Source of the DNA: a phage
DNA length: 64,000 nucleotides
Direction: 5' to 3' (one strand)
Sequence record: OZ346189.1
The notes under the pieces are model-generated. The model saw nothing but the letters and a program-made list of their open reading frames with translations. It was not told where the DNA came from and searched no databases. Numbering within the stretch: position 1 is the first letter of the stretch; the number at the start of each line of letters is the position of its first letter. Positions 1 through 64,000 of this stretch are shown piece by piece. The translations under genes were made by a program, and so were the position numbers.

Positions 1-1
1 C

Positions 2-325
2 GGCGTTAGTTTCAAAAATGGGAAAAAACCAGAAGCGCTTTTGAAGCGAATTTTCGAAATGTGTACGCGAGAAGGCGATTTGGTATTGGATTCATTCGGT
101 GGTTCGGGAACTACTGCTGCTGTAGCTCACAAGATGAAAAGACGTTGGATCTCAATCGAGCTAGGTGATCATTGTCATACCCATATTATTCCGCGCTTGG
201 AAAAAGTGATCGATGGTGAAGATCAAGGTGGTATTTCTAAGTCTGTAAACTGGGAAGGTGGTGGTGGCTTCCGCTATTACAAACTTACCCCGACCTTAAT
301 TGCGAAAGATAAGTCTGACCAATAA
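2..325 (+). CDS. DNA methyltransferase, C-terminal part (5' end lies upstream of window)
   Basis: Frame open from window edge; ...KPEALLKRIFEMCTREGDLVLDSFGGSGTTAAVAHKMKRRWISIE carries the AdoMet-binding D-x-F-x-G-x-G-T-T motif of beta-class N6A/N4C DNA MTases; stop TAA 323-325. Confidence 0.6.
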   Translation, partial: GVSFKNGKKPEALLKRIFEMCTREGDLVLDSFGGSGTTAAVAHKMKRRWISIELGDHCHTHIIPRLEKVIDGEDQGGISKSVNWEGGGGFRYYKLTPTLIAKDKSDQ

Positions 326-338
326 AGAGTACAATCAA

Positions 339-644
339 ATGATGAAACGTTATAAACCATACACTTTTGAAATCGATTTCGAACTTGACGATATGTTCAC
401 TGTGGAAGCTCAGGCAGTTGTCCAGTTGCCAGACCCAGAGTGCCGTGATTCTGATGTTGACTATTACGGATTTAGACAAATTACCGATGTGCATGTTTAC
501 CACAACGGTGAAGAGGTGGACTTCCACCAACTGCCAAACGATTTGCGACACTCAATTTACAAACGTGCAGCCCGTGAACTAGAGTCCTATCTGGATGCAG
601 CGACGACAGCAGCTGCATTTGCTGAAGAAGTGGGAGGTTTCTGA
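339..644 (+). CDS. hypothetical protein
   Basis: ORF track 300-644; first ATG at 339 (MMKRYKPYTFEIDF...); acidic small protein; weak SD. Confidence 0.4.
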   Translation: MMKRYKPYTFEIDFELDDMFTVEAQAVVQLPDPECRDSDVDYYGFRQITDVHVYHNGEEVDFHQLPNDLRHSIYKRAARELESYLDAATTAAAFAEEVGGF

Positions 645-1039
645 TGATTACAGGTGTGAAGGTTATCCAATACCACTTAACCAAATTGGAAGATGCTGAA
701 AAAGAGCTTGCAGAAGTTCTGAATAGTGGATATACTTTGCTATCATGCGCCTGCTCAGACACCTACGCTGTGTGGACACTTATCCGGAAGGAGGAGCCTG
801 CAGGGATCTTGGTGCCAAACCCTAAGATTATCAGTGAAGTGGATGACTGCTCTCAGGACGGCCTGTCAGAAGGCTGGGAAGTATGGGAAGGTGGTGAAAA
901 CCCTGCACCAGGTAAGTGGGTAAAATACAAACTACGTAGCGGTGCACAGCACGCTGGATACTCTGATAACCTGGACTGGAGTCATTCTTCACCGGAATCA
1001 TTGGTAAGTGCATATGATATCGTTGCTTTTCAGGAATAA
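644..1039 (+). CDS. hypothetical protein
   Basis: 131-aa ORF, start overlaps previous stop (ATGA coupling); no recognisable motif. Confidence 0.45.
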   Translation: MITGVKVIQYHLTKLEDAEKELAEVLNSGYTLLSCACSDTYAVWTLIRKEEPAGILVPNPKIISEVDDCSQDGLSEGWEVWEGGENPAPGKWVKYKLRSGAQHAGYSDNLDWSHSSPESLVSAYDIVAFQE

Positions 1040-1051
1040 GGAGAGAGTGTT

Positions 1052-1534
1052 ATGTCAGATTTTATGTGGAAAGTAGGTTATGCCTCTCCTGAAATGTGCG
1101 AGGCTTGCTTTGTAAAAATAGGCCGCGAGGATATTGACAAAGTGATCTTTAAGTTTCGTGATGTATCTGTGATCGGCAACCGAGTGCTTAAGCACTTAAA
1201 GAATCTGAAGCTCACCAAAAAGAAGTTCTTCGGACTTTTCGAAGAGAAAGTTGATGCTTGGACCCATTGCATTCAGGAAGCTAAATCTCACTACAGTGCT
1301 ATCGTTACCCCAGAACGGGTAGCCAAGATGGAAGGATTCATCAACAGCACAGAGTTTGAGTGCCTAAAGGCTGCCCTTAATAGTTATCCAAAGTGCCTCA
1401 AACACCTTGACAAGTATGTAGAAAAGGATGGGGAAATGTACCTAACCCTGGACGCATATTATGAGATGCAAGAAATTTTAAATTTAGATTTGACATTGGT
1501 ATCCACCGAGTATACAATAGGTATCCGGGTTTAA
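1052..1534 (+). CDS. hypothetical protein
   Basis: 160-aa ORF preceded by AAGGAGAG SD; followed by terminator hairpin. Confidence 0.55.
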   Translation: MSDFMWKVGYASPEMCEACFVKIGREDIDKVIFKFRDVSVIGNRVLKHLKNLKLTKKKFFGLFEEKVDAWTHCIQEAKSHYSAIVTPERVAKMEGFINSTEFECLKAALNSYPKCLKHLDKYVEKDGEMYLTLDAYYEMQEILNLDLTLVSTEYTIGIRV

Positions 1535-1540
1535 CACTAG

Positions 1541-1567
1541 GCCCTGCCCGAAAGGGTGGGGCTTTTT
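1541..1567 (+). terminator. rho-independent terminator
   Basis: GCCCTGCCC-GAAA-GGGTGGGGC stem-loop (two G-U wobbles) followed by TTTTT; near-identical copy at 12924-12951. Confidence 0.6.
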
Positions 1568-1585
1568 GCATTAGGAGACAGCAAA

Positions 1586-2350
1586 TTGAAATTCATCTAC
1601 AAAGAACACTACCACAAAGGTGTTGTGTGGAGTCTATTTGACGGGTCTGGTGGTGCAGTTATTGACTGGGCAAAAGCTGGGTACCTGTGCCTGTGCTTTA
1701 ATGCAGAAGGTGCTGACCACGGCAGTTATGCAGAGGTGATAACCGATCATCCTAACATTCACTATGTGGATTATTGGATTGACCCATGGTTCCCTCAGGA
1801 AACTTTTTGCATGTATCCAGCTCCAGACTTTATTCTTGCATTTCCTCCGTGCACGCATTTAGCGGTATCAGGTGCTGCACATTTTAAGAAAAAGCTGGCT
1901 AAGGATCCTTTGATCCAAATTAATGCTGTAAAGGATGCTCGGGTTGCGGAAGAGTTGGGAGAGATTTACGATTGCCCGTGGCATGTAGAGAATCCTGTAG
2001 GGGTTATGTCCACACTGTGGCGAAAACCTGATTACCGTTTTCATCCTTCGGATTATGGTGGGTATTTACCGGAGGATGATGTAAACCCCTGGTTTCCTGA
2101 ATTTATAGCTCCACGTGATGCCTACCCAAAAATAACTTGCGGCTGGATAGGCAATGGATTTATAATCCCGGCCACAAAACCTGTCCCGCAAATAGTTGAC
2201 GCGGTTAGCGGGTATTCCATGCAACACGCCAAGCTGGGTGGAAAGAGTGCAAGAACGAAGATGATCCGAAGCCTCACGCCACGTGGCTGGGCAAAAGCCG
2301 TATTCTTAGCAAACGAGCCTGTAGTAAGGAGCAGAATTAATGGGAAGTAA
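1586..2350 (+). CDS. C5-cytosine DNA methyltransferase-like protein
   Basis: ORF track 1556-2350 but 5' end overlaps terminator; TTG 1586 with AGGAGA SD 1573-1578; motifs FDGSGG (motif I-like), PPCT..S.AG (PC motif, Q replaced by T) and VENPVG (ENV-like). Confidence 0.45.
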   Translation: MKFIYKEHYHKGVVWSLFDGSGGAVIDWAKAGYLCLCFNAEGADHGSYAEVITDHPNIHYVDYWIDPWFPQETFCMYPAPDFILAFPPCTHLAVSGAAHFKKKLAKDPLIQINAVKDARVAEELGEIYDCPWHVENPVGVMSTLWRKPDYRFHPSDYGGYLPEDDVNPWFPEFIAPRDAYPKITCGWIGNGFIIPATKPVPQIVDAVSGYSMQHAKLGGKSARTKMIRSLTPRGWAKAVFLANEPVVRSRINGK

Positions 2351-4418
2351 ATTTATGGCATCTGCATACAACCGTTTCGGTGAGCCAAACCCGAAAGCAA
2401 TTAAGTATAAAAGTGGGGGAAGTGTGAAACGAGACTATCGTGATGAAAAAGAGGTTGAAACTGTAGAGACTGTTTTAGAAAATACTAAAATCGTCCCTGT
2501 CCCACAACAAAATATCGGTCTGATGGCTGCACAATATTTTGGTGTGCGATCAGCATTGTCCCAAGAAGACGGTGTGACAGTCACTGCAACATATTTCCCA
2601 TATTACGACCGATACGGAAATCTGTCCGGTTTCAAAAAGCGTGACTGGACTATTCCTAAAGAACAAAGGGGCCACTTCTCCGTTGTTGGCATAGTAAAGG
2701 CCAACTCCCAGATGTTTGGTCAAAAGCTGTGTGCATCTTCCAACAACCGTAAGCAGATTAACGTTTGTGAGGGAGAAGGTGATGTTATTGCAGCATGGCA
2801 GGCTGCATATCAGATACAAGTAAAAGGGATTCTCACCAACGCTAAAGCCCCGGCAAAGGTGAAGCAGTGGGCTAAAGAGGTCCAGGACGGGATCGACGCA
2901 GTTATCAACGGTGGTGATCTGGCAGGAAAACCCTGCCTGCCTTTTGTTGGAATTAACTGTGGATGTGCAAACGCAGTAGATACTTTTGCAAACAATGAGA
3001 AGTTTATCCGTAGCTATGGAACAGTTGTGCTGGCAATGGATAACGATGCAGCTAACGAGGTAGAGAAGCAAAAACACGTCATTAAAGGTGTTGAGGCCAC
3101 GCACAATATCGCAGCATTTTTGATGGCTGATAACGTTTACCACGTAGAATACCCTGGTGAAGTAAATGACCCTGACGGGGTAAAAGATATCCGTGACATG
3201 CTGAAGGCTAAAAAGCTGGAAGATATTGTCAACATGTTCCGGCACCCTGTTAAATATGTGCCTGATGCTGTGTCGGATTTAGAAGACTTCTCTATCGAGT
3301 CTTTGCGGAAAAAGACTTCCAACGGGGTAGATATCAGCGCAGAGTTCCCAAAACTGCAAAAAATGCTAAAAGGCTTGCACAAAGGGACACTCGTAATGCT
3401 TACAGGGCCATCAGGGGGCGGTAAAACAACTGTAGCTAAAAAACTGGAACATTGTATTGCAAGATACCTAATGGACCCGACATGCCCGAAGGCTGATGAC
3501 TATGAAGAGGATGATCGTCTATGTATGATCCATCTTGAGGAGGACCCAGAGGAAGCAATTAACTCCTTGTATGCAAACCAGTTAGGGTTTGATGTTAAAG
3601 AGTTTGTTGAAGATCCTAGCCAGTTTTTAACTGATCAAGAACACGCAGAGATTCACCAATCATGGGCAAAAGCTGGAAAAATCAAAGTGTTCAAACATTT
3701 CGGATCTATTCCGGTGGACGAGTTGATTACCAAGCTTAAGCAAATGGTTTGCCTGTACCATTGCCGTTATATTGTGCTGGATCACCTATCCATGGTAATT
3801 TCAGGGCTTAATGTTAAGGATGAGCGAAAAGAACTGGACATGGCTATGACTCAGCTGGCTGCGTTTTGTAAGCAGTTTAACGTGTTTATCTTGGTGATCG
3901 CTCACCTCAAACGTACAGAGATTGTGCCTCCTAAGGACAAGGATGGTAACCCGTTACCTTTCTGGTATCCTGTGCGAAAAGAGAATTTGCGAGGATCGGC
4001 GGGGCTTGAACAGTTGAGTTGGGTAGTCATAGGTGTCGAGGCCGAAGAAATGGTGGATCGTTCTCGTGGACGTGTCCGTCTGGTAGGTCTTAAAAACCGT
4101 CCAGCAAAAACTCTAGGTATTGCTGACACTTTGGTTATGGACCCGCACACAGGTAAGTTCCATGATGCCAGTAATTGGTACTGGGACAAAGAAATGCAAA
4201 TGTTTACAGACGGAGAAGGTGGGGAGGTTGTTTGGAGACCTCAGGCTATGTTTGAGGATCAGGAGCATGCAGTTGTAGAAACACCTATGGGCAAGGTTGT
4301 GGCTGATAAGGTTGTAACTCCTACTGTTAAGCCTGTTGACACGCAGGAAGACCTCCAGTACGATGATCCATCCTCTGACCCGGTCCCTGGTTTTGAGGAT
4401 GATGAAACGCCTTTTTAA
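2340..4418 (+). CDS. bifunctional primase-helicase (toprim primase + DnaB-family helicase)
   Basis: 692 aa; toprim-like VCEGEGDVIAAW, Walker A GPSGGGKTT, RecA/DnaB-like C-terminal domain; acidic C-terminal tail ...GFEDDETPF. Confidence 0.8.
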   Translation: MGSKFMASAYNRFGEPNPKAIKYKSGGSVKRDYRDEKEVETVETVLENTKIVPVPQQNIGLMAAQYFGVRSALSQEDGVTVTATYFPYYDRYGNLSGFKKRDWTIPKEQRGHFSVVGIVKANSQMFGQKLCASSNNRKQINVCEGEGDVIAAWQAAYQIQVKGILTNAKAPAKVKQWAKEVQDGIDAVINGGDLAGKPCLPFVGINCGCANAVDTFANNEKFIRSYGTVVLAMDNDAANEVEKQKHVIKGVEATHNIAAFLMADNVYHVEYPGEVNDPDGVKDIRDMLKAKKLEDIVNMFRHPVKYVPDAVSDLEDFSIESLRKKTSNGVDISAEFPKLQKMLKGLHKGTLVMLTGPSGGGKTTVAKKLEHCIARYLMDPTCPKADDYEEDDRLCMIHLEEDPEEAINSLYANQLGFDVKEFVEDPSQFLTDQEHAEIHQSWAKAGKIKVFKHFGSIPVDELITKLKQMVCLYHCRYIVLDHLSMVISGLNVKDERKELDMAMTQLAAFCKQFNVFILVIAHLKRTEIVPPKDKDGNPLPFWYPVRKENLRGSAGLEQLSWVVIGVEAEEMVDRSRGRVRLVGLKNRPAKTLGIADTLVMDPHTGKFHDASNWYWDKEMQMFTDGEGGEVVWRPQAMFEDQEHAVVETPMGKVVADKVVTPTVKPVDTQEDLQYDDPSSDPVPGFEDDETPF

Positions 4419-4480
4419 TGTTTAACAAAGAGTGGGAGGGGTAGTACAACCGCCTCCCCTTTAAGGAGAACGTTTATACT

Positions 4481-7400
4481 ATGAGTATGTGGAATTTTGA
4501 CTTTGAGGCCTCAGGTCTTCTGGACGAGGAAGATCTTTACTACCATTGTGGCCTGTTTAAAGAGTTGAATAAAAATAATTTTATGTTGTTTTTGCCTATC
4601 AATGATAGATCTCATTACAGTGAAGAGGAGGTTGAAAAAGCAAAACAATTTATGCTGGCAAAGCAAGATATCTATCCTAGCTGCTCTGTCCGTATTGCGG
4701 ATTTCAGCCAGCTTGAATGGTGGTTAACCGGGAACTCCGATTGGTCACCCACATCATTAAGTTGTCACAACTGTTTTAGTTATGACTTTATCTTGATGGA
4801 GAAGCTGTCTGGTATTCATTTTGATATGTTCCGTGATCCCAAGTGTATGGGGACAATCAATAATCATCAGGTGAACCTGTTCGACACTCTGCCAATGAGT
4901 CGTATACTATGGCCCGACAGACCGTTACCTAAAGGATGCCCTGATTCTGTATACAATCCTGTTACAAAACGTATGCAGCAGGTAGGTCCTCATGGCCTAA
5001 TGGCGTGGGGGTACGCTTTAGGAAACCAGAAGGTTAAAATTGATGACTGGAGAAATTTACCTCTGTGGAAGTATGTTGATCGTGTATTCGAGGACGTTAT
5101 CATCCAGGAGCTGCTCTGGAAAGAGCTGGTAGCGGAATCAAAAGGTGTATTCTACGGCAAATCTGACATGCAGAACTTTATGTACGATCCAGCCAAAGAG
5201 AAGCCGAAAGGGTTCAAGAAGATTACCTGGAAGAATGCATTACGCCGAGGCATGCTGCAGCACTTCCTGATGGAGCTGCAGGCCCGTCAGGGTGTATACT
5301 TCGACATAGATGGAGCTATTGCTTTACGTGACCGTTGCGATGCGTGGATGAAAGAAATCGCTGATCGTGTTGAACCACAACTACCTTTAAAAGAGCTGTC
5401 AATGTCTCAGCGGCCCAAGTTCCCTGAAAAGCCGTTTAACCAAGACGGGACAATCTCTAATAATGGTTGGAAATGGTTAAAAGATAAGCTTGGCTATCCT
5501 GTAGACATGAGTGCTTTAGAGTTCAAAGCCCCGCCTAAGCGAGCATTTACCTCTACAGGAGATGTCAGCAAGATGGGGATAAAATGGTGTGAAGAGATGG
5601 GCTGCAAAGACCCCGATAAGATGGCTGATTTCTTGAGAGGCTATATTAAGGGCACCTCCACACCACAACCCTTACCTAAAGAGCTGATGGATCAGGCAAT
5701 AAGTGATCTGCAGCAGAAGCGAATGCCTGACTGCAAGATACCTATGAAAATCAGCAATCAGGACGACATCAAGCGATACCTAATCAGTGCTGGTTGGCTC
5801 CCAACAATGTGGAGAACTAAAGATGTAACTAAAGACAGCAAGAAGAAAGCTTTACCTGATGCAGATGTTGATGCACGAGTATATGCATATATGGACGAGC
5901 TTTTGGAGTCAGAGTATTGTGACCTAATTATCAACTTCTGGAACAAAACTGATGCTAAGTTCCAGACAACCGTGCACAAGTTCCGAAGCTTTCCTAACTC
6001 CGAAAGGATTAAAAAGGAAGTATTCGGGAAAATACGTAGAAAAGCCAGGGCACTTATTACTTCTCCGCAACTGAAAGATACGTTTGGACACCTATGCCCA
6101 AATCTTGAAAAATTGAACGGAGAGATGGCTAAAGATATCGTCTTGTGGTTATCATTGCGAAACCGCAGATCGGTCCTTGATCCAATCAAGGAGGATAAGG
6201 TTGATACTGGTCTTCTTAATCACCCACGTTTGAAGATTGACCATAAGCTTCCTGCTAAAAGCTCTGGATTAACAAACACTTCCAGACAGAAACACAGTAT
6301 TTGTGCAAACATGCCTAAACCATCTCCTAAAGTGGTTATGGGTAAAGAGATGCGTAGTCTGTGGGGTGTTCCTCCGGGATACTTTGAGATCGGTATTGAC
6401 GGGTCCAACTTAGAGCAGCTTATCGGGGCTTGGGGTGCCTTTGAGTTCGACAACGGCCTGTATTATGATGTTGTAAGTAATGGCGATGCACACTGTTATT
6501 CAGGAGATACACAAATTCTCACGGAGAAAGGGTGGGTGAGGTTTGAAGATCTTGATCCGGGAACACAAGTGTTCCAGTACGATCACAACACCTCGTCAAT
6601 GAACCTTGTTACTCCATTAAATTACGTTAAGCGTAGTTATTGTGGGGATATGTATCATTTCCACAACAGTAGTGTGGATTTTATGGTTACAGATCAACAC
6701 AGGATGCTGACTGTGGATCACAGAAGCAATAAATTGTTTGAAGATTTGGCAAAAGACCTGAAAGCAGGTAAAGGGTCTAATTCAGGAAGAAGGTTTATCC
6801 ATGCGGCAGAGTTTTATGGGAATACAACCTTATCTCCTGCCCAGGTTAATTTGCTTATTGCTATTCACGATGATGGGCACTTGCATACAAATAAGGACGG
6901 CAGCATCGTGTGCAGGATTCAGGTCGGAAAGGGAAGAAAAGTTGCAACGCTTTTAGATACTTTTTCTGCTCTAAGCCTTAGTTATGTAGAGCAGAGCGGG
7001 AAAACCACAAAAGGGGGCTTACTGGCGAGAAGGTTCCAATTCCACGTTCCGTCCTGGGTATTTGAGTTTTTGGACAACAATAAGGATTTCACCTATAACC
7101 TGATGAACCTTGATAAAGAATCTAAAAACCTGTTTATAGCTTCTTTATCTAACTGGGACGGGTGGGTATCTTCCGAAGGTGGAAAGGTTGCTTACTACTC
7201 CCAGGCCGAGTGCAGGAAGAAATCTGTAGAGGTGGTGTCTGCGCTGGCTACTCAGTGTGGTTTACGGAATAATACGGTGGCGATTCACAAAAAAGGTCGT
7301 GCCGTGCAGCACAGAATCACAATTGGTAGCAAACAGAGAGCAGGGTTGCTGACACTATCTAAAGAGTCTGTCGAGGTGAGCGGTTCTTTGGTTTATTGCG

Positions 7401-7879
7401 TTACCGTCCCTTCTGGAGCAATCATTGTGAGAAGGAATGGTAAAGTGGCAGTGTGCGGTAACTGTAATAACGCCAAAGCTTACTCTTCTGTAGCAGGCAA
7501 GGAGATTTCCCGTAACGATGGTAAACCTATCACGTATGGGGTTATGTATGGGGCACAAAAAGATAAAGTTGCAGATATGCTGGACATCTCCCCAGAGTTG
7601 GGACAAAGGGTAATCGATGCACTCTGGGATGCCAACCCAGGTCTTAAGGGGCGCAAAGAGGATCTGGAGAAATTCTGGGAAGCAACAGGTAAGAAGTTTA
7701 TCTACTCTTTTGATGGTCATGCTATCTGGACCCGATCTAAACACTCTTTACTTAATGCATACCAACAAAATGGCGGTGCATCGTTGTGTGACTTAGTTGG
7801 AATACTCATGCACCACCAGATGGTGAAGCGTGGGTGGTACGATGAAGGTGTTCGTCGTATTATTTATTACCATAAATAA
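4481..7879 (+). CDS. DNA polymerase, family A (Pol I/T7 gp5-like), N-terminal and catalytic part; contains an intein; interrupted before C-terminus
   Basis: SD AAGGAGAA; motif A IDGSNLEQL, Pol I-like DAH segment, motif B SRNDGKPITYGVMYG, Q..G.A.D segment QQNGGASLCD and HDE-like WYDE near end; stop TAA 7877-7879. Confidence 0.85.
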   Translation: MSMWNFDFEASGLLDEEDLYYHCGLFKELNKNNFMLFLPINDRSHYSEEEVEKAKQFMLAKQDIYPSCSVRIADFSQLEWWLTGNSDWSPTSLSCHNCFSYDFILMEKLSGIHFDMFRDPKCMGTINNHQVNLFDTLPMSRILWPDRPLPKGCPDSVYNPVTKRMQQVGPHGLMAWGYALGNQKVKIDDWRNLPLWKYVDRVFEDVIIQELLWKELVAESKGVFYGKSDMQNFMYDPAKEKPKGFKKITWKNALRRGMLQHFLMELQARQGVYFDIDGAIALRDRCDAWMKEIADRVEPQLPLKELSMSQRPKFPEKPFNQDGTISNNGWKWLKDKLGYPVDMSALEFKAPPKRAFTSTGDVSKMGIKWCEEMGCKDPDKMADFLRGYIKGTSTPQPLPKELMDQAISDLQQKRMPDCKIPMKISNQDDIKRYLISAGWLPTMWRTKDVTKDSKKKALPDADVDARVYAYMDELLESEYCDLIINFWNKTDAKFQTTVHKFRSFPNSERIKKEVFGKIRRKARALITSPQLKDTFGHLCPNLEKLNGEMAKDIVLWLSLRNRRSVLDPIKEDKVDTGLLNHPRLKIDHKLPAKSSGLTNTSRQKHSICANMPKPSPKVVMGKEMRSLWGVPPGYFEIGIDGSNLEQLIGAWGAFEFDNGLYYDVVSNGDAHCYSGDTQILTEKGWVRFEDLDPGTQVFQYDHNTSSMNLVTPLNYVKRSYCGDMYHFHNSSVDFMVTDQHRMLTVDHRSNKLFEDLAKDLKAGKGSNSGRRFIHAAEFYGNTTLSPAQVNLLIAIHDDGHLHTNKDGSIVCRIQVGKGRKVATLLDTFSALSLSYVEQSGKTTKGGLLARRFQFHVPSWVFEFLDNNKDFTYNLMNLDKESKNLFIASLSNWDGWVSSEGGKVAYYSQAECRKKSVEVVSALATQCGLRNNTVAIHKKGRAVQHRITIGSKQRAGLLTLSKESVEVSGSLVYCVTVPSGAIIVRRNGKVAVCGNCNNAKAYSSVAGKEISRNDGKPITYGVMYGAQKDKVADMLDISPELGQRVIDALWDANPGLKGRKEDLEKFWEATGKKFIYSFDGHAIWTRSKHSLLNAYQQNGGASLCDLVGILMHHQMVKRGWYDEGVRRIIYYHK
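6494..7462 (+). mobile_element. intein with LAGLIDADG-type homing endonuclease domain inside DNA polymerase
   Basis: 323 in-frame codons between Pol motifs A and B; starts CYSGDTQIL (block A), TDQH (block B), LLIAIHDDGH and LFIASLSNWDGW (LAGLIDADG-like), ends ...LVYCVTV...VAVCGN followed by Cys +1. Confidence 0.7.
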
Positions 7880-8377
7880 CATTGTGGCTTCATAGAGTAA
7901 TCTATGTCGAATAACCTCTTTAACTGCGGGAAGCCTAAACCTTATGGCAAGGTAATCCGCAACGAAGCGCTCAAAAGAGCGAACGCTCAGAGGCCATTCC
8001 GAAAGGAAGTAGACCAGCAAGTGCGGTCGAAATGGGAGGATTCCTGTGGTTGCTTATCATAGGAATATGAGATGGTCCGATCCTACGTGAAAACGTATGG
8101 CTATGCACGTAATGGTGCGGGGTAGCTTAACGACCTACCTGAACTATTGGATGAGTACCAACTTCAAGTGCCTGACACACCGAAGTATAAGACTGTGTAC
8201 ACCTTCGACACAATTGAAGAACTGGAAGCATTTAAGGCAGAGCAGGAAGCCAAACTTCATGTGTTCGACGGTCATAAGTACAAAAAGGCACGCAAGGATG
8301 AGGACGGAAACGAAGTGGTTGACAGAGACGGAAACACGGTGTACGATCCTATCCTGAACGATGACGGAAAGCTTGAA
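7847..8377 (+). other. intervening sequence in DNA polymerase gene (candidate group I intron; boundaries approximate)
   Basis: In-frame stops at 7877, 7898 and 8060 separate ...GWYDE from the polymerase C-terminus encoded in the same frame from about 8378; no large ORF inside. Confidence 0.4.
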
Positions 8378-8503
8378 CTTATCTGGAGCCCTGTGGGTGA
8401 AATGGTGGTACATTGCTTCTGGCAAGCTTCTAAAATGATGGGAGTCCCGTTCCAGATCACAGGTGAATACTTGTGTGGTCGTAATTGGGGTAATTGTCAC
8501 TAA
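8378..8503 (+). CDS. DNA polymerase C-terminal exon (ORF open from 8147)
   Basis: LIWSPVGEMVVHCFWQASKMMGVPFQITGEYLCGRNWGNCH matches the conserved ...VPL.V..G.NW..AH terminus of Pol I/T7 gp5; same reading frame as 4481-7879. Confidence 0.55.
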   Translation, partial: LIWSPVGEMVVHCFWQASKMMGVPFQITGEYLCGRNWGNCH

Positions 8504-8552
8504 TGTAAACTATCAACACATGGAAGTGTTGTTGAGCAAAGAGGAGACTTTT

Positions 8553-8837
8553 ATGGTAGTAGAACCAACAAAAACATTTACATCCATGACTATCCCTGTT
8601 ATTATGCAGGTGGAGTGTGTTCAGGTATCTCAAGTGTGGCCTGGCACCAAAATCCCAACAGGGCCTGATTTCTTTCAGGTTGGGAAAGTGTACAATGTCT
8701 GGAAGGCACCAGATTGTTACCCTTTCATTAAAGATGACCGTGGGATGCTGTGGTATCTTGGAAATGACTTGACACTGCACCTTGGGAATGCTATTATTGC
8801 AGTATTCAGACTTAACAAGAAGGAGACCGATCAATGA
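8553..8837 (+). CDS. hypothetical protein
   Basis: ORF track 8463-8837; ATG 8553 preceded by GAGGAG SD 8541-8546. Confidence 0.5.
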   Translation: MVVEPTKTFTSMTIPVIMQVECVQVSQVWPGTKIPTGPDFFQVGKVYNVWKAPDCYPFIKDDRGMLWYLGNDLTLHLGNAIIAVFRLNKKETDQ

Positions 8838-9061
8838 CGACTTTGGTTAAAGCCACCTTTGTAGAAGAAAAGATGACAGACATGTCATTCTTTAAAGAAG
8901 GAAAGACCTACGAGGTTTATTCCGATAAAGCTCGTGCAAACAAAATGATTAAAGACGAGGAAGGGGTTGACTGGTATATCTCTCACCTGGCAAACGGTGA
9001 GTATCATATCTACGGAACCACTTTGCTTGCCAAGTTTGTAGTTGTTGAAGAGGACCTATGA
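8834..9061 (+). CDS. hypothetical protein
   Basis: 75 aa; AAGGAG SD; start overlaps upstream stop. Confidence 0.5.
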   Translation: MTTLVKATFVEEKMTDMSFFKEGKTYEVYSDKARANKMIKDEEGVDWYISHLANGEYHIYGTTLLAKFVVVEEDL

Positions 9062-9252
9062 AAGTAAAGTATCTTGCTGAAGGTATGAATAGGTATTTTA
9101 CCCTTGGTGAAGAATATTGGCCCTTTACAAACAACGGCGATGTCTACGTGAAAGATAATTTCGGCACGCCGTGGTTTCTGCACTCTAATGGGCTGGGATA
9201 CTCCATTTACTGCGGTGCAGTGAACAACACAACTCTTGCAGAGTTCGTTTAG
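9058..9252 (+). CDS. hypothetical protein
   Basis: 64 aa; translationally coupled to upstream ORF. Confidence 0.45.
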   Translation: MKVKYLAEGMNRYFTLGEEYWPFTNNGDVYVKDNFGTPWFLHSNGLGYSIYCGAVNNTTLAEFV

Positions 9253-9262
9253 AGGAGGTAGG

Positions 9263-9634
9263 ATGTTAGTAAAAGGTACCCACACAGTCAAACAACGTAT
9301 TGAAGTTGAGATTGATGATTGTGAGCTGAAGCATATTTTACGGTCATGCTCCAACGTTTTGCTCCTTAGTATTCTTCAGGAGCGAGCGGAGAACGAGTTC
9401 TTAAATGCATTGGCAGGCCGTCCCGGTGACTTCTGTGTGCGTAAGCGTGGTGACAACAAGTCGTGGTTGTGGGAGATCGATGCCGACTGGGATTACCACA
9501 AAAATGAGGGTATAGATGAGCCTATTCGTGAACTGACGGACAAAGAGATTCAGATGTACAATGAAGTTTGTCATTGGGCAACACGCCAACAAATTTACCT
9601 AGACCCTGTGTGGCTGATTGAAAATAGTCGTTGA
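9263..9634 (+). CDS. hypothetical protein
   Basis: ORF track 9236-9634; ATG 9263 after GAGGAGG SD. Confidence 0.5.
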   Translation: MLVKGTHTVKQRIEVEIDDCELKHILRSCSNVLLLSILQERAENEFLNALAGRPGDFCVRKRGDNKSWLWEIDADWDYHKNEGIDEPIRELTDKEIQMYNEVCHWATRQQIYLDPVWLIENSR

Positions 9635-9659
9635 CAAGAAGTAAGGTTAGATGTAAGAT
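9631..9659 (+). promoter_or_regulatory. sigma70-like promoter
   Basis: TTGACA 9631-9636, 17-nt spacer, TAAGAT 9654-9659; upstream of CDS 9711. Confidence 0.5.
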
Positions 9660-9710
9660 ACTCCTCACAAACAGAGTATTGATTGTTAAATAATTAAGGA
9701 GACCTCTAAG

Positions 9711-9965
9711 ATGAAAATCATGTTGAAACCAGAATGCGTTGCAAACGACCGAGCTTTTAAAGATTGCACACTTGGCGCTACTTATGAAGCAGAGTTTTGT
9801 GAGAACCCTTTGGTAAAAGCCCTTTTGGAAGAAGGGGCCCCTCTATCACAAGAAGAGCTTGATGAGCTGGAAAACTCAGCACAGTGCCTTACCTTTAAAG
9901 ATGATGAAGGAGACTCTGTCTGGTGCACTGTTAACGAAGTAGTTTTTGTAAAAACTGAACATTAA
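9711..9965 (+). CDS. hypothetical protein (paralog of 10029-10289)
   Basis: 84 aa; AAGGAGA SD; shares AF(K/R)DCT and D..GD.V.CT motifs with the next gene. Confidence 0.55.
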   Translation: MKIMLKPECVANDRAFKDCTLGATYEAEFCENPLVKALLEEGAPLSQEELDELENSAQCLTFKDDEGDSVWCTVNEVVFVKTEH

Positions 9966-9968
9966 TAC

Positions 9969-9997
9969 TTGACAACAGCGATAGGACCTAATACAAT
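9969..9997 (+). promoter_or_regulatory. sigma70-like promoter
   Basis: TTGACA 9969-9974, 17-nt spacer, TACAAT 9992-9997. Confidence 0.55.
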
Positions 9998-10028
9998 GGT
10001 CCTATCAAAACGAAAGGGGACCACAGCA

Positions 10029-10289
10029 ATGACCAAACAATATCAACGAATTAAAGCCAAGGTTAAGCCAGACTATCTAGAGAAGGACTCTGCTTTTCGG
10101 GACTGCACAGCTGACAAAGTTTACACAGGGGCCGTCCTGTTGAACGATAAACTTGAAGTAGATGTGCTGGGTAAAGAGGCCGTTATCGAGGATGACAACG
10201 GTGACTGTGTTTTCTGCACCACACGAGAGCTAGAAGTCTTAGAATATTTCGGTGAAATCTTCAACTCCTTAGACGACGAGGAAGCGTGA
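10029..10289 (+). CDS. hypothetical protein (paralog of 9711-9965)
   Basis: ORF track 9969-10289 starts inside the promoter; ATG 10029 lies downstream of predicted TSS. Confidence 0.5.
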   Translation: MTKQYQRIKAKVKPDYLEKDSAFRDCTADKVYTGAVLLNDKLEVDVLGKEAVIEDDNGDCVFCTTRELEVLEYFGEIFNSLDDEEA

Positions 10290-10678
10290 TGAAAAATATT
10301 TGGGATATCGATATCTTTGAAGCCTCTAAGCTTGACGGTGCTGATGGAGTGATTATGGTGTCTGATGGCAAGGCAACACTAACTTCCGGAGATATCATCT
10401 ATGCCTTGGACGAGCTGGCGCTTCTGAAATCTACCGGTAACACTTTGGAGGAGCGTCTTCAAGGATTCGCTTTCAAAGAAGGTACAAATACAGCCATGAT
10501 GTGCACCACACGGACAGTTCAGGTTGGTAACGGTGTCTATATGATTATTGCTGTGTGTCCTAAATTCAGCAACGTCAACAAAGATGATGCTGACGCGGTC
10601 AACGATGTGGTTGTTCTCTTCGTGGGTGACGCTATGGCAGATCTGATGAATGCAGGAGAAGCAGCAAATGAAGACTGA
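10286..10678 (+). CDS. hypothetical protein
   Basis: 130 aa; overlapping start/stop with neighbours. Confidence 0.5.
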   Translation: MMKNIWDIDIFEASKLDGADGVIMVSDGKATLTSGDIIYALDELALLKSTGNTLEERLQGFAFKEGTNTAMMCTTRTVQVGNGVYMIIAVCPKFSNVNKDDADAVNDVVVLFVGDAMADLMNAGEAANED

Positions 10679-10970
10679 AAACATCACCCCAGCAGGGTTC
10701 TTAAAAGTATACCGTGAACTGCTATATACTACAGAGGACAGTGTTCTAGAGTATCCAGAATATCTTTTGCTGTATAAGTATCTGCAGGAGGCTGGTGAAA
10801 ATCTGCCAGTTAGTGCAGAAGGTGGTCCAAACTGGATATACAGCGCATGGAGAAAGGTTGACATTCTCCCAGACCCAGGTAAAGATATGGTAGTTTGGCA
10901 GCTTATCAACAACATCGGGATTCCAATCTTTGATGAAGCTGTTAAAATCTATTTTGAACTTGACGATTAA
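10668..10970 (+). CDS. hypothetical protein
   Basis: ORF track 10650-10970; ATG 10668 with AGGAGA SD 8 nt upstream. Confidence 0.5.
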   Translation: MKTENITPAGFLKVYRELLYTTEDSVLEYPEYLLLYKYLQEAGENLPVSAEGGPNWIYSAWRKVDILPDPGKDMVVWQLINNIGIPIFDEAVKIYFELDD

Positions 10971-10987
10971 TATCAGGAGACCTTAAG

Positions 10988-11233
10988 ATGACTGAAGCAG
11001 TTGCTCGCGCAGGACAGAAAGTACGTTGTGTTGAAGTAGGTTTTGGTGGCAAAGGGTGTCAAAACTTGACTCAAGGCAAGGAATATGCTGTTATCTCTGG
11101 TGGTGGCGACGAAAGTATTGTGTTCGAGGGCCACATCCTGGATGCTGAAAACTTTGAAATCTTTGACGACGATGGGGATCCGATCACCTGCCTGCTGGAC
11201 GGGAATTGGGGAACTTTCGAAGTGATTGGCTAA
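10988..11233 (+). CDS. hypothetical protein
   Basis: 81 aa; CAGGAGA SD. Confidence 0.5.
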   Translation: MTEAVARAGQKVRCVEVGFGGKGCQNLTQGKEYAVISGGGDESIVFEGHILDAENFEIFDDDGDPITCLLDGNWGTFEVIG

Positions 11234-11316
11234 CAAATACCTATTGTAATTTACAGAAGGGGATGCTAAAATAGTGTCTCCTTCTATGTTGTTCAAATAA
11301 AATCGGAGATTCCATA

Positions 11317-11685
11317 ATGGAACAAATGAACGATCAAGAGTCGGTTGCGATGAACGAGCAAGAACAACCTCAAGAATTTTTCTTAGGGTTAAGTAAAGAT
11401 CAAGTGTCTCTTTTGCTAGTGCTTTCTTCTTTCATGGGAAGACTTCAGGAGCTCACACAACAACCGGAGGCTGAACAATTATTTCAGGCTCTGCGTGAAG
11501 AAGAAAAATATCGTCGTTTGGACTATGCCTTAGGTTGGGTAGCTCAACAACGAGATATGCTGATGGCCCTCTCTGGGACCACAAGTTTTGCAATGGGCCT
11601 GTTGGCTCAAGTTCAGGACAAATTAATTCAAGCAGGGTTTGCACACACGGCAAACACTAACGAAGAACAAGGAGACAAAGAATGA
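11317..11685 (+). CDS. hypothetical protein
   Basis: 122 aa; Gln/Glu-rich N-terminus. Confidence 0.5.
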   Translation: MEQMNDQESVAMNEQEQPQEFFLGLSKDQVSLLLVLSSFMGRLQELTQQPEAEQLFQALREEEKYRRLDYALGWVAQQRDMLMALSGTTSFAMGLLAQVQDKLIQAGFAHTANTNEEQGDKE

Positions 11686-12908
11686 GCGTTATTCAACAAT
11701 TCGCTAACCCGATGAATCCGCGTGAAACTGTTTTACTGGCTCACGGCATGATTAAACGCGTCAGCATCAAGCCTATCAAAGGTGCTGATCCTACAACAGG
11801 TATTAAAACCACTGTGTGGCAAGGTAAGAAAATTGAATCCAGCCACACCATCTCTTTACTGATTTCTGAACTGGATTCCTCTGATAACCTACTTCAAGGT
11901 GGTGAAGAAGTTTGGATCAGTATGGGCGATAAGCTGCTTAAACCGGGTCATCAAGACTCTGTCTCTGTTAAAATTGATGACAAGTGGGAAACCGTAACGC
12001 CAGGATGGATCGTAAATATCCCTTTGAAGGCAAACGAGCATAACGGTAAGACCTACTACAAAGGCTCACTGGCTAAGATGGTTAAGCTGGGTGCAGGAGA
12101 GGCTCCAGCAGCGACTCAGCAGCAAAAACAGCAACAAGGTGCACAATCACAAGGCCAGAAGCAGAAACCTCAGCAGAATGCCAATCAGGACGTTTTACGC
12201 ATCTATGGTGATGTGACTCAGATTGTTGGCAACGTGGTTACTGTAAATGACCACAAGATTGGCGAAGGTGCTATGGTTGTAACTGATGAGCAGCTTAAAG
12301 ACCTGGTGGTAGGTGGTCGTGTTGCAGCCATTGTTGACAAAGACACTGGAAACATTATCAGTGGTTTCAAGGCCTATCCTCCTAAGGCAGAGAACGGCAC
12401 TCAAGGCTCCGGTGGCAAGCGTAAATCCTCTTACGACCCTATCGGTGTGGAAACGGGGCATAGCATCAATGCGTTGCAGATCATCCTGGATCGCGGGTTT
12501 AAGGTAGACGACCCACTGGGCGTGGCTAAAACACTGCACGTAGTCACCATTGAGCTTAAGAAAGAGTATGCTCAAGCCACCAACCGAACTGAAGATGAAG
12601 TAGGTGCCAGTGTCGGTAATGCGGTGTTGAACGCTTGTCGCCGTATTGACAAGAAAACGAAAGTTGATGATTTTGCAGCGGCAATTACTGCAGAAGCAAA
12701 AGATGTCTTGACTAATCTGGCTGAGCCGTTGTACGATTGGATCAAGAACGGTGCTGGGTCAACTGACCATCAAGAACCTCAGGCTGCCAAACAGGAAGCA
12801 GCTCCACAGCAAAACACTGTAGACGCTCCTCCTGTAAATGATGGGGAAGATGACCCGATGGATCAGAATCCAGCACAGTACGCCTTTGATGATGACATCC
12901 CTTTTTAA
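11682..12908 (+). CDS. SSB-like protein with acidic C-terminal tip
   Basis: 408 aa; Gln-rich linker (ATQQQKQQQGAQSQGQKQKPQQ) and C-terminus ...AFDDDIPF, identical in form to the SSB tip motif DDDIPF; AGGAGA SD. Confidence 0.45.
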   Translation: MSVIQQFANPMNPRETVLLAHGMIKRVSIKPIKGADPTTGIKTTVWQGKKIESSHTISLLISELDSSDNLLQGGEEVWISMGDKLLKPGHQDSVSVKIDDKWETVTPGWIVNIPLKANEHNGKTYYKGSLAKMVKLGAGEAPAATQQQKQQQGAQSQGQKQKPQQNANQDVLRIYGDVTQIVGNVVTVNDHKIGEGAMVVTDEQLKDLVVGGRVAAIVDKDTGNIISGFKAYPPKAENGTQGSGGKRKSSYDPIGVETGHSINALQIILDRGFKVDDPLGVAKTLHVVTIELKKEYAQATNRTEDEVGASVGNAVLNACRRIDKKTKVDDFAAAITAEAKDVLTNLAEPLYDWIKNGAGSTDHQEPQAAKQEAAPQQNTVDAPPVNDGEDDPMDQNPAQYAFDDDIPF

Positions 12909-12923
12909 CAATTAGTTAACATA

Positions 12924-12951
12924 GCCCTGCCCGAAAGGGTGGGGCATTTTT
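12924..12951 (+). terminator. rho-independent terminator
   Basis: GCCCTGCCC-GAAA-GGGTGGGGC + ATTTTT; second copy of the 1541 terminator. Confidence 0.6.
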
Positions 12952-12970
12952 GTATAAGGAGATCTGAAAA

Positions 12971-13387
12971 ATGACATTAGAAGATATCATTGTTAAACCT
13001 GAGAACTATGACCAATACAACCTGTCAACTCAATCTGTAGACCTTGGATGCGCCACAGTTAGTGCGTGGCTGGTTAATGGAAAAGAGCTGGACAAGTGCT
13101 TAGAAGCTCACATGTCTGTTAACAAGTTTCTGGATGAAAATACTCACTGGCTTGAGGGTGCTGGAGTATATGCTTCATGGTTGGAGAGCATGGGCTTTGA
13201 CTATCAATCTGATGAAGGGTGGTGGAGCTATCTGGCTATCTGTCCAGAAACACTGCAATGCTTCATGAAATACTCTGAAGATCTTGAGTACCGAGCGGTG
13301 GTTGATAGTGCTATTGCCCGTTATAGCCGTAAACCTTTTTCCCATGACATTAAAACTGTGGAAGAATTTGTTGAAGTTTTCTGTTGA
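12971..13387 (+). CDS. hypothetical protein
   Basis: 138 aa; AAGGAG SD. Confidence 0.55.
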   Translation: MTLEDIIVKPENYDQYNLSTQSVDLGCATVSAWLVNGKELDKCLEAHMSVNKFLDENTHWLEGAGVYASWLESMGFDYQSDEGWWSYLAICPETLQCFMKYSEDLEYRAVVDSAIARYSRKPFSHDIKTVEEFVEVFC

Positions 13388-13483
13388 CACAGGTTGAAAG
13401 GTGTGCAATTATAACTTCATAAAACGGGAGGACGCGATGAACGAAGAAAACTGGGATGTATAACTAACAGGAGACCACTGCCC

Positions 13484-13681
13484 ATGATTTATCGAATCCG
13501 TGTAAGAGAAGATGCACCAGGCTGTTACTTTGACTGGCGTGGGTGGTGGTTTCTCCACCCAATGGATGGACTCACAGATAGAATGCTGGATGCTGCCCTT
13601 TATACAGATACCGACATAGAATATAATCTCTATCTGAAGGACGGTATAGATAACGGTCTATTTGAAGCAATTCCTGTGTAA
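13484..13681 (+). CDS. hypothetical protein
   Basis: 65 aa; CAGGAGA SD. Confidence 0.45.
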   Translation: MIYRIRVREDAPGCYFDWRGWWFLHPMDGLTDRMLDAALYTDTDIEYNLYLKDGIDNGLFEAIPV

Positions 13682-13749
13682 GAGACTGTGATAGCCATGT
13701 TTTATGATCTTCCTGTAGCACCACCACCTGTTGAACCTGGAGAACTAAG

Positions 13750-14169
13750 ATGATCTATGAAATGCCAAAACTGATTCGTGACGATGCCCAAAACCACACC
13801 ATTATTATGGGTAAACGCATGAATATCCTTTGCCGTAACGATTTCTGTGGTGTAGAATACGTTGCAGACTACTTCGGTGAGAATGGTAAACACCCTGTTC
13901 AGTTCTTCCTTGACCATGAGGATAACATTATCTGGGAGTTTGAAACTGAAGATATCCGCAACCTCTTCATCTTCCTCGGTGTCAAGGTTAAGGCCAATTT
14001 CGCGGAAGGTGAGTGCGACGATTGTGGATTTTATGAGGTGACAGACTTCTATCTCCCGAGTGGCAAGAACATTTACTATGAGAGTCACTTCGGAAACACC
14101 AACATGCCTCAAAGCTGGGAAGAATTTTTCAGTATCGTAGAAGAGGAGCTGGCATACCGTGATTATTGA
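13750..14169 (+). CDS. hypothetical protein
   Basis: 139 aa; several Cys/His; SD present. Confidence 0.5.
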   Translation: MIYEMPKLIRDDAQNHTIIMGKRMNILCRNDFCGVEYVADYFGENGKHPVQFFLDHEDNIIWEFETEDIRNLFIFLGVKVKANFAEGECDDCGFYEVTDFYLPSGKNIYYESHFGNTNMPQSWEEFFSIVEEELAYRDY

Positions 14170-14617
14170 TACTGTAAAGGGAGATTTAATCTCCCTTTTT
14201 AAGAGCGGTGCTGGTCACCTAATCCACGGTTGTAACTGCTTCCACACAATGGGTAAGGGCATAGCAAAACAGATTGCCCGTGAGTTTCCTCAAGCATTGT
14301 CAGCCGACAAAGAGACCAGACACGGTTGCCTAAGTAAACTGGGTGCGTTCTCCCGATGGGAGCACTTATCTCCGAGAGGTATTGTCTACGGAATCAATCT
14401 GTATACTCAGTTCTACCCAGGGCCTAATGCTGAATATTTCTCAATCCTGAAAGGCTTTGAGCTAGTCAATGAGGTATTCGAGGGATCGACTTTACCATTC
14501 TACATCCCTAAGATCGGATGCGGCATAGGCGGTTTGAAGTGGGAGCACGTAGAGGACGTTATTAACCTCGCCACTTTTGATATAGATATTATCGTGGTGG
14601 AGTACAAAGAGTGTTGA
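14159..14617 (+). CDS. macro-domain protein (ADP-ribose binding/processing)
   Basis: 152 aa; N..(5)..G-x-G-[IV]-A..IA segment (HGCNCFHTMGKGIAKQIA) and IPKIGCGIGGL, matching the two macro-domain signature segments. Confidence 0.6.
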   Translation: MIIDTVKGDLISLFKSGAGHLIHGCNCFHTMGKGIAKQIAREFPQALSADKETRHGCLSKLGAFSRWEHLSPRGIVYGINLYTQFYPGPNAEYFSILKGFELVNEVFEGSTLPFYIPKIGCGIGGLKWEHVEDVINLATFDIDIIVVEYKEC

Positions 14618-14642
14618 CAGCTGACTTTTGAGATGGTATAGT
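14614..14642 (+). promoter_or_regulatory. sigma70-like promoter
   Basis: TTGACA 14614-14619 (overlaps upstream stop), 17-nt spacer, TATAGT 14637-14642. Confidence 0.55.
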
Positions 14643-14673
14643 CACCACAACGATTGAGAGAGGGAGCACCACT

Positions 14674-14874
14674 ATGGAGACTAAAATCTTAATTCTGGCT
14701 GTGATAGATACGACCGAAGGGGCCGTGTTCGAATCTGCAGGAGGGTATTTCTACCTGCCCTACGGAAAAATAACTTCCGAACCGAGTAAAGATTCAATCC
14801 TTAAAGTGTTCCCTTGTGCTTTCTGGCTGGAGATTCTGGTAGAAGATTGCAGAGGATTGGGGAGAGAATTATGA
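14674..14874 (+). CDS. hypothetical protein
   Basis: 66 aa; GAGAGGGAG SD. Confidence 0.45.
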   Translation: METKILILAVIDTTEGAVFESAGGYFYLPYGKITSEPSKDSILKVFPCAFWLEILVEDCRGLGREL

Positions 14875-15065
14875 GAAACAAGAAAGAGCTTTACTCTGGC
14901 GAGTGGATCAACGATCAACAGGTCGGAGAGGTAACCTGCTTCCGGTGTTTTACTCGGTACAATCTTAAAACTGCACCAAAAAGTGTTCCAAAGACTGACG
15001 GTTATTACATAAAAGAACCTCATTGCCCAAAATGTAAATGCCGATTGTACTGGAGCAATCTATAA
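14871..15065 (+). CDS. zinc-ribbon protein
   Basis: ORF track 14814-15065; ATG 14871 after GGGGAGAG; CxxC...CxxC (CFRC...CPKC). Confidence 0.5.
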   Translation: MRNKKELYSGEWINDQQVGEVTCFRCFTRYNLKTAPKSVPKTDGYYIKEPHCPKCKCRLYWSNL

Positions 15066-15069
15066 GAGG

Positions 15070-15097
15070 TTGACATCTGAAAACTGCAGTGTATAGT
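15070..15097 (+). promoter_or_regulatory. sigma70-like promoter
   Basis: TTGACA 15070-15075, 16-nt spacer, TATAGT 15092-15097. Confidence 0.55.
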
Positions 15098-15128
15098 ATA
15101 CACATAAACTAACAGAGAGCGATGTATT

Positions 15129-15320
15129 ATGGTAATTTTTAACCGGGATGGTATCATAGTTAGACAGCACCCGTTCCTTGAATACTATCAAATTGAGCAA
15201 TGGTGCTACGGGGATTGCAGTCACTCCTATGGGCAAAGTTGGGGATATCGTACAGTTTTTGAATCAACAGACCTTGACAAAGTAAGACAGAAAGTTTTAG
15301 AACTTATTAACAACAAGTGA
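15129..15320 (+). CDS. hypothetical protein
   Basis: 63 aa. Confidence 0.45.
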   Translation: MVIFNRDGIIVRQHPFLEYYQIEQWCYGDCSHSYGQSWGYRTVFESTDLDKVRQKVLELINNK

Positions 15321-15329
15321 GTATGATAT

Positions 15330-15662
15330 ATGGTAACATTAGAAAGACGTAAAGCTATCGCCGCCACACTGGCAGACATCTTTTGGGATTGCAACTTAAA
15401 AGATACCAGAAATTGTGGCGCATCTGTAGATGTATTATTCCCACGGCCCACCATTGTTGCAATGGGAAACCTGTTAAACGTAGTGTACGGAGCATGGGAC
15501 AAAGAAGGTGGATTCTATATCTGGCAACCTGACTACAGAGCCTGGAAAGAGGTAAGGGGTGCGGTTGACTTTGGGCCTGCAAGTGCTAAGATGGATGGCT
15601 GGGAAATTTATGTTGGAAACGACATGAAGCTGAAAGGCGAGATTGTTTACTGGTTACCTTAA
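15330..15662 (+). CDS. hypothetical protein
   Basis: 110 aa; weak SD. Confidence 0.45.
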   Translation: MVTLERRKAIAATLADIFWDCNLKDTRNCGASVDVLFPRPTIVAMGNLLNVVYGAWDKEGGFYIWQPDYRAWKEVRGAVDFGPASAKMDGWEIYVGNDMKLKGEIVYWLP

Positions 15663-15682
15663 GAGAATGCAGGAGATAAAGT

Positions 15683-15928
15683 ATGAACAAAGGGTGGACA
15701 TTTGTAGACGGCGTTGAAAACATGCCTCTAGGAAAGTATATTGTAGCCATGGCAGATGAGAATGGCAAGGTTGATTTCGGAGCTTGCGAGGTTGTTCTTG
15801 CAGGATCTGGTGACTATGCTCACAAAACTGGGATAATTAACGGTCATTTCTACTTTGATTACAACCCTGTTGTGGCGTATATGGCTATGCCAGAGTTCGA
15901 GCTCCCAAAGGAGGGTGCGGATGTTTAA
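15683..15928 (+). CDS. hypothetical protein
   Basis: 81 aa; CAGGAGA SD. Confidence 0.5.
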   Translation: MNKGWTFVDGVENMPLGKYIVAMADENGKVDFGACEVVLAGSGDYAHKTGIINGHFYFDYNPVVAYMAMPEFELPKEGADV

Positions 15929-16118
15929 GCTTAAATCTGCATGGAACATCGCTGTGGGGGACGAGATCCGCATCCCAGGTGGAAAGACCATTATGAAGAT
16001 ATCTCGTATCGAGTACGAAGGTGATCGTGTATTTCATATCTTTGCAGAAGATGGTCGAGAAATTTATATACAGGCAGGCTCTCACATCTATATTCGTAAG
16101 AAAGGGGACGACAAATGA
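15921..16118 (+). CDS. hypothetical protein
   Basis: ORF track 15855-16118; ATG 15921 after AAGGAGGG; coupled to upstream stop. Confidence 0.45.
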   Translation: MFKLKSAWNIAVGDEIRIPGGKTIMKISRIEYEGDRVFHIFAEDGREIYIQAGSHIYIRKKGDDK

Positions 16119-16444
16119 CAGAGATCATCATTTCAACTGCAGGGTATGTGTTCCTGACAATCATTGCACTGACCATTTTGGTGGTGGTATATGGAATTGT
16201 TATTCTCCCTATTCTTGAGACAATTAGTTTGTGTCGGTGTTGGAGAAAGGCTTACGGTCCACAGCCGTGGAAGGACTGGCCCCACCTGGTGCACATAGCG
16301 TTCTCTTATGCTTATGATCACGCCAGCAGTGCATGCATAACCGGGTATCACGCCCACAACTGGAGCTGGGAAGGGTTGAGGAAATGGAATGTTACAAAGA
16401 CCATACCTCTGCGCATGTACAAACCTAAAAACAAAGACAGCTGA
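16115..16444 (+). CDS. membrane protein
   Basis: 109 aa; N-terminal transmembrane segment YVFLTIIALTILVVVYGIVILPIL; last gene before the non-coding repeat region. Confidence 0.5.
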   Translation: MTEIIISTAGYVFLTIIALTILVVVYGIVILPILETISLCRCWRKAYGPQPWKDWPHLVHIAFSYAYDHASSACITGYHAHNWSWEGLRKWNVTKTIPLRMYKPKNKDS

Positions 16445-16519
16445 TACTTGAAAATCCCTGGCATATCAAGTGTAAGGAGGATTTCTAAAATGGATTTCCT
16501 CCTTTTGATATTTCACCGG

Positions 16520-17040
16520 GCCAGATATTTTAAAATTCTTAGAAAATCAGAAAATGGATCGAAAACTAAAATGGATTTTTCAAGACAGGCACGATAAGAT
16601 GTGCTGCTCATTCTATCGTTCGCACCGTACTTTAAGTCACTATTCCAGATTTTTCCGCACATACTCTCACCCTTCTACCAGAACTTTCCCAGCTTACCTC
16701 TGACCTTTTATAACAATAAGTCCATTATTATCAGAAAGTTTCGGCACATCTCTTTCGGTACTCGATCTGTTTTTCATTTCAAAGACCTGATTTTCTGAAA
16801 ATTTTTCTCGATAAATTTCTTAGTACTCGATCTGTTTTTCGTTTTCTGAATCGGATTTTCTGGAAATCGTTCCAGCCCTCGACCTGAAATTTTTGGGGAC
16901 GAAATCGATTTTTCGTTTTCAGAAATGGATTTTTAAAATTTCTATATGGGAATATTTTATGGGATACTGTTTTATAGGAAATTGTTACGGAGGGTAATTA
17001 GCATGCTAATTAAATTTATTAAATGCGAGGAGTTCTCATT
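16520..17040. repeat. AT-rich non-coding region with direct repeats and an 18-bp perfect palindrome
   Basis: GTACTCGATCTGTTTTTC at 16758-16775 and 16823-16840, related CTCGACCTGAAATTTTT at about 16876; repeated AAAATGGAT; palindrome TAATTAGCATGCTAATTA 16995-17012. Confidence 0.5.
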
Positions 17041-17049
17041 TAGAATTTT

Positions 17050-17066
17050 GAATGATAATCATTCTC
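17050..17066 (+). promoter_or_regulatory. Fur-box-like site 1
   Basis: GAATGATAATCATTCTC; 15/16 match to the 3' part of the Fur box consensus GATAATGATAATCATTATC. Confidence 0.35.
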
Positions 17067-17080
17067 GTTTGCAGAATAAC

Positions 17081-17104
17081 GGGCAGGCCCGGTGATTGTC
17101 TCCC
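17081..17104 (+). repeat. conserved motif copy 1 (GGGCAGGCCCGGTGATTGTCTCCC)
   Basis: 22/23 identical to the reverse complement of 26869-26891; diverged copy at 17221-17240. Confidence 0.5.
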
Positions 17105-17180
17105 GGCCCCTGTTGCCCCGGCTTGTTATTATAGTATCACACAGGACAAAGAAAGCAAGGATTTTTTGCATAAATTTTTA

Positions 17181-17202
17181 AATGATAATGATAACCGTTC
17201 TC
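17181..17202 (+). promoter_or_regulatory. Fur-box-like site 2
   Basis: AATGATAATGATAACCGTTCTC; core GATAATGATAACCGTTCTC is 16/19 to Fur box consensus. Confidence 0.35.
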
Positions 17203-17721
17203 ATTTTATGCAGCGCCCATCCCCGGTGGTTGTCTCCCCCGTCACCGGTGCCTGCCGTCCTTTCGATAGGTATATTGTGCCACCTGGCGGGGCCGCTGTC
17301 AACACTTCTTCAAAAATTTTTTCTAACATAATGCACCAACCGCTGCAACCTGGCGGGGCCAGCCTGGCAGGACCTGACTGACCAGGTAGGAGAGAGTGAA
17401 AACTTGCAAACCTGGTAGGCCTATGCTACAGGGCAGGTAACAATTGAAGAGGAGGTACAAAAATGAAAAGTAATATAATCCCCTGGAAAATGTAGCGATC
17501 AACGCCGCTGAAGTTATCACCCTGGTTGAAAAGGCTATGGCGGGAGCGTTGGAACATAAAGAAGAGTACGAAAAATGATGGTTAACCTGGCAGGGGCGGC
17601 GGCTGGAGAATTCTTCCCAAAAAATAATTCTAACTAATGGTTGACAGCTCGGAGAGTTCTGTTATTCTTATCCTCGCAAGGTGAACAACACCACACTAAT
17701 TAACAGAGAGGATAAAAAATC

Positions 17722-17919
17722 ATGAACGCCTACGGAATTAAAGTACGTCGCAACACTCACCAGGCCGTCACCGATCAAATGGTTTGCCAGGTGGACGTAA
17801 CCATCAACAACGGGCAAGGCCTTTATAAATTCCGTCGCGGTCAGAGCTATACCCGGCAACAGCTTAATCGTTGCGCCCTGACAAAAGGCCAGATCAACCA
17901 CTGGTTTAATAAAAAATAA
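17722..17919 (+). CDS. hypothetical basic protein
   Basis: 65 aa; AGAGAGGA SD; first gene after the non-coding locus. Confidence 0.5.
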   Translation: MNAYGIKVRRNTHQAVTDQMVCQVDVTINNGQGLYKFRRGQSYTRQQLNRCALTKGQINHWFNKK

Positions 17920-17922
17920 GTA

Positions 17923-17951
17923 TTGACATATAGTCTGACACCAAATACACT
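17923..17951 (+). promoter_or_regulatory. sigma70-like promoter
   Basis: TTGACA 17923-17928, 17-nt spacer, TACACT 17946-17951. Confidence 0.4.
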
Positions 17952-17983
17952 AAAAGCACAAAAGACACTAAGAGGATAAAATC

Positions 17984-18382
17984 ATGAAAACCACTACCTT
18001 TAATTTTGATAATGCGGACTTTTCTTTTTCTGATGTCAAGAACTGCCGCCGGGATCGTGGATTTTACAAGGCTTATAATCTGGTGGGCCTGGACGATGAC
18101 AATAATTTGCACGAAGTAGCTGAGATCCGGTATTATGCCGCCGCCAGCGGGAACACTCAATACTGCGTTTTTTGGATTCACGACAACAAGAACAATAAGT
18201 ACGGTTATACTGGCGGGAAGGCGAGCGGTCACGGTTACGATAAAGCTAATGCAGCACTTGAGAGCGCATTAAATGCTATGGGGATCACTGCCAACGGCTG
18301 GATCTATGAAGAAGAGTTTTTGTCGGCACTTGCTGACCACCTGGGCTATAAAAAGCACATTGTAACATGCGCCCACGAATAA
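17984..18382 (+). CDS. hypothetical protein
   Basis: 132 aa; AAGAGGA SD. Confidence 0.55.
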   Translation: MKTTTFNFDNADFSFSDVKNCRRDRGFYKAYNLVGLDDDNNLHEVAEIRYYAAASGNTQYCVFWIHDNKNNKYGYTGGKASGHGYDKANAALESALNAMGITANGWIYEEEFLSALADHLGYKKHIVTCAHE

Positions 18383-18388
18383 AAATTG

Positions 18389-18416
18389 TTGACACGCTGC
18401 AAAATTCAAGTAAACT
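18389..18416 (+). promoter_or_regulatory. sigma70-like promoter
   Basis: TTGACA 18389-18394, 16-nt spacer, TAAACT 18411-18416; followed by leader hairpin 18427-18445. Confidence 0.5.
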
Positions 18417-18464
18417 AGTCACAAAAGGCGGGAATGTTTCCCGCCAACACAAAGGAAAAAGATC

Positions 18465-18869
18465 ATGAATAAGAACGTACGCCGCATCATGAACGAACTG
18501 GCAAACGATGAAAAAATTATTGACATGCATTTGATCAACATTTGCCGCCGTTGTGTAACATATAACAACCGCGCCGCAAAAGCGCGTGAGATGAACGCAA
18601 AAGGCACCTTAAAGCCATTCCAGGTGGTGGTAAAGGCCATTAAAGATGTAGCTAATACGGCAAACCAGGTACAGGGGAACACCAACGAGAGTACCAATAT
18701 TGATCCGGCTTACATCATGAAACGGATCCGGACCTGCAAGAACAAAGAGCAAGTGTATAATGTCATAGACTGGTTGGATTCTATGGGCGATGTGGTGTAC
18801 AATAGATTCTCGGCAGCTATTGAGATCCAGCTTGACAGGTTAGACGGTAAAGTACTTAAAACTTACTAA
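18465..18869 (+). CDS. hypothetical protein
   Basis: 134 aa; AAAGGAAAAAG SD. Confidence 0.55.
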   Translation: MNKNVRRIMNELANDEKIIDMHLINICRRCVTYNNRAAKAREMNAKGTLKPFQVVVKAIKDVANTANQVQGNTNESTNIDPAYIMKRIRTCKNKEQVYNVIDWLDSMGDVVYNRFSAAIEIQLDRLDGKVLKTY

Positions 18870-18870
18870 A

Positions 18871-18915
18871 TTTATTTTTAGATGGCCTTGACTCCAGGGC
18901 CATCAATAAAGTAAA
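18871..18915 (+). repeat. 45-bp post-gene hairpin element, copy 1
   Basis: TTTATTTTTA-GATGGCC-TTGACTCCAG-GGCCATC-AATAAAGTAAA; stem 18881-18887/18898-18904; directly after stop codon. Confidence 0.6.
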
Positions 18916-18949
18916 TTAATCTCAGCTAAGCGAAAAAGGGGGCTTTAAG

Positions 18950-19069
18950 ATGAGCACTACACGCCAATACACAAAGGTAACTATTATCGCCTGCGTTGTC
19001 GGTTACATCCTGGCGCAAATGTTAATGAGTAGCGCTAACAGTTTTGCAAAATTTTTCTTAAATTTTTAA
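18950..19069 (+). CDS. small hydrophobic protein (39 aa)
   Basis: ATG 18950 after AAAGGGGG SD; MSTTRQYTKVTIIACVVGYILAQMLMSSANSFAKFFLNF; below ORF-track size cutoff. Confidence 0.4.
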   Translation: MSTTRQYTKVTIIACVVGYILAQMLMSSANSFAKFFLNF

Positions 19070-19097
19070 TTGACAAGCTAACTTAGATTGATATACT
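19070..19097 (+). promoter_or_regulatory. sigma70-like promoter
   Basis: TTGACA 19070-19075, 16-nt spacer, TATACT 19092-19097. Confidence 0.55.
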
Positions 19098-19148
19098 TAA
19101 ACACGTAAACGGGAAAACTTCCCAGAACACACAAAAGGAGAAAACACC

Positions 19149-19490
19149 ATGACTACTATGACCGCCGCAGAAAAAGCTATTCAGATCGCCGCACTGAAAA
19201 AACAGATCGCAGACCTTGAGAACAAGATCGATAACTTTGAAATCGACGAGGACAAGTACGACGAAAACTATGATGAATGGTTAGACGAGATCTACGGCGA
19301 AATTATGATCGGAAACATTTCTTTTCTTCCGTCGCGTATCCTCAAGGAGCTAGATCCTATCACTTACCGCTGCGGATTTAGCGACTACATCGACAGCCTG
19401 GATATTGAGGACGATGAAGAATACCAGGAATTACAGACAGAGTTAGAAGAAGCAAAAGAAGAGCTTGCAGAACTGGAAGAAAACGAGTAA
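19149..19490 (+). CDS. highly acidic protein (candidate DNA mimic)
   Basis: 113 aa, about one third Asp/Glu with predicted coiled-coil N-terminus; AAAAGGAGAA SD. Confidence 0.55.
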   Translation: MTTMTAAEKAIQIAALKKQIADLENKIDNFEIDEDKYDENYDEWLDEIYGEIMIGNISFLPSRILKELDPITYRCGFSDYIDSLDIEDDEEYQELQTELEEAKEELAELEENE

Positions 19491-19492
19491 GA

Positions 19493-19536
19493 TTATTTTT
19501 AGATGGCCTTGACTCCAGGGCCATCAATAAAGTAAA
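19493..19536 (+). repeat. 45-bp post-gene hairpin element, copy 2
   Basis: Identical core to copy 1; stem 19502-19508/19519-19525. Confidence 0.6.
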
Positions 19537-19579
19537 CTTTATACTGTTAACACTGAACTAATGCATAGGAGTTAAAACC

Positions 19580-19825
19580 ATGGCAGCACTAATCACCAAA
19601 TATTATGCCCCTACCAACACCAAAAGCGCCCGTATCATGGTAAAAGGCTTCGGACGTAAAAAGGTGTACACCTGGGATTATGCCTTAGACACGGAAGACA
19701 ACTACACCAACGCGATGACCGATTTTATTAATGATCTGAACACGCGGATCTTGACAAATTATAAAATTACCGATATTGCCTATATAGGGGAAGGCGGGAT
19801 CTGTTTTGTCGGTATCGTCAAATAA
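19580..19825 (+). CDS. hypothetical protein
   Basis: 81 aa; TAGGAG SD. Confidence 0.5.
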   Translation: MAALITKYYAPTNTKSARIMVKGFGRKKVYTWDYALDTEDNYTNAMTDFINDLNTRILTNYKITDIAYIGEGGICFVGIVK

Positions 19826-19900
19826 GCTGTTTTTTCGGTGGTCCTGGTAGCAGGGCCATCTATAAAGATAGTTTATCAATACAATGAAAGGAGAAAGTAC

Positions 19901-20254
19901 ATGATCAGCGGGGCAAGTTTTATTATTGGCGCTATTGCTACGGCTTTAATTGTAAACAAGATCCAATCTAAAAACGAAAAAGATAGCAACGCCCTTACAG
20001 AATACCCGTTTTGGGTATTCAACGACAATGAAGACTATATTATCAAGTACAAGAATGAGAAGGGCGACCAGGTAACACCGCGACCGATCCCGGCTTACAA
20101 GATGCAAGAAACACTATACCGCCTAAAGGCTGGAGGCGCAAAAATCGTAGACTTTTGGGGATACGATCACACAGATCAGGAAGTTATAAAGCGCCGTATC
20201 CGGGCTATTCAGGCCAATATTGAAGTTAGCAAGGGGGGAATATATGAAGATTAA
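19901..20254 (+). CDS. membrane-anchored protein
   Basis: ORF track 19838-20254; ATG 19901 after AAAGGAGAAAG; N-terminal TM helix ASFIIGAIATALIV. Confidence 0.5.
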   Translation: MISGASFIIGAIATALIVNKIQSKNEKDSNALTEYPFWVFNDNEDYIIKYKNEKGDQVTPRPIPAYKMQETLYRLKAGGAKIVDFWGYDHTDQEVIKRRIRAIQANIEVSKGGIYED

Positions 20255-20441
20255 TTTTGAGAAGATTGTAAAGCGATCTCATGCTTCCGAAGAGCTGCCG
20301 GAACGCCGCCAGCGCAACAATAAACTGAATAAGCCAAAAAGATTTGGGAAGATCTGGCGGAATCATTATGATCGCAAATTACCGGGCCTGCTTTTGGAAC
20401 GTGAACGACAGGCGGAACGATACCGCCACAAAGGCAAATAA
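20244..20441 (+). CDS. small basic protein
   Basis: ORF track 20220-20441; ATG 20244 after AAGGGGGG; Arg/Lys-rich. Confidence 0.45.
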   Translation: MKINFEKIVKRSHASEELPERRQRNNKLNKPKRFGKIWRNHYDRKLPGLLLERERQAERYRHKGK

Positions 20442-20449
20442 CAACCAAC

Positions 20450-20474
20450 GCCCCGCCATTGTGCGGGGCTTTTT
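20450..20474 (+). terminator. rho-independent terminator
   Basis: GCCCCGC-CATTGT-GCGGGGC followed by TTTTTATTT. Confidence 0.65.
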
Positions 20475-20622
20475 ATTTCTATCCTACGAATAGCGCCCCC
20501 GGTTGGCCCTGTAAGCGCCAAAAAGGCCCCACCTATGCAATCGCCCCCCTTTAACCTGAAAACATCGCTTAGGGCCGTTTTATGGCGTTAAAAATATCAT
20601 TGATAGTGATTTTATTTAAAGC

Positions 20623-20650
20623 TTGACATCTTAAACAGGTTAGCTATACT
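20623..20650 (+). promoter_or_regulatory. sigma70-like promoter
   Basis: TTGACA 20623-20628, 16-nt spacer, TATACT 20645-20650. Confidence 0.55.
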
Positions 20651-20682
20651 AACCACATCAAAGAGAGAAAGGAGTAAACGCC

Positions 20683-20943
20683 ATGCGTAAATTAAAAAAT
20701 TTTGATAAAGTTGATGTTGTCCTGAATAATTTTTACTACTGCAACAACAAGGCCATTTGGTGGCGTGATAGTTCCACCGATAAAGTCAAGGCGCGCTTTC
20801 TCCAGGGGCACTGGCAAGGCCGTCCAGTGATTAAAATCATGGGGCAATTGGTAGCGTTTAAAAATTGCCGCCGTGTTGATGACGTTGAGGAGATTTTAAA
20901 CATTTTGCGCCACAATAATTTAAAAAATAGTGTTGACAAGTAA
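20683..20943 (+). CDS. hypothetical protein
   Basis: 86 aa; AAAGGAG SD. Confidence 0.5.
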   Translation: MRKLKNFDKVDVVLNNFYYCNNKAIWWRDSSTDKVKARFLQGHWQGRPVIKIMGQLVAFKNCRRVDDVEEILNILRHNNLKNSVDK

Positions 20944-20960
20944 ATCTCAATAAGTATAAT
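20933..20960 (+). promoter_or_regulatory. sigma70-like promoter
   Basis: TTGACA 20933-20938 (overlaps upstream stop), 16-nt spacer, TATAAT 20955-20960; leader hairpin GGCGGGAAAACTTCCCGCC 20971-20989. Confidence 0.6.
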
Positions 20961-21017
20961 TAAACACACAGGCGGGAAAACTTCCCGCCACTAACAAAGA
21001 AAACAGGAGAAAATATC

Positions 21018-21641
21018 ATGACCACCGTTAACATTACCACAGGTTACAATTTAGCTTTCGACGTGCTGACCGACGAACAAAAAGAAAAAGCCGTTGAAAT
21101 GGTCCGCGAAAGAGAAGAACACAGCGGGGATAACTTTTTTGCAGAAAGTGTAATTGAAGACTATAAAGAATATATCTTTCCAGAGTATGGCCTTGAAGAT
21201 ACCGAAGTACATTGGTCCGGCTTTTGGTGCCAGGGCGACGGCGCATCAATCAGTGCGGAAAACGTGGATTTAGAAAAATTCTTGCGTAAAGTCAAGTCTC
21301 TGACTAAATTCCGCTCAATTCGTCACTTGTTCGGCACAATGCACGATGGCGAGCTATCCGCAAGTGTTGAGCGCGATCCATATAGCCGTTATAGTCACGA
21401 AAACACTGTAAGCGGGTACATCGATACTACATGGCTAGACCTGACCGCCAAACAAGAAAACAAAGTGGAAGACCTGGAAGAACTGATCACCGAGACGGTA
21501 CGGGAGCTATCCCGCAAGGTTTACGTAGACCTGGAGGAGGCCTATCTAGAACAGTTCACCGCAGAAAACCTGATCGGCCTTATCGAGGCCAATGATTGGC
21601 GGTTTGATGTCGATGAATATGGTGAGATGACTTTTTCATAA
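21018..21641 (+). CDS. acidic hypothetical protein
   Basis: 207 aa; ACAGGAGAA SD; Asp/Glu-rich. Confidence 0.55.
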   Translation: MTTVNITTGYNLAFDVLTDEQKEKAVEMVREREEHSGDNFFAESVIEDYKEYIFPEYGLEDTEVHWSGFWCQGDGASISAENVDLEKFLRKVKSLTKFRSIRHLFGTMHDGELSASVERDPYSRYSHENTVSGYIDTTWLDLTAKQENKVEDLEELITETVRELSRKVYVDLEEAYLEQFTAENLIGLIEANDWRFDVDEYGEMTFS

Positions 21642-21731
21642 ATAAAGTGTTGCAATAGCCTAAAAACCTGCTATATTAAAACTCAAGGGGGCAAGACGTT
21701 TGCCCCCACACAAAACAAAGAGGAAAACATC

Positions 21732-22112
21732 ATGAAAAACACTACTAAAGCTATTGACACTGTTATGTTTAACCTGGTTACATTCCGTGAAGATATGAAA
21801 GATCTTCCACGTGAAACAGTGTGCGATCACATTGAAAACTATCGCAAACTAATCAAAGAGTTGCCTTTAAAACGTGACCAGTATGCGGCTAACGCTATGC
21901 TTAACGCCATGATCAAAAAGATGATTCAGTGTGATTTAACTCTGGCCTATGATTATGCAGGTGGTCGTTTTGCAGTATACAATCAGCCCGTGCCTGGTAT
22001 GAGCACCACCGAAGAATTGCACGCGTTAAATCTGAAACAAGATGTATGGGATAACATGCCCCGCGTGGTGGTGTGGGCAGAAAGCGGAAAGATTTACGGC
22101 GATAATTTTTAA
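21732..22112 (+). CDS. hypothetical protein
   Basis: 126 aa; AAAGAGGAA SD. Confidence 0.55.
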   Translation: MKNTTKAIDTVMFNLVTFREDMKDLPRETVCDHIENYRKLIKELPLKRDQYAANAMLNAMIKKMIQCDLTLAYDYAGGRFAVYNQPVPGMSTTEELHALNLKQDVWDNMPRVVVWAESGKIYGDNF

Positions 22113-22122
22113 TCAGGTAACA

Positions 22123-22148
22123 GGCGGCATATTTGCCGCCTTATTGTT
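22123..22148 (+). terminator. rho-independent terminator
   Basis: GGCGGCA-TATT-TGCCGCC followed by TTATTGTT. Confidence 0.5.
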
Positions 22149-22176
22149 AAACAGAACTGCAAAAGAGGTACATAGA

Positions 22177-22548
22177 ATGGAATTTATTATTTTGGCTGTA
22201 GTAGTTGCCTTGTTCAACGCCTGGATCGCTGGCAAGATAGGTAGATCCGCTTTTCTATGGTTTGTTATATCTATTTTCCTGGGAGTGGTTGCAACTATTG
22301 TATTGGTTATCCTTGCAATTGTTGACAAGGGCGATAATAGAAAGGGTAAAGTGTTTTCCGACCTGTATGACGCACAAACGTTTGTCAACGCCTATTATAG
22401 TGATCTTCCAGTCTCCCTACGCTGCAGCCTGGCACAACAGGTTTTTGATGAGGCTAAAACCAGAGACCAAGCCCATGAGATATGTTTAACTGAAGCGGAT
22501 CGCCTATTTGAGAGGAATAGAAAATATGTGGACCAGCCGTTTAAATAA
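22177..22548 (+). CDS. membrane protein
   Basis: ORF track 22042-22548 spans the terminator; ATG 22177 after AAAGAGGTA; two TM helices (FIILAVVVALFNAWIA, FLWFVISIFLGVVATIVLVILAIV). Confidence 0.5.
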   Translation: MEFIILAVVVALFNAWIAGKIGRSAFLWFVISIFLGVVATIVLVILAIVDKGDNRKGKVFSDLYDAQTFVNAYYSDLPVSLRCSLAQQVFDEAKTRDQAHEICLTEADRLFERNRKYVDQPFK

Positions 22549-22658
22549 CGCCACGTTAATTAATCCCTTTAGTGAAGATTTGAAGCCAGCCGCCTGGCGT
22601 GACGGATTCAATAACGAACGCTTTATTTTCAGGCCTGATCTTGAGGAATTTTATAACA

Positions 22659-22784
22659 ATGGATCGAACAACAGCGGAGATAATTTTTCTTGTGGTGTGC
22701 GTGGTGATAGGACTCCTGGGGGCCATTGTAAACCACGTCACTACTAACAGGAGGGAAGGGGGAGACGATGACAACCAAGGATAA
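22659..22784 (+). CDS. small membrane protein (uncertain)
   Basis: ORF track 22599-22784; ATG 22659; TM segment IIFLVVCVVIGLLGAIV; competes with overlapping ORF 22508-22747. Confidence 0.3.
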   Translation: MDRTTAEIIFLVVCVVIGLLGAIVNHVTTNRREGGDDDNQG

Positions 22785-22891
22785 GCCATGCGCTGATAAG
22801 GTGCGCCGTGTTATGGTATGGCTTGAGATTATCGCCCTTGAAATATTGTTAGGCGTAGGGATGTACTTTATCGCTGTAAGTAACTAAGAGC

Positions 22892-22920
22892 GGCCCCCGA
22901 TCATGGGGGCCTATCTTTTT
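22892..22920 (+). terminator. rho-independent terminator
   Basis: GGCCCCC-GATCAT-GGGGGCC followed by TATCTTTTT. Confidence 0.65.
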
Positions 22921-22942
22921 AAAAAATTTTTCTTCCGGGGTG

Positions 22943-22970
22943 TTGCAATCCGGTCCGGAATGTGGATAAT
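22943..22970 (+). promoter_or_regulatory. sigma70-like promoter
   Basis: TTGCAA 22943-22948, 16-nt spacer, GATAAT 22965-22970; leader hairpin 22981-22995. Confidence 0.45.
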
Positions 22971-23026
22971 AACAATCAACGGGGAGCTAATCCCCACCAC
23001 CACAAAAACCAGAAAGGAGAAACAAA

Positions 23027-23227
23027 ATGAGCAACAATATCCGCGTTATTAACTTCAAAAAAGAAGAAAAAATTGCCGTGCTGATTGACGGTCAAGAAAT
23101 CTTCAAGGGCGACTATGAAGATCATCAAACGGCGATTAGTATCACTCGCGTGATTGGTTATCATAATTTCTACCCCCAAGGCGCTGAGGCAGCAGTTAAA
23201 CGAATCAAAGAGATTGTAGGCCTGTAA
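23027..23227 (+). CDS. hypothetical protein
   Basis: 66 aa; AAAGGAGAA SD. Confidence 0.5.
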   Translation: MSNNIRVINFKKEEKIAVLIDGQEIFKGDYEDHQTAISITRVIGYHNFYPQGAEAAVKRIKEIVGL

Positions 23228-23230
23228 AAT

Positions 23231-23274
23231 TTATTTTTAGATGGCCTTGACTTCAGGGCCATCGATAAAGTAAA
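23231..23274 (+). repeat. 45-bp post-gene hairpin element, copy 3
   Basis: TTATTTTTA-GATGGCC-TTGACTTCAG-GGCCATC-GATAAAGTAAA; two substitutions relative to copies 1-2. Confidence 0.6.
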
Positions 23275-23320
23275 TTTAAACCCTGTTAAAATACCACGCA
23301 GTTAACAAGGAGTGATAGAC

Positions 23321-23620
23321 ATGTTTATCCAGGCTAATAATCTTTATTTCTTTGATGGTCAGATCGTAGATGGTGTGGAAGTGGAGATCACCGGGTGCCC
23401 TGGCGGTCAGGCTATGACTTTTCGGAATAATGCCTTTGATGATTCTCATATCGTTATGAGAATGGAAGTTACGAAGCTGGACGACAAGAAAACACTTATT
23501 GACTATTCTGTGAAAGATCATCCAGACTACCGCATGATCCATGGTGATTTGTGCATTGTTGACCGTGACAAGGTGGGCGGCATTGTGATCGCTATTGTGA
23601 ACGATGTTTTCTCAAACTAA
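23321..23620 (+). CDS. hypothetical protein
   Basis: ORF track 23312-23620 (GTG); ATG 23321 after AAGGAG SD. Confidence 0.5.
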   Translation: MFIQANNLYFFDGQIVDGVEVEITGCPGGQAMTFRNNAFDDSHIVMRMEVTKLDDKKTLIDYSVKDHPDYRMIHGDLCIVDRDKVGGIVIAIVNDVFSN

Positions 23621-23637
23621 TTTCAGCAGGCGATTTT

Positions 23638-23988
23638 ATGAAAGTCAAACTATATTACCTTAATGAGCTTAACCCCCTTGCCCAGGTCCGCGCCCTAGCT
23701 AATACCTTGATTTGTGAGAAATCTGTATATTGTGTTGAGCTTAACGCCATGCGTGAACGTCTCAAAGGTGGTTACTTTGACATCCATGCTGCAATCAACG
23801 GCCTGAATATGGAATTTATACGCTTACGTAACAGCCGCCGGAATCTGGCAAGAATGGAACAAGATCCGGCCCACCTTCGTAAGCTGGTTATTGAAAATCA
23901 TCTGATGTTTAATGCCGAGGGTGATTATTACCATTTTCACCGCAAACGCTGGTACCGTGGCGGCAATACAGGCAAGAATGCAAAATAA
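23638..23988 (+). CDS. hypothetical protein
   Basis: 116 aa; weak SD. Confidence 0.45.
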   Translation: MKVKLYYLNELNPLAQVRALANTLICEKSVYCVELNAMRERLKGGYFDIHAAINGLNMEFIRLRNSRRNLARMEQDPAHLRKLVIENHLMFNAEGDYYHFHRKRWYRGGNTGKNAK

Positions 23989-24023
23989 GGCCCCTAGCAG
24001 GGCCTGCAGCAATATAATCACAT

Positions 24024-24057
24024 AAAGGCCATGCGGTTGCATGGCCTTTATTATTTT
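24024..24057 (+). terminator. rho-independent terminator
   Basis: Perfect 11-bp stem AAAGGCCATGC-GGTT-GCATGGCCTTT followed by ATTATTTT. Confidence 0.7.
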
Positions 24058-24190
24058 GGCGTTACAACGGCATACGGGGCGCTTAAAAAATTTTTAAAGA
24101 AGTACTTGCATCATTCCCGACAATATGGATAATAAGAGTTGTCGAGGGGGAGGCCCCCAATCGTTGACCAGATAGATAGGAGTTAAAATC

Positions 24191-24475
24191 ATGGCTATTG
24201 TTACCGCTGGCGATGTAGTAGAAATGGAAGCAAAATACTTAAAAGCGGGTATGCACATCCTACGGAATGATCAAGAGTTATTATTAACGATGGTTGACTA
24301 TAATCACGGCCAGGATTATCCAAGCATCGACTACTTTTTTGAGTATGTTGATGAAGAGTTGAAAGAGGATGAGGCCTATTGCGGTGAGTTCTGCAACTTC
24401 TTTTGTCCTGATGAGGTTGTAAAGGTTATTTATCAACCTGGCGTAGCTTTCCCGCTGCACGCTATCAATAAATAA
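24191..24475 (+). CDS. acidic hypothetical protein
   Basis: 94 aa; TAGGAG SD. Confidence 0.5.
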   Translation: MAIVTAGDVVEMEAKYLKAGMHILRNDQELLLTMVDYNHGQDYPSIDYFFEYVDEELKEDEAYCGEFCNFFCPDEVVKVIYQPGVAFPLHAINK

Positions 24476-24530
24476 ACCTGGCGGGGCCGAAAAGGCCCCC
24501 AATTATGAAAATAAAGAGAGGCAAATCATC

Positions 24531-24764
24531 ATGATGGAACAAATTAAACGCGCCGAGGCTATTAATGGCAACGTGATCTATTTTGTCAGCAAAAACGAAA
24601 AAGGCGTACCATATGCGGCAGTAATAGTACAACCTGACGGCGATTATTGGTTTACTGTGTACGGCGCTTATTCTTTTGGGCGTCCAGTGCATGATAAAAT
24701 TTTGAAAGTAGCGAACCCTACCGGGAAGAATATCACAGCAGAAAAATTTTTTGAAAATAGTTGA
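24531..24764 (+). CDS. hypothetical protein
   Basis: 77 aa; AAGAGAGG SD. Confidence 0.5.
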   Translation: MMEQIKRAEAINGNVIYFVSKNEKGVPYAAVIVQPDGDYWFTVYGAYSFGRPVHDKILKVANPTGKNITAEKFFENS

Positions 24765-24788
24765 CATGACCATATAAGACTGTAATAT
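24761..24788 (+). promoter_or_regulatory. sigma70-like promoter
   Basis: TTGACA 24761-24766, 16-nt spacer, TAATAT 24783-24788; leader hairpin about 24799-24814. Confidence 0.55.
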
Positions 24789-24839
24789 ATAAATCAAAGG
24801 GGGCAACTAACCCCACCAACTACAAAGAGGATAAAAATC

Positions 24840-25019
24840 ATGGCTATTATTGCAAAGACTGAGATCGTAGGCTTAGATTCTATTCTCCTCGCATATGAGG
24901 AAGCTATAGAAATGTATGTGGTTTCCTATGGTGAGTATATCCGTGAATATAAATCTATTGATCTGGCTTTTGAATGTTATATCCGCCAGGTTAATAAAGC
25001 GTACGATGATTATCGTTAA
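24840..25019 (+). CDS. hypothetical protein (59 aa)
   Basis: ATG 24840 after AAAGAGGA SD; 60 codons to TAA 25017-25019; below ORF-track cutoff. Confidence 0.45.
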   Translation: MAIIAKTEIVGLDSILLAYEEAIEMYVVSYGEYIREYKSIDLAFECYIRQVNKAYDDYR

Positions 25020-25025
25020 AATAGT

Positions 25026-25054
25026 TTGACAACAGCCATCTTACAAAGCATAAT
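25026..25054 (+). promoter_or_regulatory. sigma70-like promoter
   Basis: TTGACA 25026-25031, 17-nt spacer, CATAAT 25049-25054; leader hairpin GGCGG...CCGCC 25061-25079. Confidence 0.55.
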
Positions 25055-25106
25055 ACATAAGGCGGTGGAATGGTCCGCCACCTGGAACAAAGAAGAGGTA
25101 AACACC

Positions 25107-25352
25107 ATGAAAAGCAATAAAGGTTATAACGGTTACAAAAACAAAACTCATTGGAATGTAAGCCTTTGGATTAATAACGATGAGTCATTGTACCGGTTGG
25201 CCCAAGGCTTTATTAACGCCAATGCTAATCGTAATGATGCGGCGCGGGATATGATGCTTTTTCTGGAGCTAACCGGACAAGATAAGACCCCGGACGGCTT
25301 CAAGTACAGCACTACGGCGATCCGTGCCGCGATGGTTGGAATGAAACACTAA
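25107..25352 (+). CDS. hypothetical protein
   Basis: ORF track 25026-25352 starts in promoter; ATG 25107 after AAGAGGTAAA. Confidence 0.5.
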   Translation: MKSNKGYNGYKNKTHWNVSLWINNDESLYRLAQGFINANANRNDAARDMMLFLELTGQDKTPDGFKYSTTAIRAAMVGMKH

Positions 25353-25429
25353 AAGCACATAGCTGCCTTACCCTGGGGCTGTGGTAGCGGCCCCATGAAT
25401 AAGGTTACTAACAGAAGAGAATAAACACC

Positions 25430-25534
25430 ATGAAACAGAAATTAATCGATGCAGTGATCTTGGTTATTGCCCTGGGTATTGGCCTGATTGCAACCATGTC
25501 TAATATGATCTTGTCTTCCAACGGTATCGGGTGA
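25430..25534 (+). CDS. small hydrophobic protein (34 aa)
   Basis: ATG 25430 after AGAAGAGAA; MKQKLIDAVILVIALGIGLIATMSNMILSSNGIG. Confidence 0.35.
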   Translation: MKQKLIDAVILVIALGIGLIATMSNMILSSNGIG

Positions 25535-25543
25535 GGTTGGCAA

Positions 25544-25759
25544 ATGATCACTAACAAAACAGGCAAAACGGAATTTTTACGCAACTTACAGATCGGCAAG
25601 CCTGAGATCTGGTACTGCACTAAAACACCACGTGACGAAATGAAAGACTTCACCGCCACGCTGCAACGGGTAAAGATATCTATCACGCAGAAAAAGGCCT
25701 TACTAGTGGTGGAAGGGGAGATCCCCCAAACCGTTGTTATAGTTGAGCGTACAGCATAG
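25544..25759 (+). CDS. hypothetical protein
   Basis: 71 aa. Confidence 0.45.
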   Translation: MITNKTGKTEFLRNLQIGKPEIWYCTKTPRDEMKDFTATLQRVKISITQKKALLVVEGEIPQTVVIVERTA

Positions 25760-25850
25760 TTTAATTTATACAGATACCTGAAAATTAACCAACAAAGCAT
25801 AAACAGGCGGTTACCGCCGCCTTAAACGTAGCAGAAAGAGGATAGACACA

Positions 25851-26135
25851 ATGAAAAAGATGATCGCAGTGGTTACCCTGGTTGTTGGACTTAATGCGCC
25901 TGTAATGGCTAAAGAGCTGGCAAAAGAGGTTAATCTAACGGATATTCATGCCGTCAATCAAATCGGGGTTACTTATCGCTTATGCCTTGCCGCTAAAACT
26001 TTTAAGGACGGCACAACAGAGTACTACGGATTCGAGGGTATCCGGTGCGGTGAGCTTGCTCGCGACCTTAAGGAAGATCCAGACCTGGAGGATCTGCCCA
26101 TAACCGTGAACGGAAAAACTTACGTGAACCGTTAA
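25851..26135 (+). CDS. secreted/periplasmic protein
   Basis: 94 aa; signal-peptide-like N-terminus MKKMIAVVTLVVGLNAPVMA; AAGAGGA SD. Confidence 0.5.
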   Translation: MKKMIAVVTLVVGLNAPVMAKELAKEVNLTDIHAVNQIGVTYRLCLAAKTFKDGTTEYYGFEGIRCGELARDLKEDPDLEDLPITVNGKTYVNR

Positions 26136-26469
26136 CCATGAGAAAGATAATTATTACCATGGGGATCGTGGCGGCAATGTTGGCGATCTTTCCCTTTATG
26201 GTTAGGTATGTGCTGATTAATGTTGTCCTGGTAGTCAGCGATCTGGTGTTATATATTAACTCATTGTTTTAGGCGCGATAATGACAGCGGAAGAAGTTAA
26301 AAAAAGTACTGGCGGTACTGCGTTATCATAATCATTGCAAGGTGAAGAATGATCCTGATTATCTTGATTCATCCCTTGAAGAGGATACACTACAAGCCAT
26401 AAGCAACATGCAAGAATTGCTTAAGCGTATGACAGAGAAAAACCGACCGGACTACATAGGGGGTAAAAT

Positions 26470-26781
26470 ATGATCGCTATTACGCCAACCGTTTTAGATT
26501 GGTATCGGCAACGCATAGCGCCTCCGCTGGCTATCTTCAAAGATGCGGAAGCAAAACAACGCCGGATCTCAATACATGAGATCATCAACCTTAACGCTGG
26601 AGGCACACCATACCGCCCAGGACCTGGCCGTGAGATGGACAATACATTGGCGATCCTGAAGATACGCCGTAAACGGTCCTCCCTTACGCTGGATTCATTA
26701 CACACAATGCAGTCCCCGTTCCAGGTGACTGGGAAACGGATCGCCAGGTCCTGGACAAAGGCCAATGACCGGACCGTATAA
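26470..26781 (+). CDS. hypothetical basic protein
   Basis: 103 aa; GGGGG SD. Confidence 0.45.
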   Translation: MIAITPTVLDWYRQRIAPPLAIFKDAEAKQRRISIHEIINLNAGGTPYRPGPGREMDNTLAILKIRRKRSSLTLDSLHTMQSPFQVTGKRIARSWTKANDRTV

Positions 26782-26868
26782 ATAAAAAGTGTTTTGGTAC
26801 TGATTTTGGGGTTGACTTGTTCGGCCCCTTTTGCTATTCTTATTAAACGGGCGGCACTTGGGAACAGG

Positions 26869-26891
26869 GGGAGACAATCACCAGGCCTGCC
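26869..26891 (-). repeat. conserved motif copy 3 (inverted orientation)
   Basis: GGGAGACAATCACCAGGCCTGCC on + strand; reverse complement 22/23 identical to 17081-17104, flanking CCCCTGTT also conserved. Confidence 0.5.
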
Positions 26892-26916
26892 TGTCATATA
26901 AGAACTATAAAAACCG

Positions 26917-26945
26917 TTGACATCTGCCAGGGGGTGGGGTAACAT
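26917..26945 (+). promoter_or_regulatory. sigma70-like promoter
   Basis: TTGACA 26917-26922, 17-nt spacer, TAACAT 26940-26945; second candidate TTGACT 26812-26817 / TATTCT 26835-26840. Confidence 0.4.
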
Positions 26946-26999
26946 TTATCTTGAAGGGGCAAAGGTGCCCACACAACAACCAGAAGAGAGGAAAACACT

Positions 27000-27272
27000 A
27001 TGTCAAGCTGGATTAATCAAGAAGTCGAATCACGTTTTAATGCTATTTGGGATCTCATCGAAAAAGAAGACGGCACATCAAGCCCCTACCTCAACAATTT
27101 GGAATTCCATTTTGTGGAAGCGATGAACGCAGAACATGATCACGAAGGTGGTGCGGACGAGTTCGCTAAAGGGTATGGCTTCAACAATGCCAACGAAATG
27201 ATCGAGGCGGTTGTACTCCAGGCTGAGGAAGATTATCAATTAAAAACGCTTGAATTCTGCCGCCGTAAGTAA
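27000..27272 (+). CDS. acidic hypothetical protein
   Basis: 90 aa; AGAGAGGAAAA SD. Confidence 0.5.
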   Translation: MSSWINQEVESRFNAIWDLIEKEDGTSSPYLNNLEFHFVEAMNAEHDHEGGADEFAKGYGFNNANEMIEAVVLQAEEDYQLKTLEFCRRK

Positions 27273-27332
27273 TAAGATAATGACACGGGCCGGGAGGCCC
27301 ACTAATCAGAACCACACAAAGAGGTAAACATC

Positions 27333-27596
27333 ATGAAACGTCTTGATCAGCTTAAACTAGTTCAGTACATGGCCTACAAAGTTCTTGAAGTCCAAAAAGG
27401 TAGCAAAAAAGAGGTTTGCGAGAAAGCATATAAGATCTTTACCCGTAAAAAAGATGATTGGATGTTACGCCAGACCAAAAAAGCCGATATCCTGGGATAC
27501 CTGGAAGAAGAGATCCGACTTGAAGAACAAGAAGAGATCCGCCGTAGTGAGGCAGATTATCAGGCAGCTTGGGAAAACTGGATGAGCAACAAATAA
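27333..27596 (+). CDS. hypothetical protein
   Basis: 87 aa; AAGAGGTAAA SD; Lys/Glu-rich. Confidence 0.5.
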   Translation: MKRLDQLKLVQYMAYKVLEVQKGSKKEVCEKAYKIFTRKKDDWMLRQTKKADILGYLEEEIRLEEQEEIRRSEADYQAAWENWMSNK

Positions 27597-27662
27597 TACA
27601 ACAAGTTACATGGTCAGGGGCAATAAAGCCCCTTGATCACATAAAAATTATGCTATCCCTGG

Positions 27663-27691
27663 TTGACAGGGATCGGCAGTTTTGCTATATT
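27663..27691 (+). promoter_or_regulatory. sigma70-like promoter
   Basis: TTGACA 27663-27668, 17-nt spacer, TATATT 27686-27691. Confidence 0.55.
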
Positions 27692-27740
27692 CTTTTTTGA
27701 AGGGAAGTTGTAAGAAAATTAACTAAGAGGTAAAAACACC

Positions 27741-28160
27741 ATGAACATTAAATCTAATAATCCGGCATATAGCTTTGATAACGCTTTTTGTCACGGTCCG
27801 GCGGCGAAAGGATTCGAAATCGATGGTAAACTAATTATTGTCAATGTTGACGGGGAAGAGGTTGCAGTATATCCGGTGGCAGACGTAAAAAGCCGTTTAC
27901 AATGCCGCATGGATGTTACCGCCTATCAGCTTGATCCGGTCCGCATAGTTGCCCTGGTCCTGGAAGAAGAAATTAAAGCCATGCACCATAGCAACAGATT
28001 TATTGGTGACGCGCAGGATAATATGAAAGTATGCCGCCATAAAGTTAATGAAGTGCTTAAAGAGTACGGCTATAAAGATCTTATGATCAAACGTGAGGAA
28101 AAATTCCGCTACCGTAACGACCTGGCAAATCGGATTTTTGAAATATACGAATCATTATAA
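27741..28160 (+). CDS. hypothetical protein
   Basis: 139 aa; AAGAGGTAAAA SD; last gene of + block. Confidence 0.55.
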   Translation: MNIKSNNPAYSFDNAFCHGPAAKGFEIDGKLIIVNVDGEEVAVYPVADVKSRLQCRMDVTAYQLDPVRIVALVLEEEIKAMHHSNRFIGDAQDNMKVCRHKVNEVLKEYGYKDLMIKREEKFRYRNDLANRIFEIYESL

Positions 28161-28178
28161 TTTTTTAACTGAATTATC

Positions 28179-28203
28179 AAGGGGCTTAGGCCCCTTTCTT
28201 TTT
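28179..28203 (+). terminator. rho-independent terminator at end of + block
   Basis: AGGGGC-TTAG-GCCCCT followed by TTCTTTTT. Confidence 0.65.
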
Positions 28204-28589
28204 GTCTGCTCTTCCTCCTACCACAAACGGCCCAGCCTGGCAAGTGGAATAATTGACTAGCCATCAATCCCACACACTGTACAAATATACATGGAAAATA
28301 ACTATTGCATAATTTTTCATTGTGTGGTAGCAGGTCCATTTTTACCCGTTTTCTCTCTCAAAATTGCACGTAATGCCGCTATTGCACAAAATTTAACCTG
28401 ATGCACATCTTCAATATCTTGTCAACAACTAAAAATCTTTATAAGTCATACACTTACACACTCACAAAAGCGTGTTCTACGTGAAAAATCGAGTATAACT
28501 ATAGCCGCCAGATCTCAGAATTTACAAAGGCCATCATTAAAGCTTCAGTAAAATCAGTCATTCCTCACCTCTTGTTAGTCACTATACTA

Positions 28590-28853
28590 TCATTTATCCT
28601 TGTCGTCAAGAACTTTTTTAAATCTTTCAGGGATATCTCCCGTTCTTAGATAGTTCATGACCTCGCAAGGTTCCCACTTGAATTTCTTACAGAGCAGGGC
28701 GGCTGAGATTGTTTCATTGCGAAAAGAAAGGATATTAATATCCCACTCTGAGAACCCCAACTTCCGAAGGGTAGCTACAGAAATCCTCACCGCAACCCAG
28801 CAGCAAAAACATGCAACAAACGCCACTGCTACAACCCACATCAGGATGTTCAT
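28590..28853 (-). CDS. membrane protein
   Basis: 87 aa; N-terminal TM WVVAVAFVACFCCWVAV; last gene of - block. Confidence 0.45.
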   Translation of the reverse strand: MNILMWVVAVAFVACFCCWVAVRISVATLRKLGFSEWDINILSFRNETISAALLCKKFKWEPCEVMNYLRTGDIPERFKKVLDDKDK

Positions 28854-28862
28854 ATAAGCACC

Positions 28863-28946
28863 TTACTGAAATACAAGACACAGTGTTAAGGTTACTGACC
28901 AGCAAATAATTAACAGTGCCGTTGCAACCTTGGCAAGATTTATCAT
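28863..28946 (-). CDS. micro-ORF, hydrophobic (27 aa)
   Basis: ATG overlaps upstream stop (ATGA); MINLAKVATALLIICWSVTLTLCLVFQ; GAGG SD. Confidence 0.25.
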   Translation of the reverse strand: MINLAKVATALLIICWSVTLTLCLVFQ

Positions 28947-29230
28947 AGTGCCTCTAAGATTTCATATCCTTCGGGTCGGAATACAAGCCACTCCGTGGCT
29001 CCGTTTGGTCGATACGCTTTATACAGAACAACCTGGTCTCGGCACATGCACATGGCTACATAGTTTTCATCCACACCTGCAGCCTGCATTGCATCTTCTT
29101 CTCCGGCAACTGCTTTGCTTACAACTTCCTTGGTAGGCAGGTGTGCGATCAGCTCGTCACCATCATTAATTCCAAAATGGCTGAGTTCGCCGTTGGTATC
29201 TTTAATCTTAATCTTAACCAGATCTTTCAT
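28943..29230 (-). CDS. small acidic protein, paralog family member
   Basis: 95 aa; N-terminal KIKIK and C-terminal ...EGYEILEAL shared with family. Confidence 0.5.
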   Translation of the reverse strand: MKDLVKIKIKDTNGELSHFGINDGDELIAHLPTKEVVSKAVAGEEDAMQAAGVDENYVAMCMCRDQVVLYKAYRPNGATEWLVFRPEGYEILEAL

Positions 29231-29559
29231 TAGTCTTCCCCCAGGTTCAAAGGTCCTAAGATTTCATATGCCAGATTAGAAGTTACAAGAGGGTCTTCTG
29301 CGTCTTTAGTATTATACCACCCGTGAATAACCAGAGTCCCACTTTGTTTCATGTCCAACTGGAACTCTTCTGCCGTTTCCTCATCCAGCTCCAAGATTTC
29401 CATAAGGTATTTGATGTTAGGGAGGTATGCAGCTGTTACAGTCCCCTCTACCAGACCTTCAGGCCAACCTACATCTGGATGACAAGTAGGAACCAGATTG
29501 GTCAGCTTAATGGTGTACGCTTTTTCTGCACGAGCCTTCAGTAACGGGTCAATCTTCAT
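29230..29559 (-). CDS. hypothetical protein
   Basis: 109 aa; acidic. Confidence 0.5.
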   Translation of the reverse strand: MKIDPLLKARAEKAYTIKLTNLVPTCHPDVGWPEGLVEGTVTAAYLPNIKYLMEILELDEETAEEFQLDMKQSGTLVIHGWYNTKDAEDPLVTSNLAYEILGPLNLGED

Positions 29560-29909
29560 TATTCGTCCTCCTCTTCGGTACCTGCTTCCAGTAATAAGTT
29601 AAGAATATCTTCTGCACAAGGCTCATAGAACTCTTGGCCTTCATTATCGATGATTTTGTAGTCATCTCCGCGAATAATCAGAGGATCACTCTCAAAATTA
29701 TCGAGACCTTTAACAACGACAACACGATCGATTGCCATCATTGTAAGAACTTTATCGACATCTTCCTCTGCTACACCATACTGCAGCAGAATGTCTTTGG
29801 TAGGAGGAACAGCATCCACCACAACACCGTTACCAAAACCTTCCGGTAAGTTAGCTAAAATATCTTCCGGAACCACACTAACATCAAAACCAGTAATTTC
29901 TACTTTCAT
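29559..29909 (-). CDS. small acidic protein
   Basis: 116 aa; MKVEITG... start; poly-Glu C-terminus. Confidence 0.5.
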   Translation of the reverse strand: MKVEITGFDVSVVPEDILANLPEGFGNGVVVDAVPPTKDILLQYGVAEEDVDKVLTMMAIDRVVVVKGLDNFESDPLIIRGDDYKIIDNEGQEFYEPCAEDILNLLLEAGTEEEDE

Positions 29910-30170
29910 TTACAGCACCTCTTCGTCAACTACTTCATAAAAATGGCCTGGGATTGCAATAGCGTTCTCACCTTCACCTACAAACACAGTTCCGTCAAGA
30001 ATCAACATCATAAGAGTTTCTGGAATATCCTCTTCCTGAACGTTGCCAAAACCTTTAATCAGCTCGTAGGTTGGAAGATTTACCTCTAAGATGTCACCAT
30101 CTTTAGAGCGGAAATCAACACCATCCTGAATCTCTGCCATTTCAAGGTTTTTCAGTTTAATCTTCATCAA
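29910..30170 (-). CDS. small acidic protein, paralog family member
   Basis: 86 aa; MMKIKLKNLE...HFYEVVDEEVL. Confidence 0.5.
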   Translation of the reverse strand: MMKIKLKNLEMAEIQDGVDFRSKDGDILEVNLPTYELIKGFGNVQEEDIPETLMMLILDGTVFVGEGENAIAIPGHFYEVVDEEVL

Positions 30171-30246
30171 TCAGTCTCCCGTCTTGTTAAGATGAAGGTA
30201 TTATTTCACACAGGGTTGGCGTTGTCAACACCTGTGTGCAAGAAAA

Positions 30247-30642
30247 TTACTGAAACAGTGCGGATAAATTACCTTCTGGTGGGAACTTATCTGCCAAAAA
30301 CGGTGTTAGCACAGTAGCCTTCTGAAGATCTGGGGTCCACTCGTTGTTCAGAACATCCCAGTAGTACGCAATGTTGCTGTGTGGGTGCCGCATTACGAAC
30401 TTTTTCCCTTCGTAGTCATCTGAAACCTCTACAGAAGAAATAACAACAGAATCTTCAAGGGTTTCTTCATAGAAAGATCCACCTTCAAATTTCCAACGAG
30501 ATGCAAGAGCTCCTGCCTTGAACGCTGCAGATAACGGACTGTCTGCAAGAACATACATTTCTTGCACTCTGTCGCTGCGATCTTTGCTTCTTACGTTGTA
30601 TACAGTATCTGAGCTATACTCAACACGGTATAGGCTTACCAT
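30247..30642 (-). CDS. hypothetical protein (paralog of 32449-32847)
   Basis: 131 aa; shared segments ..A.KAG.A.RW..EG... and ..HP.S...YW.....WTP. Confidence 0.55.
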   Translation of the reverse strand: MVSLYRVEYSSDTVYNVRSKDRSDRVQEMYVLADSPLSAAFKAGALASRWKFEGGSFYEETLEDSVVISSVEVSDDYEGKKFVMRHPHSNIAYYWDVLNNEWTPDLQKATVLTPFLADKFPPEGNLSALFQ

Positions 30643-30974
30643 TACCGCACCTCCTCAATAACTTCCACATCTGAGCCCACCACAAATGCAAAAGGACAGG
30701 TTTCATGAAAGACATCCGGATCGCCGCCAAGCTTGCTAACAATCTCTCCACCACTAATAAACACAAGCTCACCGATATTCATCAGATTGCTGAAATAGTA
30801 CCCATAATGATTAAAGAATGCAGCAGGGTCAGGTAGACTAGTAGCCTCAAGCACTACATCAGTTGAGGTTACTTTCTTATCATAACCTCTCGCCTTTTGA
30901 GATGCAAGATCTGCAGAATCCTCAGGCGACCGGAGATGCACAGGAATTGTTTCACCAATAAAGCGTACTTTCAT
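30642..30974 (-). CDS. small acidic protein, paralog family member
   Basis: ORF track 30642-31001; family-type start MKVRFIGE at 30974; C-terminus ...DVEVIEEVR. Confidence 0.5.
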   Translation of the reverse strand: MKVRFIGETIPVHLRSPEDSADLASQKARGYDKKVTSTDVVLEATSLPDPAAFFNHYGYYFSNLMNIGELVFISGGEIVSKLGGDPDVFHETCPFAFVVGSDVEVIEEVR

Positions 30975-30978
30975 ATTA

Positions 30979-31242
30979 TCACCCAACAACCATAGCTTCA
31001 AAAGGGGTCATGAACGAATAAACGGCATCATCATCTGCTTCAGGGAATGCTCCCAAAGACTTCATGTCTGAGCCCTTGACAAATACAAGGTTTTGATCAA
31101 AAGCTTCTTGAGGATCAATCCGATACATATTTCGTAGAATATCGCCTACCTCCTCATCAAGAGGTGAGTATGCTGTGCACGTTTTTCCGATCAAGCTTTG
31201 AGAATCAGGGTATCCACCTGAAGTTTTAAAATAAACAATCAT
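30979..31242 (-). CDS. hypothetical protein
   Basis: 87 aa. Confidence 0.45.
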   Translation of the reverse strand: MIVYFKTSGGYPDSQSLIGKTCTAYSPLDEEVGDILRNMYRIDPQEAFDQNLVFVKGSDMKSLGAFPEADDDAVYSFMTPFEAMVVG

Positions 31243-31333
31243 ATAGTATCACCTCTGGTAAGAGATTGGGATTCCTTTCCCACAAATAATTACAAACCTT
31301 CCTTATCGAGGAAGTATGCTAATCCAAGCAGGA

Positions 31334-31603
31334 TTATTCCTCTACAATCTCATACACATCCGGAGTTACAATCAACTCTTCTCCGTTACCCGGTGCAACA
31401 AACACCACCATGCCTTCAGGTGTGTGCTTTTTAGCCATCTCGATAACATCTTCTCGCAGAGCTGGCTCCATCAGATCAAAACCTTCACCCAGGGCATCAC
31501 GAACCACCTTCATATAGTCAACTGGTTGTGCTTCGACAATCATACCTTCAACCAGTCCACAGTTTTTGTCTGCCAGCTCAGTTTTGAATAATTTAATTTT
31601 CAT
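31334..31603 (-). CDS. small acidic protein, paralog family member
   Basis: 89 aa; MKIKLFKTEL...DVYEIVEE. Confidence 0.5.
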   Translation of the reverse strand: MKIKLFKTELADKNCGLVEGMIVEAQPVDYMKVVRDALGEGFDLMEPALREDVIEMAKKHTPEGMVVFVAPGNGEELIVTPDVYEIVEE

Positions 31604-31629
31604 TTAGAGGTCTCCTCAATTATTTGATA

Positions 31630-31731
31630 TTAATAGCCGTAACCTAACACATTAACTACAACTGCGATTGCAAACATAATTTCAAAGCATGCAATCTCTA
31701 CATTTGGAACTAATTTCTTGATCACACCCAT
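31630..31731 (-). CDS. micro-ORF, hydrophobic (33 aa)
   Basis: MGVIKKLVPNVEIACFEIMFAIAVVVNVLGYGY; GAGGTG SD 7 nt upstream. Confidence 0.25.
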   Translation of the reverse strand: MGVIKKLVPNVEIACFEIMFAIAVVVNVLGYGY

Positions 31732-31740
31732 TGTAGCACC

Positions 31741-32058
31741 TCATTCTCTAAAGTCAATCTTTACTTTGCCTTTCCCCTTACCTTTCTTTCCACCGCATTT
31801 AGCCAGTTGACGTGCTGCAACATCTACCATACGGTCAGTTGCCTCGTAAGCATCACTGCCTTTAGCTTTGGCAATAACTTCTTTTCCAGAATTGTCAAAA
31901 ATGAACGCCATAACTTCCTGGTGATCATTTTCAACTTTTACACTCACACGTGCATAGTTGGCAGAGGGATGCAAACGCTCCAGCTTAGACATTTTGTGGG
32001 AAATGAAAGACACCATACCTTCAGTGATTTCTACGTTGCCAGTGATTTCAATTTGCAT
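31741..32058 (-). CDS. hpf: ribosome hibernation promoting factor / RaiA family protein
   Basis: 105 aa; MQIEITGNVEITEGMVSFISHKMSKLERL...ARVSVKVE...AKAKGSDAYEATDRMVDVAARQLAK parallels bacterial HPF/YfiA (MQLNITG..VEIT.AL...KL......V.LKVEK......A.G.D.Y.AID...DKL.RQL) over its full length. Confidence 0.7.
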   Translation of the reverse strand: MQIEITGNVEITEGMVSFISHKMSKLERLHPSANYARVSVKVENDHQEVMAFIFDNSGKEVIAKAKGSDAYEATDRMVDVAARQLAKCGGKKGKGKGKVKIDFRE

Positions 32059-32140
32059 AACGTGTTCCTTTTAAAGAAGAGGGAACCAAACCCTCTTTGA
32101 AAACAATGATACTAAATCTGAAGCGTTGTGTCAACAGTTT

Positions 32141-32431
32141 TTACAGATTGTTGTCGATAGTTTTTAAAATATCCACAGCAAGATCTGCCATTTTTCGAAC
32201 ATACTCTGCAAACTCAACAGGATCCTTGATCAAAGAATTCACAGGGTCGTACCCTAGAGCGTTCAAAATGGCTGCAGCATCTACAACCTTCTCATCATTT
32301 GCGAAGATCTCTCCATCAAACTTGTAGGTCCATTTTGAGTCAATCTTGGCAGGGAATGATTGGTCAACGCTTGTTACACCATCCTTTTTAAACGCTCCGG
32401 TGTTATCAGTGTCTAGAACTAAATCCATCAT
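32141..32431 (-). CDS. hypothetical protein
   Basis: 96 aa; acidic. Confidence 0.45.
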   Translation of the reverse strand: MMDLVLDTDNTGAFKKDGVTSVDQSFPAKIDSKWTYKFDGEIFANDEKVVDAAAILNALGYDPVNSLIKDPVEFAEYVRKMADLAVDILKTIDNNL

Positions 32432-32448
32432 GTTAGTACCTCACCGTT

Positions 32449-32847
32449 TCAGTTTAGCTTTTCTTCAACAACCCCATAGCTCGGGACAGAGTCAAGAGCT
32501 TTCTGGTTTAAAAGTGGTGTAGCAGAATCTGCAAACGGTGTCCAAGTTTTTGTTCTGGCATTCCAGTAATGCTTCACTCTGGAATCTGGATGCACTATAA
32601 CAAAAACTTTTTCACTTGTCAACACATTAATTTCTTCTACACCCTTGCTGATAATTTCTCCGTCATAGCCACCAGTCTGGTATCCTTCGTACCAGGTTCT
32701 TGCATATGCATAGCCAGCCTGCCAGCATGCAGCCTCCTCCGAGGTGGAGACTACGTAGAAGTCTTTCTCAAATTCTGGGATACGCCCTTGCTTTACGCTC
32801 CAAGCTCCGCGAATTTTCATTGTAACTTTGAACAGTTTATTTTTCAC
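32449..32847 (-). CDS. hypothetical protein (paralog of 30247-30642)
   Basis: 132 aa. Confidence 0.55.
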   Translation of the reverse strand: MKNKLFKVTMKIRGAWSVKQGRIPEFEKDFYVVSTSEEAACWQAGYAYARTWYEGYQTGGYDGEIISKGVEEINVLTSEKVFVIVHPDSRVKHYWNARTKTWTPFADSATPLLNQKALDSVPSYGVVEEKLN

Positions 32848-32859
32848 AACGGTTACCCA

Positions 32860-33114
32860 TCACAGCTCTACAATCTCTGCATCTGACCCTGCCCCAAAGG
32901 CATAATAGGATTCTTCCCCGAAATAATATTCCGGTGCACCAGCAGCGATCAGGTCTGATCCCAAGATAAACACCACGTTGTGGCCTACATAACTGTGATG
33001 TTGCCGCACAGGATCATCCCACGGCAACCCTTCAAAGTATACCGCAGGAACGACCTTTCCCTTCAGGAAGGATTGTCCCAAGTAGACGTTAGAATCAAGA
33101 ATTTTAACCTTCAT
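32860..33114 (-). CDS. small acidic protein, paralog family member
   Basis: 84 aa; MKVKILDSNVYLGQ...DLIAAGA...DAEIVEL. Confidence 0.5.
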   Translation of the reverse strand: MKVKILDSNVYLGQSFLKGKVVPAVYFEGLPWDDPVRQHHSYVGHNVVFILGSDLIAAGAPEYYFGEESYYAFGAGSDAEIVEL

Positions 33115-33331
33115 TCTCGTCCTCCACTATCTCTACATCCTCACCAAGGGCAAAGTTGTAGGTCCACTGGCTGTCAAAGCAGTCCTGAGATGCACCAGCG
33201 GAAATAAGATCTGCACCTTTTATTTTTAAAAGGTCAGGATAATCTTCGTTAGGGATAGCGGTAAACACTTTCCCCACTAAGGGCTCCTGACCAATATAGA
33301 AGCTTGAATCTAAAACTTTAACTTTCATCAA
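33104..33331 (-). CDS. small acidic protein, paralog family member
   Basis: 75 aa; MMKVKVLDSSFYIGQ...DLISAGA...DVEIVEDENEG. Confidence 0.5.
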   Translation of the reverse strand: MMKVKVLDSSFYIGQEPLVGKVFTAIPNEDYPDLLKIKGADLISAGASQDCFDSQWTYNFALGEDVEIVEDENEG

Positions 33332-33615
33332 CGGTCTCCCTCAGGCGGTTGTGGGACGTAAACACTGTTACGAATATCGTCAGCAGTGTAGTAATAAGTG
33401 GTTCCAACCCTATCTCGGGCTGCAATGTACTCTGCTATACCAATAAGTGCCATTGATTTGGTGGCGTATCTTCCCCACTCGTTAGCTCCCCAGTAGAATT
33501 TAGACCAGTAGGGAATAATACCGAACAAATATACCTTTTGACGAACTTCCCAGTAAGTGCCTTTTCCGACAAGTTTAAACTCTACTTCACTACTGTTAAT
33601 CTTTTTCATTATCAA
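33328..33615 (-). CDS. hypothetical protein
   Basis: 95 aa; Trp/Tyr-rich. Confidence 0.45.
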   Translation of the reverse strand: MIMKKINSSEVEFKLVGKGTYWEVRQKVYLFGIIPYWSKFYWGANEWGRYATKSMALIGIAEYIAARDRVGTTYYYTADDIRNSVYVPQPPEGDR

Positions 33616-33908
33616 TCTCCCTCTACCGTGGTCGGATTGTCAGTAAGAAATTGAGCATTGGCTGGAGGCACGCCTGACATTTTCCACACAACCATAAGTT
33701 TGTAACCAGGAACTCTATTAAGTGCAGATCGAGTAGAGTTTGTGCACGTATACTTTCGCTTTCCAAACCCGTTCTCCATCATAATCCAGTACCCAGTATC
33801 TTTGTCACCAGGTATCGGTAGACCACCTTCATCAACCCACTGAATGGACCACGGCACGATGGCTACAGCTTTATATTTAAACTTTTTAAACCACTCAAAA
33901 AGTTTCAT
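33612..33908 (-). CDS. hypothetical protein
   Basis: 98 aa. Confidence 0.45.
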   Translation of the reverse strand: MKLFEWFKKFKYKAVAIVPWSIQWVDEGGLPIPGDKDTGYWIMMENGFGKRKYTCTNSTRSALNRVPGYKLMVVWKMSGVPPANAQFLTDNPTTVEGD

Positions 33909-34003
33909 AATTCAGCCTCGCATAGACATAATCACTATAAACAGGCAAACAATGAATCCGAATGCCACGCCACCCATAAACGTTAATATTGATGCAATCA
34001 TAG

Positions 34004-34189
34004 TCAATCAGCCTCGCTTGGCAACTCTTCTACCTTAACATGCCGAAAAGTGTTACCGTAATGGTTGATCCATGACATCAGCTCGCTTTCTTGCTCTTCC
34101 TCTGGGATGAACTCTCGAATGCTGACAAGTTTTAAGAAAACCCAATCACAATCTGCACCCATTCTACCAGACAGGCAATAGTGCTTCAT
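34004..34189 (-). CDS. hypothetical protein
   Basis: 61 aa. Confidence 0.35.
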   Translation of the reverse strand: MKHYCLSGRMGADCDWVFLKLVSIREFIPEEEQESELMSWINHYGNTFRHVKVEELPSEAD

Positions 34190-34207
34190 AAAACCCCCCC
34201 ACCTGGT

Positions 34208-34402
34208 TTAGAATATTGCTTCTTCCATTGCACCTGAGAGCAACAAAGAGGTGATCTGGCTAACATTCATCTCAGACTCTACTTCCTCCCCTTTGAAAGG
34301 TTCGCGGCAGAATAGGACTGTTTCAGGACTTTTACTTCGAACAATATAATACAAATCATTCAATGTGTTGTAGTAATAAGTGTTAAAACGTAAGTTTTTC
34401 AT
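34208..34402 (-). CDS. hypothetical protein
   Basis: 64 aa. Confidence 0.35.
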   Translation of the reverse strand: MKNLRFNTYYYNTLNDLYYIVRSKSPETVLFCREPFKGEEVESEMNVSQITSLLLSGAMEEAIF

Positions 34403-34686
34403 TTTCTAGTCCCCTTCTTAGATTTTTGTGTAGAAACGCTTTCTGCAATACGAGACAAACGTTCTTCTGAAGCCTTGCCTATTCCAGGTTTTTTGAGTGG
34501 GTTATCTTTATGACCACAATCCAATTGGATATTGGATACCTCTCCAACCTTGTAAGTCAATTCTAGCAAAAGGTTGTCGTCCTTGTCAAATGTTCTTACG
34601 ATAAATTTTTTATCGTTCTCCTGAACTTCGTATCGGGTACCCGCAGTATACAACATGGTGCCATCCGCATAGGATATCCAGATCAT
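34399..34686 (-). CDS. hypothetical protein
   Basis: 95 aa; basic C-terminus. Confidence 0.45.
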   Translation of the reverse strand: MIWISYADGTMLYTAGTRYEVQENDKKFIVRTFDKDDNLLLELTYKVGEVSNIQLDCGHKDNPLKKPGIGKASEERLSRIAESVSTQKSKKGTRK

Positions 34687-35030
34687 TGAACCTCCTTCTG
34701 CTGCAACAGCATTAACTCTTTGTTGGAGATTTTTACTGCTGTTTTTATTGTTCCATCTTCACGAAACCACGACCAGAACTCTACAGTGTCCCCACTGTCA
34801 AGCAAAGCATACCCGTGGTAGAAGTCTTTGTCCTTAGACAGTTTCTCATCTATGTCTGCATCGACACATTCGTGATCCATAGCATTTTGCCTGAATGCAT
34901 CGGTTATACCAATGCACGCCTTGCTCTCAAGACTGGTATATCCGATATCTTTTAATTCAGTTTCCCAAGTCCAGTACCCTATAAAAGCTAAAACAGCTAC
35001 CCACATTAATAACGTTTTAATCTTTGGCAT
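34683..35030 (-). CDS. secreted or membrane-anchored protein
   Basis: 115 aa; N-terminal hydrophobic segment LLMWVAVLAFIGYW. Confidence 0.45.
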   Translation of the reverse strand: MPKIKTLLMWVAVLAFIGYWTWETELKDIGYTSLESKACIGITDAFRQNAMDHECVDADIDEKLSKDKDFYHGYALLDSGDTVEFWSWFREDGTIKTAVKISNKELMLLQQKEVQ

Positions 35031-35092
35031 TCTCTCTACCTCTTTCTTAGTTTATTTCACTATGGCACATCCTTTGTGCCATATCTCAACCA

Positions 35093-35554
35093 CTACTTAA
35101 ATAGTAGTCCAAAATAGTGCAAAATTAACAGAAGTTGAACTACACCTAGTGCAACGGCGAGTATGTTAATCTTAGAATCGAAAAACTTCTTAACTTTTAC
35201 TCTAAAAGGTTCCTTAATGTCCTTTACGATCCTATTTATAGATGATTTCATATCCCTGATTACCATCCTAAACATTAGAGACGGATCTTCCTTCTCTGTA
35301 ATAGAATCGAAAACATACTCTCTTCGGTCATAAGGACCTCCAGATCTGCGTATTAACCTCTCCACAGAGACCTCGTACGACACACCTGTAACGTAATCAT
35401 CTATGATAAGTAGTGACGGGTCTTTATCGTCCAAGGGTATTAAAGTTATCTTTCCAGATTTTGTTAAAATTTCTCCTTTTTCAAGCAAGGTGTACCAATG
35501 CTCTCTACCAAGATTGTTGAGGCACGTTTTTACATATTTAACAAACATCGTCAC
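35093..35554 (-). CDS. C-terminally membrane-anchored protein
   Basis: 153 aa; C-terminal TM ILAVALGVVQLLLILHYFGLLF. Confidence 0.5.
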   Translation of the reverse strand: MTMFVKYVKTCLNNLGREHWYTLLEKGEILTKSGKITLIPLDDKDPSLLIIDDYVTGVSYEVSVERLIRRSGGPYDRREYVFDSITEKEDPSLMFRMVIRDMKSSINRIVKDIKEPFRVKVKKFFDSKINILAVALGVVQLLLILHYFGLLFK

Positions 35555-35736
35555 CCCTCATAGCACGTCTGATATAACCACTCTATGAAATCTTGATACC
35601 ATTCGCCCTCTGAGCGCTCCGTAGGCCAATAATCTTCACCCTCTCGTGCATTAAAATCTGAGTATTCAACTTTCCACTCCTTTACCAGCTCGTGGAGAAG
35701 GTTTTCAGCCTGCTCTAAAGATTTATTTTTTGCCAT
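35551..35736 (-). CDS. hypothetical protein
   Basis: ORF track 35551-35754 (TTG); likely start ATG at 35736 (MAKNKSLEQ...) after AAGGAGA SD. Confidence 0.4.
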   Translation of the reverse strand: MAKNKSLEQAENLLHELVKEWKVEYSDFNAREGEDYWPTERSEGEWYQDFIEWLYQTCYEG

Positions 35737-35955
35737 TGCTGTCTCCTTTTTCAAGATAGTTATACATCAGAACTGCACCACCTAAGATGGCTACCAGTAA
35801 CAATATCCCAGATAGCATCTCAATAAACATGGCTTGAAACACTGGAAGGTCTCCCTAAATTAACGCACCATTTTAAATACATGCTCTTTTCCCATAAAGG
35901 TGCCTGGCTAAGATCTGCGTAGAACGCAATCTCTTTAAGAACAGTATAGATAGTT

Positions 35956-36183
35956 TTAGGTGCGGTCTCCATCCCTACTCTCCTTCCTGATATTCTTGTA
36001 GTAATCAACTAGGCACATTATTACGATGAAGATAACAACAGGCCAAAAAGGTGCAGCAGTGATGATGGTGATAAAATCATCAAACTTCACCCTTCGTCTG
36101 GACACGATGCATACACCTGTCAAGAATACCGCTGTTATAACGGACATTACCAGGTAACCTATTAGCACAACATTTATACTCAT
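35956..36183 (-). CDS. membrane protein
   Basis: ORF track 35956-36273 overlaps upstream gene; internal start MSINVVLIGYLVMSV at 36183; two TM segments. Confidence 0.4.
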   Translation of the reverse strand: MSINVVLIGYLVMSVITAVFLTGVCIVSRRRVKFDDFITIITAAPFWPVVIFIVIMCLVDYYKNIRKESRDGDRT

Positions 36184-36214
36184 TGGTCCTCCCCTTTGTA
36201 GGTTAAATTGTATA

Positions 36215-36748
36215 CTACAAATGGTCGCTGAGGGTGTCAAGAAAATTATCCCGTTCTTTCTCAGAGTTTTCATGTGTGTAGCTGAAAAACATATCGAGAA
36301 TAACCTTATTGATATATTCCAGCTCCTCTGTGTTCAGATGCTTAGCAGGATCTACAATGACATCCCAAATATCATACAGACCACACTCATGATACCCATA
36401 ACGCCACTCAATTGTCAAGCTGAGCGGCAAATCTTTACCGTCACAAACAACCTTCCATCTACATATGTTGGTATCTGGTCGTACCTGTGCACGGTACACC
36501 TGTACAAAATCCAATTTGAATTTGAGGTACTCGTCATACAATTTAAGCACAAAGCTCTCGATTTGTGGAGACACTTTTGCAGCAAACTGTGCGTATTTGT
36601 ACTTGCACTGGATGATCTTTCTGCGTTTTGCAGTTAAATTTTTTGCCGCCAGTTGTTCTTCAGTGTATCTCCACCTACGATCAACAAACGCAACAGGGTC
36701 TTTGTCCCCATAGAGGTCTTCCCAGTTAATCAGAAGCATACCTGTCAC
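36215..36748 (-). CDS. hypothetical protein
   Basis: 177 aa. Confidence 0.5.
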   Translation of the reverse strand: MTGMLLINWEDLYGDKDPVAFVDRRWRYTEEQLAAKNLTAKRRKIIQCKYKYAQFAAKVSPQIESFVLKLYDEYLKFKLDFVQVYRAQVRPDTNICRWKVVCDGKDLPLSLTIEWRYGYHECGLYDIWDVIVDPAKHLNTEELEYINKVILDMFFSYTHENSEKERDNFLDTLSDHL

Positions 36749-36978
36749 TCCTCCACAACTTCAAGGCCTTTACCGCCTCGCTCTGGCAGATTACTTAAAG
36801 ATAGGTAATACATATAATCAGGAGAGATCCTGCCAGACTCTGCACCTGCAGCTAGTAAATCCTTCCCTTTAACCAGGACAACATTCTCGTTTGCAGATAG
36901 CCGTTTTGCTTCCACAATTTTACCAACACAGTCAACCAAGGAAGGGTACCCTAAATCTGTAAGAAATTTAACTTTCAT
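36745..36978 (-). CDS. small acidic protein, paralog family member
   Basis: 77 aa; MKVKFLTDLGY...DLLAAGA...GLEVVEE. Confidence 0.5.
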   Translation of the reverse strand: MKVKFLTDLGYPSLVDCVGKIVEAKRLSANENVVLVKGKDLLAAGAESGRISPDYMYYLSLSNLPERGGKGLEVVEE

Positions 36979-37015
36979 GCTACCTCCTACCTACCATCCC
37001 TGGTAAGATAAATTA

Positions 37016-37414
37016 TTACTGAACAGAGCGCGGTGCTGGGAAGGATAACTCTTCTAAAGAGAAGATTTCATTTCCTACCACCCAAGTTGCTGGGTCATCT
37101 GGATCAACAGGTTGGATAATCATTACCTCATCAGCCTCGCACACACGTTTCCCACCCATAGTAGCGTCAGCCACTAACATACGCGGCTCTTCAGAAATGC
37201 ACAGGTAGCCACCTCGGCCCACTGTTCCTTCCACGGGATCCTGCCCTTTGACCACAATGAATACCTTCTCTCCTGTGGCGATATTACTTTTCACACTAAC
37301 AGTTTGACCAACTTTAGATGTACCGATCTTGGTGGCTTCAAACATTAAATCCCGAATTACTGTTGCATAGTTGCCGGACACTTTCTTACCTTCTTTAGTA
37401 ATCTCAATCTTCAT
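37016..37414 (-). CDS. hypothetical protein
   Basis: 132 aa. Confidence 0.5.
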   Translation of the reverse strand: MKIEITKEGKKVSGNYATVIRDLMFEATKIGTSKVGQTVSVKSNIATGEKVFIVVKGQDPVEGTVGRGGYLCISEEPRMLVADATMGGKRVCEADEVMIIQPVDPDDPATWVVGNEIFSLEELSFPAPRSVQ

Positions 37415-37686
37415 AATCTAGGCTCCTTAAATGAATCTATGTAATCAATTAAATCCCAAGCATCGCGATGGGCTGTCAGAGGGTATACTTCTCCGAGAGG
37501 GATCATAGCAATAAGTCTATCAAAAACCCAGTCTGGACGCAACATTTTATGGTGATATTCCCACTCACCTTCCACAGATTTTTTCTGAGTTATCAGGATC
37601 TCTGTGTAGTGTTTCTCCTGTCTTGAGTAGATTGAAAATGACTTGTACATAAATGACCCCCTCTTGTTGAAAACAACAATACACAA
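37411..37686 (-). CDS. hypothetical protein
   Basis: 91 aa. Confidence 0.45.
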   Translation of the reverse strand: MCIVVFNKRGSFMYKSFSIYSRQEKHYTEILITQKKSVEGEWEYHHKMLRPDWVFDRLIAMIPLGEVYPLTAHRDAWDLIDYIDSFKEPRL

Positions 37687-38001
37687 CTACCAGGTTACTG
37701 TCAAGTAGGCAACCGTATTATTTTTCTCTGGGGAGATGCCAACAACATCTACCTGCAGACCTCCTGCCCTTAAATCTCCAACAATGTGAGGGAAGTAATC
37801 TGAGAGATGCGAGGGTAGATTTATCGAAAATCCGCACCCCAGAAAGCCTGCTAACGCTTTATTTTGTATCTCCCCCACAATCGCATCATAAATGGAGTTA
37901 AGCTCGTCAGGGAGCGTTACAGGACGTTTTAGCGCTAACTGGTGTAATTTGTCCTTAGCACTCATTTTCATTTCAGGTCTACCTCTGGAGGTGCCAACCA
38001 C
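37687..38001 (-). CDS. hypothetical protein
   Basis: 104 aa. Confidence 0.45.
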   Translation of the reverse strand: MVGTSRGRPEMKMSAKDKLHQLALKRPVTLPDELNSIYDAIVGEIQNKALAGFLGCGFSINLPSHLSDYFPHIVGDLRAGGLQVDVVGISPEKNNTVAYLTVTW

Positions 38002-38501
38002 ATAAACGGCGGCAAGTCTAAACGGTTTTTCTTATCCCACACAAAATATGCATATGCTTGCCCGTCAGTTCTGCCGTTTGATTGAAATGATGGACGCTTA
38101 GATATTGTGATCACAGTAGTAGGTGCATTATCAAGCCACCATTCAAATCTGGCTTTGCTTTCCAGAAAATTAAGACGCAAAAGCATAATAACTACGTCAG
38201 CATCTTTCAACGCCTTGTCTACAAACTCACGAGCCAGGCTGTATGGTGGGTTGGTGATAATACAGTCAACATGGTTGTATTCTGTATTCAGATAGTCAAC
38301 ACCTTCTTGTATTTCTCCCCATGCAGATCCTAACGGCATACGGGAGTAGAACACACCTGAGGCACTATTCCTGCAAGGCTCTAAGTAGGTCCAGTCTTCT
38401 GGGAACGGAATAAGGTCATACAGCCCTTCTGCACACCACTCCGGTGTCACATACTCATCGTAGGCGTTACGTTGTTCATCAGGTTTTCGAGCACAAGTCA
38501 T
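37968..38501 (-). CDS. DNA N6-adenine methyltransferase (small Dam-like)
   Basis: 177 aa; catalytic motif ITNPPYS (motif IV, NPPY type). Confidence 0.6.
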   Translation of the reverse strand: MTCARKPDEQRNAYDEYVTPEWCAEGLYDLIPFPEDWTYLEPCRNSASGVFYSRMPLGSAWGEIQEGVDYLNTEYNHVDCIITNPPYSLAREFVDKALKDADVVIMLLRLNFLESKARFEWWLDNAPTTVITISKRPSFQSNGRTDGQAYAYFVWDKKNRLDLPPFMWLAPPEVDLK

Positions 38502-38552
38502 GCAAATCTCCAGATCATAAAAGCCCTCCGAAGAGGGCTTTAGAATTAATGT

Positions 38553-39602
38553 TTAAGCTTCTTCGACAATTCCTGCACCCAGGATTTTTTCATTGAGCTC
38601 TTTTGCTGTTTTAATAATATTGTCCACCAGACGCTTGCGAGTCTTATCTTTTACCTTAACCTCTTCACCGCCGTTTAGGGTTGTCTTCAATTGGGACAAA
38701 ATGTCTTGAAGTTCAACGACAGAGAATCGCTGCAGATCTTCTGAGGTAATCTCACCTAAGGCAATCTTAACGGTCTCACCACTTTCCATCTGCAGGTTCA
38801 GGAACACAGTGTGAACATCACCTTTCGAACCACCAGCTTTTGCAGATTCAACAGCATGAACTAACTCATCTAAAGAGGTACACTGGTGAATCTCCGGGAG
38901 ACCTGCTTCACCTAACACACCTTCTTCATCACCTTTTGCCAGAAGCTTTTTCGGTTTTTGTCCGTTCTGGATGCGTTGTATGTTACCTTCATCCAGAATG
39001 ATAGCTCCAGTTCGAGCTGCCAGCTCCTCTCCGTCCAACCACACTTCACCACCAGCTGTGATGGATGCGATCTCATCTTCTGTCAGCACCCAACCGTAGT
39101 ATTTTTCGATCAGGCGTTCGAAACGCTTTTTCCAGTAGCTGACCTGAGTATTCATGTTCACACCGTTACCATAAGTGCCACCTTGATAGTAGTGGAACAT
39201 AAATTCTGTGTCCGGAGCCACAGTACGTTCTTTGCAACCCAGCCATAAGATTGTTCCCGCAGAGCAGCACATCCCTTCCGCATGTGCAACAACGCTTGCC
39301 TGAGACTCGCGGAATGCCTGCAGATAAGCCATCGCAATGTGCACGCAACCACCAGGGCTGTTAATGATCACTCGAATGCTTTCTTCAGGCTGAGCCATAC
39401 GGATCGTCTGCAGGCGAGACATATGATCCTGCAGGTCTTCCAAATCGTCGATATAAAGAACGTGGTCAACAACAGGTGTTGGGTAGCTGTATGTCTCCAT
39501 AATACCACCCGGCATACCGAACATTTTATTACTCATAGGTTCGAAACCGTTCTGTTTTTCTTTCATGCCGTGTACCATGGTGCTGCGAGGTGTTAAATTC
39601 AT
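38553..39602 (-). CDS. ClpP-family serine protease with C-terminal extension
   Basis: 349 aa; INSPGG, active-site region MCCSAGTIL and His motif FMFHYYQGG (ClpP IHQP-type); about 150-aa Glu/Lys-rich C-terminal tail. Confidence 0.65.
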   Translation of the reverse strand: MNLTPRSTMVHGMKEKQNGFEPMSNKMFGMPGGIMETYSYPTPVVDHVLYIDDLEDLQDHMSRLQTIRMAQPEESIRVIINSPGGCVHIAMAYLQAFRESQASVVAHAEGMCCSAGTILWLGCKERTVAPDTEFMFHYYQGGTYGNGVNMNTQVSYWKKRFERLIEKYYGWVLTEDEIASITAGGEVWLDGEELAARTGAIILDEGNIQRIQNGQKPKKLLAKGDEEGVLGEAGLPEIHQCTSLDELVHAVESAKAGGSKGDVHTVFLNLQMESGETVKIALGEITSEDLQRFSVVELQDILSQLKTTLNGGEEVKVKDKTRKRLVDNIIKTAKELNEKILGAGIVEEA

Positions 39603-39662
39603 GAGAAATCCTTAATATTGGAAGTTGAAAGCTATTTATTTAAACCTGATTCACATTTACCT

Positions 39663-39974
39663 TTATTTAGCAATCACTAGTGAATACTTACGATTGTCAG
39701 AAGCATCACAGCTCAATGATTGCCAGTCTACCACATACCACGTATCATTGTCAACAATTACTTTATCGCCTGTTCTGTAGCAGGTACTGCTTTCAATAAT
39801 CCGAGACTCGATAAAGAATCTGTGTCGGCGCTCACGTAGCAACGCTAAGTTGATTATATTACCACCGCTGTCCTTGATCCACACATTCTTGGATCCTTTA
39901 TTTGCCAAAATTGTCTCGCCGTTGTAGACAAACAGGCAGTATATTTTATTCAGTTTCTCTTGTATTGTAGCCAT
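39663..39974 (-). CDS. hypothetical protein
   Basis: 103 aa. Confidence 0.45.
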   Translation of the reverse strand: MATIQEKLNKIYCLFVYNGETILANKGSKNVWIKDSGGNIINLALLRERRHRFFIESRIIESSTCYRTGDKVIVDNDTWYVVDWQSLSCDASDNRKYSLVIAK

Positions 39975-40075
39975 ACTGTCCTTCTCTCTGTTTTGTCCGA
40001 TAATAATATCTAAAGCTTACCTATTTGTCAACAACTGTTTTAGATATTTAAGGGTGGAATAACCACCCTTCTGTA

Positions 40076-40864
40076 TTACTCGGAAACAGGGGTCCAAATA
40101 TGGTTTGCACGATCCTCAATAAGATTGAGTGCGATCTGACGACCCAACCCGGAACGAACGACATCGTCTGGACTATCAAAGCTGATCATTCCAACCTCAG
40201 GATCTGGATGACGAGTAAAGAAATCCGTCACCCATGCAAGGCCAGATTTACCAGGGATGTCACGTTGGCTATTATCACCCATAATTACAAGGGTGGCCTG
40301 ATCAGAGATCCTTGTGATAATTGACAACATTTCTTCAGGGTTAGTTTGCTGTGCCTCGTCAATCAGGACAAAGCATCGCTCATCGAAACTACGACCACGA
40401 ATGCTTTCAACTTCACAAATCTCGATACGACTGTTCTGACCGTCTCCCAGCATTGCGGCAAAAGCACCTTTGCCAACACGACGACAAATCGTGTCCATCA
40501 TGCTTCGAAGATAGGGCCACAGTTTCTGCATTGCATTTCCGGGTTTAAATCCTGAAGTCTTTCCTGTCTGGACGTAAGGACGTGCAACAATGATCTTATC
40601 AATCTCGTTCTTACGCAGAAGATCACCTGCATATGCAGATGCCATAAATGTCTTACCGGATCCAAACACACCGTTTACAATAATAATCTTACGTGACCCC
40701 AGATAATCAAGATACTTTTGCTGCTTCTTATTCATTGGTCGGAGAGCTGGAGCGGTGTGCTCTCTTTCGTCAGCAAATTTCTCAGCAGCCTTACGCAGGC
40801 GATCAGATTTGCGAGCCTCTCTAGCTTCATCACGCATGCGTTTTGTTTCTTTAGCTCGACCCAT
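40076..40864 (-). CDS. phoH: PhoH-family ATPase
   Basis: 262 aa; Walker A GVFGSGKTF, Walker B VLIDEAQ, typical PhoH spacing. Confidence 0.8.
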   Translation of the reverse strand: MGRAKETKRMRDEAREARKSDRLRKAAEKFADEREHTAPALRPMNKKQQKYLDYLGSRKIIIVNGVFGSGKTFMASAYAGDLLRKNEIDKIIVARPYVQTGKTSGFKPGNAMQKLWPYLRSMMDTICRRVGKGAFAAMLGDGQNSRIEICEVESIRGRSFDERCFVLIDEAQQTNPEEMLSIITRISDQATLVIMGDNSQRDIPGKSGLAWVTDFFTRHPDPEVGMISFDSPDDVVRSGLGRQIALNLIEDRANHIWTPVSE

Positions 40865-40902
40865 GTTGGGACTCCTTTCAGATTGAGATGTGCCAAGTAC
40901 TT

Positions 40903-41253
40903 TTACTGCAACAGTTTTTCAATAGCCGCTTCCATGCTGCTTGCAACAGCCTGAACTCGGATATTCATCTCTTCTTGGTGGATCAGCTCCTTAAGCTCTT
41001 TAATGGTAAATTCTTTAGAGAAACCTTCCACCATAATCTTGTGCAAGGCTTCTTGCGTGTCTACTTGCAAGAACTTTTCCAGTTTGTTGGCAGAGGCTTC
41101 TAAATCAGCCCGAATACGAGGGTCATCTGTGCGATTCAGCATTAGGCGTAAGCCATCAAGATTAGTAGAAATAGCATCTGCATGTTGAGTAACTAACCGT
41201 GGCAAAATGAGGTCTACAAACTTATTAGCCAAATCGATACGTTCTTGTGTCAC
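40903..41253 (-). CDS. hypothetical protein
   Basis: 116 aa; GTG start. Confidence 0.45.
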   Translation of the reverse strand: MTQERIDLANKFVDLILPRLVTQHADAISTNLDGLRLMLNRTDDPRIRADLEASANKLEKFLQVDTQEALHKIMVEGFSKEFTIKELKELIHQEEMNIRVQAVASSMEAAIEKLLQ

Positions 41254-41363
41254 TGTTGCACCCCCTCTTCATCTTCATGATGTTTCTTTTCACGCTTGTG
41301 TTTTTTCTTAAGCTCAAGCGCAATCTCTTTCTTGTACGCCTTCTTCAAGGCTTTTTTAGCCAT
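41250..41363 (-). CDS. small highly basic protein (37 aa)
   Basis: MAKKALKKAYKKEIALELKKKHKREKKHHEDEEGVQQ; strong SD GAGGAGGTG; stop overlaps next start. Confidence 0.35.
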   Translation of the reverse strand: MAKKALKKAYKKEIALELKKKHKREKKHHEDEEGVQQ

Positions 41364-41425
41364 TTGGCACCTCCTCTGCTTTCATTACGCTAATTATAAC
41401 CAACTTAACAAAACTTTGTCAACAA

Positions 41426-41899
41426 TTAGTCAACCTGAACCCAACCACCTGCTGCCTTTTTAAACATTCTTTGGTTATCACTACCTCTGAAGGGTTTTTT
41501 GGTTGGGTTATCTTTTTCGTACTTACCATCCATAATGTAATCGACACTATCTTTAATGTAATCGGGAACCTCTTCAAACAAATACCCTGTGTACACCCAG
41601 ATAGTTTTTGTGTTGCCGAAGTGTTCACGGATAGCGCTAATGATCGAGTACATACCCTCAATATTGTAAGGCGCTAAAGGTTCGCCACCGCATAATGTAA
41701 CGCCAGTAATGTGTTTCGGCTCTATAGAGTGAAGTATACTCTCAATAGTGTCATTTGTTAACGGTTCCCCTTTAGCTGGTGACCAAACACTTTTGTTTTG
41801 GCAACCGACGCAGTGATGTGGGCAACCAGAACAGAACACCGTTGTCCTAATGCCTGGGCCGTCAACCATGCTACACTCTATAATATTAACAACATTCAT
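41426..41899 (-). CDS. nrdG: anaerobic ribonucleotide reductase activating protein
   Basis: 157 aa; radical-SAM-type Cys cluster CSGCPHHCVGCQN near N-terminus; adjacent to nrdD. Confidence 0.75.
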   Translation of the reverse strand: MNVVNIIECSMVDGPGIRTTVFCSGCPHHCVGCQNKSVWSPAKGEPLTNDTIESILHSIEPKHITGVTLCGGEPLAPYNIEGMYSIISAIREHFGNTKTIWVYTGYLFEEVPDYIKDSVDYIMDGKYEKDNPTKKPFRGSDNQRMFKKAAGGWVQVD

Positions 41900-42132
41900 T
41901 CCTTATCCTCTTTTAGGTAAGGATATTCAGGCCCACAATAAGCTCTATCCAAGAAAACAGCTTCTTCCCCTCTGGAATCAGTAGATCTATAATACCCATC
42001 ACCATGGTAACTAACGAACCAGTGGCACCCATCATCGCTTTCTACTGTTGTGGCTCTGTCCGAATGAAAGATAATTTCGTAATCCTTACCGAATGTAAAC
42101 CATCTGTTAGCTTTTACACAGACACCTATCAT
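41896..42132 (-). CDS. hypothetical protein
   Basis: 78 aa. Confidence 0.4.
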   Translation of the reverse strand: MIGVCVKANRWFTFGKDYEIIFHSDRATTVESDDGCHWFVSYHGDGYYRSTDSRGEEAVFLDRAYCGPEYPYLKEDKE

Positions 42133-42463
42133 AAGGAACCTCTCTTCTGTGGTGTGCTTCTATTCAAGATAAACCTATAAAAGTCCATTTGATGAAGCCG
42201 TATAACTTTTTATACTTACGCTTCAGTGCTAACAATTTTATCTTGATTTTCTTGATAGATTCCCGCATTTCGACCCCTTATGCTTATAAGTACTCCGCAT
42301 CGCATTCAGGGCAATGCCAAATAAAATCGTCCAGTGCCTTGCACCAACGAAGATTGCAACGACAACCACACTTGCAAATTTTATAAATACCTTTAGACAT
42401 ACTGTACCCCCCAGCTCACTGTGTGTCAATAATATGCCACATCCTTGTGGCTTTTGTCAAGTA

Positions 42464-43726
42464 TCAGCAACTACAACTTCCATAGTGCTTAACTCGCTCG
42501 ATAACTTCCGCTTGCTTACCTTTATTGTAAGGACGGGAGTTAGGACTGGAAAGGTATCCAGACACACGTCGAATTACACTGATCGTTCCCTCTTCATGGT
42601 TTCCACACTCTGGGCATACAAAGCCTTTAGCTGTTGCACTGAACTCACCAGAGAAACCACACTTGAGACATTTATCCACAGGTTGGTTAATACCAAAATA
42701 CATAATATGTTTATACCCGAAGTCAACAAGAGCCTCTAAAGCATCCAGGTTGTTTTTCAGGTTAGGTGTCTCTACGTATCCAATGTTGCCACCAGAGGAG
42801 ATCATAGCAAAACCTTCCTCATACTCCCACTTATCAAAAGGAGAGCTATTTATCCACACTGGCTGATGGAAACTGTTGGTGAGATATTCATGCTCGTGCT
42901 TTAACACTTCTGGATATTCACGATCCAGACAGGTTGCAGCTTTATAGCATAGACTCTCAGAAGGAGTGCCGTACAAGCTAAATGCTAGTCTACTTTCCTT
43001 CTTGTATCGCTCACAAGCATCTCTCATGTGCTGAAGGATTCCAAGAGCTAAAGCCTTGTCACCTTCTCTGCCCAAAATCTGACAGGTTTCATACACACCA
43101 ATATACCCAATACTGATGGAAGCGTACCCGTCATAGAAGAGTTTATCAATACTTTCTTCGGGATCCAGGCGAGCAAGAGCGCCTTCACACCACATGATGG
43201 GGTTCTGCCCTGCCTTTGTTCCTTTTAGACGGTTAACCCTTACAAGGTGAGCCTCGTATGCAAGATCCAAGTATTCGTCAAGAACTGCAAAGAAATCAAC
43301 ACATTCCGTCTTAGCTTTTGCCGCAATCATTGGCAGGTTAAGGCTAACAACACCCAAGTTGAATCTGCCGAGGTATTTCTCCTCACCTGTTTCCAAGTCA
43401 TTGTATTTGCTAAGAAAACTCCGGCAACCCATACTCGTTACTTTGCCATCTGTCGAGCCTGTCACTTTACGATTTAGTGGAACAGAAACAAAGTCAGGAT
43501 AAATCCGCTCTGCAGAGCATTCCAGAGCTAATCGTTTCAAATCATAGTTAGGATCTCCGGGGTTCATGTTGACACCCTCTTCTAGGAAGAACAGCACTTT
43601 AGGGAACACAGGTGTGATACGTTCTTCACCAAGACCCATTTTGTGGACTTTCAAGTAATTTTTGGTAATCATTCTACCAAAGACCGAGGTATCCAGTCCT
43701 AAACTTAATGTGATGAATGGAGTCTG
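42464..43726 (-). CDS. nrdD: anaerobic ribonucleoside-triphosphate reductase, exon 2
   Basis: ORF open upstream of first Met to 43762; QTPFITLSLGLDTSVFG...ITPVFPKVLFFLEEG...GDPNYDLKRLALECS matches NrdD core; C-terminal glycyl-radical motif RRVSGY and Zn site CLKCG...CPECG. Confidence 0.8.
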   Translation of the reverse strand, partial: QTPFITLSLGLDTSVFGRMITKNYLKVHKMGLGEERITPVFPKVLFFLEEGVNMNPGDPNYDLKRLALECSAERIYPDFVSVPLNRKVTGSTDGKVTSMGCRSFLSKYNDLETGEEKYLGRFNLGVVSLNLPMIAAKAKTECVDFFAVLDEYLDLAYEAHLVRVNRLKGTKAGQNPIMWCEGALARLDPEESIDKLFYDGYASISIGYIGVYETCQILGREGDKALALGILQHMRDACERYKKESRLAFSLYGTPSESLCYKAATCLDREYPEVLKHEHEYLTNSFHQPVWINSSPFDKWEYEEGFAMISSGGNIGYVETPNLKNNLDALEALVDFGYKHIMYFGINQPVDKCLKCGFSGEFSATAKGFVCPECGNHEEGTISVIRRVSGYLSSPNSRPYNKGKQAEVIERVKHYGSCSC

Positions 43727-44523
43727 CTGTCTCCTCCCTGTGTTTCCACAGGGCCAGACTATCTATTACTCTACTTCAATAAGATAATAACCCTTTATTG
43801 TGAGATGCTTACCTTCGGCATTTCCTTCGATAGCCCTGTGAACGTTACCTACGTTCAAATTTAAGGCTTTTGCACAGGCGTAGAGTGAAGGATATTCACC
43901 CACCAAGATTTTCCCTTTGTATGCCTGCACTTTCCTATAGCACTTACCTGGACAAAGTCCTGTTCGGAAAGCATGTCTCTTATTATCTTCCGGCAAAACC
44001 CACTCTAGGTTAGACGGATGATCATTCAATGTATTGCCATCTTTATGATTCACTTCCCAGTTTTCAGGGTCTTCTGGGACATCTGGCAAACAATACAAGG
44101 CAACAACCCTTGAGGTTTGGATTCGAATCTTTTTACCTTTGTGGTTGAAAGAGTACATATAACGGCGTTTAACATGCTTATTACCTTTTCCATAACCTCC
44201 CCACAATATTGGGTGCAGCATTCCACGTTTTCCGTATACGTTTCCAACTTCATCAATCACATAGTTTGATTCTTCACCATTAAGAATGATCTTTTTCATA
44301 GAGCCTCTCCATTTCGAAGTTAGTATTTCAACTAACCCCTACACTACTTGGTTCAGAAATGTTTGTCAAGCATCTCTGCCTTTCGTTAGTCGTTACAACC
44401 GTTCCAACTCCTGTAAGAACTAGTCACGGGATTGGCATAGCTTTCGCCTTAGCGTTCCCCGTTAGCCGGATTTACCGACCCCTCTTATGAGGTTAGGAGA
44501 GTTTTACAACGGCCAGTTTGTTA
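43727..44523 (-). mobile_element. group I-type intron in nrdD carrying an HNH homing endonuclease gene
   Basis: 797 nt between NrdD-homologous segments; 5' exon ends ...AACGGU (U at -1), intron begins with in-frame UAA, ends ...CAG (G at 3' end); joins ...NTLTSVNG to QTPF... exactly as in uninterrupted NrdD. Confidence 0.65.
43766..44299 (-). CDS. HNH homing endonuclease (intron-encoded)
   Basis: 177 aa; HNH motif NHKDGNTLNDHPSNLEWVLPEDNKRH. Confidence 0.75.
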   Translation of the reverse strand: MKKIILNGEESNYVIDEVGNVYGKRGMLHPILWGGYGKGNKHVKRRYMYSFNHKGKKIRIQTSRVVALYCLPDVPEDPENWEVNHKDGNTLNDHPSNLEWVLPEDNKRHAFRTGLCPGKCYRKVQAYKGKILVGEYPSLYACAKALNLNVGNVHRAIEGNAEGKHLTIKGYYLIEVE

Positions 44524-45384
44524 ACCGTTGACAGAAGTTAACGTATTGATTTGATAGAGCAAAGTCTGCATGCTGTCAAATACGTCTTTATCTGTCATTT
44601 GCATTGCAACAGTCTCAGCATCTGGCAACCAATGTTCCTGGCAAAATTTAAGGTTCTTCTCATAAGTCGCCTCAGCATACTGTGCCAAATAATGGTCAAT
44701 ATGGCTCATAGTCTGACCCCCATATTGAGCACTAGCTACTGCACTAGAGATTTGGCTAAGGATTGTTGTTGCAACCCCTATTGACTTCGGCTTACTGACA
44801 TGGGCGTTACCAATGTTGAATCCGTTTTCCAACATATCTGGATAATTTACCAAACAACAGTTTGTTAACGGACTGATCAAGTAGTCAAGATCATGCACAT
44901 GGATGAAGCCTTTATTGTGCTCTTCTGAGACACGGTCTGGCAGGATCTGTGTTGATGCAAGGTGTTTGCTAAGGATGCCTGCAAGCAGGTCACGATGAGT
45001 GTGTACATGATTGGTAGGCTTATTTGCGTTTTCTTTTGTAAATTCATCACAAGTTCGATCCAAGAAGCCACTAATATCTGCAAGCAGTTTTCCACCTGCC
45101 TCTCTGTTATTATCTCTTGTCTGTCTATACTGGATGTATTCTCTGGCTGCACATTTTAAACCCATATCCATAAGAGCATCTTCAACAAGGATATGGATAT
45201 TTTTTACAGAGATCGTGCACTGGTCGGTTGGTAGATTGTTAGCAACAACTTCATTAACCGCACAAGCGATCCGGTAAGCTTCTTCTTCAGTATGTCCAGA
45301 CTCAAGTAAGGCGGACTCTGCCGCCTTGATCACCTTAATTCCGTTATAGACCTCTTCTCTACCGTCCCGTTTTACAACTTTCAC
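44524..45384 (-). CDS. nrdD: anaerobic ribonucleoside-triphosphate reductase, exon 1
   Basis: 287 codons; ATP-cone MKVVKRDGREEVYNGIKVIKA, conserved DLLAGILSKHLA and HVHDLDY segments; stop codon lies in intron. Confidence 0.8.
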
Positions 45385-45659
45385 TTTTTCTCTCCAAAAC
45401 CATTCTTAACAAAAGAGATGAAATCGTCGGCACCGCCTATATGGACACTTTCAAGATTGCTTTCTAAGAAGATCTGCGGCAACGTTCTGGGGACAATTGG
45501 ACTACACTTCTCAATAAGCTCTTCTTTTGTGTAGCCCTCGCCAAGTGTCTTATATACAAAAGGCAGACCTTTGCTGATTGCAAATTCTTTTGCTCTGACA
45601 CAGTGTGGGCAGTTATCCTTACCGTAAATGATGATGAAAAAAGATTTTTCGCAGCTCAT
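45381..45659 (-). CDS. glutaredoxin/NrdH-like redoxin
   Basis: 92 aa; active site CPHC in YGKDNCPHCVRAKEF. Confidence 0.65.
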   Translation of the reverse strand: MSCEKSFFIIIYGKDNCPHCVRAKEFAISKGLPFVYKTLGEGYTKEELIEKCSPIVPRTLPQIFLESNLESVHIGGADDFISFVKNGFGEKK

Positions 45660-45662
45660 ATA

Positions 45663-46751
45663 TTAAAACTCCCAAATTTCTTCTTCAGCGTCGTTAACAG
45701 TTGTGTTGACGCGGTAGTCAGTGTTCGACATTTCTTGGTTCGCCGTCTGTTGCAATGAAGGTTTCATCCACACCTGCATAAACGGTAGCGGGTCCTTTGT
45801 TGGCGGCACAAAGTCTTTGTCGATGTCGTAGTAATCATAAATCGGTGAGCAGTTATAGTCAACCCATTCTTTAAGCAACGGTGAGTTAAGACCTATAATC
45901 GCTCTTCCTTCGCTGAAAATATAGTCACTCCAACCGTACTCTTTGGTTCGCACTTCATCAAGAATCTCTTTTAACTCCCCTTTTATCTCAAGGAAGCTTT
46001 TCTCCCATGCGGGATCATTAAGCAGGATATCAATGATGGCAAAATCACCTTTCGAATGTAGCATTTCGTCAAGCATGATTTTTTGAACAAGCTGCGCCAC
46101 CTGAACAAAGATACCCTGTTCAGCTACTGCGAAAGTGCATGCAAAACTTGCAATAAACTCAATACTTTCCAGAGCTAAAAGTGCAAAAAGCGCTCTAAGA
46201 ATGCATTTCCGCACAACATCTTCTTCAACACTAGAAGGATCCAGTCGGTATTTTGCACCAATAACCTCAAGCTCTTGCATGTATTTGACAATAACGCCGG
46301 ATCTGCTCAGAACGTTTTGGTTTTCCTGAATCTCTTCTATAATCTCACGGGCATTGGGGAGGCATTGTCTAACAATCTCTGAGTAAGTTAGTGCGTGAAG
46401 AACTTCAATCTCCGACTGTTTCATCAATAGAGTGAAAAGCTCACTATTAGTGATGAATGGTGAAAAGAGGCAGATGATCGATCTTGCCGCAACGCTATCA
46501 GCCTCCCATTGCCACATCAAGGTCTGAACCATCACATCATAAGTTGACTTTGAGCATGTTACAAAATCTGAAATAGATTGCGACAAATCCACTTCATCCT
46601 CTGCCCAGTCTTGTTCTTTTTGTTTTTTGTACAGTTCGAACAGTTGTGGATATTTTTTGTTGATAGAGTCGTACATACCCATTTGCTGTCCCAGAAACAG
46701 CGGATAGTCACCAGTTTTATGAGCGGTGTTCTCAGCATTAAATACAGCCAT
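45663..46751 (-). CDS. nrdB: ribonucleotide reductase small subunit
   Basis: ORF track 45663-46811 runs through an intercistronic hairpin; likely start MAVFNAENTAH at 46751 after AGAGGTAGAA; ferritin-like RNR beta. Confidence 0.85.
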   Translation of the reverse strand: MAVFNAENTAHKTGDYPLFLGQQMGMYDSINKKYPQLFELYKKQKEQDWAEDEVDLSQSISDFVTCSKSTYDVMVQTLMWQWEADSVAARSIICLFSPFITNSELFTLLMKQSEIEVLHALTYSEIVRQCLPNAREIIEEIQENQNVLSRSGVIVKYMQELEVIGAKYRLDPSSVEEDVVRKCILRALFALLALESIEFIASFACTFAVAEQGIFVQVAQLVQKIMLDEMLHSKGDFAIIDILLNDPAWEKSFLEIKGELKEILDEVRTKEYGWSDYIFSEGRAIIGLNSPLLKEWVDYNCSPIYDYYDIDKDFVPPTKDPLPFMQVWMKPSLQQTANQEMSNTDYRVNTTVNDAEEEIWEF

Positions 46752-46768
46752 TATTCTACCTCTAAAAT

Positions 46769-46782
46769 GGGGCCGAAGCCCC
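46769..46782 (-). terminator. intercistronic hairpin between nrdA and nrdB (attenuator/processing site candidate)
   Basis: Transcript-sense GGGGC-UUCG-GCCCC followed by AUUUUA, 13 nt before the nrdB SD. Confidence 0.35.
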
Positions 46783-46789
46783 TTTAAAA

Positions 46790-49105
46790 TTATAGTGCAC
46801 AGCTTTCGCAATACGGATCTTCAACTGAACTATCTGCAATCAAAGGATAGTTCTTTCTGGTTTCATCTTCAGCCTGTTTCTTGGCATGAAGTTCCTCTGC
46901 CAAGGAGTCACCCGCACCAACCCTAGAGTTTAAATAATACCATGTCTTCATTCCGAATTTAGTGGCACGGATAAGGTACCCTAGCTGCTCCTTCATTGAA
47001 ATTTTACCATCTTTCAACTTGGTGTAGTCTATGTATAAATCCGCGCTGATTGCCTGACCTGTGAATTTTTGAATCACAGCATACATATCGATCATGTCGT
47101 TAGTATCAACGTCCCAAGCCGAAGTGTAATACTCTTTCAACTCATCATAGTCAGGAACGATAAACAGCACCTGCCCTTGTGGCGACTTTTTAAAGATAAT
47201 GTGCTCACGGACAGGATAAACCCCGTTAGTGGTGTTTGTTGCCAGCGAAGAGCTTTCATTAGGCATATATGCTTCAAGAACGCTATTACGTAGCCCACCA
47301 TTTTCAACGATTTCTTTACGTAACCCTTCCCAATCCTGTTTAAGAGAAGGATCTTTCACCACGCTATCGACCTCTTTGTTATAGGTGTCGATTGGTAACC
47401 AACCTTCTGGATATTTTGTTTTATGCATCCACTCGCAGACACCACGCTCTTTTGCCAACCGTAAACTTGCCTTATGCAAGCTGTAGCTGTGAAGTTCTGC
47501 AAGATCGTGAACGAGCTGTTTACTTTCAGGAGACCCGTAAGTAACCTTGTGGCTGGCAATAAAATGTGCAACATTGGTAAGGCCAACCCCGATGGATCTG
47601 CGTTTTTTAACTGTGCTTTCCATATTTTCATACGGATATGTCATGATTTCCATAACATTGTCAATCATAAGCACCGTATAGTATGCAACATCCTCATACT
47701 CCTCTGGAGTAACCCTCCCAGCTACAAGAGATGACAGGAAGCACAATGCAACCTCTCCATCATCAGCATCGTACTTGAAGATATTACGCATATCTGAATA
47801 GCCTTTTGTCGGGAGGGCTATTTCTGCACACAGGTTGCTTGAATAGATCACATCTTTAAAAGGTGTATGTCTATTCATCTCATCTGTCCAGTATACGTAC
47901 AGCCTTCCCACCTCAGTGCGCTGCGTGATCAGTTCAACAGCAAGATCTCTAGCTCGGATCCATGTTTTAGGAATACTGTCATCTTTAGCAATACGATCAA
48001 CCTCTGCATCAAACTCCTCTATAGACATGGTGAAGATACCCTCATGCAGTTGAGGCGCGTGCTTATAAGAAACAAGCATCCAATCTAAATTCTTAGCCAC
48101 ACGGTTGATAAACGACCTATTAATACCGATGGAGTAGTCCATGGTGTTGATTCTTTTTGAAGCAACAGTCATAGGGTTTCTCAAACGGATTAGCTCATCA
48201 ATCTGCGGGTCCAGTGCAAGGAATGATACTGTTGCAGAACCACCACGTGATTGTTGTCTGTTCTCCTTAACCCCAGCATCAATACCTCGATAATATGGAA
48301 TCTTACCCATATGTTTAATAGTGTTACCACGAACACCATCGCCTGCAGATCTTGAGGATAAGTAGTAGCCGATACCTGCTTGGTTAACCGTCATTGTGTA
48401 CGCAACTTCACGTGCCACACCAATAGATTTTGCTGTATCGTCAGCTTTTATTACACAACAAGATGCATACCCTGTCTTACCTGTGCGCAGCCCGTTTAAG
48501 TACGGTGTCGGGGCATTGATCTTTAAGTCGGACAGGTAAGTGTATAATTTTACAACATCGTTGATACGACGTTCTTTCGGCATATTCTTCATGACAGCCA
48601 TTGCTATCCCCATAAACATCATCTGGGGAGATTCAAACAAGGTGTCTTTAAGAGTATCCTTGATCCCGTATTTGTCGCGAAACTGTTTAAGGACTGCATA
48701 GCCATAACCGAGATCTTTACTGTGATCAATAACAGTGCCTAAAGTGTTTAACTCGGTAAAGCTATAACCCATATCCTCCCAATACCCTTTCTCAACCATG
48801 TCGTTGTAAAATGATGGTAAGGAAGGGATCTTTGTAAACCCTCCAAAAGCCTCTTTATAAATCTGACCAATAAGAACACGACCAGCCATACGGGAATGTG
48901 CTTCGTCTTTACGGCTAACACAGGAGTCTATGATAGCTTGGTTAACTTCTTTGGTTGTACATCCATCATACAGTCGTTTGTATGCATCCAGTGCAATGTG
49001 TGACCAATTGCCGTTACCGTCGTCACCGAAAATAGCTGCCTTATTTAAACGTTCTGGATCGAATGCCACTTCACATCCGTTGCTTTTAATTACCTTGGTG
49101 ATCAA
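46790..49105 (-). CDS. nrdA: ribonucleotide reductase large subunit
   Basis: 771 aa; N-terminal ATP-cone, catalytic SSNLCAEIALPT, C-terminal redox pair ...CESCAL. Confidence 0.9.
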   Translation of the reverse strand: MITKVIKSNGCEVAFDPERLNKAAIFGDDGNGNWSHIALDAYKRLYDGCTTKEVNQAIIDSCVSRKDEAHSRMAGRVLIGQIYKEAFGGFTKIPSLPSFYNDMVEKGYWEDMGYSFTELNTLGTVIDHSKDLGYGYAVLKQFRDKYGIKDTLKDTLFESPQMMFMGIAMAVMKNMPKERRINDVVKLYTYLSDLKINAPTPYLNGLRTGKTGYASCCVIKADDTAKSIGVAREVAYTMTVNQAGIGYYLSSRSAGDGVRGNTIKHMGKIPYYRGIDAGVKENRQQSRGGSATVSFLALDPQIDELIRLRNPMTVASKRINTMDYSIGINRSFINRVAKNLDWMLVSYKHAPQLHEGIFTMSIEEFDAEVDRIAKDDSIPKTWIRARDLAVELITQRTEVGRLYVYWTDEMNRHTPFKDVIYSSNLCAEIALPTKGYSDMRNIFKYDADDGEVALCFLSSLVAGRVTPEEYEDVAYYTVLMIDNVMEIMTYPYENMESTVKKRRSIGVGLTNVAHFIASHKVTYGSPESKQLVHDLAELHSYSLHKASLRLAKERGVCEWMHKTKYPEGWLPIDTYNKEVDSVVKDPSLKQDWEGLRKEIVENGGLRNSVLEAYMPNESSSLATNTTNGVYPVREHIIFKKSPQGQVLFIVPDYDELKEYYTSAWDVDTNDMIDMYAVIQKFTGQAISADLYIDYTKLKDGKISMKEQLGYLIRATKFGMKTWYYLNSRVGAGDSLAEELHAKKQAEDETRKNYPLIADSSVEDPYCESCAL

Positions 49106-49332
49106 TTTGCTTCCTCCACTTCATTAACGTATTTATCAAGGCAGGTATCAGTATCTTGCTGGATAAAGGTATCCTCTTCTACAGAGATATTTATAATTTT
49201 ACCTGTATACTCGTCATAATAAACATCATCATACATTTTAATATCGTTTGTCAGGCCGTTGAACCAAAGCCAACCAACATACTCTGCCCGACTTGCAAAA
49301 CCAAGATCCTTCCACTTGGAGTTATGACTCAT
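49102..49332 (-). CDS. hypothetical protein
   Basis: ORF track 49102-49410 overlaps upstream gene; internal start MSHNSKWKDLG at 49332 after AAGGTGG SD. Confidence 0.35.
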   Translation of the reverse strand: MSHNSKWKDLGFASRAEYVGWLWFNGLTNDIKMYDDVYYDEYTGKIINISVEEDTFIQQDTDTCLDKYVNEVEEAN

Positions 49333-49342
49333 CTTCACCACC

Positions 49343-49843
49343 TTAGCTTTCAATACCGAATAATTTTTCCAGGCGATGCAGATCTTCAAAATTAAAAGGT
49401 TCATCAACAATATGAATATCTTCAGCCTTTTCAGATTGTTTTGTATACTTTCTTACATTAACACGATCCTCTACAGGGATATCATACGGAAGATCTTGAA
49501 CAAGCATTGCCTCACCGGGTGCTTTATCTACATCTAAAATATCTACACCGTTATACATTTGCGGGTATCTAAAGTCTGCACGCATGACACCAGCAAATAC
49601 ATCTGCCTTTCGATAATGTGTTGGCTTATTTTTGCATCGAACGTTTTTTCCACGAAGAACATCAATACTTTTTAAATCAAACCCTACGGCAAAGAGTGCA
49701 GCTCGGAGACCGTTTCGTGTGCGAACGTTAAACCCGGGAACGGTAGATAGGAAATCCAAAGTAACTGAAATAAATGTCTTTTTAGGAATCATAACATTAC
49801 TCATATCTGTCTCCATTTCTGGCCCACTAACAAAGTGAGCCAT
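49343..49843 (-). CDS. hypothetical protein
   Basis: 166 aa. Confidence 0.45.
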   Translation of the reverse strand: MAHFVSGPEMETDMSNVMIPKKTFISVTLDFLSTVPGFNVRTRNGLRAALFAVGFDLKSIDVLRGKNVRCKNKPTHYRKADVFAGVMRADFRYPQMYNGVDILDVDKAPGEAMLVQDLPYDIPVEDRVNVRKYTKQSEKAEDIHIVDEPFNFEDLHRLEKLFGIES

Positions 49844-49902
49844 TATTATAGATTATCTAATACTATTAGTCAACACAAAAATTACCTATCGCTGTGATAG
49901 GA

Positions 49903-50886
49903 TTAACCTTTCACGAAGTGGTTATTAAGCAGTTGTCTGTGCTGAACCCACCCACAAAAGTTGGCAGACCAGAATTTACCATCACGATCTTGATGGGTTA
50001 CACCTTCCTGCCAAGTACTGATGTCTTGTGTGATTTCACATGAAGACAGGTAGTAGTTTAAACGTTCCATTGCGTTATCGTGATCCATAGGTGTCGCCTG
50101 GTGCTCGTAAGGGCTTGCATGAATACGATCCCCACCAATCAATTTTTTAGCCACACTGTCTGCCTTTTCAAACGTGCTGTCAATATTTCGATAAGATACT
50201 TGTGCACAGCAACTAGCACTGATAGACAGAGCTTCTTTAGTATCGAGAATGCAAAGCTTTCCTTCTGTGTCACGTACAGCGTAGTTAAACTCTCCGTCCA
50301 AATAAACGTGCTCTACATATGGGGTGTGCCATTGACCCGGTTTAAGGATTTCAGGAGTGCTATTCCCAAGAGCCTCCCACATACAATTAGCCAACATCTG
50401 AATCGTAGGATCCGCATCGTGCCAGCAACGGAGGTGGAAAAAATTATTCCACTCGGTGCTTGTTACAACTGTTTTCATGCGCTGGAATGGCTCCACTAAG
50501 CGGTTACATACTTGCTTATGGTAACCAGCAAGGGCGAACTTCTCTGCATGCCAAGCGGCGTTTTTTGCAGCTTCTTTCCAAAACTCTTCAGGAGTTAGCT
50601 CCATGTCAGTGTACTCTACACGGATCTTTTGATCGTGTTCCCCACCATCTTCCATTCCTCGCTTATTTACACCGAAGCGAACTGGCATTGCCGGATTCTC
50701 CACAATCTGTTGCAGCATCTTGCCGACAGGTACTGCACGGGAAGACATGGCGTTTCGGCTGAACACTCGGTGCGTCATAAGCTCTGAGTGAATAATTCGA
50801 GGATACTCTAGTTCAAAAGTGGTGATACGCTTACCTTTCTCGGAAATGCTGTCAGCAATAATCTTTGCAGTGCACAGTTTTAGCAT
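49903..50886 (-). CDS. thyX: flavin-dependent thymidylate synthase-like protein
   Basis: 327 aa; ThyX-type motif THRVFSRNAMSSR (RHR..S....S.R pattern) in N-terminal domain; longer than typical ThyX. Confidence 0.5.
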   Translation of the reverse strand: MLKLCTAKIIADSISEKGKRITTFELEYPRIIHSELMTHRVFSRNAMSSRAVPVGKMLQQIVENPAMPVRFGVNKRGMEDGGEHDQKIRVEYTDMELTPEEFWKEAAKNAAWHAEKFALAGYHKQVCNRLVEPFQRMKTVVTSTEWNNFFHLRCWHDADPTIQMLANCMWEALGNSTPEILKPGQWHTPYVEHVYLDGEFNYAVRDTEGKLCILDTKEALSISASCCAQVSYRNIDSTFEKADSVAKKLIGGDRIHASPYEHQATPMDHDNAMERLNYYLSSCEITQDISTWQEGVTHQDRDGKFWSANFCGWVQHRQLLNNHFVKG

Positions 50887-51086
50887 TATTTAGCTCTCCT
50901 TGTTTTAATTTTGGAAATTTCGTCTGGGTTTATGTTGGCCTTAAATGCAAGGTATCTGTTGAACATGTCAGAGCACATATCTTGGGTGATCCTAGAGGCA
51001 TACACTAGCTTACCTCCTAGATCATACACCTCTAGCCAGTCACCGTATCTGACTACAGGATCGCCACCTTTAGAACATCTGCCCAT
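50886..51086 (-). CDS. hypothetical protein
   Basis: 66 aa. Confidence 0.4.
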   Translation of the reverse strand: MGRCSKGGDPVVRYGDWLEVYDLGGKLVYASRITQDMCSDMFNRYLAFKANINPDEISKIKTRRAK

Positions 51087-51087
51087 T

Positions 51088-51681
51088 TCAAATACCTTCT
51101 AAAAATTTTCCTATTTTATACCAGCTATTAGCGGTATAGTCAACACTGACCTTTAACTCCTCGAATTGCTCATAAGGCGTATCTTTTAGGATTTTAATAA
51201 CTTCAGGTCGTGAAGCGAATTGGTTCAGGTATTCATGCCTGTCGTCAATTATAACATCTACAGCCACATTCCCTTTGAAATGTGTGGCGTAGAAGCCGTG
51301 GCCCTGGGTGTGATCGTCCAGATCCATAAAATCACTGGTCCAACGCTTTAAGAACCTTGATTTAGATGCAAGGTGACCTTTCTTGCATACCGAGATAAAT
51401 GCAAGCTTGTGACCACGAGCCACCAAATCTTTCATAACCTCAATAGCCCCCTCTTCAGGCTTAAGGAAGTCGTAGAGGAACGGATCACTCCAGAAATCAA
51501 AAGGTCCTATGATGTTTTCTTTGGGACGATCAGGCCAATACTTTGACAGATCGTAGTACATTAGCCCATTAGAAGGTTTAGCTACTGTCTTACTGGCTGG
51601 ACCATACAAACGCTCCAACCACTCCCACCATGCTGTTCCTGAATCTACCAGTGTCAGATCTACATCAATTCCGATTAACAT
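51088..51681 (-). CDS. HAD-family 5'(3')-deoxyribonucleotidase
   Basis: 197 aa; HAD motif I GIDVDLTLVD (D-x-D-x-T). Confidence 0.5.
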   Translation of the reverse strand: MLIGIDVDLTLVDSGTAWWEWLERLYGPASKTVAKPSNGLMYYDLSKYWPDRPKENIIGPFDFWSDPFLYDFLKPEEGAIEVMKDLVARGHKLAFISVCKKGHLASKSRFLKRWTSDFMDLDDHTQGHGFYATHFKGNVAVDVIIDDRHEYLNQFASRPEVIKILKDTPYEQFEELKVSVDYTANSWYKIGKFLEGI

Positions 51682-52289
51682 TCTTCTTGGGCCTCTTTAG
51701 CATCAATATACTTGCACACAATCTCCGATGCACACTCCCAAGGTGCACCTTCAGGGTTTACAACATCAAACTCAACCCCTTTTATTCCGTTCTTTTCCAG
51801 ACTTAGATAGGTTCTGGAATCATTTCCCCAGTCATATCCTACACGGTGAATACGGAACAACAACAGATCTCCACCTGTGCTGTATGCGTACTCGCTAAGG
51901 CATGCCAGCTCCTCTTTGAATCCCCCATCGGAGTAAACAATAACCCCTTTACCTTCAGGGAAATCTTTCTTCAAAGATGCGACTGAGGCTTTACCGAAAG
52001 CATCTTCACCAAAGATAGGTTTAATCAGATTTTCACTACAATGGATCATCCATTCTCGCGGAGAAACATGCTTGCCGTCTATCATTAAGAAAGGGCAAGG
52101 CTCTTCTTTGTAGTGGCGGTCATAAAGTGCATTCCAGAGTTGAGGAGTTACACCAGCTGCCTTAATTGCCACACTGAAGAGCATTTCCTTAACCTCACGG
52201 TGGTGTGAGTTAGGAATAGCTTCCAACAAGAGATCTGCAATGTGATCCTTACCACTGCTGGGTGGGGCGTTAAGAACAATAATATCCAT
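51675..52289 (-). CDS. deoxynucleoside monophosphate kinase
   Basis: 204 aa; P-loop NAPPSSGKDHIADLL as in phage dNMP kinases. Confidence 0.5.
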   Translation of the reverse strand: MDIIVLNAPPSSGKDHIADLLLEAIPNSHHREVKEMLFSVAIKAAGVTPQLWNALYDRHYKEEPCPFLMIDGKHVSPREWMIHCSENLIKPIFGEDAFGKASVASLKKDFPEGKGVIVYSDGGFKEELACLSEYAYSTGGDLLLFRIHRVGYDWGNDSRTYLSLEKNGIKGVEFDVVNPEGAPWECASEIVCKYIDAKEAQEEC

Positions 52290-52492
52290 TAAAAACCTCC
52301 GTGGTATTCTTCAACTGCATCAATAATACTTTTACACTTATCTACCAGCTCGTTAGCCACTACAGCATCGTCTTCCCAAACAGCCTCCTCAATCTGATCA
52401 AGCAATGATCGCATCTTACTCATCATTTCTGGGATAAAGTTTTCTGAAAAGCTGTCTGGAATTGTTAACTCTAGTGTCATTTCGGTCTCCAA
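52289..52492 (-). CDS. acidic hypothetical protein
   Basis: 67 aa; about 30% Asp/Glu. Confidence 0.4.
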   Translation of the reverse strand: METEMTLELTIPDSFSENFIPEMMSKMRSLLDQIEEAVWEDDAVVANELVDKCKSIIDAVEEYHGGF

Positions 52493-52507
52493 TCATACTA
52501 TGCGTTA

Positions 52508-52966
52508 TTAGAAGTTTGTTTTTACACGTCCCTTCTCATCAACCTCGTTGTTAGCTAAAAGCGTTACAAAGTCTGTGAAACGAACATGAAGAACCCTTTT
52601 CTTATCAAGGTATCCTAAAGCCACCCCTGAGAAATTTAGCATCAAAGGGGCTAAAGAAGCTCTGGCACTGAAATGCTGTTGTTCTACCCTTCCAACACCC
52701 TTAGTGTAGGATGGGTTAAGATTGTAAGTTCTGAATCCCAGTTTTGTTGGAGCTTTAGAATTAAAAACGACTTTATAGCGTTTCTTACTCAACTTATGCT
52801 CCAGGATAAGCATTCCCTTATCACCTTTGATAAGTTGAAAATCTGTAAAGTGCTCTTTTAAGACGAAAGGTAGTGCCAGTCCCATCGCCTGTCCTCTTTG
52901 TACCGCTGTCTCACCAAAAGCTTTTGCATCAGTAAGTTCTTTGGTCAAGTCTATGCTTTTGATCAT
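52508..52966 (-). CDS. hypothetical protein
   Basis: 152 aa. Confidence 0.4.
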   Translation of the reverse strand: MIKSIDLTKELTDAKAFGETAVQRGQAMGLALPFVLKEHFTDFQLIKGDKGMLILEHKLSKKRYKVVFNSKAPTKLGFRTYNLNPSYTKGVGRVEQQHFSARASLAPLMLNFSGVALGYLDKKRVLHVRFTDFVTLLANNEVDEKGRVKTNF

Positions 52967-53777
52967 ACCTGGTCTCCAAAATGTATTGTAGTTCTTTCTT
53001 ACCTATACTCTTCATTCCAGCAGTCTTACCTGCTTCTTCTTGAAAAGAAGAATAGCATTCAGCAAACACTCTGTCAACACCGTTAACTAAAGATTTTATG
53101 AAATATGTTGATTCTTCAGATTTTGGGTCATCATCCCCCAATACTTTTCCAGCATTATACCCAACACGTCTTACACAGAAGTCGTAGTCATCTGGTGTGC
53201 TAAAAGAAAATAACTTATTCTCTCCAATCTCTACAGGATCCCTATTGCACGCCTTTTTCTCCCAAATTTGGAAAACACATGGCACGTCATAAGGTTTGCC
53301 ATTAAGTAAAAACGAATTCTTAGGGCACCTTTCGCTGTAGACAAGGTGCATCGACATGTCCAGTTTGTTTGCAAAAAATATTTTTTCAAATGTCCGTGGC
53401 AAGATGAAGGCTATAGCCCCTCCAAGCTCTAGCAATGATGCACAATGGTTAAAGAATTTGCAAGCTAAGGATGAATTCTTGCCAAATGGTGGGTTACCTA
53501 TGAAGACATCTGCCTTGGGATGCACCTCCAAGAAGTTTGCCTGAATGCACGGTGTTGGTCCTTCAAATTCAGGATCTGGTACTAAATCGTACGACAGTAT
53601 CTCTGAAAATAGTTTTGAAAAAGAACCCCTTCCAGCAGAAGGCTCAACGTATGCACAATTCCCATACTTATCTTTTACTTTACCAACAAGATATTCTGCA
53701 TACTCAGGGTTTGTGTAGTATTTGTCGTTGGACTCTTTCTTGCTCAAAGTGCCTCCAAAAGGAAAAGGGAGGCGCAA
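52929..53777 (-). CDS. DNA N6-adenine methyltransferase
   Basis: 282 aa; motif I VEPSAGRGSF and motif IV FIGNPPFG. Confidence 0.7.
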   Translation of the reverse strand: MRLPFPFGGTLSKKESNDKYYTNPEYAEYLVGKVKDKYGNCAYVEPSAGRGSFSKLFSEILSYDLVPDPEFEGPTPCIQANFLEVHPKADVFIGNPPFGKNSSLACKFFNHCASLLELGGAIAFILPRTFEKIFFANKLDMSMHLVYSERCPKNSFLLNGKPYDVPCVFQIWEKKACNRDPVEIGENKLFSFSTPDDYDFCVRRVGYNAGKVLGDDDPKSEESTYFIKSLVNGVDRVFAECYSSFQEEAGKTAGMKSIGKKELQYILETRYDQKHRLDQRTY

Positions 53778-53792
53778 GCCTCCCTATAATTG

Positions 53793-54776
53793 TTAGATTA
53801 TCTGAATCAGGGTATTTTTCATTTCTTCTCTGGTGCGGATGTTGTTACGGTCACGAACAACAGATCCACAACCTTCGCAGCGGTATGTTTTAAATGCACT
53901 CAGTTGAGTATACGCCAAAGCTTCTTCCTCGTGAAGGTGTTCTCCACCACAGCGTGGGCAACGAACTTTTGGCTCCTCATCCTGGTAGTACAATGACATG
54001 TTGGGGTGCTGCTTAGCAAACGGGCGAGCCAGCAAATACAGGCCTTCCAGAGATAGGATATCGCCAACATTGTACTCCCGCATCTGTTTAAACGCCTCAA
54101 GATCACCGTGAACACACTTGATCCACATTTCAAATGTGTGGTCAATCAGTTTCTGTCGGGCAAGTTGGAAGTATTTGCATGCATACTCCAAAGTGTTTGC
54201 ATTCAAACGGAATGCCTTCTTGATCATTTTAAGGGTGTCAACCTCTTTGTAGGGGCTTGTTGGAGGCAATCCGTGAAATGCAAATCGTTGGTTGGCCCAC
54301 CCACAGTCAAAACCTGAATTGTGGGCTACTGCGACATCACATTTATCCAGATAATACCACAAATCCTGAATCAATTCGAGATCATTGTGAATATCCTCAT
54401 CCCACATTTTGTAATCAGGAAGAGCGCAGTCAACCACACTAGGACTGTCTAACCACTTACCTGCGAAAGTTAGCATGTAGGGCATAATTTCAATACCGCA
54501 GGTTTGAATGTTGGTCTTATAGTGCCCAAAGAACCAGCCGTTTGTTGGAGATGTCTCTGTATCATACACCCAAACTTTAGCACCTTTGTGCTCTTCAAGG
54601 AAGCGCTCCGTTGCTTCTCCTACAATCTCTGACATATTCTCTTGTGCACGTTTAAGCTGTAGTCGGATCCAGCTCTCACGTGACTCACGGCCTAAAAATT
54701 CACGAGCAATTTGTCTATTAGTGTATCCCTGTTGCTTTAGTGTTAAAATTTGCTCAAGAGTTAACTTTGTCATCAT
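53793..54776 (-). CDS. DnaQ-like 3'-5' exonuclease with C-terminal zinc ribbon
   Basis: 327 aa; Exo I VWVYDTETSP, Exo III-like AVAHNSGFD; CPRCGG...CEGCG. Confidence 0.5.
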   Translation of the reverse strand: MMTKLTLEQILTLKQQGYTNRQIAREFLGRESRESWIRLQLKRAQENMSEIVGEATERFLEEHKGAKVWVYDTETSPTNGWFFGHYKTNIQTCGIEIMPYMLTFAGKWLDSPSVVDCALPDYKMWDEDIHNDLELIQDLWYYLDKCDVAVAHNSGFDCGWANQRFAFHGLPPTSPYKEVDTLKMIKKAFRLNANTLEYACKYFQLARQKLIDHTFEMWIKCVHGDLEAFKQMREYNVGDILSLEGLYLLARPFAKQHPNMSLYYQDEEPKVRCPRCGGEHLHEEEALAYTQLSAFKTYRCEGCGSVVRDRNNIRTREEMKNTLIQII

Positions 54777-54788
54777 CGTTAAGATTCC

Positions 54789-55010
54789 TTAGTAAAACTG
54801 AAGAATGTCTTTTAAAGCGAAGTCACGATATTCGCCCTTGTCTACATCGAAGGCACGCATCAACCACTGCTCTTCTTTATGATACTCTGTAGAGCCAAAC
54901 CATAAATTAGGCTCAGTAACGCAGCGATCTGCAACAACACCTTTCCAGTTACGGTATTTCATCCTGATCAGGACTGAGTCGCAAGGATTGAATACCTTTT
55001 TCATCCCCAT
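54789..55010 (-). CDS. hypothetical protein
   Basis: 73 aa; 5' end overlaps Endo VII-like gene, true start uncertain. Confidence 0.3.
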   Translation of the reverse strand: MGMKKVFNPCDSVLIRMKYRNWKGVVADRCVTEPNLWFGSTEYHKEEQWLMRAFDVDKGEYRDFALKDILQFY

Positions 55011-55554
55011 AGAAATCTCTCTCCTCAGTTTTCTTTATAAACTCCTGCATGTAGGACTCAATAGCCTCATGCTTGGTGCACTCTGGATTAATGACAAGAT
55101 TGAGATCTGATTCTGCTCGTGCAATGATCGTAGCTTTAGAGCATCTCCTCAAGAACTTTGTCATATCATCTCTGTAGTTTTTGTGGAGCGGGAAGTCGCT
55201 GTAGTCTTTCTCCAAATAGTCAGCCATCCGGCGCAACGCCTCTGATAAACTGCAATCTGTATACTCGTTACAGTATTTCATCCAGTATTTAAGCACATAC
55301 CCCTCAAAGGTATTAGTGCATTGTGACAAAACACCCCTGCAACGACCAGTCAGATGGTCATGATCCAAACAAGGCTTACGAAGTGGCTCGCACAAGATCG
55401 GATCAAGACCATCCTGCTCCTCTGACAATTCTTTTCGAAAGTTGGCTATGTCCTTAGAATCTTTTAGCCACCCGCTATGAACGGGGGCTTTGACAGCTTT
55501 CTTTCTTATTTTACGCTTTGCGATAACCCCTCCAGATGCGCCCTGCCTATCCAA
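54949..55554 (-). CDS. endonuclease VII-like junction-resolving nuclease
   Basis: 201 aa; CLDHDHLTGRCRGVLSQCTNTFEG resembles the T4 endo VII catalytic/Zn region (..DHDH..G..RG.LC..CN...G). Confidence 0.55.
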   Translation of the reverse strand: MDRQGASGGVIAKRKIRKKAVKAPVHSGWLKDSKDIANFRKELSEEQDGLDPILCEPLRKPCLDHDHLTGRCRGVLSQCTNTFEGYVLKYWMKYCNEYTDCSLSEALRRMADYLEKDYSDFPLHKNYRDDMTKFLRRCSKATIIARAESDLNLVINPECTKHEAIESYMQEFIKKTEERDFYGDEKGIQSLRLSPDQDEIP

Positions 55555-56135
55555 TAAGCATCGGCGAGATCGGCCTTACCTTGTACCAAATTGATCCCAT
55601 CTAGGAACCCAGGTTCAGATACTTCGCAGGCCTTAACCATCAACTTTTTATCCATCGTAACAGGTTTCTTCACAGTATGCTCTTTACCTGTCTTTTTGTC
55701 AAGCTTTTTCTTCTCCTCAAAAGCAAGTTCCTCAGGAAGATGACTACGAGCAAACTTTTTGGCAGTTGTTGGTGTCACGGTGTGGACCTTAAACAGGCCG
55801 TCATTTTCACAATCAGCTAAAGCATCCCAAAGCATAACTTCAAGACCGTAAAACAACCCAGCCAGTTCGCGTGTGGCATCCCCGCGTGATCCAAAGGAAA
55901 GCCCTTCCATAACCACGGTGTCAACGCCGTGCGTGTGGATGTAATATCTGACCTGTTTGCAGATCCAGTCAATACGCTCAGCAGCTGTTGCAAAAGAAAC
56001 CGTCCCTGGTTTCTTCTCTTTTGCAGATGAGCTTTGAGTTCGTAACACAACCTTATGAACAGGCTTTCCATCGTCCCATACAACGCAAGCTGTGTGTGTC
56101 AACGACTGGTCTATGGATAATAGACGCTCTCTCAT
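55506..56135 (-). CDS. RuvC-like Holliday junction resolvase
   Basis: 209 aa; LSIDQS (Asp in strand 1), VVMEGLSFGS (Glu), DAYWIGRAHL (Asp), RNase-H-fold resolvase pattern. Confidence 0.5.
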   Translation of the reverse strand: MRERLLSIDQSLTHTACVVWDDGKPVHKVVLRTQSSSAKEKKPGTVSFATAAERIDWICKQVRYYIHTHGVDTVVMEGLSFGSRGDATRELAGLFYGLEVMLWDALADCENDGLFKVHTVTPTTAKKFARSHLPEELAFEEKKKLDKKTGKEHTVKKPVTMDKKLMVKACEVSEPGFLDGINLVQGKADLADAYWIGRAHLEGLSQSVK

Positions 56136-56464
56136 GCTTCCTCGTCCTCCTCTCCTTCATCAGGAGCATAAGCCTTATCTTTGAACAAGACGAGAGAGCA
56201 AAGCTTAACATCTGTTTCCACACTGGTGAACATGCATAACCGCTCGCCCTCAATCAGCTCACAATCCTCTTTTAAAACAGCAGACCATACACGGTCATCT
56301 GCGTAATCATCCGTGTACAGGATGTATGAAATGGTGTCATCTTCATACAACCGCCACATACCTGTGGCAACAACGAATGTATTTTTTGTTTTAAGTGTCC
56401 CTGTTGTGTGATCATCCTCAAAAACAGCTTCCATAATTGCGTTATCTACAGCATTTTTAGTCAT
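56132..56464 (-). CDS. acidic hypothetical protein
   Basis: 110 aa; poly-Glu C-terminus. Confidence 0.4.
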   Translation of the reverse strand: MTKNAVDNAIMEAVFEDDHTTGTLKTKNTFVVATGMWRLYEDDTISYILYTDDYADDRVWSAVLKEDCELIEGERLCMFTSVETDVKLCSLVLFKDKAYAPDEGEEDEEA

Positions 56465-57603
56465 CAGATTGCTCCAACATTTCTAAGAACGTTAACAAGT
56501 TTTGTCTGGTCATTAAATGTCCGCTTCATATACAAACAGTCAAAAATTATACTCATCCATTGACCTACGGAAATTCTACGATCAATACCATTGAAGTCAG
56601 TATACTTAACAACACCTTTCGGGAACCACTTCTTGTACTGATCAATAATAGCCACCCACATCTCCTTTGGAGTGCTGCACTGAGACAGTAGGTAGAATGC
56701 TGAGGCATCCCCGAACTTACCCTTACCGATAAGTCCTTGATACGGCTTGATGTTGTCAGCAGAGTCACCACACAGCATTTGGTATCCGAAGAACAGCATC
56801 CCGTAACCGCCAACCTCTCCATTAGGCTTCATGAAGATGTTCCCCATACCGTTATCGATCAGCATAGGGGTTTCCCTTACAAAATCTCCCTTATCGTTTC
56901 GCATGGGATCGAACACAAGCCCCGGTAGTGTTCTTTGGTCCTTATCAATAGAGATAATAAACTTGTTGAACTTACCTGTTTTTTGGTAGTGGTTCCAACC
57001 TTCAAATTGCTGGATAGCTAACCAGTCGTCAGCCTCGATACCGTTGATCACTTGAGCATTATACTGCTTTTGGAGATACTGTCTTGCATCTCCAAGCAGC
57101 AGTGGTCTAAGAGTATTGTTACGGTTGGCTTTATATCTTTCCGGCATGGGAAGATCTAGTCTGAAATTACCTGTGCCTCCAAGTACCCCCACGCACCGAT
57201 CTTCCGGAATACCGAGATAATTAAGGACTGCATTAGCTTTACACTTAATTGTGTGCAAGCAGTTCTCTACAGGATCAGGGGTTTGGATATCCAAGACATC
57301 GAAATCTTCTCGTGTCCACGGAATAAACTCCTTGCCAGCCTTTTTACATGCAGCTTCACGGTTGGTATTCTCAGCTTTTAACCAACCACCAACGGTGTTC
57401 TTCTGCCGCCCCCAGAACTCTGTTCGTGTTTTAAACATCTTCTTACGTCCGGAGGCTTTGTGTGTTACCTCAATTGTCCTTTTTTCACAACTTGCTGCAG
57501 CTTGATATGCAACCTGATCGAAGTCATAATAAACTATAGCGTCAGGTTCAAGAAGATCAGCTAGACAATCTATGGACTCAATAAGTGGATATTCTCTACT
57601 CAA
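56464..57603 (-). CDS. FEN-like 5'-3' exonuclease (tentative)
   Basis: 379 aa; NGIEADDWLA and CGDSADNIKPYQGLIGKG resemble the acidic metal-binding segments of flap endonucleases. Confidence 0.4.
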   Translation of the reverse strand: MSREYPLIESIDCLADLLEPDAIVYYDFDQVAYQAAASCEKRTIEVTHKASGRKKMFKTRTEFWGRQKNTVGGWLKAENTNREAACKKAGKEFIPWTREDFDVLDIQTPDPVENCLHTIKCKANAVLNYLGIPEDRCVGVLGGTGNFRLDLPMPERYKANRNNTLRPLLLGDARQYLQKQYNAQVINGIEADDWLAIQQFEGWNHYQKTGKFNKFIISIDKDQRTLPGLVFDPMRNDKGDFVRETPMLIDNGMGNIFMKPNGEVGGYGMLFFGYQMLCGDSADNIKPYQGLIGKGKFGDASAFYLLSQCSTPKEMWVAIIDQYKKWFPKGVVKYTDFNGIDRRISVGQWMSIIFDCLYMKRTFNDQTKLVNVLRNVGAI

Positions 57604-57904
57604 AGACCCTCCTGTTAGTTATTCTGCAAGATGGTTGGATGCTGTAATGAAATGCATCATCACTCTCTGCAATAAGTGACTCAACATCCCAATACTTTTC
57701 AAAAAGGAACGGATTAGACCCCCAGTGGTGGGTTATTTTCATCAATGAGTCTGGTAGCAGATAGCCACAGATCTTAATTACATCACCAGGTTGAATTGTG
57801 TTTTCATAGAGGTTGCTTTCCTTCTTCAGAATAATACCTTTATGATTCTCGTTTGCATACAACTGGACAATATCTTTATCTTCAACAATAAAAATTTTAA
57901 GCAT
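57596..57904 (-). CDS. hypothetical protein
   Basis: 102 aa. Confidence 0.4.
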   Translation of the reverse strand: MLKIFIVEDKDIVQLYANENHKGIILKKESNLYENTIQPGDVIKICGYLLPDSLMKITHHWGSNPFLFEKYWDVESLIAESDDAFHYSIQPSCRITNRRVFE

Positions 57905-57963
57905 GTCTAGTTCTCCTAGTTTATAAATATCTGACTGATAATATCAGATTAATAACACTTTTG

Positions 57964-58260
57964 TCAAGACTTTTTAGTCTTTCTTGGAGAGCTTTTTGTT
58001 GATCTTTTCCTTTTGTGGTAGATTCCAAGTGCAGCGTTTTCTTGGGCGCACGTTTTAACAGTTCTCAGAGAAGAACTTTCAGCTTTAGGCAGGTTTAACT
58101 CCCACCAACCGAGCCAGTAAAGTTCTGATTCCGACAGCTGCTCAGATTCAGCCTTCCGATACAATGATTGCATACCTCTAATGATGTCGTCCAGAGGTGT
58201 ATCGAATACAAAAGCTGTCTTATCAAATTTCTCTTTTACAGGTTTCTTAGCCATGCTCAC
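57964..58260 (-). CDS. hypothetical protein with basic C-terminus
   Basis: 98 aa; C-terminal KRKRSTKSSPRKTKKS. Confidence 0.4.
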   Translation of the reverse strand: MSMAKKPVKEKFDKTAFVFDTPLDDIIRGMQSLYRKAESEQLSESELYWLGWWELNLPKAESSSLRTVKTCAQENAALGIYHKRKRSTKSSPRKTKKS

Positions 58261-59131
58261 CTCTCACACAATCATCCACTGACTTCATAAACTCTTGCAC
58301 CCAAAGTGCCCCTATTTGAGGAACTATGGCGTTACCGAAGCCTTTGTGGCGAGACAATCCCATTGGGGTGGATAGCCCATCAACCAACAAGGGAATGCCG
58401 GGTTCAGGAAGTTTACGCCATTTTCCGTCTCGGCATAGATACTGTCTTGTATGCTCCCACACCCGTAATACATCCTCACCTGCTCCCACAGATTCCCAGG
58501 ACTTAATGACTTCCTGCCAGTTGCTAAGCGTTGTTGCTTGCGCCTTTCCATCGCTTCCTGAGATCTGCACCCTACCTGAGTTACCGTAGGGGTTAACCAC
58601 GTTGCTAACTGCCCCGAAGTAAAGTCGTTCGCGGCGGTGCGGGGCGTTGAGGATTGCAGCATTAAGTATGGAAGCCCCGAAGCTGTAACCAGCGTTTTCC
58701 ATTTCATTCTGCATATCGTCGAGCCATCCGGATTCAATCGCTTTTGCAACCTGCTCTCCAAACATGAACTCAGGTTTAAGCTGTTTAACGAGCCGGAGGT
58801 ATGTTGGTGCAAGATGTCTTGGGTCAAATTTTCCACGTTGCTTACCTGCTTGAGAGAAAGGTTGGCAGCACGGAGATCCTGTGCATACCGACCAAGTTTC
58901 TGGAATGCCAGCAAGTTTCAAGGCCAAAGGCCATCCACCTATACCAGCGAAGAAGTGCCACTGTGTGAAACCTCTAAGATCTTCTACAGTAACCTCTGTA
59001 ATAGAACGATCATCCACCTCGCCTTGAGGAAGTAGTCCTAAAGATATTAGATTCTTCAACCAAGCAACTGCATCTTTATCATTGTCATTGTAGTATACCA
59101 CACTTAATTCTCCAAATACTGATGTATCCAA
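58247..59131 (-). CDS. DNA C5-cytosine methyltransferase
   Basis: 294 aa; motif I FFAGIGGW, motif IV GSPCCQPFSQAGK (PCQ), RRERLYFGAV, motif X GNAIVPQ. Confidence 0.7.
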   Translation of the reverse strand: MDTSVFGELSVVYYNDNDKDAVAWLKNLISLGLLPQGEVDDRSITEVTVEDLRGFTQWHFFAGIGGWPLALKLAGIPETWSVCTGSPCCQPFSQAGKQRGKFDPRHLAPTYLRLVKQLKPEFMFGEQVAKAIESGWLDDMQNEMENAGYSFGASILNAAILNAPHRRERLYFGAVSNVVNPYGNSGRVQISGSDGKAQATTLSNWQEVIKSWESVGAGEDVLRVWEHTRQYLCRDGKWRKLPEPGIPLLVDGLSTPMGLSRHKGFGNAIVPQIGALWVQEFMKSVDDCVRGEHG

Positions 59132-59619
59132 GAAAAGTCAGTCTTCCATTCCGGAACCTTGCTAAGCTCCCGCCACTCTGCAAAGCAGTCTCGATAATAA
59201 GCCTCTGCCATGCCCTTGGTGATCTTATTCACCTTAGCCAACTGATTAACTGCCTGAGCATACTTTCCACGGATATTTGCTAACCCAGGGTGCACCGATG
59301 TGTGACAATCCGGGCACAACGCTATCAGTCCGACAAGACGGATCACTCCATCTTCGAAAGTGTAAAGTTCATGACACTCCACTGGGTGTTTGCTGCCCTT
59401 ACCGCCGCACACCTCACAAGTGTAGTTGGCTTCTCTGTAGCACTTCTTACGGATCTTATCCCACTCACTCTTCTTCACAGCGTTTCGGAGGTTATTATAC
59501 CAAGCTGTTTCTGGGATCAGTTGCACAATAAGCCTGCGTTCAGACTTCATTAAACGTCCGTCTTCCACGTGTTCTCCCTCATTCAAAGAAATGGGTGCGA
59601 GGGCAGGAACCTGCCTCAC
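59104..59619 (-). CDS. HNH-like zinc-binding nuclease (tentative)
   Basis: 171 aa; CEVCGG...HPVECHE...LCPDCHTSVH. Confidence 0.35.
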   Translation of the reverse strand: MRQVPALAPISLNEGEHVEDGRLMKSERRLIVQLIPETAWYNNLRNAVKKSEWDKIRKKCYREANYTCEVCGGKGSKHPVECHELYTFEDGVIRLVGLIALCPDCHTSVHPGLANIRGKYAQAVNQLAKVNKITKGMAEAYYRDCFAEWRELSKVPEWKTDFSWIHQYLEN

Positions 59620-59785
59620 CTTGTTTCACAAGCTCGTAGAGCTCACCTTGGCCTGTCTCATAAAGGCAAATACGTTTACCATTGTCCCGATATACATCGA
59701 CAAGATACGCTGTTTCACCTGCAAACACGACACCACAGGCCAGACATGCTGTCATGAACAAAATTGCCAACAGAAAATCTTTCAT
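59579..59785 (-). CDS. small signal-peptide/lipoprotein-like protein
   Basis: 68 aa; hydrophobic N-terminus LLAILFMTACLACG with Cys at 14/17; overlaps 59104-59619 in another frame. Confidence 0.35.
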   Translation of the reverse strand: MKDFLLAILFMTACLACGVVFAGETAYLVDVYRDNGKRICLYETGQGELYELVKQGEAGSCPRTHFFE

Positions 59786-59848
59786 GGTTAAACCCTCCTA
59801 AACATTTTATGAGGTAACAATACCACGTCCGTGTGGTTATGTCAATGA

Positions 59849-60319
59849 TCAATCCAGGACAACGCCACCTGCTTTTTTAAACACATCGATCAACTTCTCG
59901 ATCTTCTGTTCATGCTGACCATATCCAGCACCAGGTAGCGAAGCCCAGCGGGAACGGCATTTGTGGATAGCTTCGTGGATACGCCCTTCGTCAATGTCAG
60001 CGAGAGCCTTGCACTCACGGATCAGTTGCAACGCAATCTTGTCCTGACTGGCAGGGCCAAAATCTGGTAATCCTAGCTGCTTCATATAGTGTTTAGCGAA
60101 CTTCTCCAAAACCTGGTAACGCCCAGCAGCGGAGGAGGTAAGTTTAGCATTTAGCTTAACGTAAACACCGGGATGCTTGCTGTAATCGCTGAACAGCTTG
60201 CCACCGACTATGACATCGTATCCACGATCCTTGGTAGGTTGTCTACCATTATCTGTGCCTTCCGAATATGCGATCATATCCAAGAAAGCTTTTCGTTGAA
60301 CATTTTTATCAAGTTTCAT
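59849..60319 (-). CDS. endolysin, lambda R-type lytic transglycosylase
   Basis: 156 aa; QRKAFLDMIAYSEGTDNGRQ...GYDVIVGG.LF.DYS.HP...AGRYQ....W.SLPGAGYGQ.E matches lambda R almost throughout. Confidence 0.85.
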   Translation of the reverse strand: MKLDKNVQRKAFLDMIAYSEGTDNGRQPTKDRGYDVIVGGKLFSDYSKHPGVYVKLNAKLTSSAAGRYQVLEKFAKHYMKQLGLPDFGPASQDKIALQLIRECKALADIDEGRIHEAIHKCRSRWASLPGAGYGQHEQKIEKLIDVFKKAGGVVLD

Positions 60320-60443
60320 TTTTCATACTCTCCAGTTTACTCATAACTAACCCGATCAACAACACTGCATAGTGTGGTTATGTAGGTGCCAATTGAAAAA
60401 CCATCATTCAATTGACTACCGTTGCCTACTAAACCTTCCTACA

Positions 60444-61727
60444 TCATTCCAGCACCTCCCAAGTGTCTGGGTTAACATTCCGGACGCAGATACCGACAGG
60501 GAATTGGTAGTTGTTGTCTTCTGTCCTTGCTTGATATTTGAAGGTGACAAACTTGCCGATCATTTCCTGCATTCTGTCATAGCTACGCTCCTCGTGCGTA
60601 CCTTTCATCTTCATTTTAACAACAACACCTTCCTTGTCAACACAGATAAGAACACCTTCATCATTCTTATCTTTCTCAACGTCAATAACTTTCACCTCTG
60701 CGTCGTTGAACTTTTTCCATTTCAATGCTTCAGATGTTCGCTGACCATACTCATATTTACCGCAGAAATTACGCATGATAGTACCTTCATATCCTTCGGA
60801 CATGAATATACCAACAGATTCTTCGCAATGATCAACTGTGTACGCAAGCTCTGCGTCAACAACCTTGATATGATCAAGCATCAGAGTGGTAACGGTATCC
60901 TCTGCATCCATAAGATCCTTGCAGCGTCCAGACTCTGTTTCTGGATCCCACCACACCTTGTCGCTAGGAATATCAAAAATGTGATACTCCAGATCGTAGC
61001 TACAGTATCCACCGTAACGCAAATCATCACGAACAGGCTCAACATCGACAGGAATATCTACCTTGTTGAAGTTTTTGTATGTTGATAAGCCTGCCTTAAT
61101 TGCTGCATGACGGCGTTTTTTATCTGCCTCATAGTCTTTATCGATCTCGGCCTGAATCTCTTCCTGTGTGCGCCACCGTTTAGCAAGAGACACTATTTTC
61201 TGCAAAGGAAGACCATGAATGTATAGTTCCCCATCAAGTTGTTTAATCCCAGTGGTAGAATGGAAAGAACGAAGTTGCTCTAAAAGCTTTCCTTGAATAG
61301 GGTAGGACTTATTACCACGGGAAATAAATTTAGGCTCACCATTTTGGAAAACAACAAGCAGACGAAGGCCATCTAACTTACGCAAGATCCAGCAAGGTAA
61401 TTTAAGTGCCTTGCCACGCTTCAGGTAGTCATGCACCAGCATAGGTAAAAGATCAACACCCTGCTCGCAATCTTCCATGTTTTCAACATACCCCAGACGG
61501 ACTTGTTTTTCCCACTTGCTGATAGCCTCAAGCTCGGCCTGTTGCTCAGCTGTAGTCTCGTTGGCACGACCTACGTTTTTAGGTGTGCATACCGTCTCTT
61601 TGTACTGCAATTTACCGTCAAGCTTGCCAAACTCTACGATAACCTTTTCGCCATCAGTGAATACTTTCCACTGTTGGTAGCTGCCATCTTTGTTCAGTGC
61701 GTACAGTGTTGTTTTGATTTGATGCAT
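60444..61727 (-). CDS. ATP-dependent DNA ligase
   Basis: 427 aa; adenylation motif I K-x-D-G-x-R (ILRKLDGLRLL). Confidence 0.6.
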   Translation of the reverse strand: MHQIKTTLYALNKDGSYQQWKVFTDGEKVIVEFGKLDGKLQYKETVCTPKNVGRANETTAEQQAELEAISKWEKQVRLGYVENMEDCEQGVDLLPMLVHDYLKRGKALKLPCWILRKLDGLRLLVVFQNGEPKFISRGNKSYPIQGKLLEQLRSFHSTTGIKQLDGELYIHGLPLQKIVSLAKRWRTQEEIQAEIDKDYEADKKRRHAAIKAGLSTYKNFNKVDIPVDVEPVRDDLRYGGYCSYDLEYHIFDIPSDKVWWDPETESGRCKDLMDAEDTVTTLMLDHIKVVDAELAYTVDHCEESVGIFMSEGYEGTIMRNFCGKYEYGQRTSEALKWKKFNDAEVKVIDVEKDKNDEGVLICVDKEGVVVKMKMKGTHEERSYDRMQEMIGKFVTFKYQARTEDNNYQFPVGICVRNVNPDTWEVLE

Positions 61728-61996
61728 TACTCGGCCTCTTCCTTAAAAATTTTAAACATCTCTTCTTTACTCATTACCAACCAGTCTCCCATAAAGTCAA
61801 CTAACCAATCTCCCTGGTACAAAACCAAGTTGCCAAACGGCTCAACAAGCTCACACATGCGACGAATATCTCTGGTCCGAACAGGTGACGATGTAAACAC
61901 ACCTGTATCAATCCACCGTTGCAGATCAGATACTGATGAAGAGCTTCCATCAAACTGGTGTGCTTCTACAGGTTTAGCAAGATTAAATAACGGCAT
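61727..61996 (-). CDS. hypothetical protein
   Basis: 89 aa. Confidence 0.4.
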   Translation of the reverse strand: MPLFNLAKPVEAHQFDGSSSSVSDLQRWIDTGVFTSSPVRTRDIRRMCELVEPFGNLVLYQGDWLVDFMGDWLVMSKEEMFKIFKEEAE

Positions 61997-62291
61997 TGCA
62001 GTCCTCCTTCTGTAGTAGGTCTTTTATAGGATAAACAAGTAAGTGTGGATCGGAATAACGTATAGTCCTATTCTGCCATACTATGAACTTTATTACAACC
62101 AAATTTACAATATCTTTATCACCATGTAGCCCAACACACACATTTGTCCATATTTTGTGGTTGAAGATCTTGCTATCGATGTAGATTTTAGTGTCAAACT
62201 TATCTTCCATTCTACCTATAAGTTTGATCAGCTCCTTCATCTGGTCGCCAAACACAGCATCTTTTTCAAGATCTCTGGAATGCTTGTACAT
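61983..62291 (-). CDS. hypothetical protein
   Basis: 102 aa. Confidence 0.4.
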   Translation of the reverse strand: MYKHSRDLEKDAVFGDQMKELIKLIGRMEDKFDTKIYIDSKIFNHKIWTNVCVGLHGDKDIVNLVVIKFIVWQNRTIRYSDPHLLVYPIKDLLQKEDCNAVI

Positions 62292-62353
62292 AACTAACTA
62301 CCTCACTGCATACTTTCCATAATAAGTAAAGCCGGGTAATCCCGGCTATGTTG

Positions 62354-63067
62354 TTAAATATACTCTGTTACATCCTTGAAGCTCGAAGGCTTCATAATCT
62401 TACCTTTACTGTCAAGGAATATAATAGCTTTATTACCGTTGTAGAACTCCTCTTTAGCAACGAAACCTTCGTAGCGACCACCAAAACGACGCTCAAGATC
62501 TTCAATCTCTAACTCTATGAGCAATTCAGTAGACATATCTGCACTGGCACCGTGAGAATATCGTAGATGGTTGATCCGTGCAAACTTGCTGTCATTAGAT
62601 TTGAGAACCTTCCGCATCATCCCACACACATCGCCGCGAAGCTGGAACAGCAAAGCTGTTGACAACTCCGCTAAGCGGTAAGCTGACGCTCTTTGCTTGG
62701 ATGTGTTTTTCGCAGCGATCAGTGTATCATAGAACTCACCGATCTTGAACTTAAGACCTCGTGGATTATCAAACAGGTTTGACCACTTTTCGTGATTATC
62801 ATTAACAAGATAAGCGGCATAACTTGTGACAACGTGAAGATCGCAGGCCTCTTTTAGCAGGTGATCTCCACCATCACCTTTCTCCAGCTCTTCCAAAACC
62901 TCATTGAACTCTTCCTCAATGAAGCTAAGCTGTAATTCGAATGGTGTGTATGATTTTTTCACTTTAGCTGCCACACGGTTCCAGTTTTCCACCCAGTTGG
63001 CAGACCAAAGGTAGTTTTCAGGCTGAGACAGTTTTTCCAGGTTGTCGATCAGTTTAGTATTCAGCAT
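62354..63067 (-). CDS. MazG-like nucleotide pyrophosphohydrolase (tentative)
   Basis: 237 aa; EE..E..E...D helix pair FIEEEFNEVLEELEKGDGGDHLLKEACDL typical of all-alpha NTP-PPases. Confidence 0.4.
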   Translation of the reverse strand: MLNTKLIDNLEKLSQPENYLWSANWVENWNRVAAKVKKSYTPFELQLSFIEEEFNEVLEELEKGDGGDHLLKEACDLHVVTSYAAYLVNDNHEKWSNLFDNPRGLKFKIGEFYDTLIAAKNTSKQRASAYRLAELSTALLFQLRGDVCGMMRKVLKSNDSKFARINHLRYSHGASADMSTELLIELEIEDLERRFGGRYEGFVAKEEFYNGNKAIIFLDSKGKIMKPSSFKDVTEYI

Positions 63068-63080
63068 TGAAGGTCTCCTT

Positions 63081-63842
63081 TTAAAGTTCCATAAAGTTTT
63101 CTACAGTTTCAATAAATGCTTTATCAGAGAAAGCGTCAACAGCACCGTTAAACCATACAGGGATCCCGCGATCCTCATATTGATAAAGGTCGCTACGTGA
63201 AATGCCACTTCCATCTGCACTCTGCGAGTCATACTTGTTTACAATCAGCAGTTTTGTGCCTTTACAAGTAGCAGGAAACAATTCCCAGTTAAAATTAATA
63301 ACTGTGTTAGAACAACCTACTAGGATCACCATATCATTGCTTGTGAGAGATGTCAACAGGTCATACATGTCTGTATACTTAGGAGCAACCTCACCGAAGA
63401 ACACTACATTGGGCTTAACCCAGGTATACTTGCCTGTATCTACCTCCGTGTATCCGATATTTTTAATTACATCATTACCTTCAGCATCTTCGTAGGTGAT
63501 TTCAGGCAAATACCCGTGGACATGTAAAATATCTTCATGTTTTACACCAGCACGCTCCAGCAAATCATCTACATTGGTGGTAAGGTTGATCACACGACCA
63601 GACCAGCGGGAATACCACTCAGCGATCCGAAGATGTGCAAGGTTAGGATCAACACTGCCCAGAGCTACACGACGTGCATTGTAAAAGTCATGCACCTTAT
63701 AGTAATTCTTGGCAAAGGTGTGAATGTTGCACACCTCATCGATGCTGAAATTCTCCCACATTGCAGTGCTACCAGATCGGAAAGTGGGAATACCAGATTC
63801 AGCGCTCAAACCAGCACCGGAGATAATAATCAGTCGTCGCAT
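63081..63842 (-). CDS. Sir2-family (sirtuin-like) NAD-dependent enzyme
   Basis: 253 aa; NAD-binding signature ISGAGLSAESGIPTFR and TTNVDDL...HVHG. Confidence 0.7.
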   Translation of the reverse strand: MRRLIIISGAGLSAESGIPTFRSGSTAMWENFSIDEVCNIHTFAKNYYKVHDFYNARRVALGSVDPNLAHLRIAEWYSRWSGRVINLTTNVDDLLERAGVKHEDILHVHGYLPEITYEDAEGNDVIKNIGYTEVDTGKYTWVKPNVVFFGEVAPKYTDMYDLLTSLTSNDMVILVGCSNTVINFNWELFPATCKGTKLLIVNKYDSQSADGSGISRSDLYQYEDRGIPVWFNGAVDAFSDKAFIETVENFMEL

Positions 63843-63850
63843 AAGTGTCC

Positions 63851-64000
63851 TCAGTAGATGTTTTGTTTAATCTCTATTCCAAACTTCTTGAATGAGTCAG
63901 CAGCAAGCATAAATTTACGAGCTGCCGATGGATTAGAAGTATGCACGAAAATAATCACGTTGTCAATAAGTGGTGGCTTTCCGAATACAAGTTTCTCCTC
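63851..64000 (-). CDS. hypothetical protein, C-terminal 49 codons (5' end beyond window)
   Basis: Frame open to window edge, ...KFMLAADSFKKFGIEIKQNIY then TGA 63851-63853. Confidence 0.4.
   Translation of the reverse strand, partial: EEKLVFGKPPLIDNVIIFVHTSNPSAARKFMLAADSFKKFGIEIKQNIY

Follow-up and report, generated by a model that had tools for sequence, protein, structure and literature searches.

Iteron-type theta origins are known from the ori of phage lambda, in which iterons for the O protein are combined with an AT-rich tract, and from the plasmid origins P1 oriR, F oriS, RK2 oriV and pPS10. Classical iterons are 17-22 bp long, and iteron sequences are expected to be lineage-specific. 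The primary origin of phage T7 comprises the phi1.1A/B promoters and an AT-rich region, and T4 oriF and oriG combine a middle promoter with an unwinding element and are primed by an R-loop; to our knowledge, T7- and T4-type origins need no iterons. Regions of curved DNA with activator sites are also found upstream of strong promoters, as in the UP element and Fis sites of rrnB P1 and in SPO1 and phi29 promoters. For the Vibrio myovirus ICP1, a bidirectional theta origin in mid-genome that is used early and a second origin near a genome end that is used later have been mapped by sequencing coverage (PMC7145576).

Therapy and biocontrol cocktails make wide use of rV5-like phages (Vequintavirinae). 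The skew analysis in the original genome paper gave no origin, and the literature searched yielded no transcriptome and no mapped origin for these phages. Here, a gene-free region of an rV5-like coliphage was analysed. The window, i.e. the whole stretch of DNA under analysis (64,000 nucleotides of sequence record OZ346189.1), derives from a Vequintavirus, a myovirus. The DNA from position 16505 to about 17080 is interpreted as a single cis-acting module, of which the likeliest function, with a probability of about one half, is that of the replication origin of the phage.

Organization of the gene-free region

The gap without a conserved reading frame extends from 16445 to 17460, i.e. over about 1 kb and thus about double the 500 bp assigned to it in a previous sequence-only reading of the same DNA. 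It holds, from left to right, a terminator hairpin, a block of GATATT and A-tract motifs, a spacer of about 170 bp, three iterons, an AT-rich tract, a palindrome and a promoter-like site with a Fur box. The features are listed below; identity values for parts of the gap refer to 15 aligned Vequintavirus genomes, and Fur boxes were scored against a Fur-box consensus.

16463-16511, + strand: intrinsic terminator of the upstream + strand operon, a hairpin with U-rich tail directly 3' of the stop codon of gene 16115-16444
16505-16582, no strand: left block, with GATATT at 16507 and 16524 and, after these, short A-tract repeats (GAAAATCA, GAAAATGGATC, GAAAACTA, AAATGGATTTTTC)
16583-16754, no strand: variable spacer that drifts in sequence and keeps its length (identity 0.78, the minimum of the gap)
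16755-16822, + strand: iteron 1, with GTACTCGATCTGTTTTTC core, T-tracts and ATTTTCTGAAAAT palindrome; matched by the profile of other genera at 16758
16823-16896, + strand: iteron 2, with the same 18-nt core as iteron 1; matched by the profile of other genera (E = 1.6e-6)
16897-16950, + strand: iteron 3, with degenerate core GACGAAATCGATTTTTC; matched by the profile of other genera (E = 0.011)
16928-16990, no strand: AT-rich tract of low stability with about three 15-bp units (TTTTATrGGAwA), a candidate unwinding element
16995-17012, no strand: 18-bp palindrome TAATTAGCATGCTAATTA, unique in the window (0.04 expected), with a weak fold
17048-17077, + strand: promoter-like TTGAAT-N18-CAGAAT overlapped by a Fur-box-like 19-mer (17048-17066, 15/19 to consensus), facing away from the iterons
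17078-17302, no strand: Fur-box locus with two GC-rich GGTGrTTGTCTCC elements and a second Fur box at 17184-17202 (16/19); identity 0.96
17302-17274, - strand: TTGACA-17-CACAAT site in the Fur-box locus

Every feature of the sequence-only reading was found where it had been placed, and the region is non-coding, as had been proposed: the genome comparison gave no conserved reading frame among the ORFs of the gap, and depending on the ORF, 4 to 14 of the 14 other genomes show a frameshift, an internal stop or loss of the start. The leftward continuation of the element (16505-16582) and its architectural coupling to the neighbouring Fur-box locus had been overlooked.

The terminator is well folded (-19.9 kcal/mol, z = -3.4) and has a mean pairwise identity of 0.91. 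The flanking genes reach 0.84 upstream and 0.76 downstream, and the left block reaches 0.93 overall and 0.99 at 16544-16568 in the genome alignment; within it, the 3' half of the iteron profile is partially matched as well. From this pattern it appears that purifying selection acts on the DNA of the gap rather than on a protein. The module is located 8.5 kb downstream of the replisome genes of the window, which encode a T7-type primase-helicase (2340-4418) and a family-A DNA polymerase (4481-7879).

Iterons, AT-rich tract and palindrome

The sequence GTACTCGATCTGTTTTTC is present exactly at 16758 and 16823, i.e. 65 bp apart, and no other site with fewer than three mismatches exists in the 64 kb (chance expectation 0.05). 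In the output of the repeat finder a 47-nt core is present three times in register (16748, 16813 and 16887), at spacings of 65 and 74 bp, the third copy being 74% identical. The direct repeats of the sequence-only reading, two copies and a degenerate third, are real, and they are conserved well beyond the level of the flanking genes: identity is 0.90-0.96 over the three whole iterons, 0.96 for iteron 3 and 0.97 at positions 16792-16870, where 69 of the 79 columns are invariant. All three units, 57-77 bp long in the window, are direct repeats in one orientation, and iteron 3 is overlapped by a long imperfect hairpin (16889-16926, z = -5.2). Units of the type AAAATGGATTT, which had likewise been pointed out before, are located at 16487, 16568, 16902 (- strand) and 16922, so that, of seven matches in the window, four fall within 450 bp. 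In a comparison of 214 windows of 300 bp, the phasing of AAA/TTT tracts, with a period of 11.0 bp, reached its highest power in this region.

Next to iteron 3 lies the segment 16928-16987, which ranks third among all 60-mers of the 64 kb for low duplex stability, and TRF gave a period of 15 for this tract. The 18-bp palindrome was checked in the 13 Vequintavirus genomes that were aligned first. It is present at 16995-17012 as previously described, but is perfect in only 6 of the 13, the remaining genomes carrying a single uncompensated change (17003 A>G or 17010 T>C). Given this lack of conservation, a role for it is not supported, and it is the least well supported part of the finding.

Conservation across genera

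The same order and spacing of the parts were found in phages of six other Vequintavirinae genera. The succession of GATATT/A-tract block, spacer, three iterons of 65-78 bp and Fur-box promoter is present in Seunavirus, Mydovirus, Henunavirus, Certrevirus (two phages) and Serratia phage Kashira. The iteron core of the other genera reads G[TA][AT]CTCGATCG..TTTTTC, and in seven genera 232-251 bp separate the last GATATT from the first iteron core; the motif classes of the left block are found at the same place in the six other genera. A profile HMM built from 12 units of four other genera matched the 64-kb window only at 16823, 16904 and 16758. Phapecoctavirus anhysbys has the same layout with 72-nt repeats of its own, and since these differ in sequence, as is expected of iterons, they were counted in favour of an origin. 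The stretch between iteron 3 and the promoter of PVP-SE1, which is equivalent to the AT-rich tract, is not AT-rich, and this was counted against it.

A loose scan of IMG/VR for the iteron core yielded only single matches at chance level, and the two-copy iteron pattern was found in four contigs, at least two of which (137-149 kb) resemble vequintaviruses in size. A similarity to plasmid origins was discarded, as the sole match in the plasmid collection was a whole vequintavirus genome deposited as 'plasmid'.

Transposon insertions in phage Bas54

HIDEN-SEQ data have been published for phage Bas54/MaxBurger, which is about 89% identical to the present phage in this region. In the reference library none of the 11 TA sites of bas54_0101 was hit (window 16893-16997, i.e. 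iteron 3 and the AT-rich tract; the sites map to 16934-16995), and the ORF was called 'Essential'. In the same library 1 of 3 TA sites was hit in bas54_0100 (iterons 1 and 2) and 5 of 15 in bas54_0102, a pseudo-ORF of the Fur-box locus. The first, independent library gave 0/3, 0/11 and 2/15 for bas54_0100, bas54_0101 and bas54_0102, respectively, and bas54_0102 had a strong fitness defect or was called essential. In bas54_0099 and bas54_0104-0109 insertions were present at 86-100% of the TA sites in the reference library. The insertion-free bas54_0101 was passed over by the HIDEN-SEQ authors without comment.

In Bas54 the region forms an insertion-intolerant island among dispensable genes. It is required for propagation of Bas54; these data do not formally separate a need in cis from a need in trans and do not give the purpose of the DNA. 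Since insertions are not tolerated in this relative, the region is regarded as an essential DNA element. A second insertion-free non-coding gap of Bas54 (92786-95297) holds the physical genome end and AT-rich repeats of its own.

Evidence for and against a replication origin

The following sequence of events is proposed. A sequence-specific protein, perhaps one of the phage that evolves slowly or one of the host that is shared by Enterobacterales, would bind the three composite iterons, each of which has a near-palindromic CTCGATC(G) core and phased T/A tracts. Together with the left block about 240 bp away, the iterons may then bend or wrap the DNA into a higher-order complex. The resulting strain, together with negative supercoiling behind the RNA polymerase leaving the adjacent rightward promoter, could open the AT-rich tract at 16928-16990, where the primase-helicase (2340-4418) and the family-A polymerase (4481-7879) would be loaded. 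We infer replication initiation as the essential function from the following points. Three direct repeats beside the third least stable 60-mer, combined with the 11.0-bp phasing, give an origin-like anatomy, and selection at the DNA level, the architecture shared across genera, the insertion intolerance in Bas54, the replisome-gene context and the ICP1 precedent also count for an origin.

Other observations count against it. No cognate initiator candidate was found among the neighbouring essential proteins and in the adjacent gene family of other genera. The essential 408-aa neighbour was rejected as an SSB with a DDDIPF tail, the essential 117-aa downstream protein is restricted to one genus and had no PDB or Pfam match, and the gene of about 280 aa adjoining the module in other genera (phrog_12959/12463) has no homologue in the window. 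DnaA boxes (TTATCCACA) with up to one mismatch are absent from 16400-17500, where just three sites with two mismatches are located. GC skew at four-fold degenerate sites changes from +0.12 to the left to -0.13 to the right of the locus with gene strand unchanged; a bidirectional bacterial origin gives the opposite sign, and the sign seen here is that of a terminus. In rV5 itself only transcription-linked skew changes have been described (PMC3606486). Furthermore, the units (57-77 bp) greatly exceed classical iterons in length, iterons are not known to be needed at origins of the T7 and T4 types, the essentiality was determined in a relative of about 89% identity and not in this phage, and the second gap of Bas54 (92786-95297) could be the origin instead or in addition.

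The sequence-only reading had proposed an origin or a master regulatory region. A role for host DnaA is not supported, no box with up to one mismatch being present in 16400-17500, and neither is a role for the palindrome, which is not conserved. The general idea was of the right class, as non-coding DNA with conserved repeats in an insertion-intolerant island is consistent with an essential cis-acting or RNA element.

Alternative explanations

The strongest alternative, which is possible but appears unlikely, is that the iterons, phased tracts and left block form a curved, factor-bound upstream activating region for the Fur-box promoter at 17048-17077, the essential product being a Fur-controlled phage sRNA. 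Immediately downstream of the module, which spans about -40 to -540 relative to it, is the promoter-like site with the highest conservation in the region; 29 of its 30 columns are invariant in the 15 genomes, and it is nearly identical in seven genera. A 19-bp Fur box lies over the -35/-10 region of this site, as in a Fur-regulated promoter, and Fur binding is predicted on that basis; the second Fur box (17184-17202) is the sole match to the consensus with up to three mismatches in the 64 kb (0.04 expected). Strong 11-bp phasing of the tracts is typical of upstream curved DNA, the phenotype of bas54_0102 would fit an essential transcript, and in other genera a + strand hairpin that depends on G-U pairs, with a U-rich tail behind it, is located about 210 nt past the promoter, which suggests a discrete RNA. 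However, insertions upstream (0/11 in both libraries) were tolerated less than those in the putative RNA (5/15 and 2/15), whereas an upstream region acting solely for that RNA should show the reverse. RNAalifold on both strands of the Fur-box locus found nearly no covariation (terms of -0.14 and -0.32 kcal/mol), and the locus of the window itself folds no better than shuffled sequence (z = -0.38), giving no support for a structured RNA. An Rfam scan of 15500-18500 gave nothing near the gathering threshold (best E = 2), and no tRNA was detected in the region by the tRNA scan. In addition, an upstream region of 300-500 bp with fixed long-range spacing is unusual for a sigma-70 promoter.

It is improbable that the locus is another kind of cis site, such as an accessory site for packaging or concatemer processing, an anchoring or partition-type centromere, or a polar fork barrier or terminus. 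Centromeres and pac sites also contain arrays of protein-binding repeats with palindromic sub-sites, the sign of the four-fold-site skew is as expected at a terminus, and the intolerance of insertions in Bas54 would agree with such a site as well. However, the left end of EdH4 has a 458-bp terminal redundancy (PMC6563267) and maps to MaxBurger at about 94289, which is about 11 kb from the iteron locus and inside the other gap of Bas54. Because the genome ends lie elsewhere, a packaging (pac/cos) or terminal-repeat site at the locus was rejected. A partition site would be of no obvious use to a virulent phage, fork barriers are normally non-essential, and GATC is not conserved in the iterons of Hena1, which makes a methylation-gated pac-like site unlikely; nor is GATC enriched in the region.

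A variant of the origin hypothesis, itself considered rather improbable, is an origin that is read by the host, in which the iterons and Fur boxes would be bound by host proteins of Enterobacterales and Fur at the origin-proximal promoter would gate replication by iron status. Binding by conserved host proteins would explain why the sequence is kept across phages of Escherichia, Salmonella, Klebsiella, Serratia, Erwinia, Pectobacterium and Cronobacter, and if true, this would be an iron-sensing replication origin in a virulent phage.

Finally, it is very improbable that the insertion intolerance is due to small proteins (bas54_0100, 0101 and 0102-type ORFs or the 35-aa ORF 16490-16597): small ORFs are called here by several annotators, the 35-aa ORF has AAGGAGG 8 nt before its ATG, and the - strand ORF 17171-17040 is open in all 15 genomes, but the frames and strands called differ between annotators, AAGGAGG is one arm of the terminator hairpin 16463-16511, nearly all differences in ORF 17171-17040 are amino-acid changes, the bas54_0101-type ORF has a TTG start without Shine-Dalgarno sequence and, among the 15 genomes, stops prematurely in 4 and lacks its start in 2, frameshifts affect the bas54_0102-type ORF in 9 of the 15, ORF 16601-16798 is broken by a frameshift or stops in all 14 other genomes, and neither repeat spacing (65 and 74 bp) is divisible by three. 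An antisense ORF also present in the window at ORF 16601-16798 is likewise not conserved as a reading frame. Every ORF of the gap having failed the conservation test, a protein-coding explanation was rejected.

Significance

A compact candidate origin of a few hundred bp is now defined for the Vequintavirinae, and the same module is present across the subfamily and in phapecoctaviruses. It also offers an explanation for an 'essential hypothetical gene' that drew no comment when essentiality was first mapped genome-wide in such a phage. In practical terms, the locus should be avoided for payload insertion in phage engineering, and it is a candidate cis element for phage-dependent replicons. As the module is physically linked with conserved Fur boxes, a tie between host iron status and either phage replication or an essential RNA of the phage is possible.

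Comparison with known systems

With the curved-DNA regions upstream of strong promoters the locus shares phased A/T tracts upstream of a conserved sigma-70-type promoter and repeated candidate protein-binding sites. In contrast to these, the module reaches about 540 bp upstream with a fixed spacing of 232-251 bp to its distal block, and in the Bas54 data insertions were tolerated less there than in the transcribed part downstream.

With the promoter-dependent origins of T7 and T4 the phage has in common a T7-like replisome (fused primase-helicase and family-A polymerase) and a strong conserved promoter-like site adjoining an AT-rich tract, with a G-rich initial transcribed sequence that could form an R-loop. 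Unlike in those origins, the promoter faces away from the AT-rich tract, iterons are present and the promoter contains host Fur boxes; moreover, T7 and T4 origins are individually dispensable, whereas the locus is not dispensable in Bas54.

ICP1 (PMC7145576) is likewise a large virulent myovirus with a T7-family polymerase and helicase-primase, and has no sequence relationship to the present locus. Its two coverage-mapped origins may be paralleled by the two insertion-free non-coding gaps of Bas54.

Compared with iteron-type theta origins, the units are composite (57-77 bp instead of 17-22 bp) and only three in number, no initiator gene lies beside or overlaps the repeats, and DnaA boxes are absent. 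Phages of seven host genera share the iteron sequence, an uncommon situation where iterons co-evolve with their initiator. As in iteron-type theta origins, the repeats are direct and in the same orientation, the DNA is probably intrinsically bent as judged from tract phasing, an AT-rich region of low stability is adjacent in this phage, the element appears essential in cis by the Bas54 data, and the repeats differ by lineage, here between the Vequintavirinae and Phapecoctavirus.

Genomic setting of the repeat module

The window belongs to the ~137-kb genome of an rV5-like E. coli myovirus (Vequintavirus), and 122 phage records match window 16300-17500, with vB_EcoM-ECP32 as the best match (94%). 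The + strand carries every gene from 1 to ~28.2 kb. The module is located in a gap of ~1 kb (16445-17460) between gene 16115-16444 and a run of small + strand genes with one TTGACA-type promoter apiece. The sequence-only reading had described ~500 bp (16520-17040) without a convincing ORF; its non-coding character was retained, whereas the extent was enlarged to the whole gap. Public annotations of the gap conflict, ranging from zero CDS to seven tiny CDSs in differing frames and strands.

Features of the module and upstream replication genes (window coordinates)
1556-2350 (+): DNA methyltransferase
2340-4418 (+): T7-type primase-helicase
4481-7879 (+): family-A DNA polymerase
16463-16511: terminator of the upstream operon, strong hairpin with U-rich tail (-19.9 kcal/mol, z = -3.4)
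16505-16582: left block, a pair of GATATT motifs followed by four short A-tract repeats
16583-16754: spacer
16755, 16823 and 16897 (starts): three composite iterons
16928-16990: AT-rich tract, containing the third least stable 60-mer in 64 kb
16995-17012: palindrome
17048-17077: promoter-like TTGAAT-N18-CAGAAT, directed rightward, overlapped by a 15/19 Fur-box match
17078-17300: remainder of the Fur-box locus

The polymerase ORF encodes 1132 aa in the window versus 925 aa in Bas54 (phage MaxBurger), and its residues ~664-1000 give matches to PHROG profiles that are of Hint/intein type or intein-bearing, which suggests an intein insertion. A complete vequintavirus genome (CP057073.1, 137,565 bp) was deposited under the name pRHB39-C03_2 as a 'plasmid', circular and non-mobilizable, from an E. 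coli isolate of cattle, which could reflect a carrier state or contamination; its PLSDB gene table, described as incomplete, lists no CDS within the module.

Anatomy of the module

All features noted from the sequence alone are present and exceed chance. Exact copies of the 18-mer GTACTCGATCTGTTTTTC lie at 16758 and 16823 (0.05 expected by chance); this previously noted pair with its degenerate third copy was extended to a set of three copies in register, spaced 65 and 74 bp apart. Each iteron combines a core of CTCGATC type with a TTTTTC tract, another T-tract and, at its end, a palindrome of T-tract and A-tract. The AAAATGGATTT-type units are clustered as claimed, at 16487-16932, and the palindrome was found once in the window; it is perfect in only 6 genomes of the initial 13-genome alignment, and the changes elsewhere are uncompensated. 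A 15-bp short tandem is located at 16955-16986. The AAA/TTT tracts of 16740-17040 are phased at 11.0 bp with the top power among 214 compared 300-bp windows, and this phasing suggests intrinsic curvature of the region. No DnaA box with up to one mismatch was found in 16400-17500. Between iterons 1 and 2, in stretch 16792-16816 (0.994 mean pairwise identity over the initial 13-genome alignment), TCGATAAATT at 16806-16815 is a lone match to tCG[t/a]T[a/t]AATT, the motif of high-affinity H-NS nucleation.

Reading frames in the gap

Reading frames were checked in an alignment of 15 Vequintavirus genomes. For ORF 16601-16798, already doubted as a gene from the sequence, every one of the other 14 genomes shows a frameshift, and the window itself carries a private 1-nt insertion. 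ORF 16893-16997 has a TTG start and lacks a ribosome-binding site; four genomes contain a premature stop and two have lost the start. Stops interrupt ORF 16946-17095 in eight genomes and a frameshift affects ORF 17052-17381 in nine. Neither repeat spacing is a multiple of three, and Rfam and tRNA scans of the region gave no match. The 35-aa ORF 16490-16597 (+) is preceded by AAGGAGG 8 nt 5′ of its ATG and stays open for at least 31 codons in 15/15 genomes; this AAGGAGG is one arm of the terminator hairpin, 1-nt indels vary the C-terminus, and every in-ORF difference alters an amino acid. This ORF probably does not represent a gene.

Conservation within Vequintavirus and in other genera

Mean pairwise identity in 15 genomes was 0.84 for the 3′ part of the upstream gene, 0.93 for the left block (0.99 for 16544-16568), 0.78 for the spacer, 0.97 for the iteron core stretch 16792-16870 (69/79 columns invariant), 0.96 for iteron 3, 0.996 for the Fur-box promoter, 0.96 for 17078-17291 and 0.76 for downstream coding sequence. 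The repeats are therefore under tighter constraint than the neighbouring genes, and the intervening DNA is free to drift.

By sensitive blastn, only ~17010-17167 (Fur-box promoter and GC element) can be aligned to other genera. Homologous gaps were read directly in Salmonella PVP-SE1, Klebsiella BIS47, Erwinia Hena1, Serratia Kashira, Pectobacterium POP15 and Cronobacter PBES02. Despite little alignable sequence all six share the window architecture, namely GATATT and A-tract motifs, a non-conserved spacer, three direct repeats of 65-78 bp (consensus GtaCTCGATCGgtTTTTCaa.tTC.aaAtcG.AtTTt...GAAAAA.TTTT) and, 3′ of these, one to three Fur boxes with a promoter as in the window. In 7/7 genera, 232-251 bp separate the last GATATT from the first iteron core, with unrelated intervening sequence. 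An HMM built from 12 repeat units of four other genera, with the window sequence left out, found three sites and no others in the 64-kb window: 16823 (E = 1.6e-6), 16904 (0.011) and 16758 (0.12). In IMG/VR the two-copy iteron pattern was found in 4 contigs only, at least two of them vequintavirus-like in size (137-149 kb). Phapecoctavirus anhysbys, of a different subfamily, has the same layout with repeats of its own, two of 72 nt and a partial third, followed by several Fur-box-like repeats 29 bp apart. Genes for HNH or other homing endonucleases lie a short way upstream of the module, at tens of bp to ~1 kb, in the segments read from PVP-SE1 (1393-1980), Hena1 (1426-1992) and anhysbys (210-1418).

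Insertion tolerance in Bas54

Saturating Himar1 mutagenesis (HIDEN-SEQ) has been applied to Bas54 (preprint 10.1101/2025.11.20.689424), which is ~89% identical to the window in the module region. In the Bas54 annotation the module carries three hypothetical ORFs, for which window equivalents were set by alignment.

TA sites hit/total per ORF in the reference library, then in the first library (10.1101/2025.11.20.689424)
bas54_0099, upstream gene: 18/21, non-essential; 13/21, intermediate
bas54_0100, window 16741-16887: 1/3; 0/3
bas54_0101, window 16893-16997, TA sites at 16934-16995: 0/11 'Essential'; 0/11 'Essential'
bas54_0102, window 17052-17326: 5/15 'Strong fitness defect'; 2/15 'Essential'
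bas54_0103, downstream: 12/14; 7/14
bas54_0104-0109, downstream: 91-100%; 50-100%, 5/6 ORFs non-essential and bas54_0107 (3/6) intermediate

Given that at least 86% of TA sites are hit in the neighbours, we calculated a probability below 1e-9 for 0/11. Mean read counts in the competitive-fitness (resampling) analysis were 0 for bas54_0101, 5 for bas54_0100 and 13 for bas54_0102, and 140-840 in most dispensable neighbours; the authors discuss only another insertion-free gap, bas54_0134/0135 (10.1101/2025.11.20.689424). Since bas54_0101 has no conserved frame, its 'essentiality' is most simply assigned to the DNA, or to RNA made from it.

Replication origin and alternative functions

The module had been proposed as an origin or master regulatory region. 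That it is functional is supported by strong comparative evidence together with the experimental evidence borrowed from the relative. A replication origin is the best fit for the combined features, with a probability of roughly 0.5, because three oriented repeats, curved DNA and a fixed-distance auxiliary block combine, an easily melted tract adjoins the repeats, a promoter flanks them, the sister subfamily has lineage-specific repeats, and insertions are not tolerated while all flanking genes are dispensable. The three oriented repeats would serve as putative protein-binding sites. Negative supercoils behind RNA polymerase at the rightward promoter may help to open the AT tract; alternatively, this promoter might supply a G-rich primer or an R-loop transcript.

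The replisome of the window phage is T7-type. Against an origin, DnaA boxes are lacking and no initiator for the iterons was found among the neighbouring essential proteins or in the adjacent gene of other genera: an essential 117-aa protein is restricted to one genus, the gene adjoining the module in other genera is absent from the window, and an essential 408-aa neighbour has an SSB-type FDDDIPF C-terminus. The latter (11682-12908, +; phrog_4477, 'hypothetical') ends in ...YAFDDDIPF, the tip motif of E. coli SSB, its distant homologues of 275-308 aa also end in DDDIPF, and its orthologue bas54_0087 is Essential with 8/57 TA sites hit (10.1101/2025.11.20.689424); it is probably the unannotated single-stranded DNA-binding protein of the phage. 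Since the iterons are conserved across phages of very different hosts, they could be read by a replisome protein that evolves slowly or by a factor of the host.

Four-fold-site GC skew of + strand genes is +0.12 left of 16.5 kb (positive in 6/7 bins) and -0.13 right of 17.5 kb (negative in 6/6 bins; chi-square p = 1e-4). With gene strand constant (window 1-28200), the locus marks a boundary in composition, although the sign of the change is that expected of a terminus, not an origin. The flip could merely reflect different gene classes on either side; skew analysis of rV5 gave transcription-linked changes only (PMC3606486). Origin mapping for rV5-like phages was not found in the literature searched, nor an origin annotation at the module among the matching records listed.

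The main rival, which we regard as less likely, is that the module is the upstream control region of an essential Fur-gated RNA. The Fur-box locus (17048-17302) is common to seven genera, with at least one Fur-consensus box over the invariant TTGAAT-N18-CAGAAT, then an GGTGaTTGTCTC element; anhysbys has up to four Fur-box-like repeats, and 17184-17202 is the only Fur-consensus match with up to three mismatches in the window. In non-Vequintavirus genera the promoter is followed, ~210 nt 3′ of it, by a + strand hairpin that depends on G-U pairs and runs into a U-rich tail, which makes the locus a candidate for a phage sRNA under Fur control. However, covariation is negligible, the fold of the window's own locus resembles that of shuffled sequence, and insertions upstream are less tolerated than those inside the putative RNA. 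Conserved minus-strand TTGACA/TTGCAA-17-TATAnT promoter-like sites were also observed (window copy 17302-17274). ACCTGGCRGGG (+) occurs at 17282, 17348, 17585 and 24476 (four versus 1.2 expected in the window), three copies being within 300 bp immediately right of the locus and one forming the spacer of the minus-strand promoter-like site.

A second insertion-free gap, Bas54 92786-95297, is AT-rich with TGTAAACA-type and inverted repeats and remains a rival or additional origin location. ICP1, a myovirus whose replisome is of the same families, uses a mid-genome theta origin and a late origin near a genome end (PMC7145576), which the two essential non-coding gaps would match by analogy. EdH4 and HdK5 have terminal redundancies of 458 bp (PMC6563267). 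A packaging site or genome terminus at the module is unlikely, because the EdH4 left end maps to MaxBurger ~94289, within this other gap and ~11 kb away.

Similarity to MaxBurger and EdH4 (segments 92300-95700 and 1-2500, respectively, were compared) breaks off abruptly at window 28525. In Bas54, the following ~2.1 kb (93151-95297) completes the insertion-free gap and holds the EdH4 left end and the 458-bp terminal redundancy; neither this segment nor MaxBurger sequence up to 95700 was found beside window 28525, and from 28526 on the window matches elsewhere in MaxBurger and EdH4. A deletion, a rearrangement or a junction made in assembly could each account for the break.

Comparison with known origins

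No nucleotide similarity of the module to any plasmid origin was found. In its working, the module read as an origin most closely resembles the iteron and unwinding-element origins of lambda and iteron plasmids, combined with the promoter-adjacent phage origins of T7 and T4. It differs from all of these in its long composite units, present in three copies only, in a distal block at fixed spacing, in the lack of an adjacent initiator gene and of DnaA boxes, and in its coupling to Fur boxes.

Follow-up and report, generated by a model that had tools for sequence, protein, structure and literature searches.

A conserved promoter-hairpin-leader cassette, related to PeSL cassettes, precedes many early genes of an rV5-like phage and probably stabilizes their messages

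The early, ORFan-rich portion of an rV5-like Escherichia coli phage (Vequintavirus; sequence record OZ346189.1, 98% identity to phage AlexBoehm) carries a repeated gene-front cassette consisting of a σ70 promoter, a GC hairpin, a leader with little U or G, and a strong Shine-Dalgarno (SD) sequence. This architecture is real and conserved, yet largely familiar, and among known systems the PeSL (promoter-early stem-loop) cassettes of T4-like phages come nearest to it. Promoters of the σ70 type had previously been predicted for rV5; of the hairpin-leader module we found no description in the literature searched, including the rV5 and Certrevirus promoter papers. The cassettes probably stabilize early messages and allow genes to be swapped as modules. 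To the full reading, that these are dispersed, portable cassettes whose RNA hairpin prolongs the life of early mRNA and whose parts serve gene exchange, we assign a probability of roughly 0.55. The window is the whole 64,000-nucleotide stretch analyzed, and all coordinates refer to it.

A preliminary description had placed near-consensus promoters before at least eight plus-strand genes, a number exceeded by the 12 σ70-type promoters that we found within 18389-27741, 10 of which are followed by a GC hairpin (Table 1). The 22 nt 5′ of the −35 box are 76% A+T, compared with 57% regionally. The promoters at 20623 and 27663 have no hairpin, so that the cassette, though frequent, does not front every gene. 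About one-third of early promoters lack a hairpin. Seven of the promoters in the interval are orthologous to promoters predicted in rV5, as are two just upstream of it (P17923, rV5 P195; P17641, rV5 P195A). The sequences given in the rV5 and Certrevirus papers (PMC3606486 Table S4; PMC7344957) end about 7 nt past the −10 box, and neither hairpin nor leader is mentioned there.

Table 1. Cassettes, hairpin-less promoters, and associated elements. Cassette and promoter coordinates begin at the −35 box; promoter scores are out of 12; z is relative to dinucleotide shuffles.
Feature	Coordinates	Strand	Promoter (score)	Hairpin	Leader	ATG	MFE, kcal/mol (z)	rV5 orthologue	Remarks
Cassette 1	18389..18467	+	TTGACA-N16-TAAACT (10-12)	GGCGGGAA-TGT-TTCCCGCC, 18427-18445	AACACAAAGG	18465	−14.6 (−5.2)	P194	MiataMamis orthologue: stem re-made, GGCGGTTGA-TAC-TCAGCCGCC
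Cassette 2	19070..19151	+	TTGACA-N16-TATACT (10-12)	GGGAA-AAC-TTCCC, 19111-19123	AGAACACACAAAAGGAG	19149	−5.5	P192	Weakest fold of ten; 71% identity to cassette 3 over 66 nt (repeat family D6)
Cassette 3	20933..21020	+	TTGACA-N16-TATAAT (12)	GGCGGGAA-AAC-TTCCCGCC, 20971-20989		21018	−14.6 (−6.3)	P185	
Cassette 4	21650..21734	+	TTGCAA-N16-TATATT (9)	GGGGGCAAG-ACG-TTTGCCCCC, 21687-21707	ACACAAAACAAAGAGG	21732	−15.9		Orthologues: A-U to G.U and G.U to G-C, helix kept
Cassette 5	22943..23029	+	TTGCAA-N16-GATAAT (9)	GGGGA-GCTAA-TCCCC, 22981-22995	ACCACCACAAAAACCAGAAAGGAG	23027	−9.3		Relatives: GGGGAG-ACA-CTCCCC, stability > 99% of random 3-substitution mutants
Cassette 6	24106..24193	+	TTGCAT-N16-GATAAT (9)	GGGGG-AGG-CCCCC plus outer pairs, 24146-24158		24191	−12.7		Relatives: GGAGGT-GAT-GCCTCC (G-C to A-U on both sides)
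Cassette 7	24761..24842	+	TTGACA-N16-TAATAT (10-12)	GGGG-GCAACTAA-CCCC, 24799-24814		24840	−8.4	P174	Relatives: GGGGC-AACAA-GCCCC
Cassette 8	25026..25109	+	TTGACA-N17-CATAAT (10-12)	25060-25083; core GGUGGA-AUGG-UCCGCC including a U.G pair		25107	−14.0		In relatives, promoter fused to other hairpin+gene modules; junctions 25034-25065
Cassette 9	26917..27002	+	TTGACA-N17-TAACAT (10-12)	GGGCA-AAGG-TGCCC, 26957-26970	ACACAACAACCAGAAGAGAGG	27000	−8.8	P168	MiataMamis variant TGCTC: sense-strand G.U pair
Cassette 10	27250..27335	+	TTGAAT-N17-TAAGAT (9, manual count; spotted by eye)	GGGCC-GGGA-GGCCC, 27287-27300	ACTAATCAGAACCACACAAAGAGG	27333	−11.5		Loop varies (GGGA, GAAA, AAAA), stem kept; one G.U variant
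Hairpin-less promoter	20623..20685	+	TTGACA-N16-TATACT (10-12)	None	A/C-rich, with SD		−2.4 (−0.35)	P186	
Hairpin-less promoter	27663..27743	+	TTGACA-N17-TATATT (10-12)	No GC hairpin	With SD		−1.3	P164	
Element 2 copy A	18868..18917	+	TTGACT-N18-TAAATT	Stem GATGGCC/GGCCATC enclosing −35					50-nt repeat, family D1
Element 2 copy B	19489..19538	+							
Element 2 copy C	19824..19873	+							Degenerate, 68% identity to reference copy; "terminator" in Murica record
Element 2 copy D	23227..23276	+							"Terminator" in Murica record
Intrinsic terminator	20450..20479	+		GC stem + T-run					Canonical; contrast to promoter-proximal hairpins

All six hairpins listed in the preliminary description were recovered where it had placed them (cassettes 1, 2, 3, 5, 7, and 8), the one at 25061-25079 forming part of an extended helix, and four more of the same type came to light (cassettes 4, 6, 9, and 10). 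Across the ten cassettes the stem is 4-9 bp and its 5′ base lies +7 to +14 past the −10 hexamer, with a mode at +11. The predicted minimum free energy (MFE) is ≤ −8 kcal/mol in 9/10 hairpin segments, compared with 11.5% of background 35-nt windows, and z values against dinucleotide shuffles range from −0.95 to −6.3; at hairpin-less promoters z is mostly about 0, and P17641, with a weak hairpin, gives −2.35. The median distance from −10 to ATG is 51 nt with a hairpin and 37 nt without one; leaders of the two kinds are otherwise similar, the hairpin accounting for the extra 14 nt or so. No Rfam family matched the hairpins. Similar promoterless hairpins occur between cistrons, 15-25 nt 5′ of SD sequences (24483-24499, 25375-25394, and 25806-25818), and the role of the hairpin may therefore not depend on a primary 5′ end.

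The same layout occurs in four lineages (Vequintavirus, Septuagintavirus, Certrevirus, and Phapecoctavirus), which together provide 49 distinct hairpin-bearing examples, a count that overstates the independent evidence because paralogous cassettes share ancestry. In these examples, position 7 past the −10 box is C in 29 and position 8 is a purine in 44, positions 11 and 12 are G in 44 and 41, respectively, and the G-rich arm comes first in 49/49. C7/R8 has the pyrimidine/purine character and the spacing typical of start sites, suggesting that transcription starts about 8 nt past the −10 box; with G at positions 11-12, the hairpin would then begin near +4 of the predicted RNA, leaving some 3 nt ahead of it. 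In 32/49, the next 8 nt past the hairpin include 0-1 T, and without a U-tract the hairpins are not intrinsic (self-) terminators. A cross-lineage survey of 130 promoters yielded 82 unique downstream segments, 43 with an MFE ≤ −7, and in 23 of these 43 the structure starts at +11. Hairpin cassettes make up 8/9 in Phapecoctavirus and 7/11 in Septuagintavirus A7_1, and in Certrevirus CR9 the same CACATAGGGCGG... hairpins are present at about 4/13 promoter matches.

The remainder of the leader is equally distinctive. Between hairpin and SD it consists of 58% A, 26% C, 9% G, and 7% T (n = 142), against a regional composition of 31, 20, 23, and 26%, respectively, and the depletion of T+G is significant (binomial P = 8e-16). 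The CA-rich tract and the AAGGAG-type SD that had been described are thus both present, the latter as AAGGAG, AGGAG, or GAGG (one AAGG) with A-rich spacers of 8-10 nt. An A-rich, U-poor leader is also found at hairpin-less promoters, which makes it a separate module. Its bias, attributed earlier to a "CA-rich translational enhancer," would be explained equally well by avoidance of U-tracts, of RNase E sites, and of pairing by G.

The hairpin is kept in 47/48 distinct orthologue variants, including cases in which the stem has been rebuilt (P18389 in MiataMamis) or G-C has become A-U through changes on both sides (P24106). Some relatives carry single stem mismatches. Distinct substitutions fall on 13/38 loop positions but only 11/104 stem positions (Fisher P = 0.002), and the changes observed are less destabilizing than random ones (ΔΔG 1.9 vs. 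4.4 kcal/mol, P = 0.014). Sense and antisense folding energies did not differ significantly (29 vs. 13, P = 0.11), and RNAalifold detected no double-compensatory pair inside aligned orthologue sets; the case for selection on the sense-strand RNA is therefore moderate.

Stabilization of the mRNA 5′ end is the best-supported mechanism, for which we infer the start site, action at the RNA level, and the stabilization itself. A near-consensus host σ70 promoter, preceded by A/T-rich sequence, would drive each gene from a predicted start at C7/R8, so that the transcript would begin with about 3 unpaired nt and the hairpin, G-rich arm always 5′, and continue through a 12- to 20-nt leader nearly without U and G to a strong SD, an A-rich spacer, and the ATG. 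The hairpin most likely acts in RNA by hiding the 5′ end, and would block both the 5′-end-dependent attack of RNase E and its scanning (after RppH), giving early mRNA a longer life. The U/G-poor leader may prevent the hairpin from terminating transcription, offer few RNase E sites, and keep the ribosome site unstructured. A base-paired 5′ end is known to slow RNase E (PMC3997798), and 5′ stem-loops stabilize ompA and papA mRNAs (Emory, Bouvet and Belasco 1992, cited in the review PMC3997798); scanning by RNase E from the 5′ end is blocked by obstacles (PMC11194081). Like our cassettes, the ompA and papA 5′ untranslated regions have a stable hairpin a few nucleotides from the 5′ end, with unstructured leader sequence and efficient ribosome binding downstream of it, and hindered 5′-end-dependent access of RNase E fits the geometry found here; those are, however, single host genes with measured half-lives, whereas here the arrangement recurs in front of numerous early genes whose starts are predicted. 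A motive for protecting phage mRNA is suggested by gp11 of rV5, a probable Srd homolog (PMC3606486), since the Srd protein of T4 enhances the attack of RNase E on host mRNA (PMC4980113). The proposal in the preliminary description that 5′ stem-loops stabilize early mRNAs thus stands as regards geometry, and stabilization itself is predicted. Protection may be partial, because Bacillus subtilis RppH in vitro needs at least 2 unpaired nt and prefers at least 3, which puts about 3 unpaired nt at the permissive edge. Cassette 2, with about 6 unpaired nt predicted and a weak stem, counts against protection. In the literature searched, we found neither mapped 5′ ends nor half-lives nor reporter data for these phages.

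The likeness to the PeSLs of RB49/phi1, PST, and nt-1 (Arbiol et al. 2010, PMC2839356; Comeau et al. 2014, PMC4122927) extends to the strong σ70-consensus early promoter with its A/T-rich upstream tract, the adjoining G(n)-loop-C(n) stem-loop, a 3′ end formed by the SD and start codon, the A/C-rich leaders of RB49, the numerous copies scattered through a hyperplastic region rich in ORFans, and indels or replacements between close relatives with junctions within repeats. The phages here belong to Vequintavirinae and Stephanstirmvirinae, not Straboviridae, and the RB49 stem-loop lies mostly between or over −35 and −10 and so outside its own transcript, whereas the present hairpin has a constant position some 3 nt into the predicted one. 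Terminator activity and mini-circles have been demonstrated in RB49, whereas these cassettes are known from sequence. That precedent raises the question of whether the hairpin is instead an attenuator or insulator of the PeSL type, which would dampen upstream read-through and leave each gene on its own promoter, any 5′-end effect being incidental. The RB49 stem-loop (GGGGATC..GATCCCC, no obvious U-tract) cut downstream lacZ expression about as a strong terminator does (PMC2839356), most cassettes have no canonical terminator separating them from the preceding stop codon, and promoterless hairpins of the same type exist. Nevertheless, an efficient terminator downstream of the predicted start would also kill its own transcript, real terminators of the region have the T-runs that are mostly missing after these stems, and the fixed +11 register would be unnecessary, RB49 stem-loops being variable in position and mostly inside the promoter. 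We consider this alternative unlikely, though it is the most plausible of those weighed. Intrinsic (Rho-independent) terminators in general share a short GC-rich hairpin, and related elements are annotated as such in some genomes, but the hairpins here follow a promoter rather than a gene end. An antisense version, in which each hairpin would terminate minus-strand transcription with the aid of the T-rich stretch that lies opposite the A-rich discriminator, is highly improbable. A consensus scan does list several hairpins as minus-strand terminator-like sites; yet the T-tracts are interrupted (e.g., TGTGTGTT and GTTGATTG), an AT-rich −10 and start region makes such T-richness inevitable, minus-strand promoters scoring ≥ 10/12 are absent from 18-28 kb, and the convergent minus-strand block stops at a T-run terminator, 28179-28196 (called on the plus strand).

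A trans-acting phage or host protein, binding RNA or DNA, could instead recognize the hairpin and so tag early transcripts, perhaps to allow antitermination, to time their shut-off, or to spare them phage-induced mRNA decay; this reading seems quite improbable to us. It would account for the near-identical hairpin at most Phapecoctavirus promoters (GTAGGGCGGCAATGGTGCCGCYC), the TAGGGCGG 5′ context common to several genera and hosts, and GNRA- or boxB-like loops such as that of GGGGCC-GAAAA-GGCCCC at 24483-24499. The λ nut (boxA/boxB) and HK022 put sites likewise place an RNA hairpin near the promoter in early transcripts, and some loops of the present hairpins are GNRA- or GAAAA-like. However, Vequintavirus stems and loops are diverse (35 distinct sequences) and loops drift freely among close relatives, which argues against sequence-specific reading; the region has no boxA-like motif, each site has a single 13- to 24-nt hairpin, unlike put RNAs, and no Rfam family matches. 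The 20 neighboring proteins scanned gave curated matches only to Phage_1_1 and DUF7249, with no RNA-binding or nuclease family and no N-like protein among them. A little less probable again is a purely DNA-level or evolutionary origin, in which GC palindromes would be recombination hot spots or hitchhikers in a duplicated cassette with no role in RNA. The cassettes are indeed dispersed repeats, junctions among relatives fall within their parts (including the 5′ arm of the P25026 hairpin), RB49 PeSL crossovers were mapped in and beside the stem-loop (PMC2839356), and common descent could explain the uniform G-arm-first orientation. Such an origin fits poorly with stems more conserved than loops, changes that spare pairing, re-made and compensated stems, and a hairpin that in four lineages stays exactly in register with the start context despite sequence turnover.

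Prolonged mRNA life and gene exchange are both part of our preferred reading, and the cassettes, as dispersed repeats, mark indel junctions as the PeSLs of T4-like phages do, an evolutionary aspect absent from the preliminary description. In Mangalyan, duplicated leaders flank an inserted gene; in MiataMamis, −35 boxes flank an insertion of three genes; and an exact deletion in phage ime unites two identical copies of element 2, copy A being one partner. Repeated cassette parts may thus supply homology patches for insertion, deletion, and exchange of small genes, as do PeSLs. Element 2 is itself a PeSL-like composite of a different subclass from the promoter-hairpin cassettes, and with its hairpin around −35 it comes nearer in structure to classical PeSLs than those cassettes do. 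Further canonical terminators lie at 22892-22911 and 24022-24051, in addition to the one at the convergent block, and rV5 Table S4 (PMC3606486) lists terminators t181, t177, and t164.

The early block of the window is built from a repeated unit. A consensus scan of 14-33 kb returned 64 promoter-like sites against 39.3 +/- 7.0 in shuffled sequence, with the best plus-strand matches falling between genes, and scanning combined with reading of the sequence placed 12 promoters between 18389 and 27691, scoring 9 to 12 of 12. Ten of these are followed by a GC hairpin. The preliminary description had proposed promoter-hairpin cassettes at at least eight plus-strand genes, each with a CA-rich tract and an AAGGAG-type Shine-Dalgarno (SD) sequence, and this architecture is confirmed: all six hairpins that it had located are correctly placed, and four more are present (see the table). 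Across the ten cassettes the 5′ base of the hairpin lies at +7 to +14 from the -10 element, most commonly at +11. Minimum free energies range from -5.5 to -15.9, and 9 of the 10 segments downstream of the promoter fold at -8 kcal/mol or below, compared with 11.5% of background windows. Relative to dinucleotide shuffles these segments have z-scores of -0.95 to -6.3; at six nearby hairpin-less promoters z is mostly about 0, with -2.35 at the weak hairpin of P17641 (promoters are named here by the start of the -35). Between hairpin and SD the leader is indeed CA-rich, with 58% A, 26% C, 9% G, and 7% T against regional values of 31, 20, 23, and 26%, a T+G deficit with P ~1e-15. The SDs are likewise of the expected type (AAGGAG, AGGAG, or GAGG, with one AAGG) and are separated from the start codon by A-rich spacers of 8 to 10 nt. 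Upstream, the 22 nt preceding the -35 average 76% A+T vs 57% regionally. A repeat finder independently picked up parts of the cassettes as dispersed families D1, D2, D3, D6, D9, and D12, returned several repeat families composed of leader, SD, and ATG, and matched P19070 to P20933 (the second and third cassettes) at 71% over 66 nt.

Escherichia phage AlexBoehm matches the block (18380-27745) at 98% identity, and many further Vequintavirus (rV5-like) genomes match it at 93-97%; the phage records with a match number 303 in all. It contains about 29 small plus-strand genes, nearly all labeled "hypothetical protein" in the records of relatives, and a Pfam scan of 20 neighboring proteins left 18 without a curated match, the only named families being those of the Phage_1_1 and DUF7249 proteins. 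The interval is presumably an ORFan-rich early block, bounded by a convergent terminator at 28179-28196. About twenty GenBank records labeled "Campylobacter phage," with C. jejuni as host, match this E. coli rV5-like region at 93-95% identity; probably their host labels are wrong or the samples were contaminated.

Positions of features in the window
Feature	Position	Strand	Remark
Cassette hairpins beyond the preliminary description	21687-21707, 24146-24158, 26957-26970, 27287-27300	+	
65-aa arginine-rich protein, T7 gp1.1-like	20244-20441	+	Pfam Phage_1_1 (T7 early protein 1.1), E=2e-10
DUF7249 protein	25107-25352	+	above Pfam threshold
Element 2, four copies	18868-18917, 19489-19538, 19824-19873, 23227-23276		directly past stop codons
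True terminators with T-runs	20450, 22892, 24022, 28179		terminator scan
GC-rich noncoding spacer, 150 nt	20470-20620		terminator 20450-20469 to promoter 20623
Hairpin with enclosed -35	26808-26840	+	just upstream of cassette 9
Promoterless GC hairpins	24483-24499, 25375-25394, 25806-25818		past stop codons, 15-25 nt upstream of next SD
Promoterless GC hairpin	27611-27639		past stop codon, upstream of promoter P27663
Promoter with strong terminator	1490-1590	+	corresponds to rV5 P231/t232
Three imperfect repeats, 47-50 nt	16748-16933		spacing 65 and 74 nt; families D5/D8
Counterpart of rV5 promoter P144	32134-32077	-	

The same arrangement recurs in other lineages. In the Phapecoctavirus Schickermooser (subfamily Stephanstirmvirinae), a hairpin of nearly invariant sequence, GTAGGGCGGCAATGGTGCCGCYC, lies at +9 to +12 after 8 of 9 strong promoters; phage A7_1, from a 145-kb clade described as Septuagintavirus, has the hairpin cassette at 7 of 11 promoters; and Cronobacter phage CR9 (Certrevirus) has hairpins at about four of 13 promoter matches (e.g., CACATAGGGCGGGGAGTGGTTCCCCGC). 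Pooling the window with twelve loci gave 49 distinct hairpin-bearing cassettes, in every one of which the G-rich arm is 5′. Counting from the -10, position 7 is C in 29 of the 49, position 8 a purine in 44, position 10 A in 40, and G occupies position 11 in 44 and position 12 in 41. E. coli RNA polymerase normally starts at a pyrimidine/purine step 7 to 8 nt past the -10. Because of the C7/R8 step and the G at positions 11-12, the predicted RNA has about three unpaired bases and then the hairpin at about +4, so that with respect to predicted starts the stem-loop falls within the ~0-4 unpaired nt from the 5′ end that characterize the ompA/papA-type placement. The minus-strand promoter corresponding to rV5 P144 has the same start context (C7-A8); its hairpin, AAGAGGG-TTTGGTT-CCCTCTT from about +10, may behave differently because a U-rich tract comes after it.

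Comparison of relatives indicates that the hairpin structure is clearly maintained. The ten hairpins occur in 48 distinct sequence variants among Vequintavirus relatives, and all but one of these (47) fold in place at -5 kcal/mol or below. The stem of the first cassette is rebuilt in MiataMamis, from GGCGGGAA-TGT-TTCCCGCC to GGCGGTTGA-TAC-TCAGCCGCC, and that of P24106 (the sixth cassette) changes from GGGGG/CCCCC to GGAGGT/GCCTCC, a both-sided replacement of G-C by A-U. In equal-length variants, distinct substitutions affect 13 of 38 loop positions vs 11 of 104 stem positions (odds ratio 4.4, P=0.002), and observed changes cost on average 1.9 kcal/mol vs 4.4 for the same number of random changes (P=0.014, with variants that are phylogenetically non-independent). 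Single stem mismatches are present in some relatives. RNAalifold on MAFFT alignments recovered the helices in the ortholog sets and gave no double-compensatory columns there, the single re-made stem being misaligned in these sets. The same procedure gave no consensus structure for a set of 22 hairpins from paralogous cassettes or different lineages, since these vary in the length of stem and loop, and an IMG/VR pattern scan for orthologs of the fourth cassette returned only two contigs and therefore no large alignment.

The closest described counterpart is the promoter-early stem-loop (PeSL), a cassette dispersed in ORFan-rich hyperplastic regions of T4-like phages. Each PeSL brings together a strong sigma70 promoter with its A/T-rich upstream tract and a stem-loop of the form G(n)-loop-C(n), along with an SD and start codon. 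PeSLs have been described as driving transcription, as terminating or attenuating it, and as sites where recombination shuffles ORFans (PMC2839356, PMC4122927); in RB49, recombination yields mini-circles. The window has most of these features, namely sigma70-consensus promoters with an upstream A/T-rich tract, an adjacent stable poly-G...poly-C stem-loop in the form of the ten hairpins, numerous copies scattered through an ORFan-rich hyperplastic region, and indel or replacement junctions between close relatives that lie inside the repeats. It departs from them in position: the PeSL stem-loop sits in or against the promoter (before the -35, over the -35/-10, in the spacer, or before the start), whereas the ten cassettes carry theirs in fixed register inside the predicted RNA. 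In the RB49 sequence the stem-loop indeed occupies the spacer or overlies the -10, as in TTGACA-GGGGATCACCGATCCCC-TATAAT, and the leaders are likewise A/C-rich. Element 2, a separate repeat of about 50 nt, is a closer structural match, with a TTGACT -35 enclosed in the stem GATGGCC/GGCCATC and then AATAAAGTAAA; two of its copies are labeled terminators in the Murica record, and it is a PeSL-like terminator/promoter composite. Another terminator/promoter composite precedes the ninth cassette, where a hairpin, GGGG-TTGACTTGTTCGG-CCCC followed by TTTTGC, holds in its loop the -35 of a TTGACT-N17-TATTCT promoter.

Alignment with ten relatives shows indels and replacements, and three junctions were resolved to the nucleotide. 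Phage ime lacks 574 nt (18916-19489) whose endpoints are two identical copies of element 2, and the junction is a single intact copy, as recombination between identical copies would leave. Mangalyan has an additional gene past the tenth cassette with duplicated leader sequence on its borders, and MiataMamis has a 545-nt three-gene insertion bordered by -35 boxes. The P25026 promoter (eighth cassette) is joined to three different hairpin and gene modules in different phages, with swap junctions at 25034-25065, between the -35 and the 5′ arm of the hairpin, and one of these modules recurs in Septuagintavirus A7_1. The MiataMamis insertion falls at the right edge of the GC-rich noncoding spacer, the antisense strand of which is the more stable (-41 vs -33 kcal/mol). 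A promoter, hairpin, and gene module, CATAGCGCGG(G)AA(A)TACTTCCCGCCATTAATGAGG...ATG (L006 7521, L009 5475, L013 7155, and L011 4987), is common to the Vequintavirus phages ime and slur16, IMG/VR contig L009, and Septuagintavirus A7_1, and its presence in both genera suggests that whole cassettes have been exchanged between them.

We favor, with a probability of roughly 0.55, a model in which the 5′ hairpin, as part of a PeSL-like module, both stabilizes early mRNAs and insulates them. A stable hairpin near the 5′ end protects the ompA and papA mRNAs, RNase E cuts much faster when it can bind an accessible monophosphorylated 5′ end than when that end is paired (PMC3997798), and an obstacle close to the 5′ end protects the sites beyond it from RNase E that scans along the RNA (PMC11194081). 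The cassettes have the same arrangement as ompA and papA, with the hairpin about three bases from what is here a predicted 5′ end. A leader free of U would prevent the hairpin from becoming a terminator and would offer few RNase E sites, and a leader free of G would not compete for the C-rich arm and would keep the SD unmasked. The motive for mRNA protection would be an activator of RNase E: gp11 of rV5 is a probable Srd homolog (PMC3606486), its presence in the present phage being presumed from rV5, and in T4 the Srd protein boosts the activity of RNase E toward host mRNA (PMC4980113). The A/C-rich unstructured tract adjoining the SD is a sequence feature of the enhancer type, and the leader may be a CA-rich translational enhancer, as the preliminary description had it. 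Because hairpin-less promoters also have A-rich, U-poor leaders (A 50%, C 17%), the leader is a feature separate from the hairpin.

Other readings of the hairpin fare less well. Plus-strand intrinsic termination is ruled out by the missing U-tract; 0 or 1 T occurs in the 8 nt past the stem in 32 of 49 hairpins, with a maximum of 4, and a terminator scan called none of the ten on the plus strand. An attenuator role, although it is among those described for PeSLs, is doubtful. The minus-strand terminator-like calls arise because the start region is A-rich, and no minus-strand promoter scoring at least 10 of 12 was found in 18-28 kb; that the hairpins terminate antisense transcription is very improbable. 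A lambda-type nut site is rejected, since boxA ([CT]GCTCTT[TA]) is absent from 18380-27745 and stems and loops vary widely, and so is a curated RNA family, the sole Rfam 15 match in 14-33 kb at E<=1 (Clostridium-PBP, 33.5 bits vs a gathering score of 94.4, E=0.39) being far below threshold and due to chance. A site for some other trans-acting factor is unlikely; the Pfam search for an RNA-binding partner among the 20 neighboring proteins matched only Phage_1_1 and DUF7249. A role in DNA only appears slightly less likely still. Folding energy does not differ significantly between sense and antisense strands, and several changes in orthologs give rise to G.U pairs on the sense strand; maintenance of the hairpin likely acts on sense RNA, short of proof. 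An operator for a sequence-specific DNA-binding repressor is unlikely in Vequintavirus given 35 different sequences. A single-subunit RNA polymerase promoter is likewise rejected: CACATAGGG resembles CACTATAGGG of T7, yet it is placed at the normal sigma70 start distance, and the Certrevirus CB7 paper reports no phage RNA polymerase gene (PMC7344957). We also speculate, at long odds, that the +4 hairpin could be a "self" mark, either recognized by a factor from the phage or the host or simply sparing early mRNAs when an Srd-like activity boosts RNase E. Host messages would thereby be cleared while those of the phage persisted, and the near-identical GTAGGGCGGCAATGGTGCCGC copies in phAPEC8-like phages would represent this mark in a sequence-specific form.

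Seven of the 12 promoters and two just upstream of the interval were already listed for rV5, as P164, P168, P174, P185, P186, P192, P194, P195, and P195A. The sequences in the rV5 Table S4 end about 7 nt past the -10, and hairpins go unmentioned in the text (PMC3606486); the Certrevirus paper gives a promoter consensus only (PMC7344957). In a limited literature we found no hairpin-leader module and no mapped starts or transcriptomes for Vequintavirus and related phages. PeSL cassettes and 5′ stem-loop stabilizers are both established, and the new twist is the fixed +4 register. If the hairpin protects early transcripts, it would explain how these survive in large virulent coliphages whose transcription depends entirely on the RNA polymerase of the host and which have an apparent Srd-like RNase E activator. 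If this is true, the concept of the PeSL as a portable module of promoter, hairpin, and RBS, serving both to express ORFans and to shuffle them, would no longer be confined to T4-like phages but would take in Vequintavirinae and Stephanstirmvirinae as well. With the conserved register as a rule, annotators of these phages, which are used therapeutically, could distinguish 5′ hairpins from terminators, and the cassettes could serve as compact, strong, insulated E. coli expression units.

Four further GC hairpins in the block have neither a U-tract nor a recognizable promoter and may be intercistronic stabilizers or decayed cassettes; one has a GAAAA loop like that of lambda boxB, and another is related to a degenerate copy of element 2. 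Outside the block, the three imperfect repeats at 16748-16933 sit in a T-rich, ORF-poor stretch. The promoter at 1490-1590, TTGACA-N17-TACAAT, is close to consensus. About 22 nt past it comes an intrinsic terminator that is very strong (GGCCCTGCCCGAAAGGGTGGGGC plus T5, -22.8 kcal/mol), and then an SD and a TTG start, an arrangement that is either a leader attenuator or a small RNA of about 55 nt.
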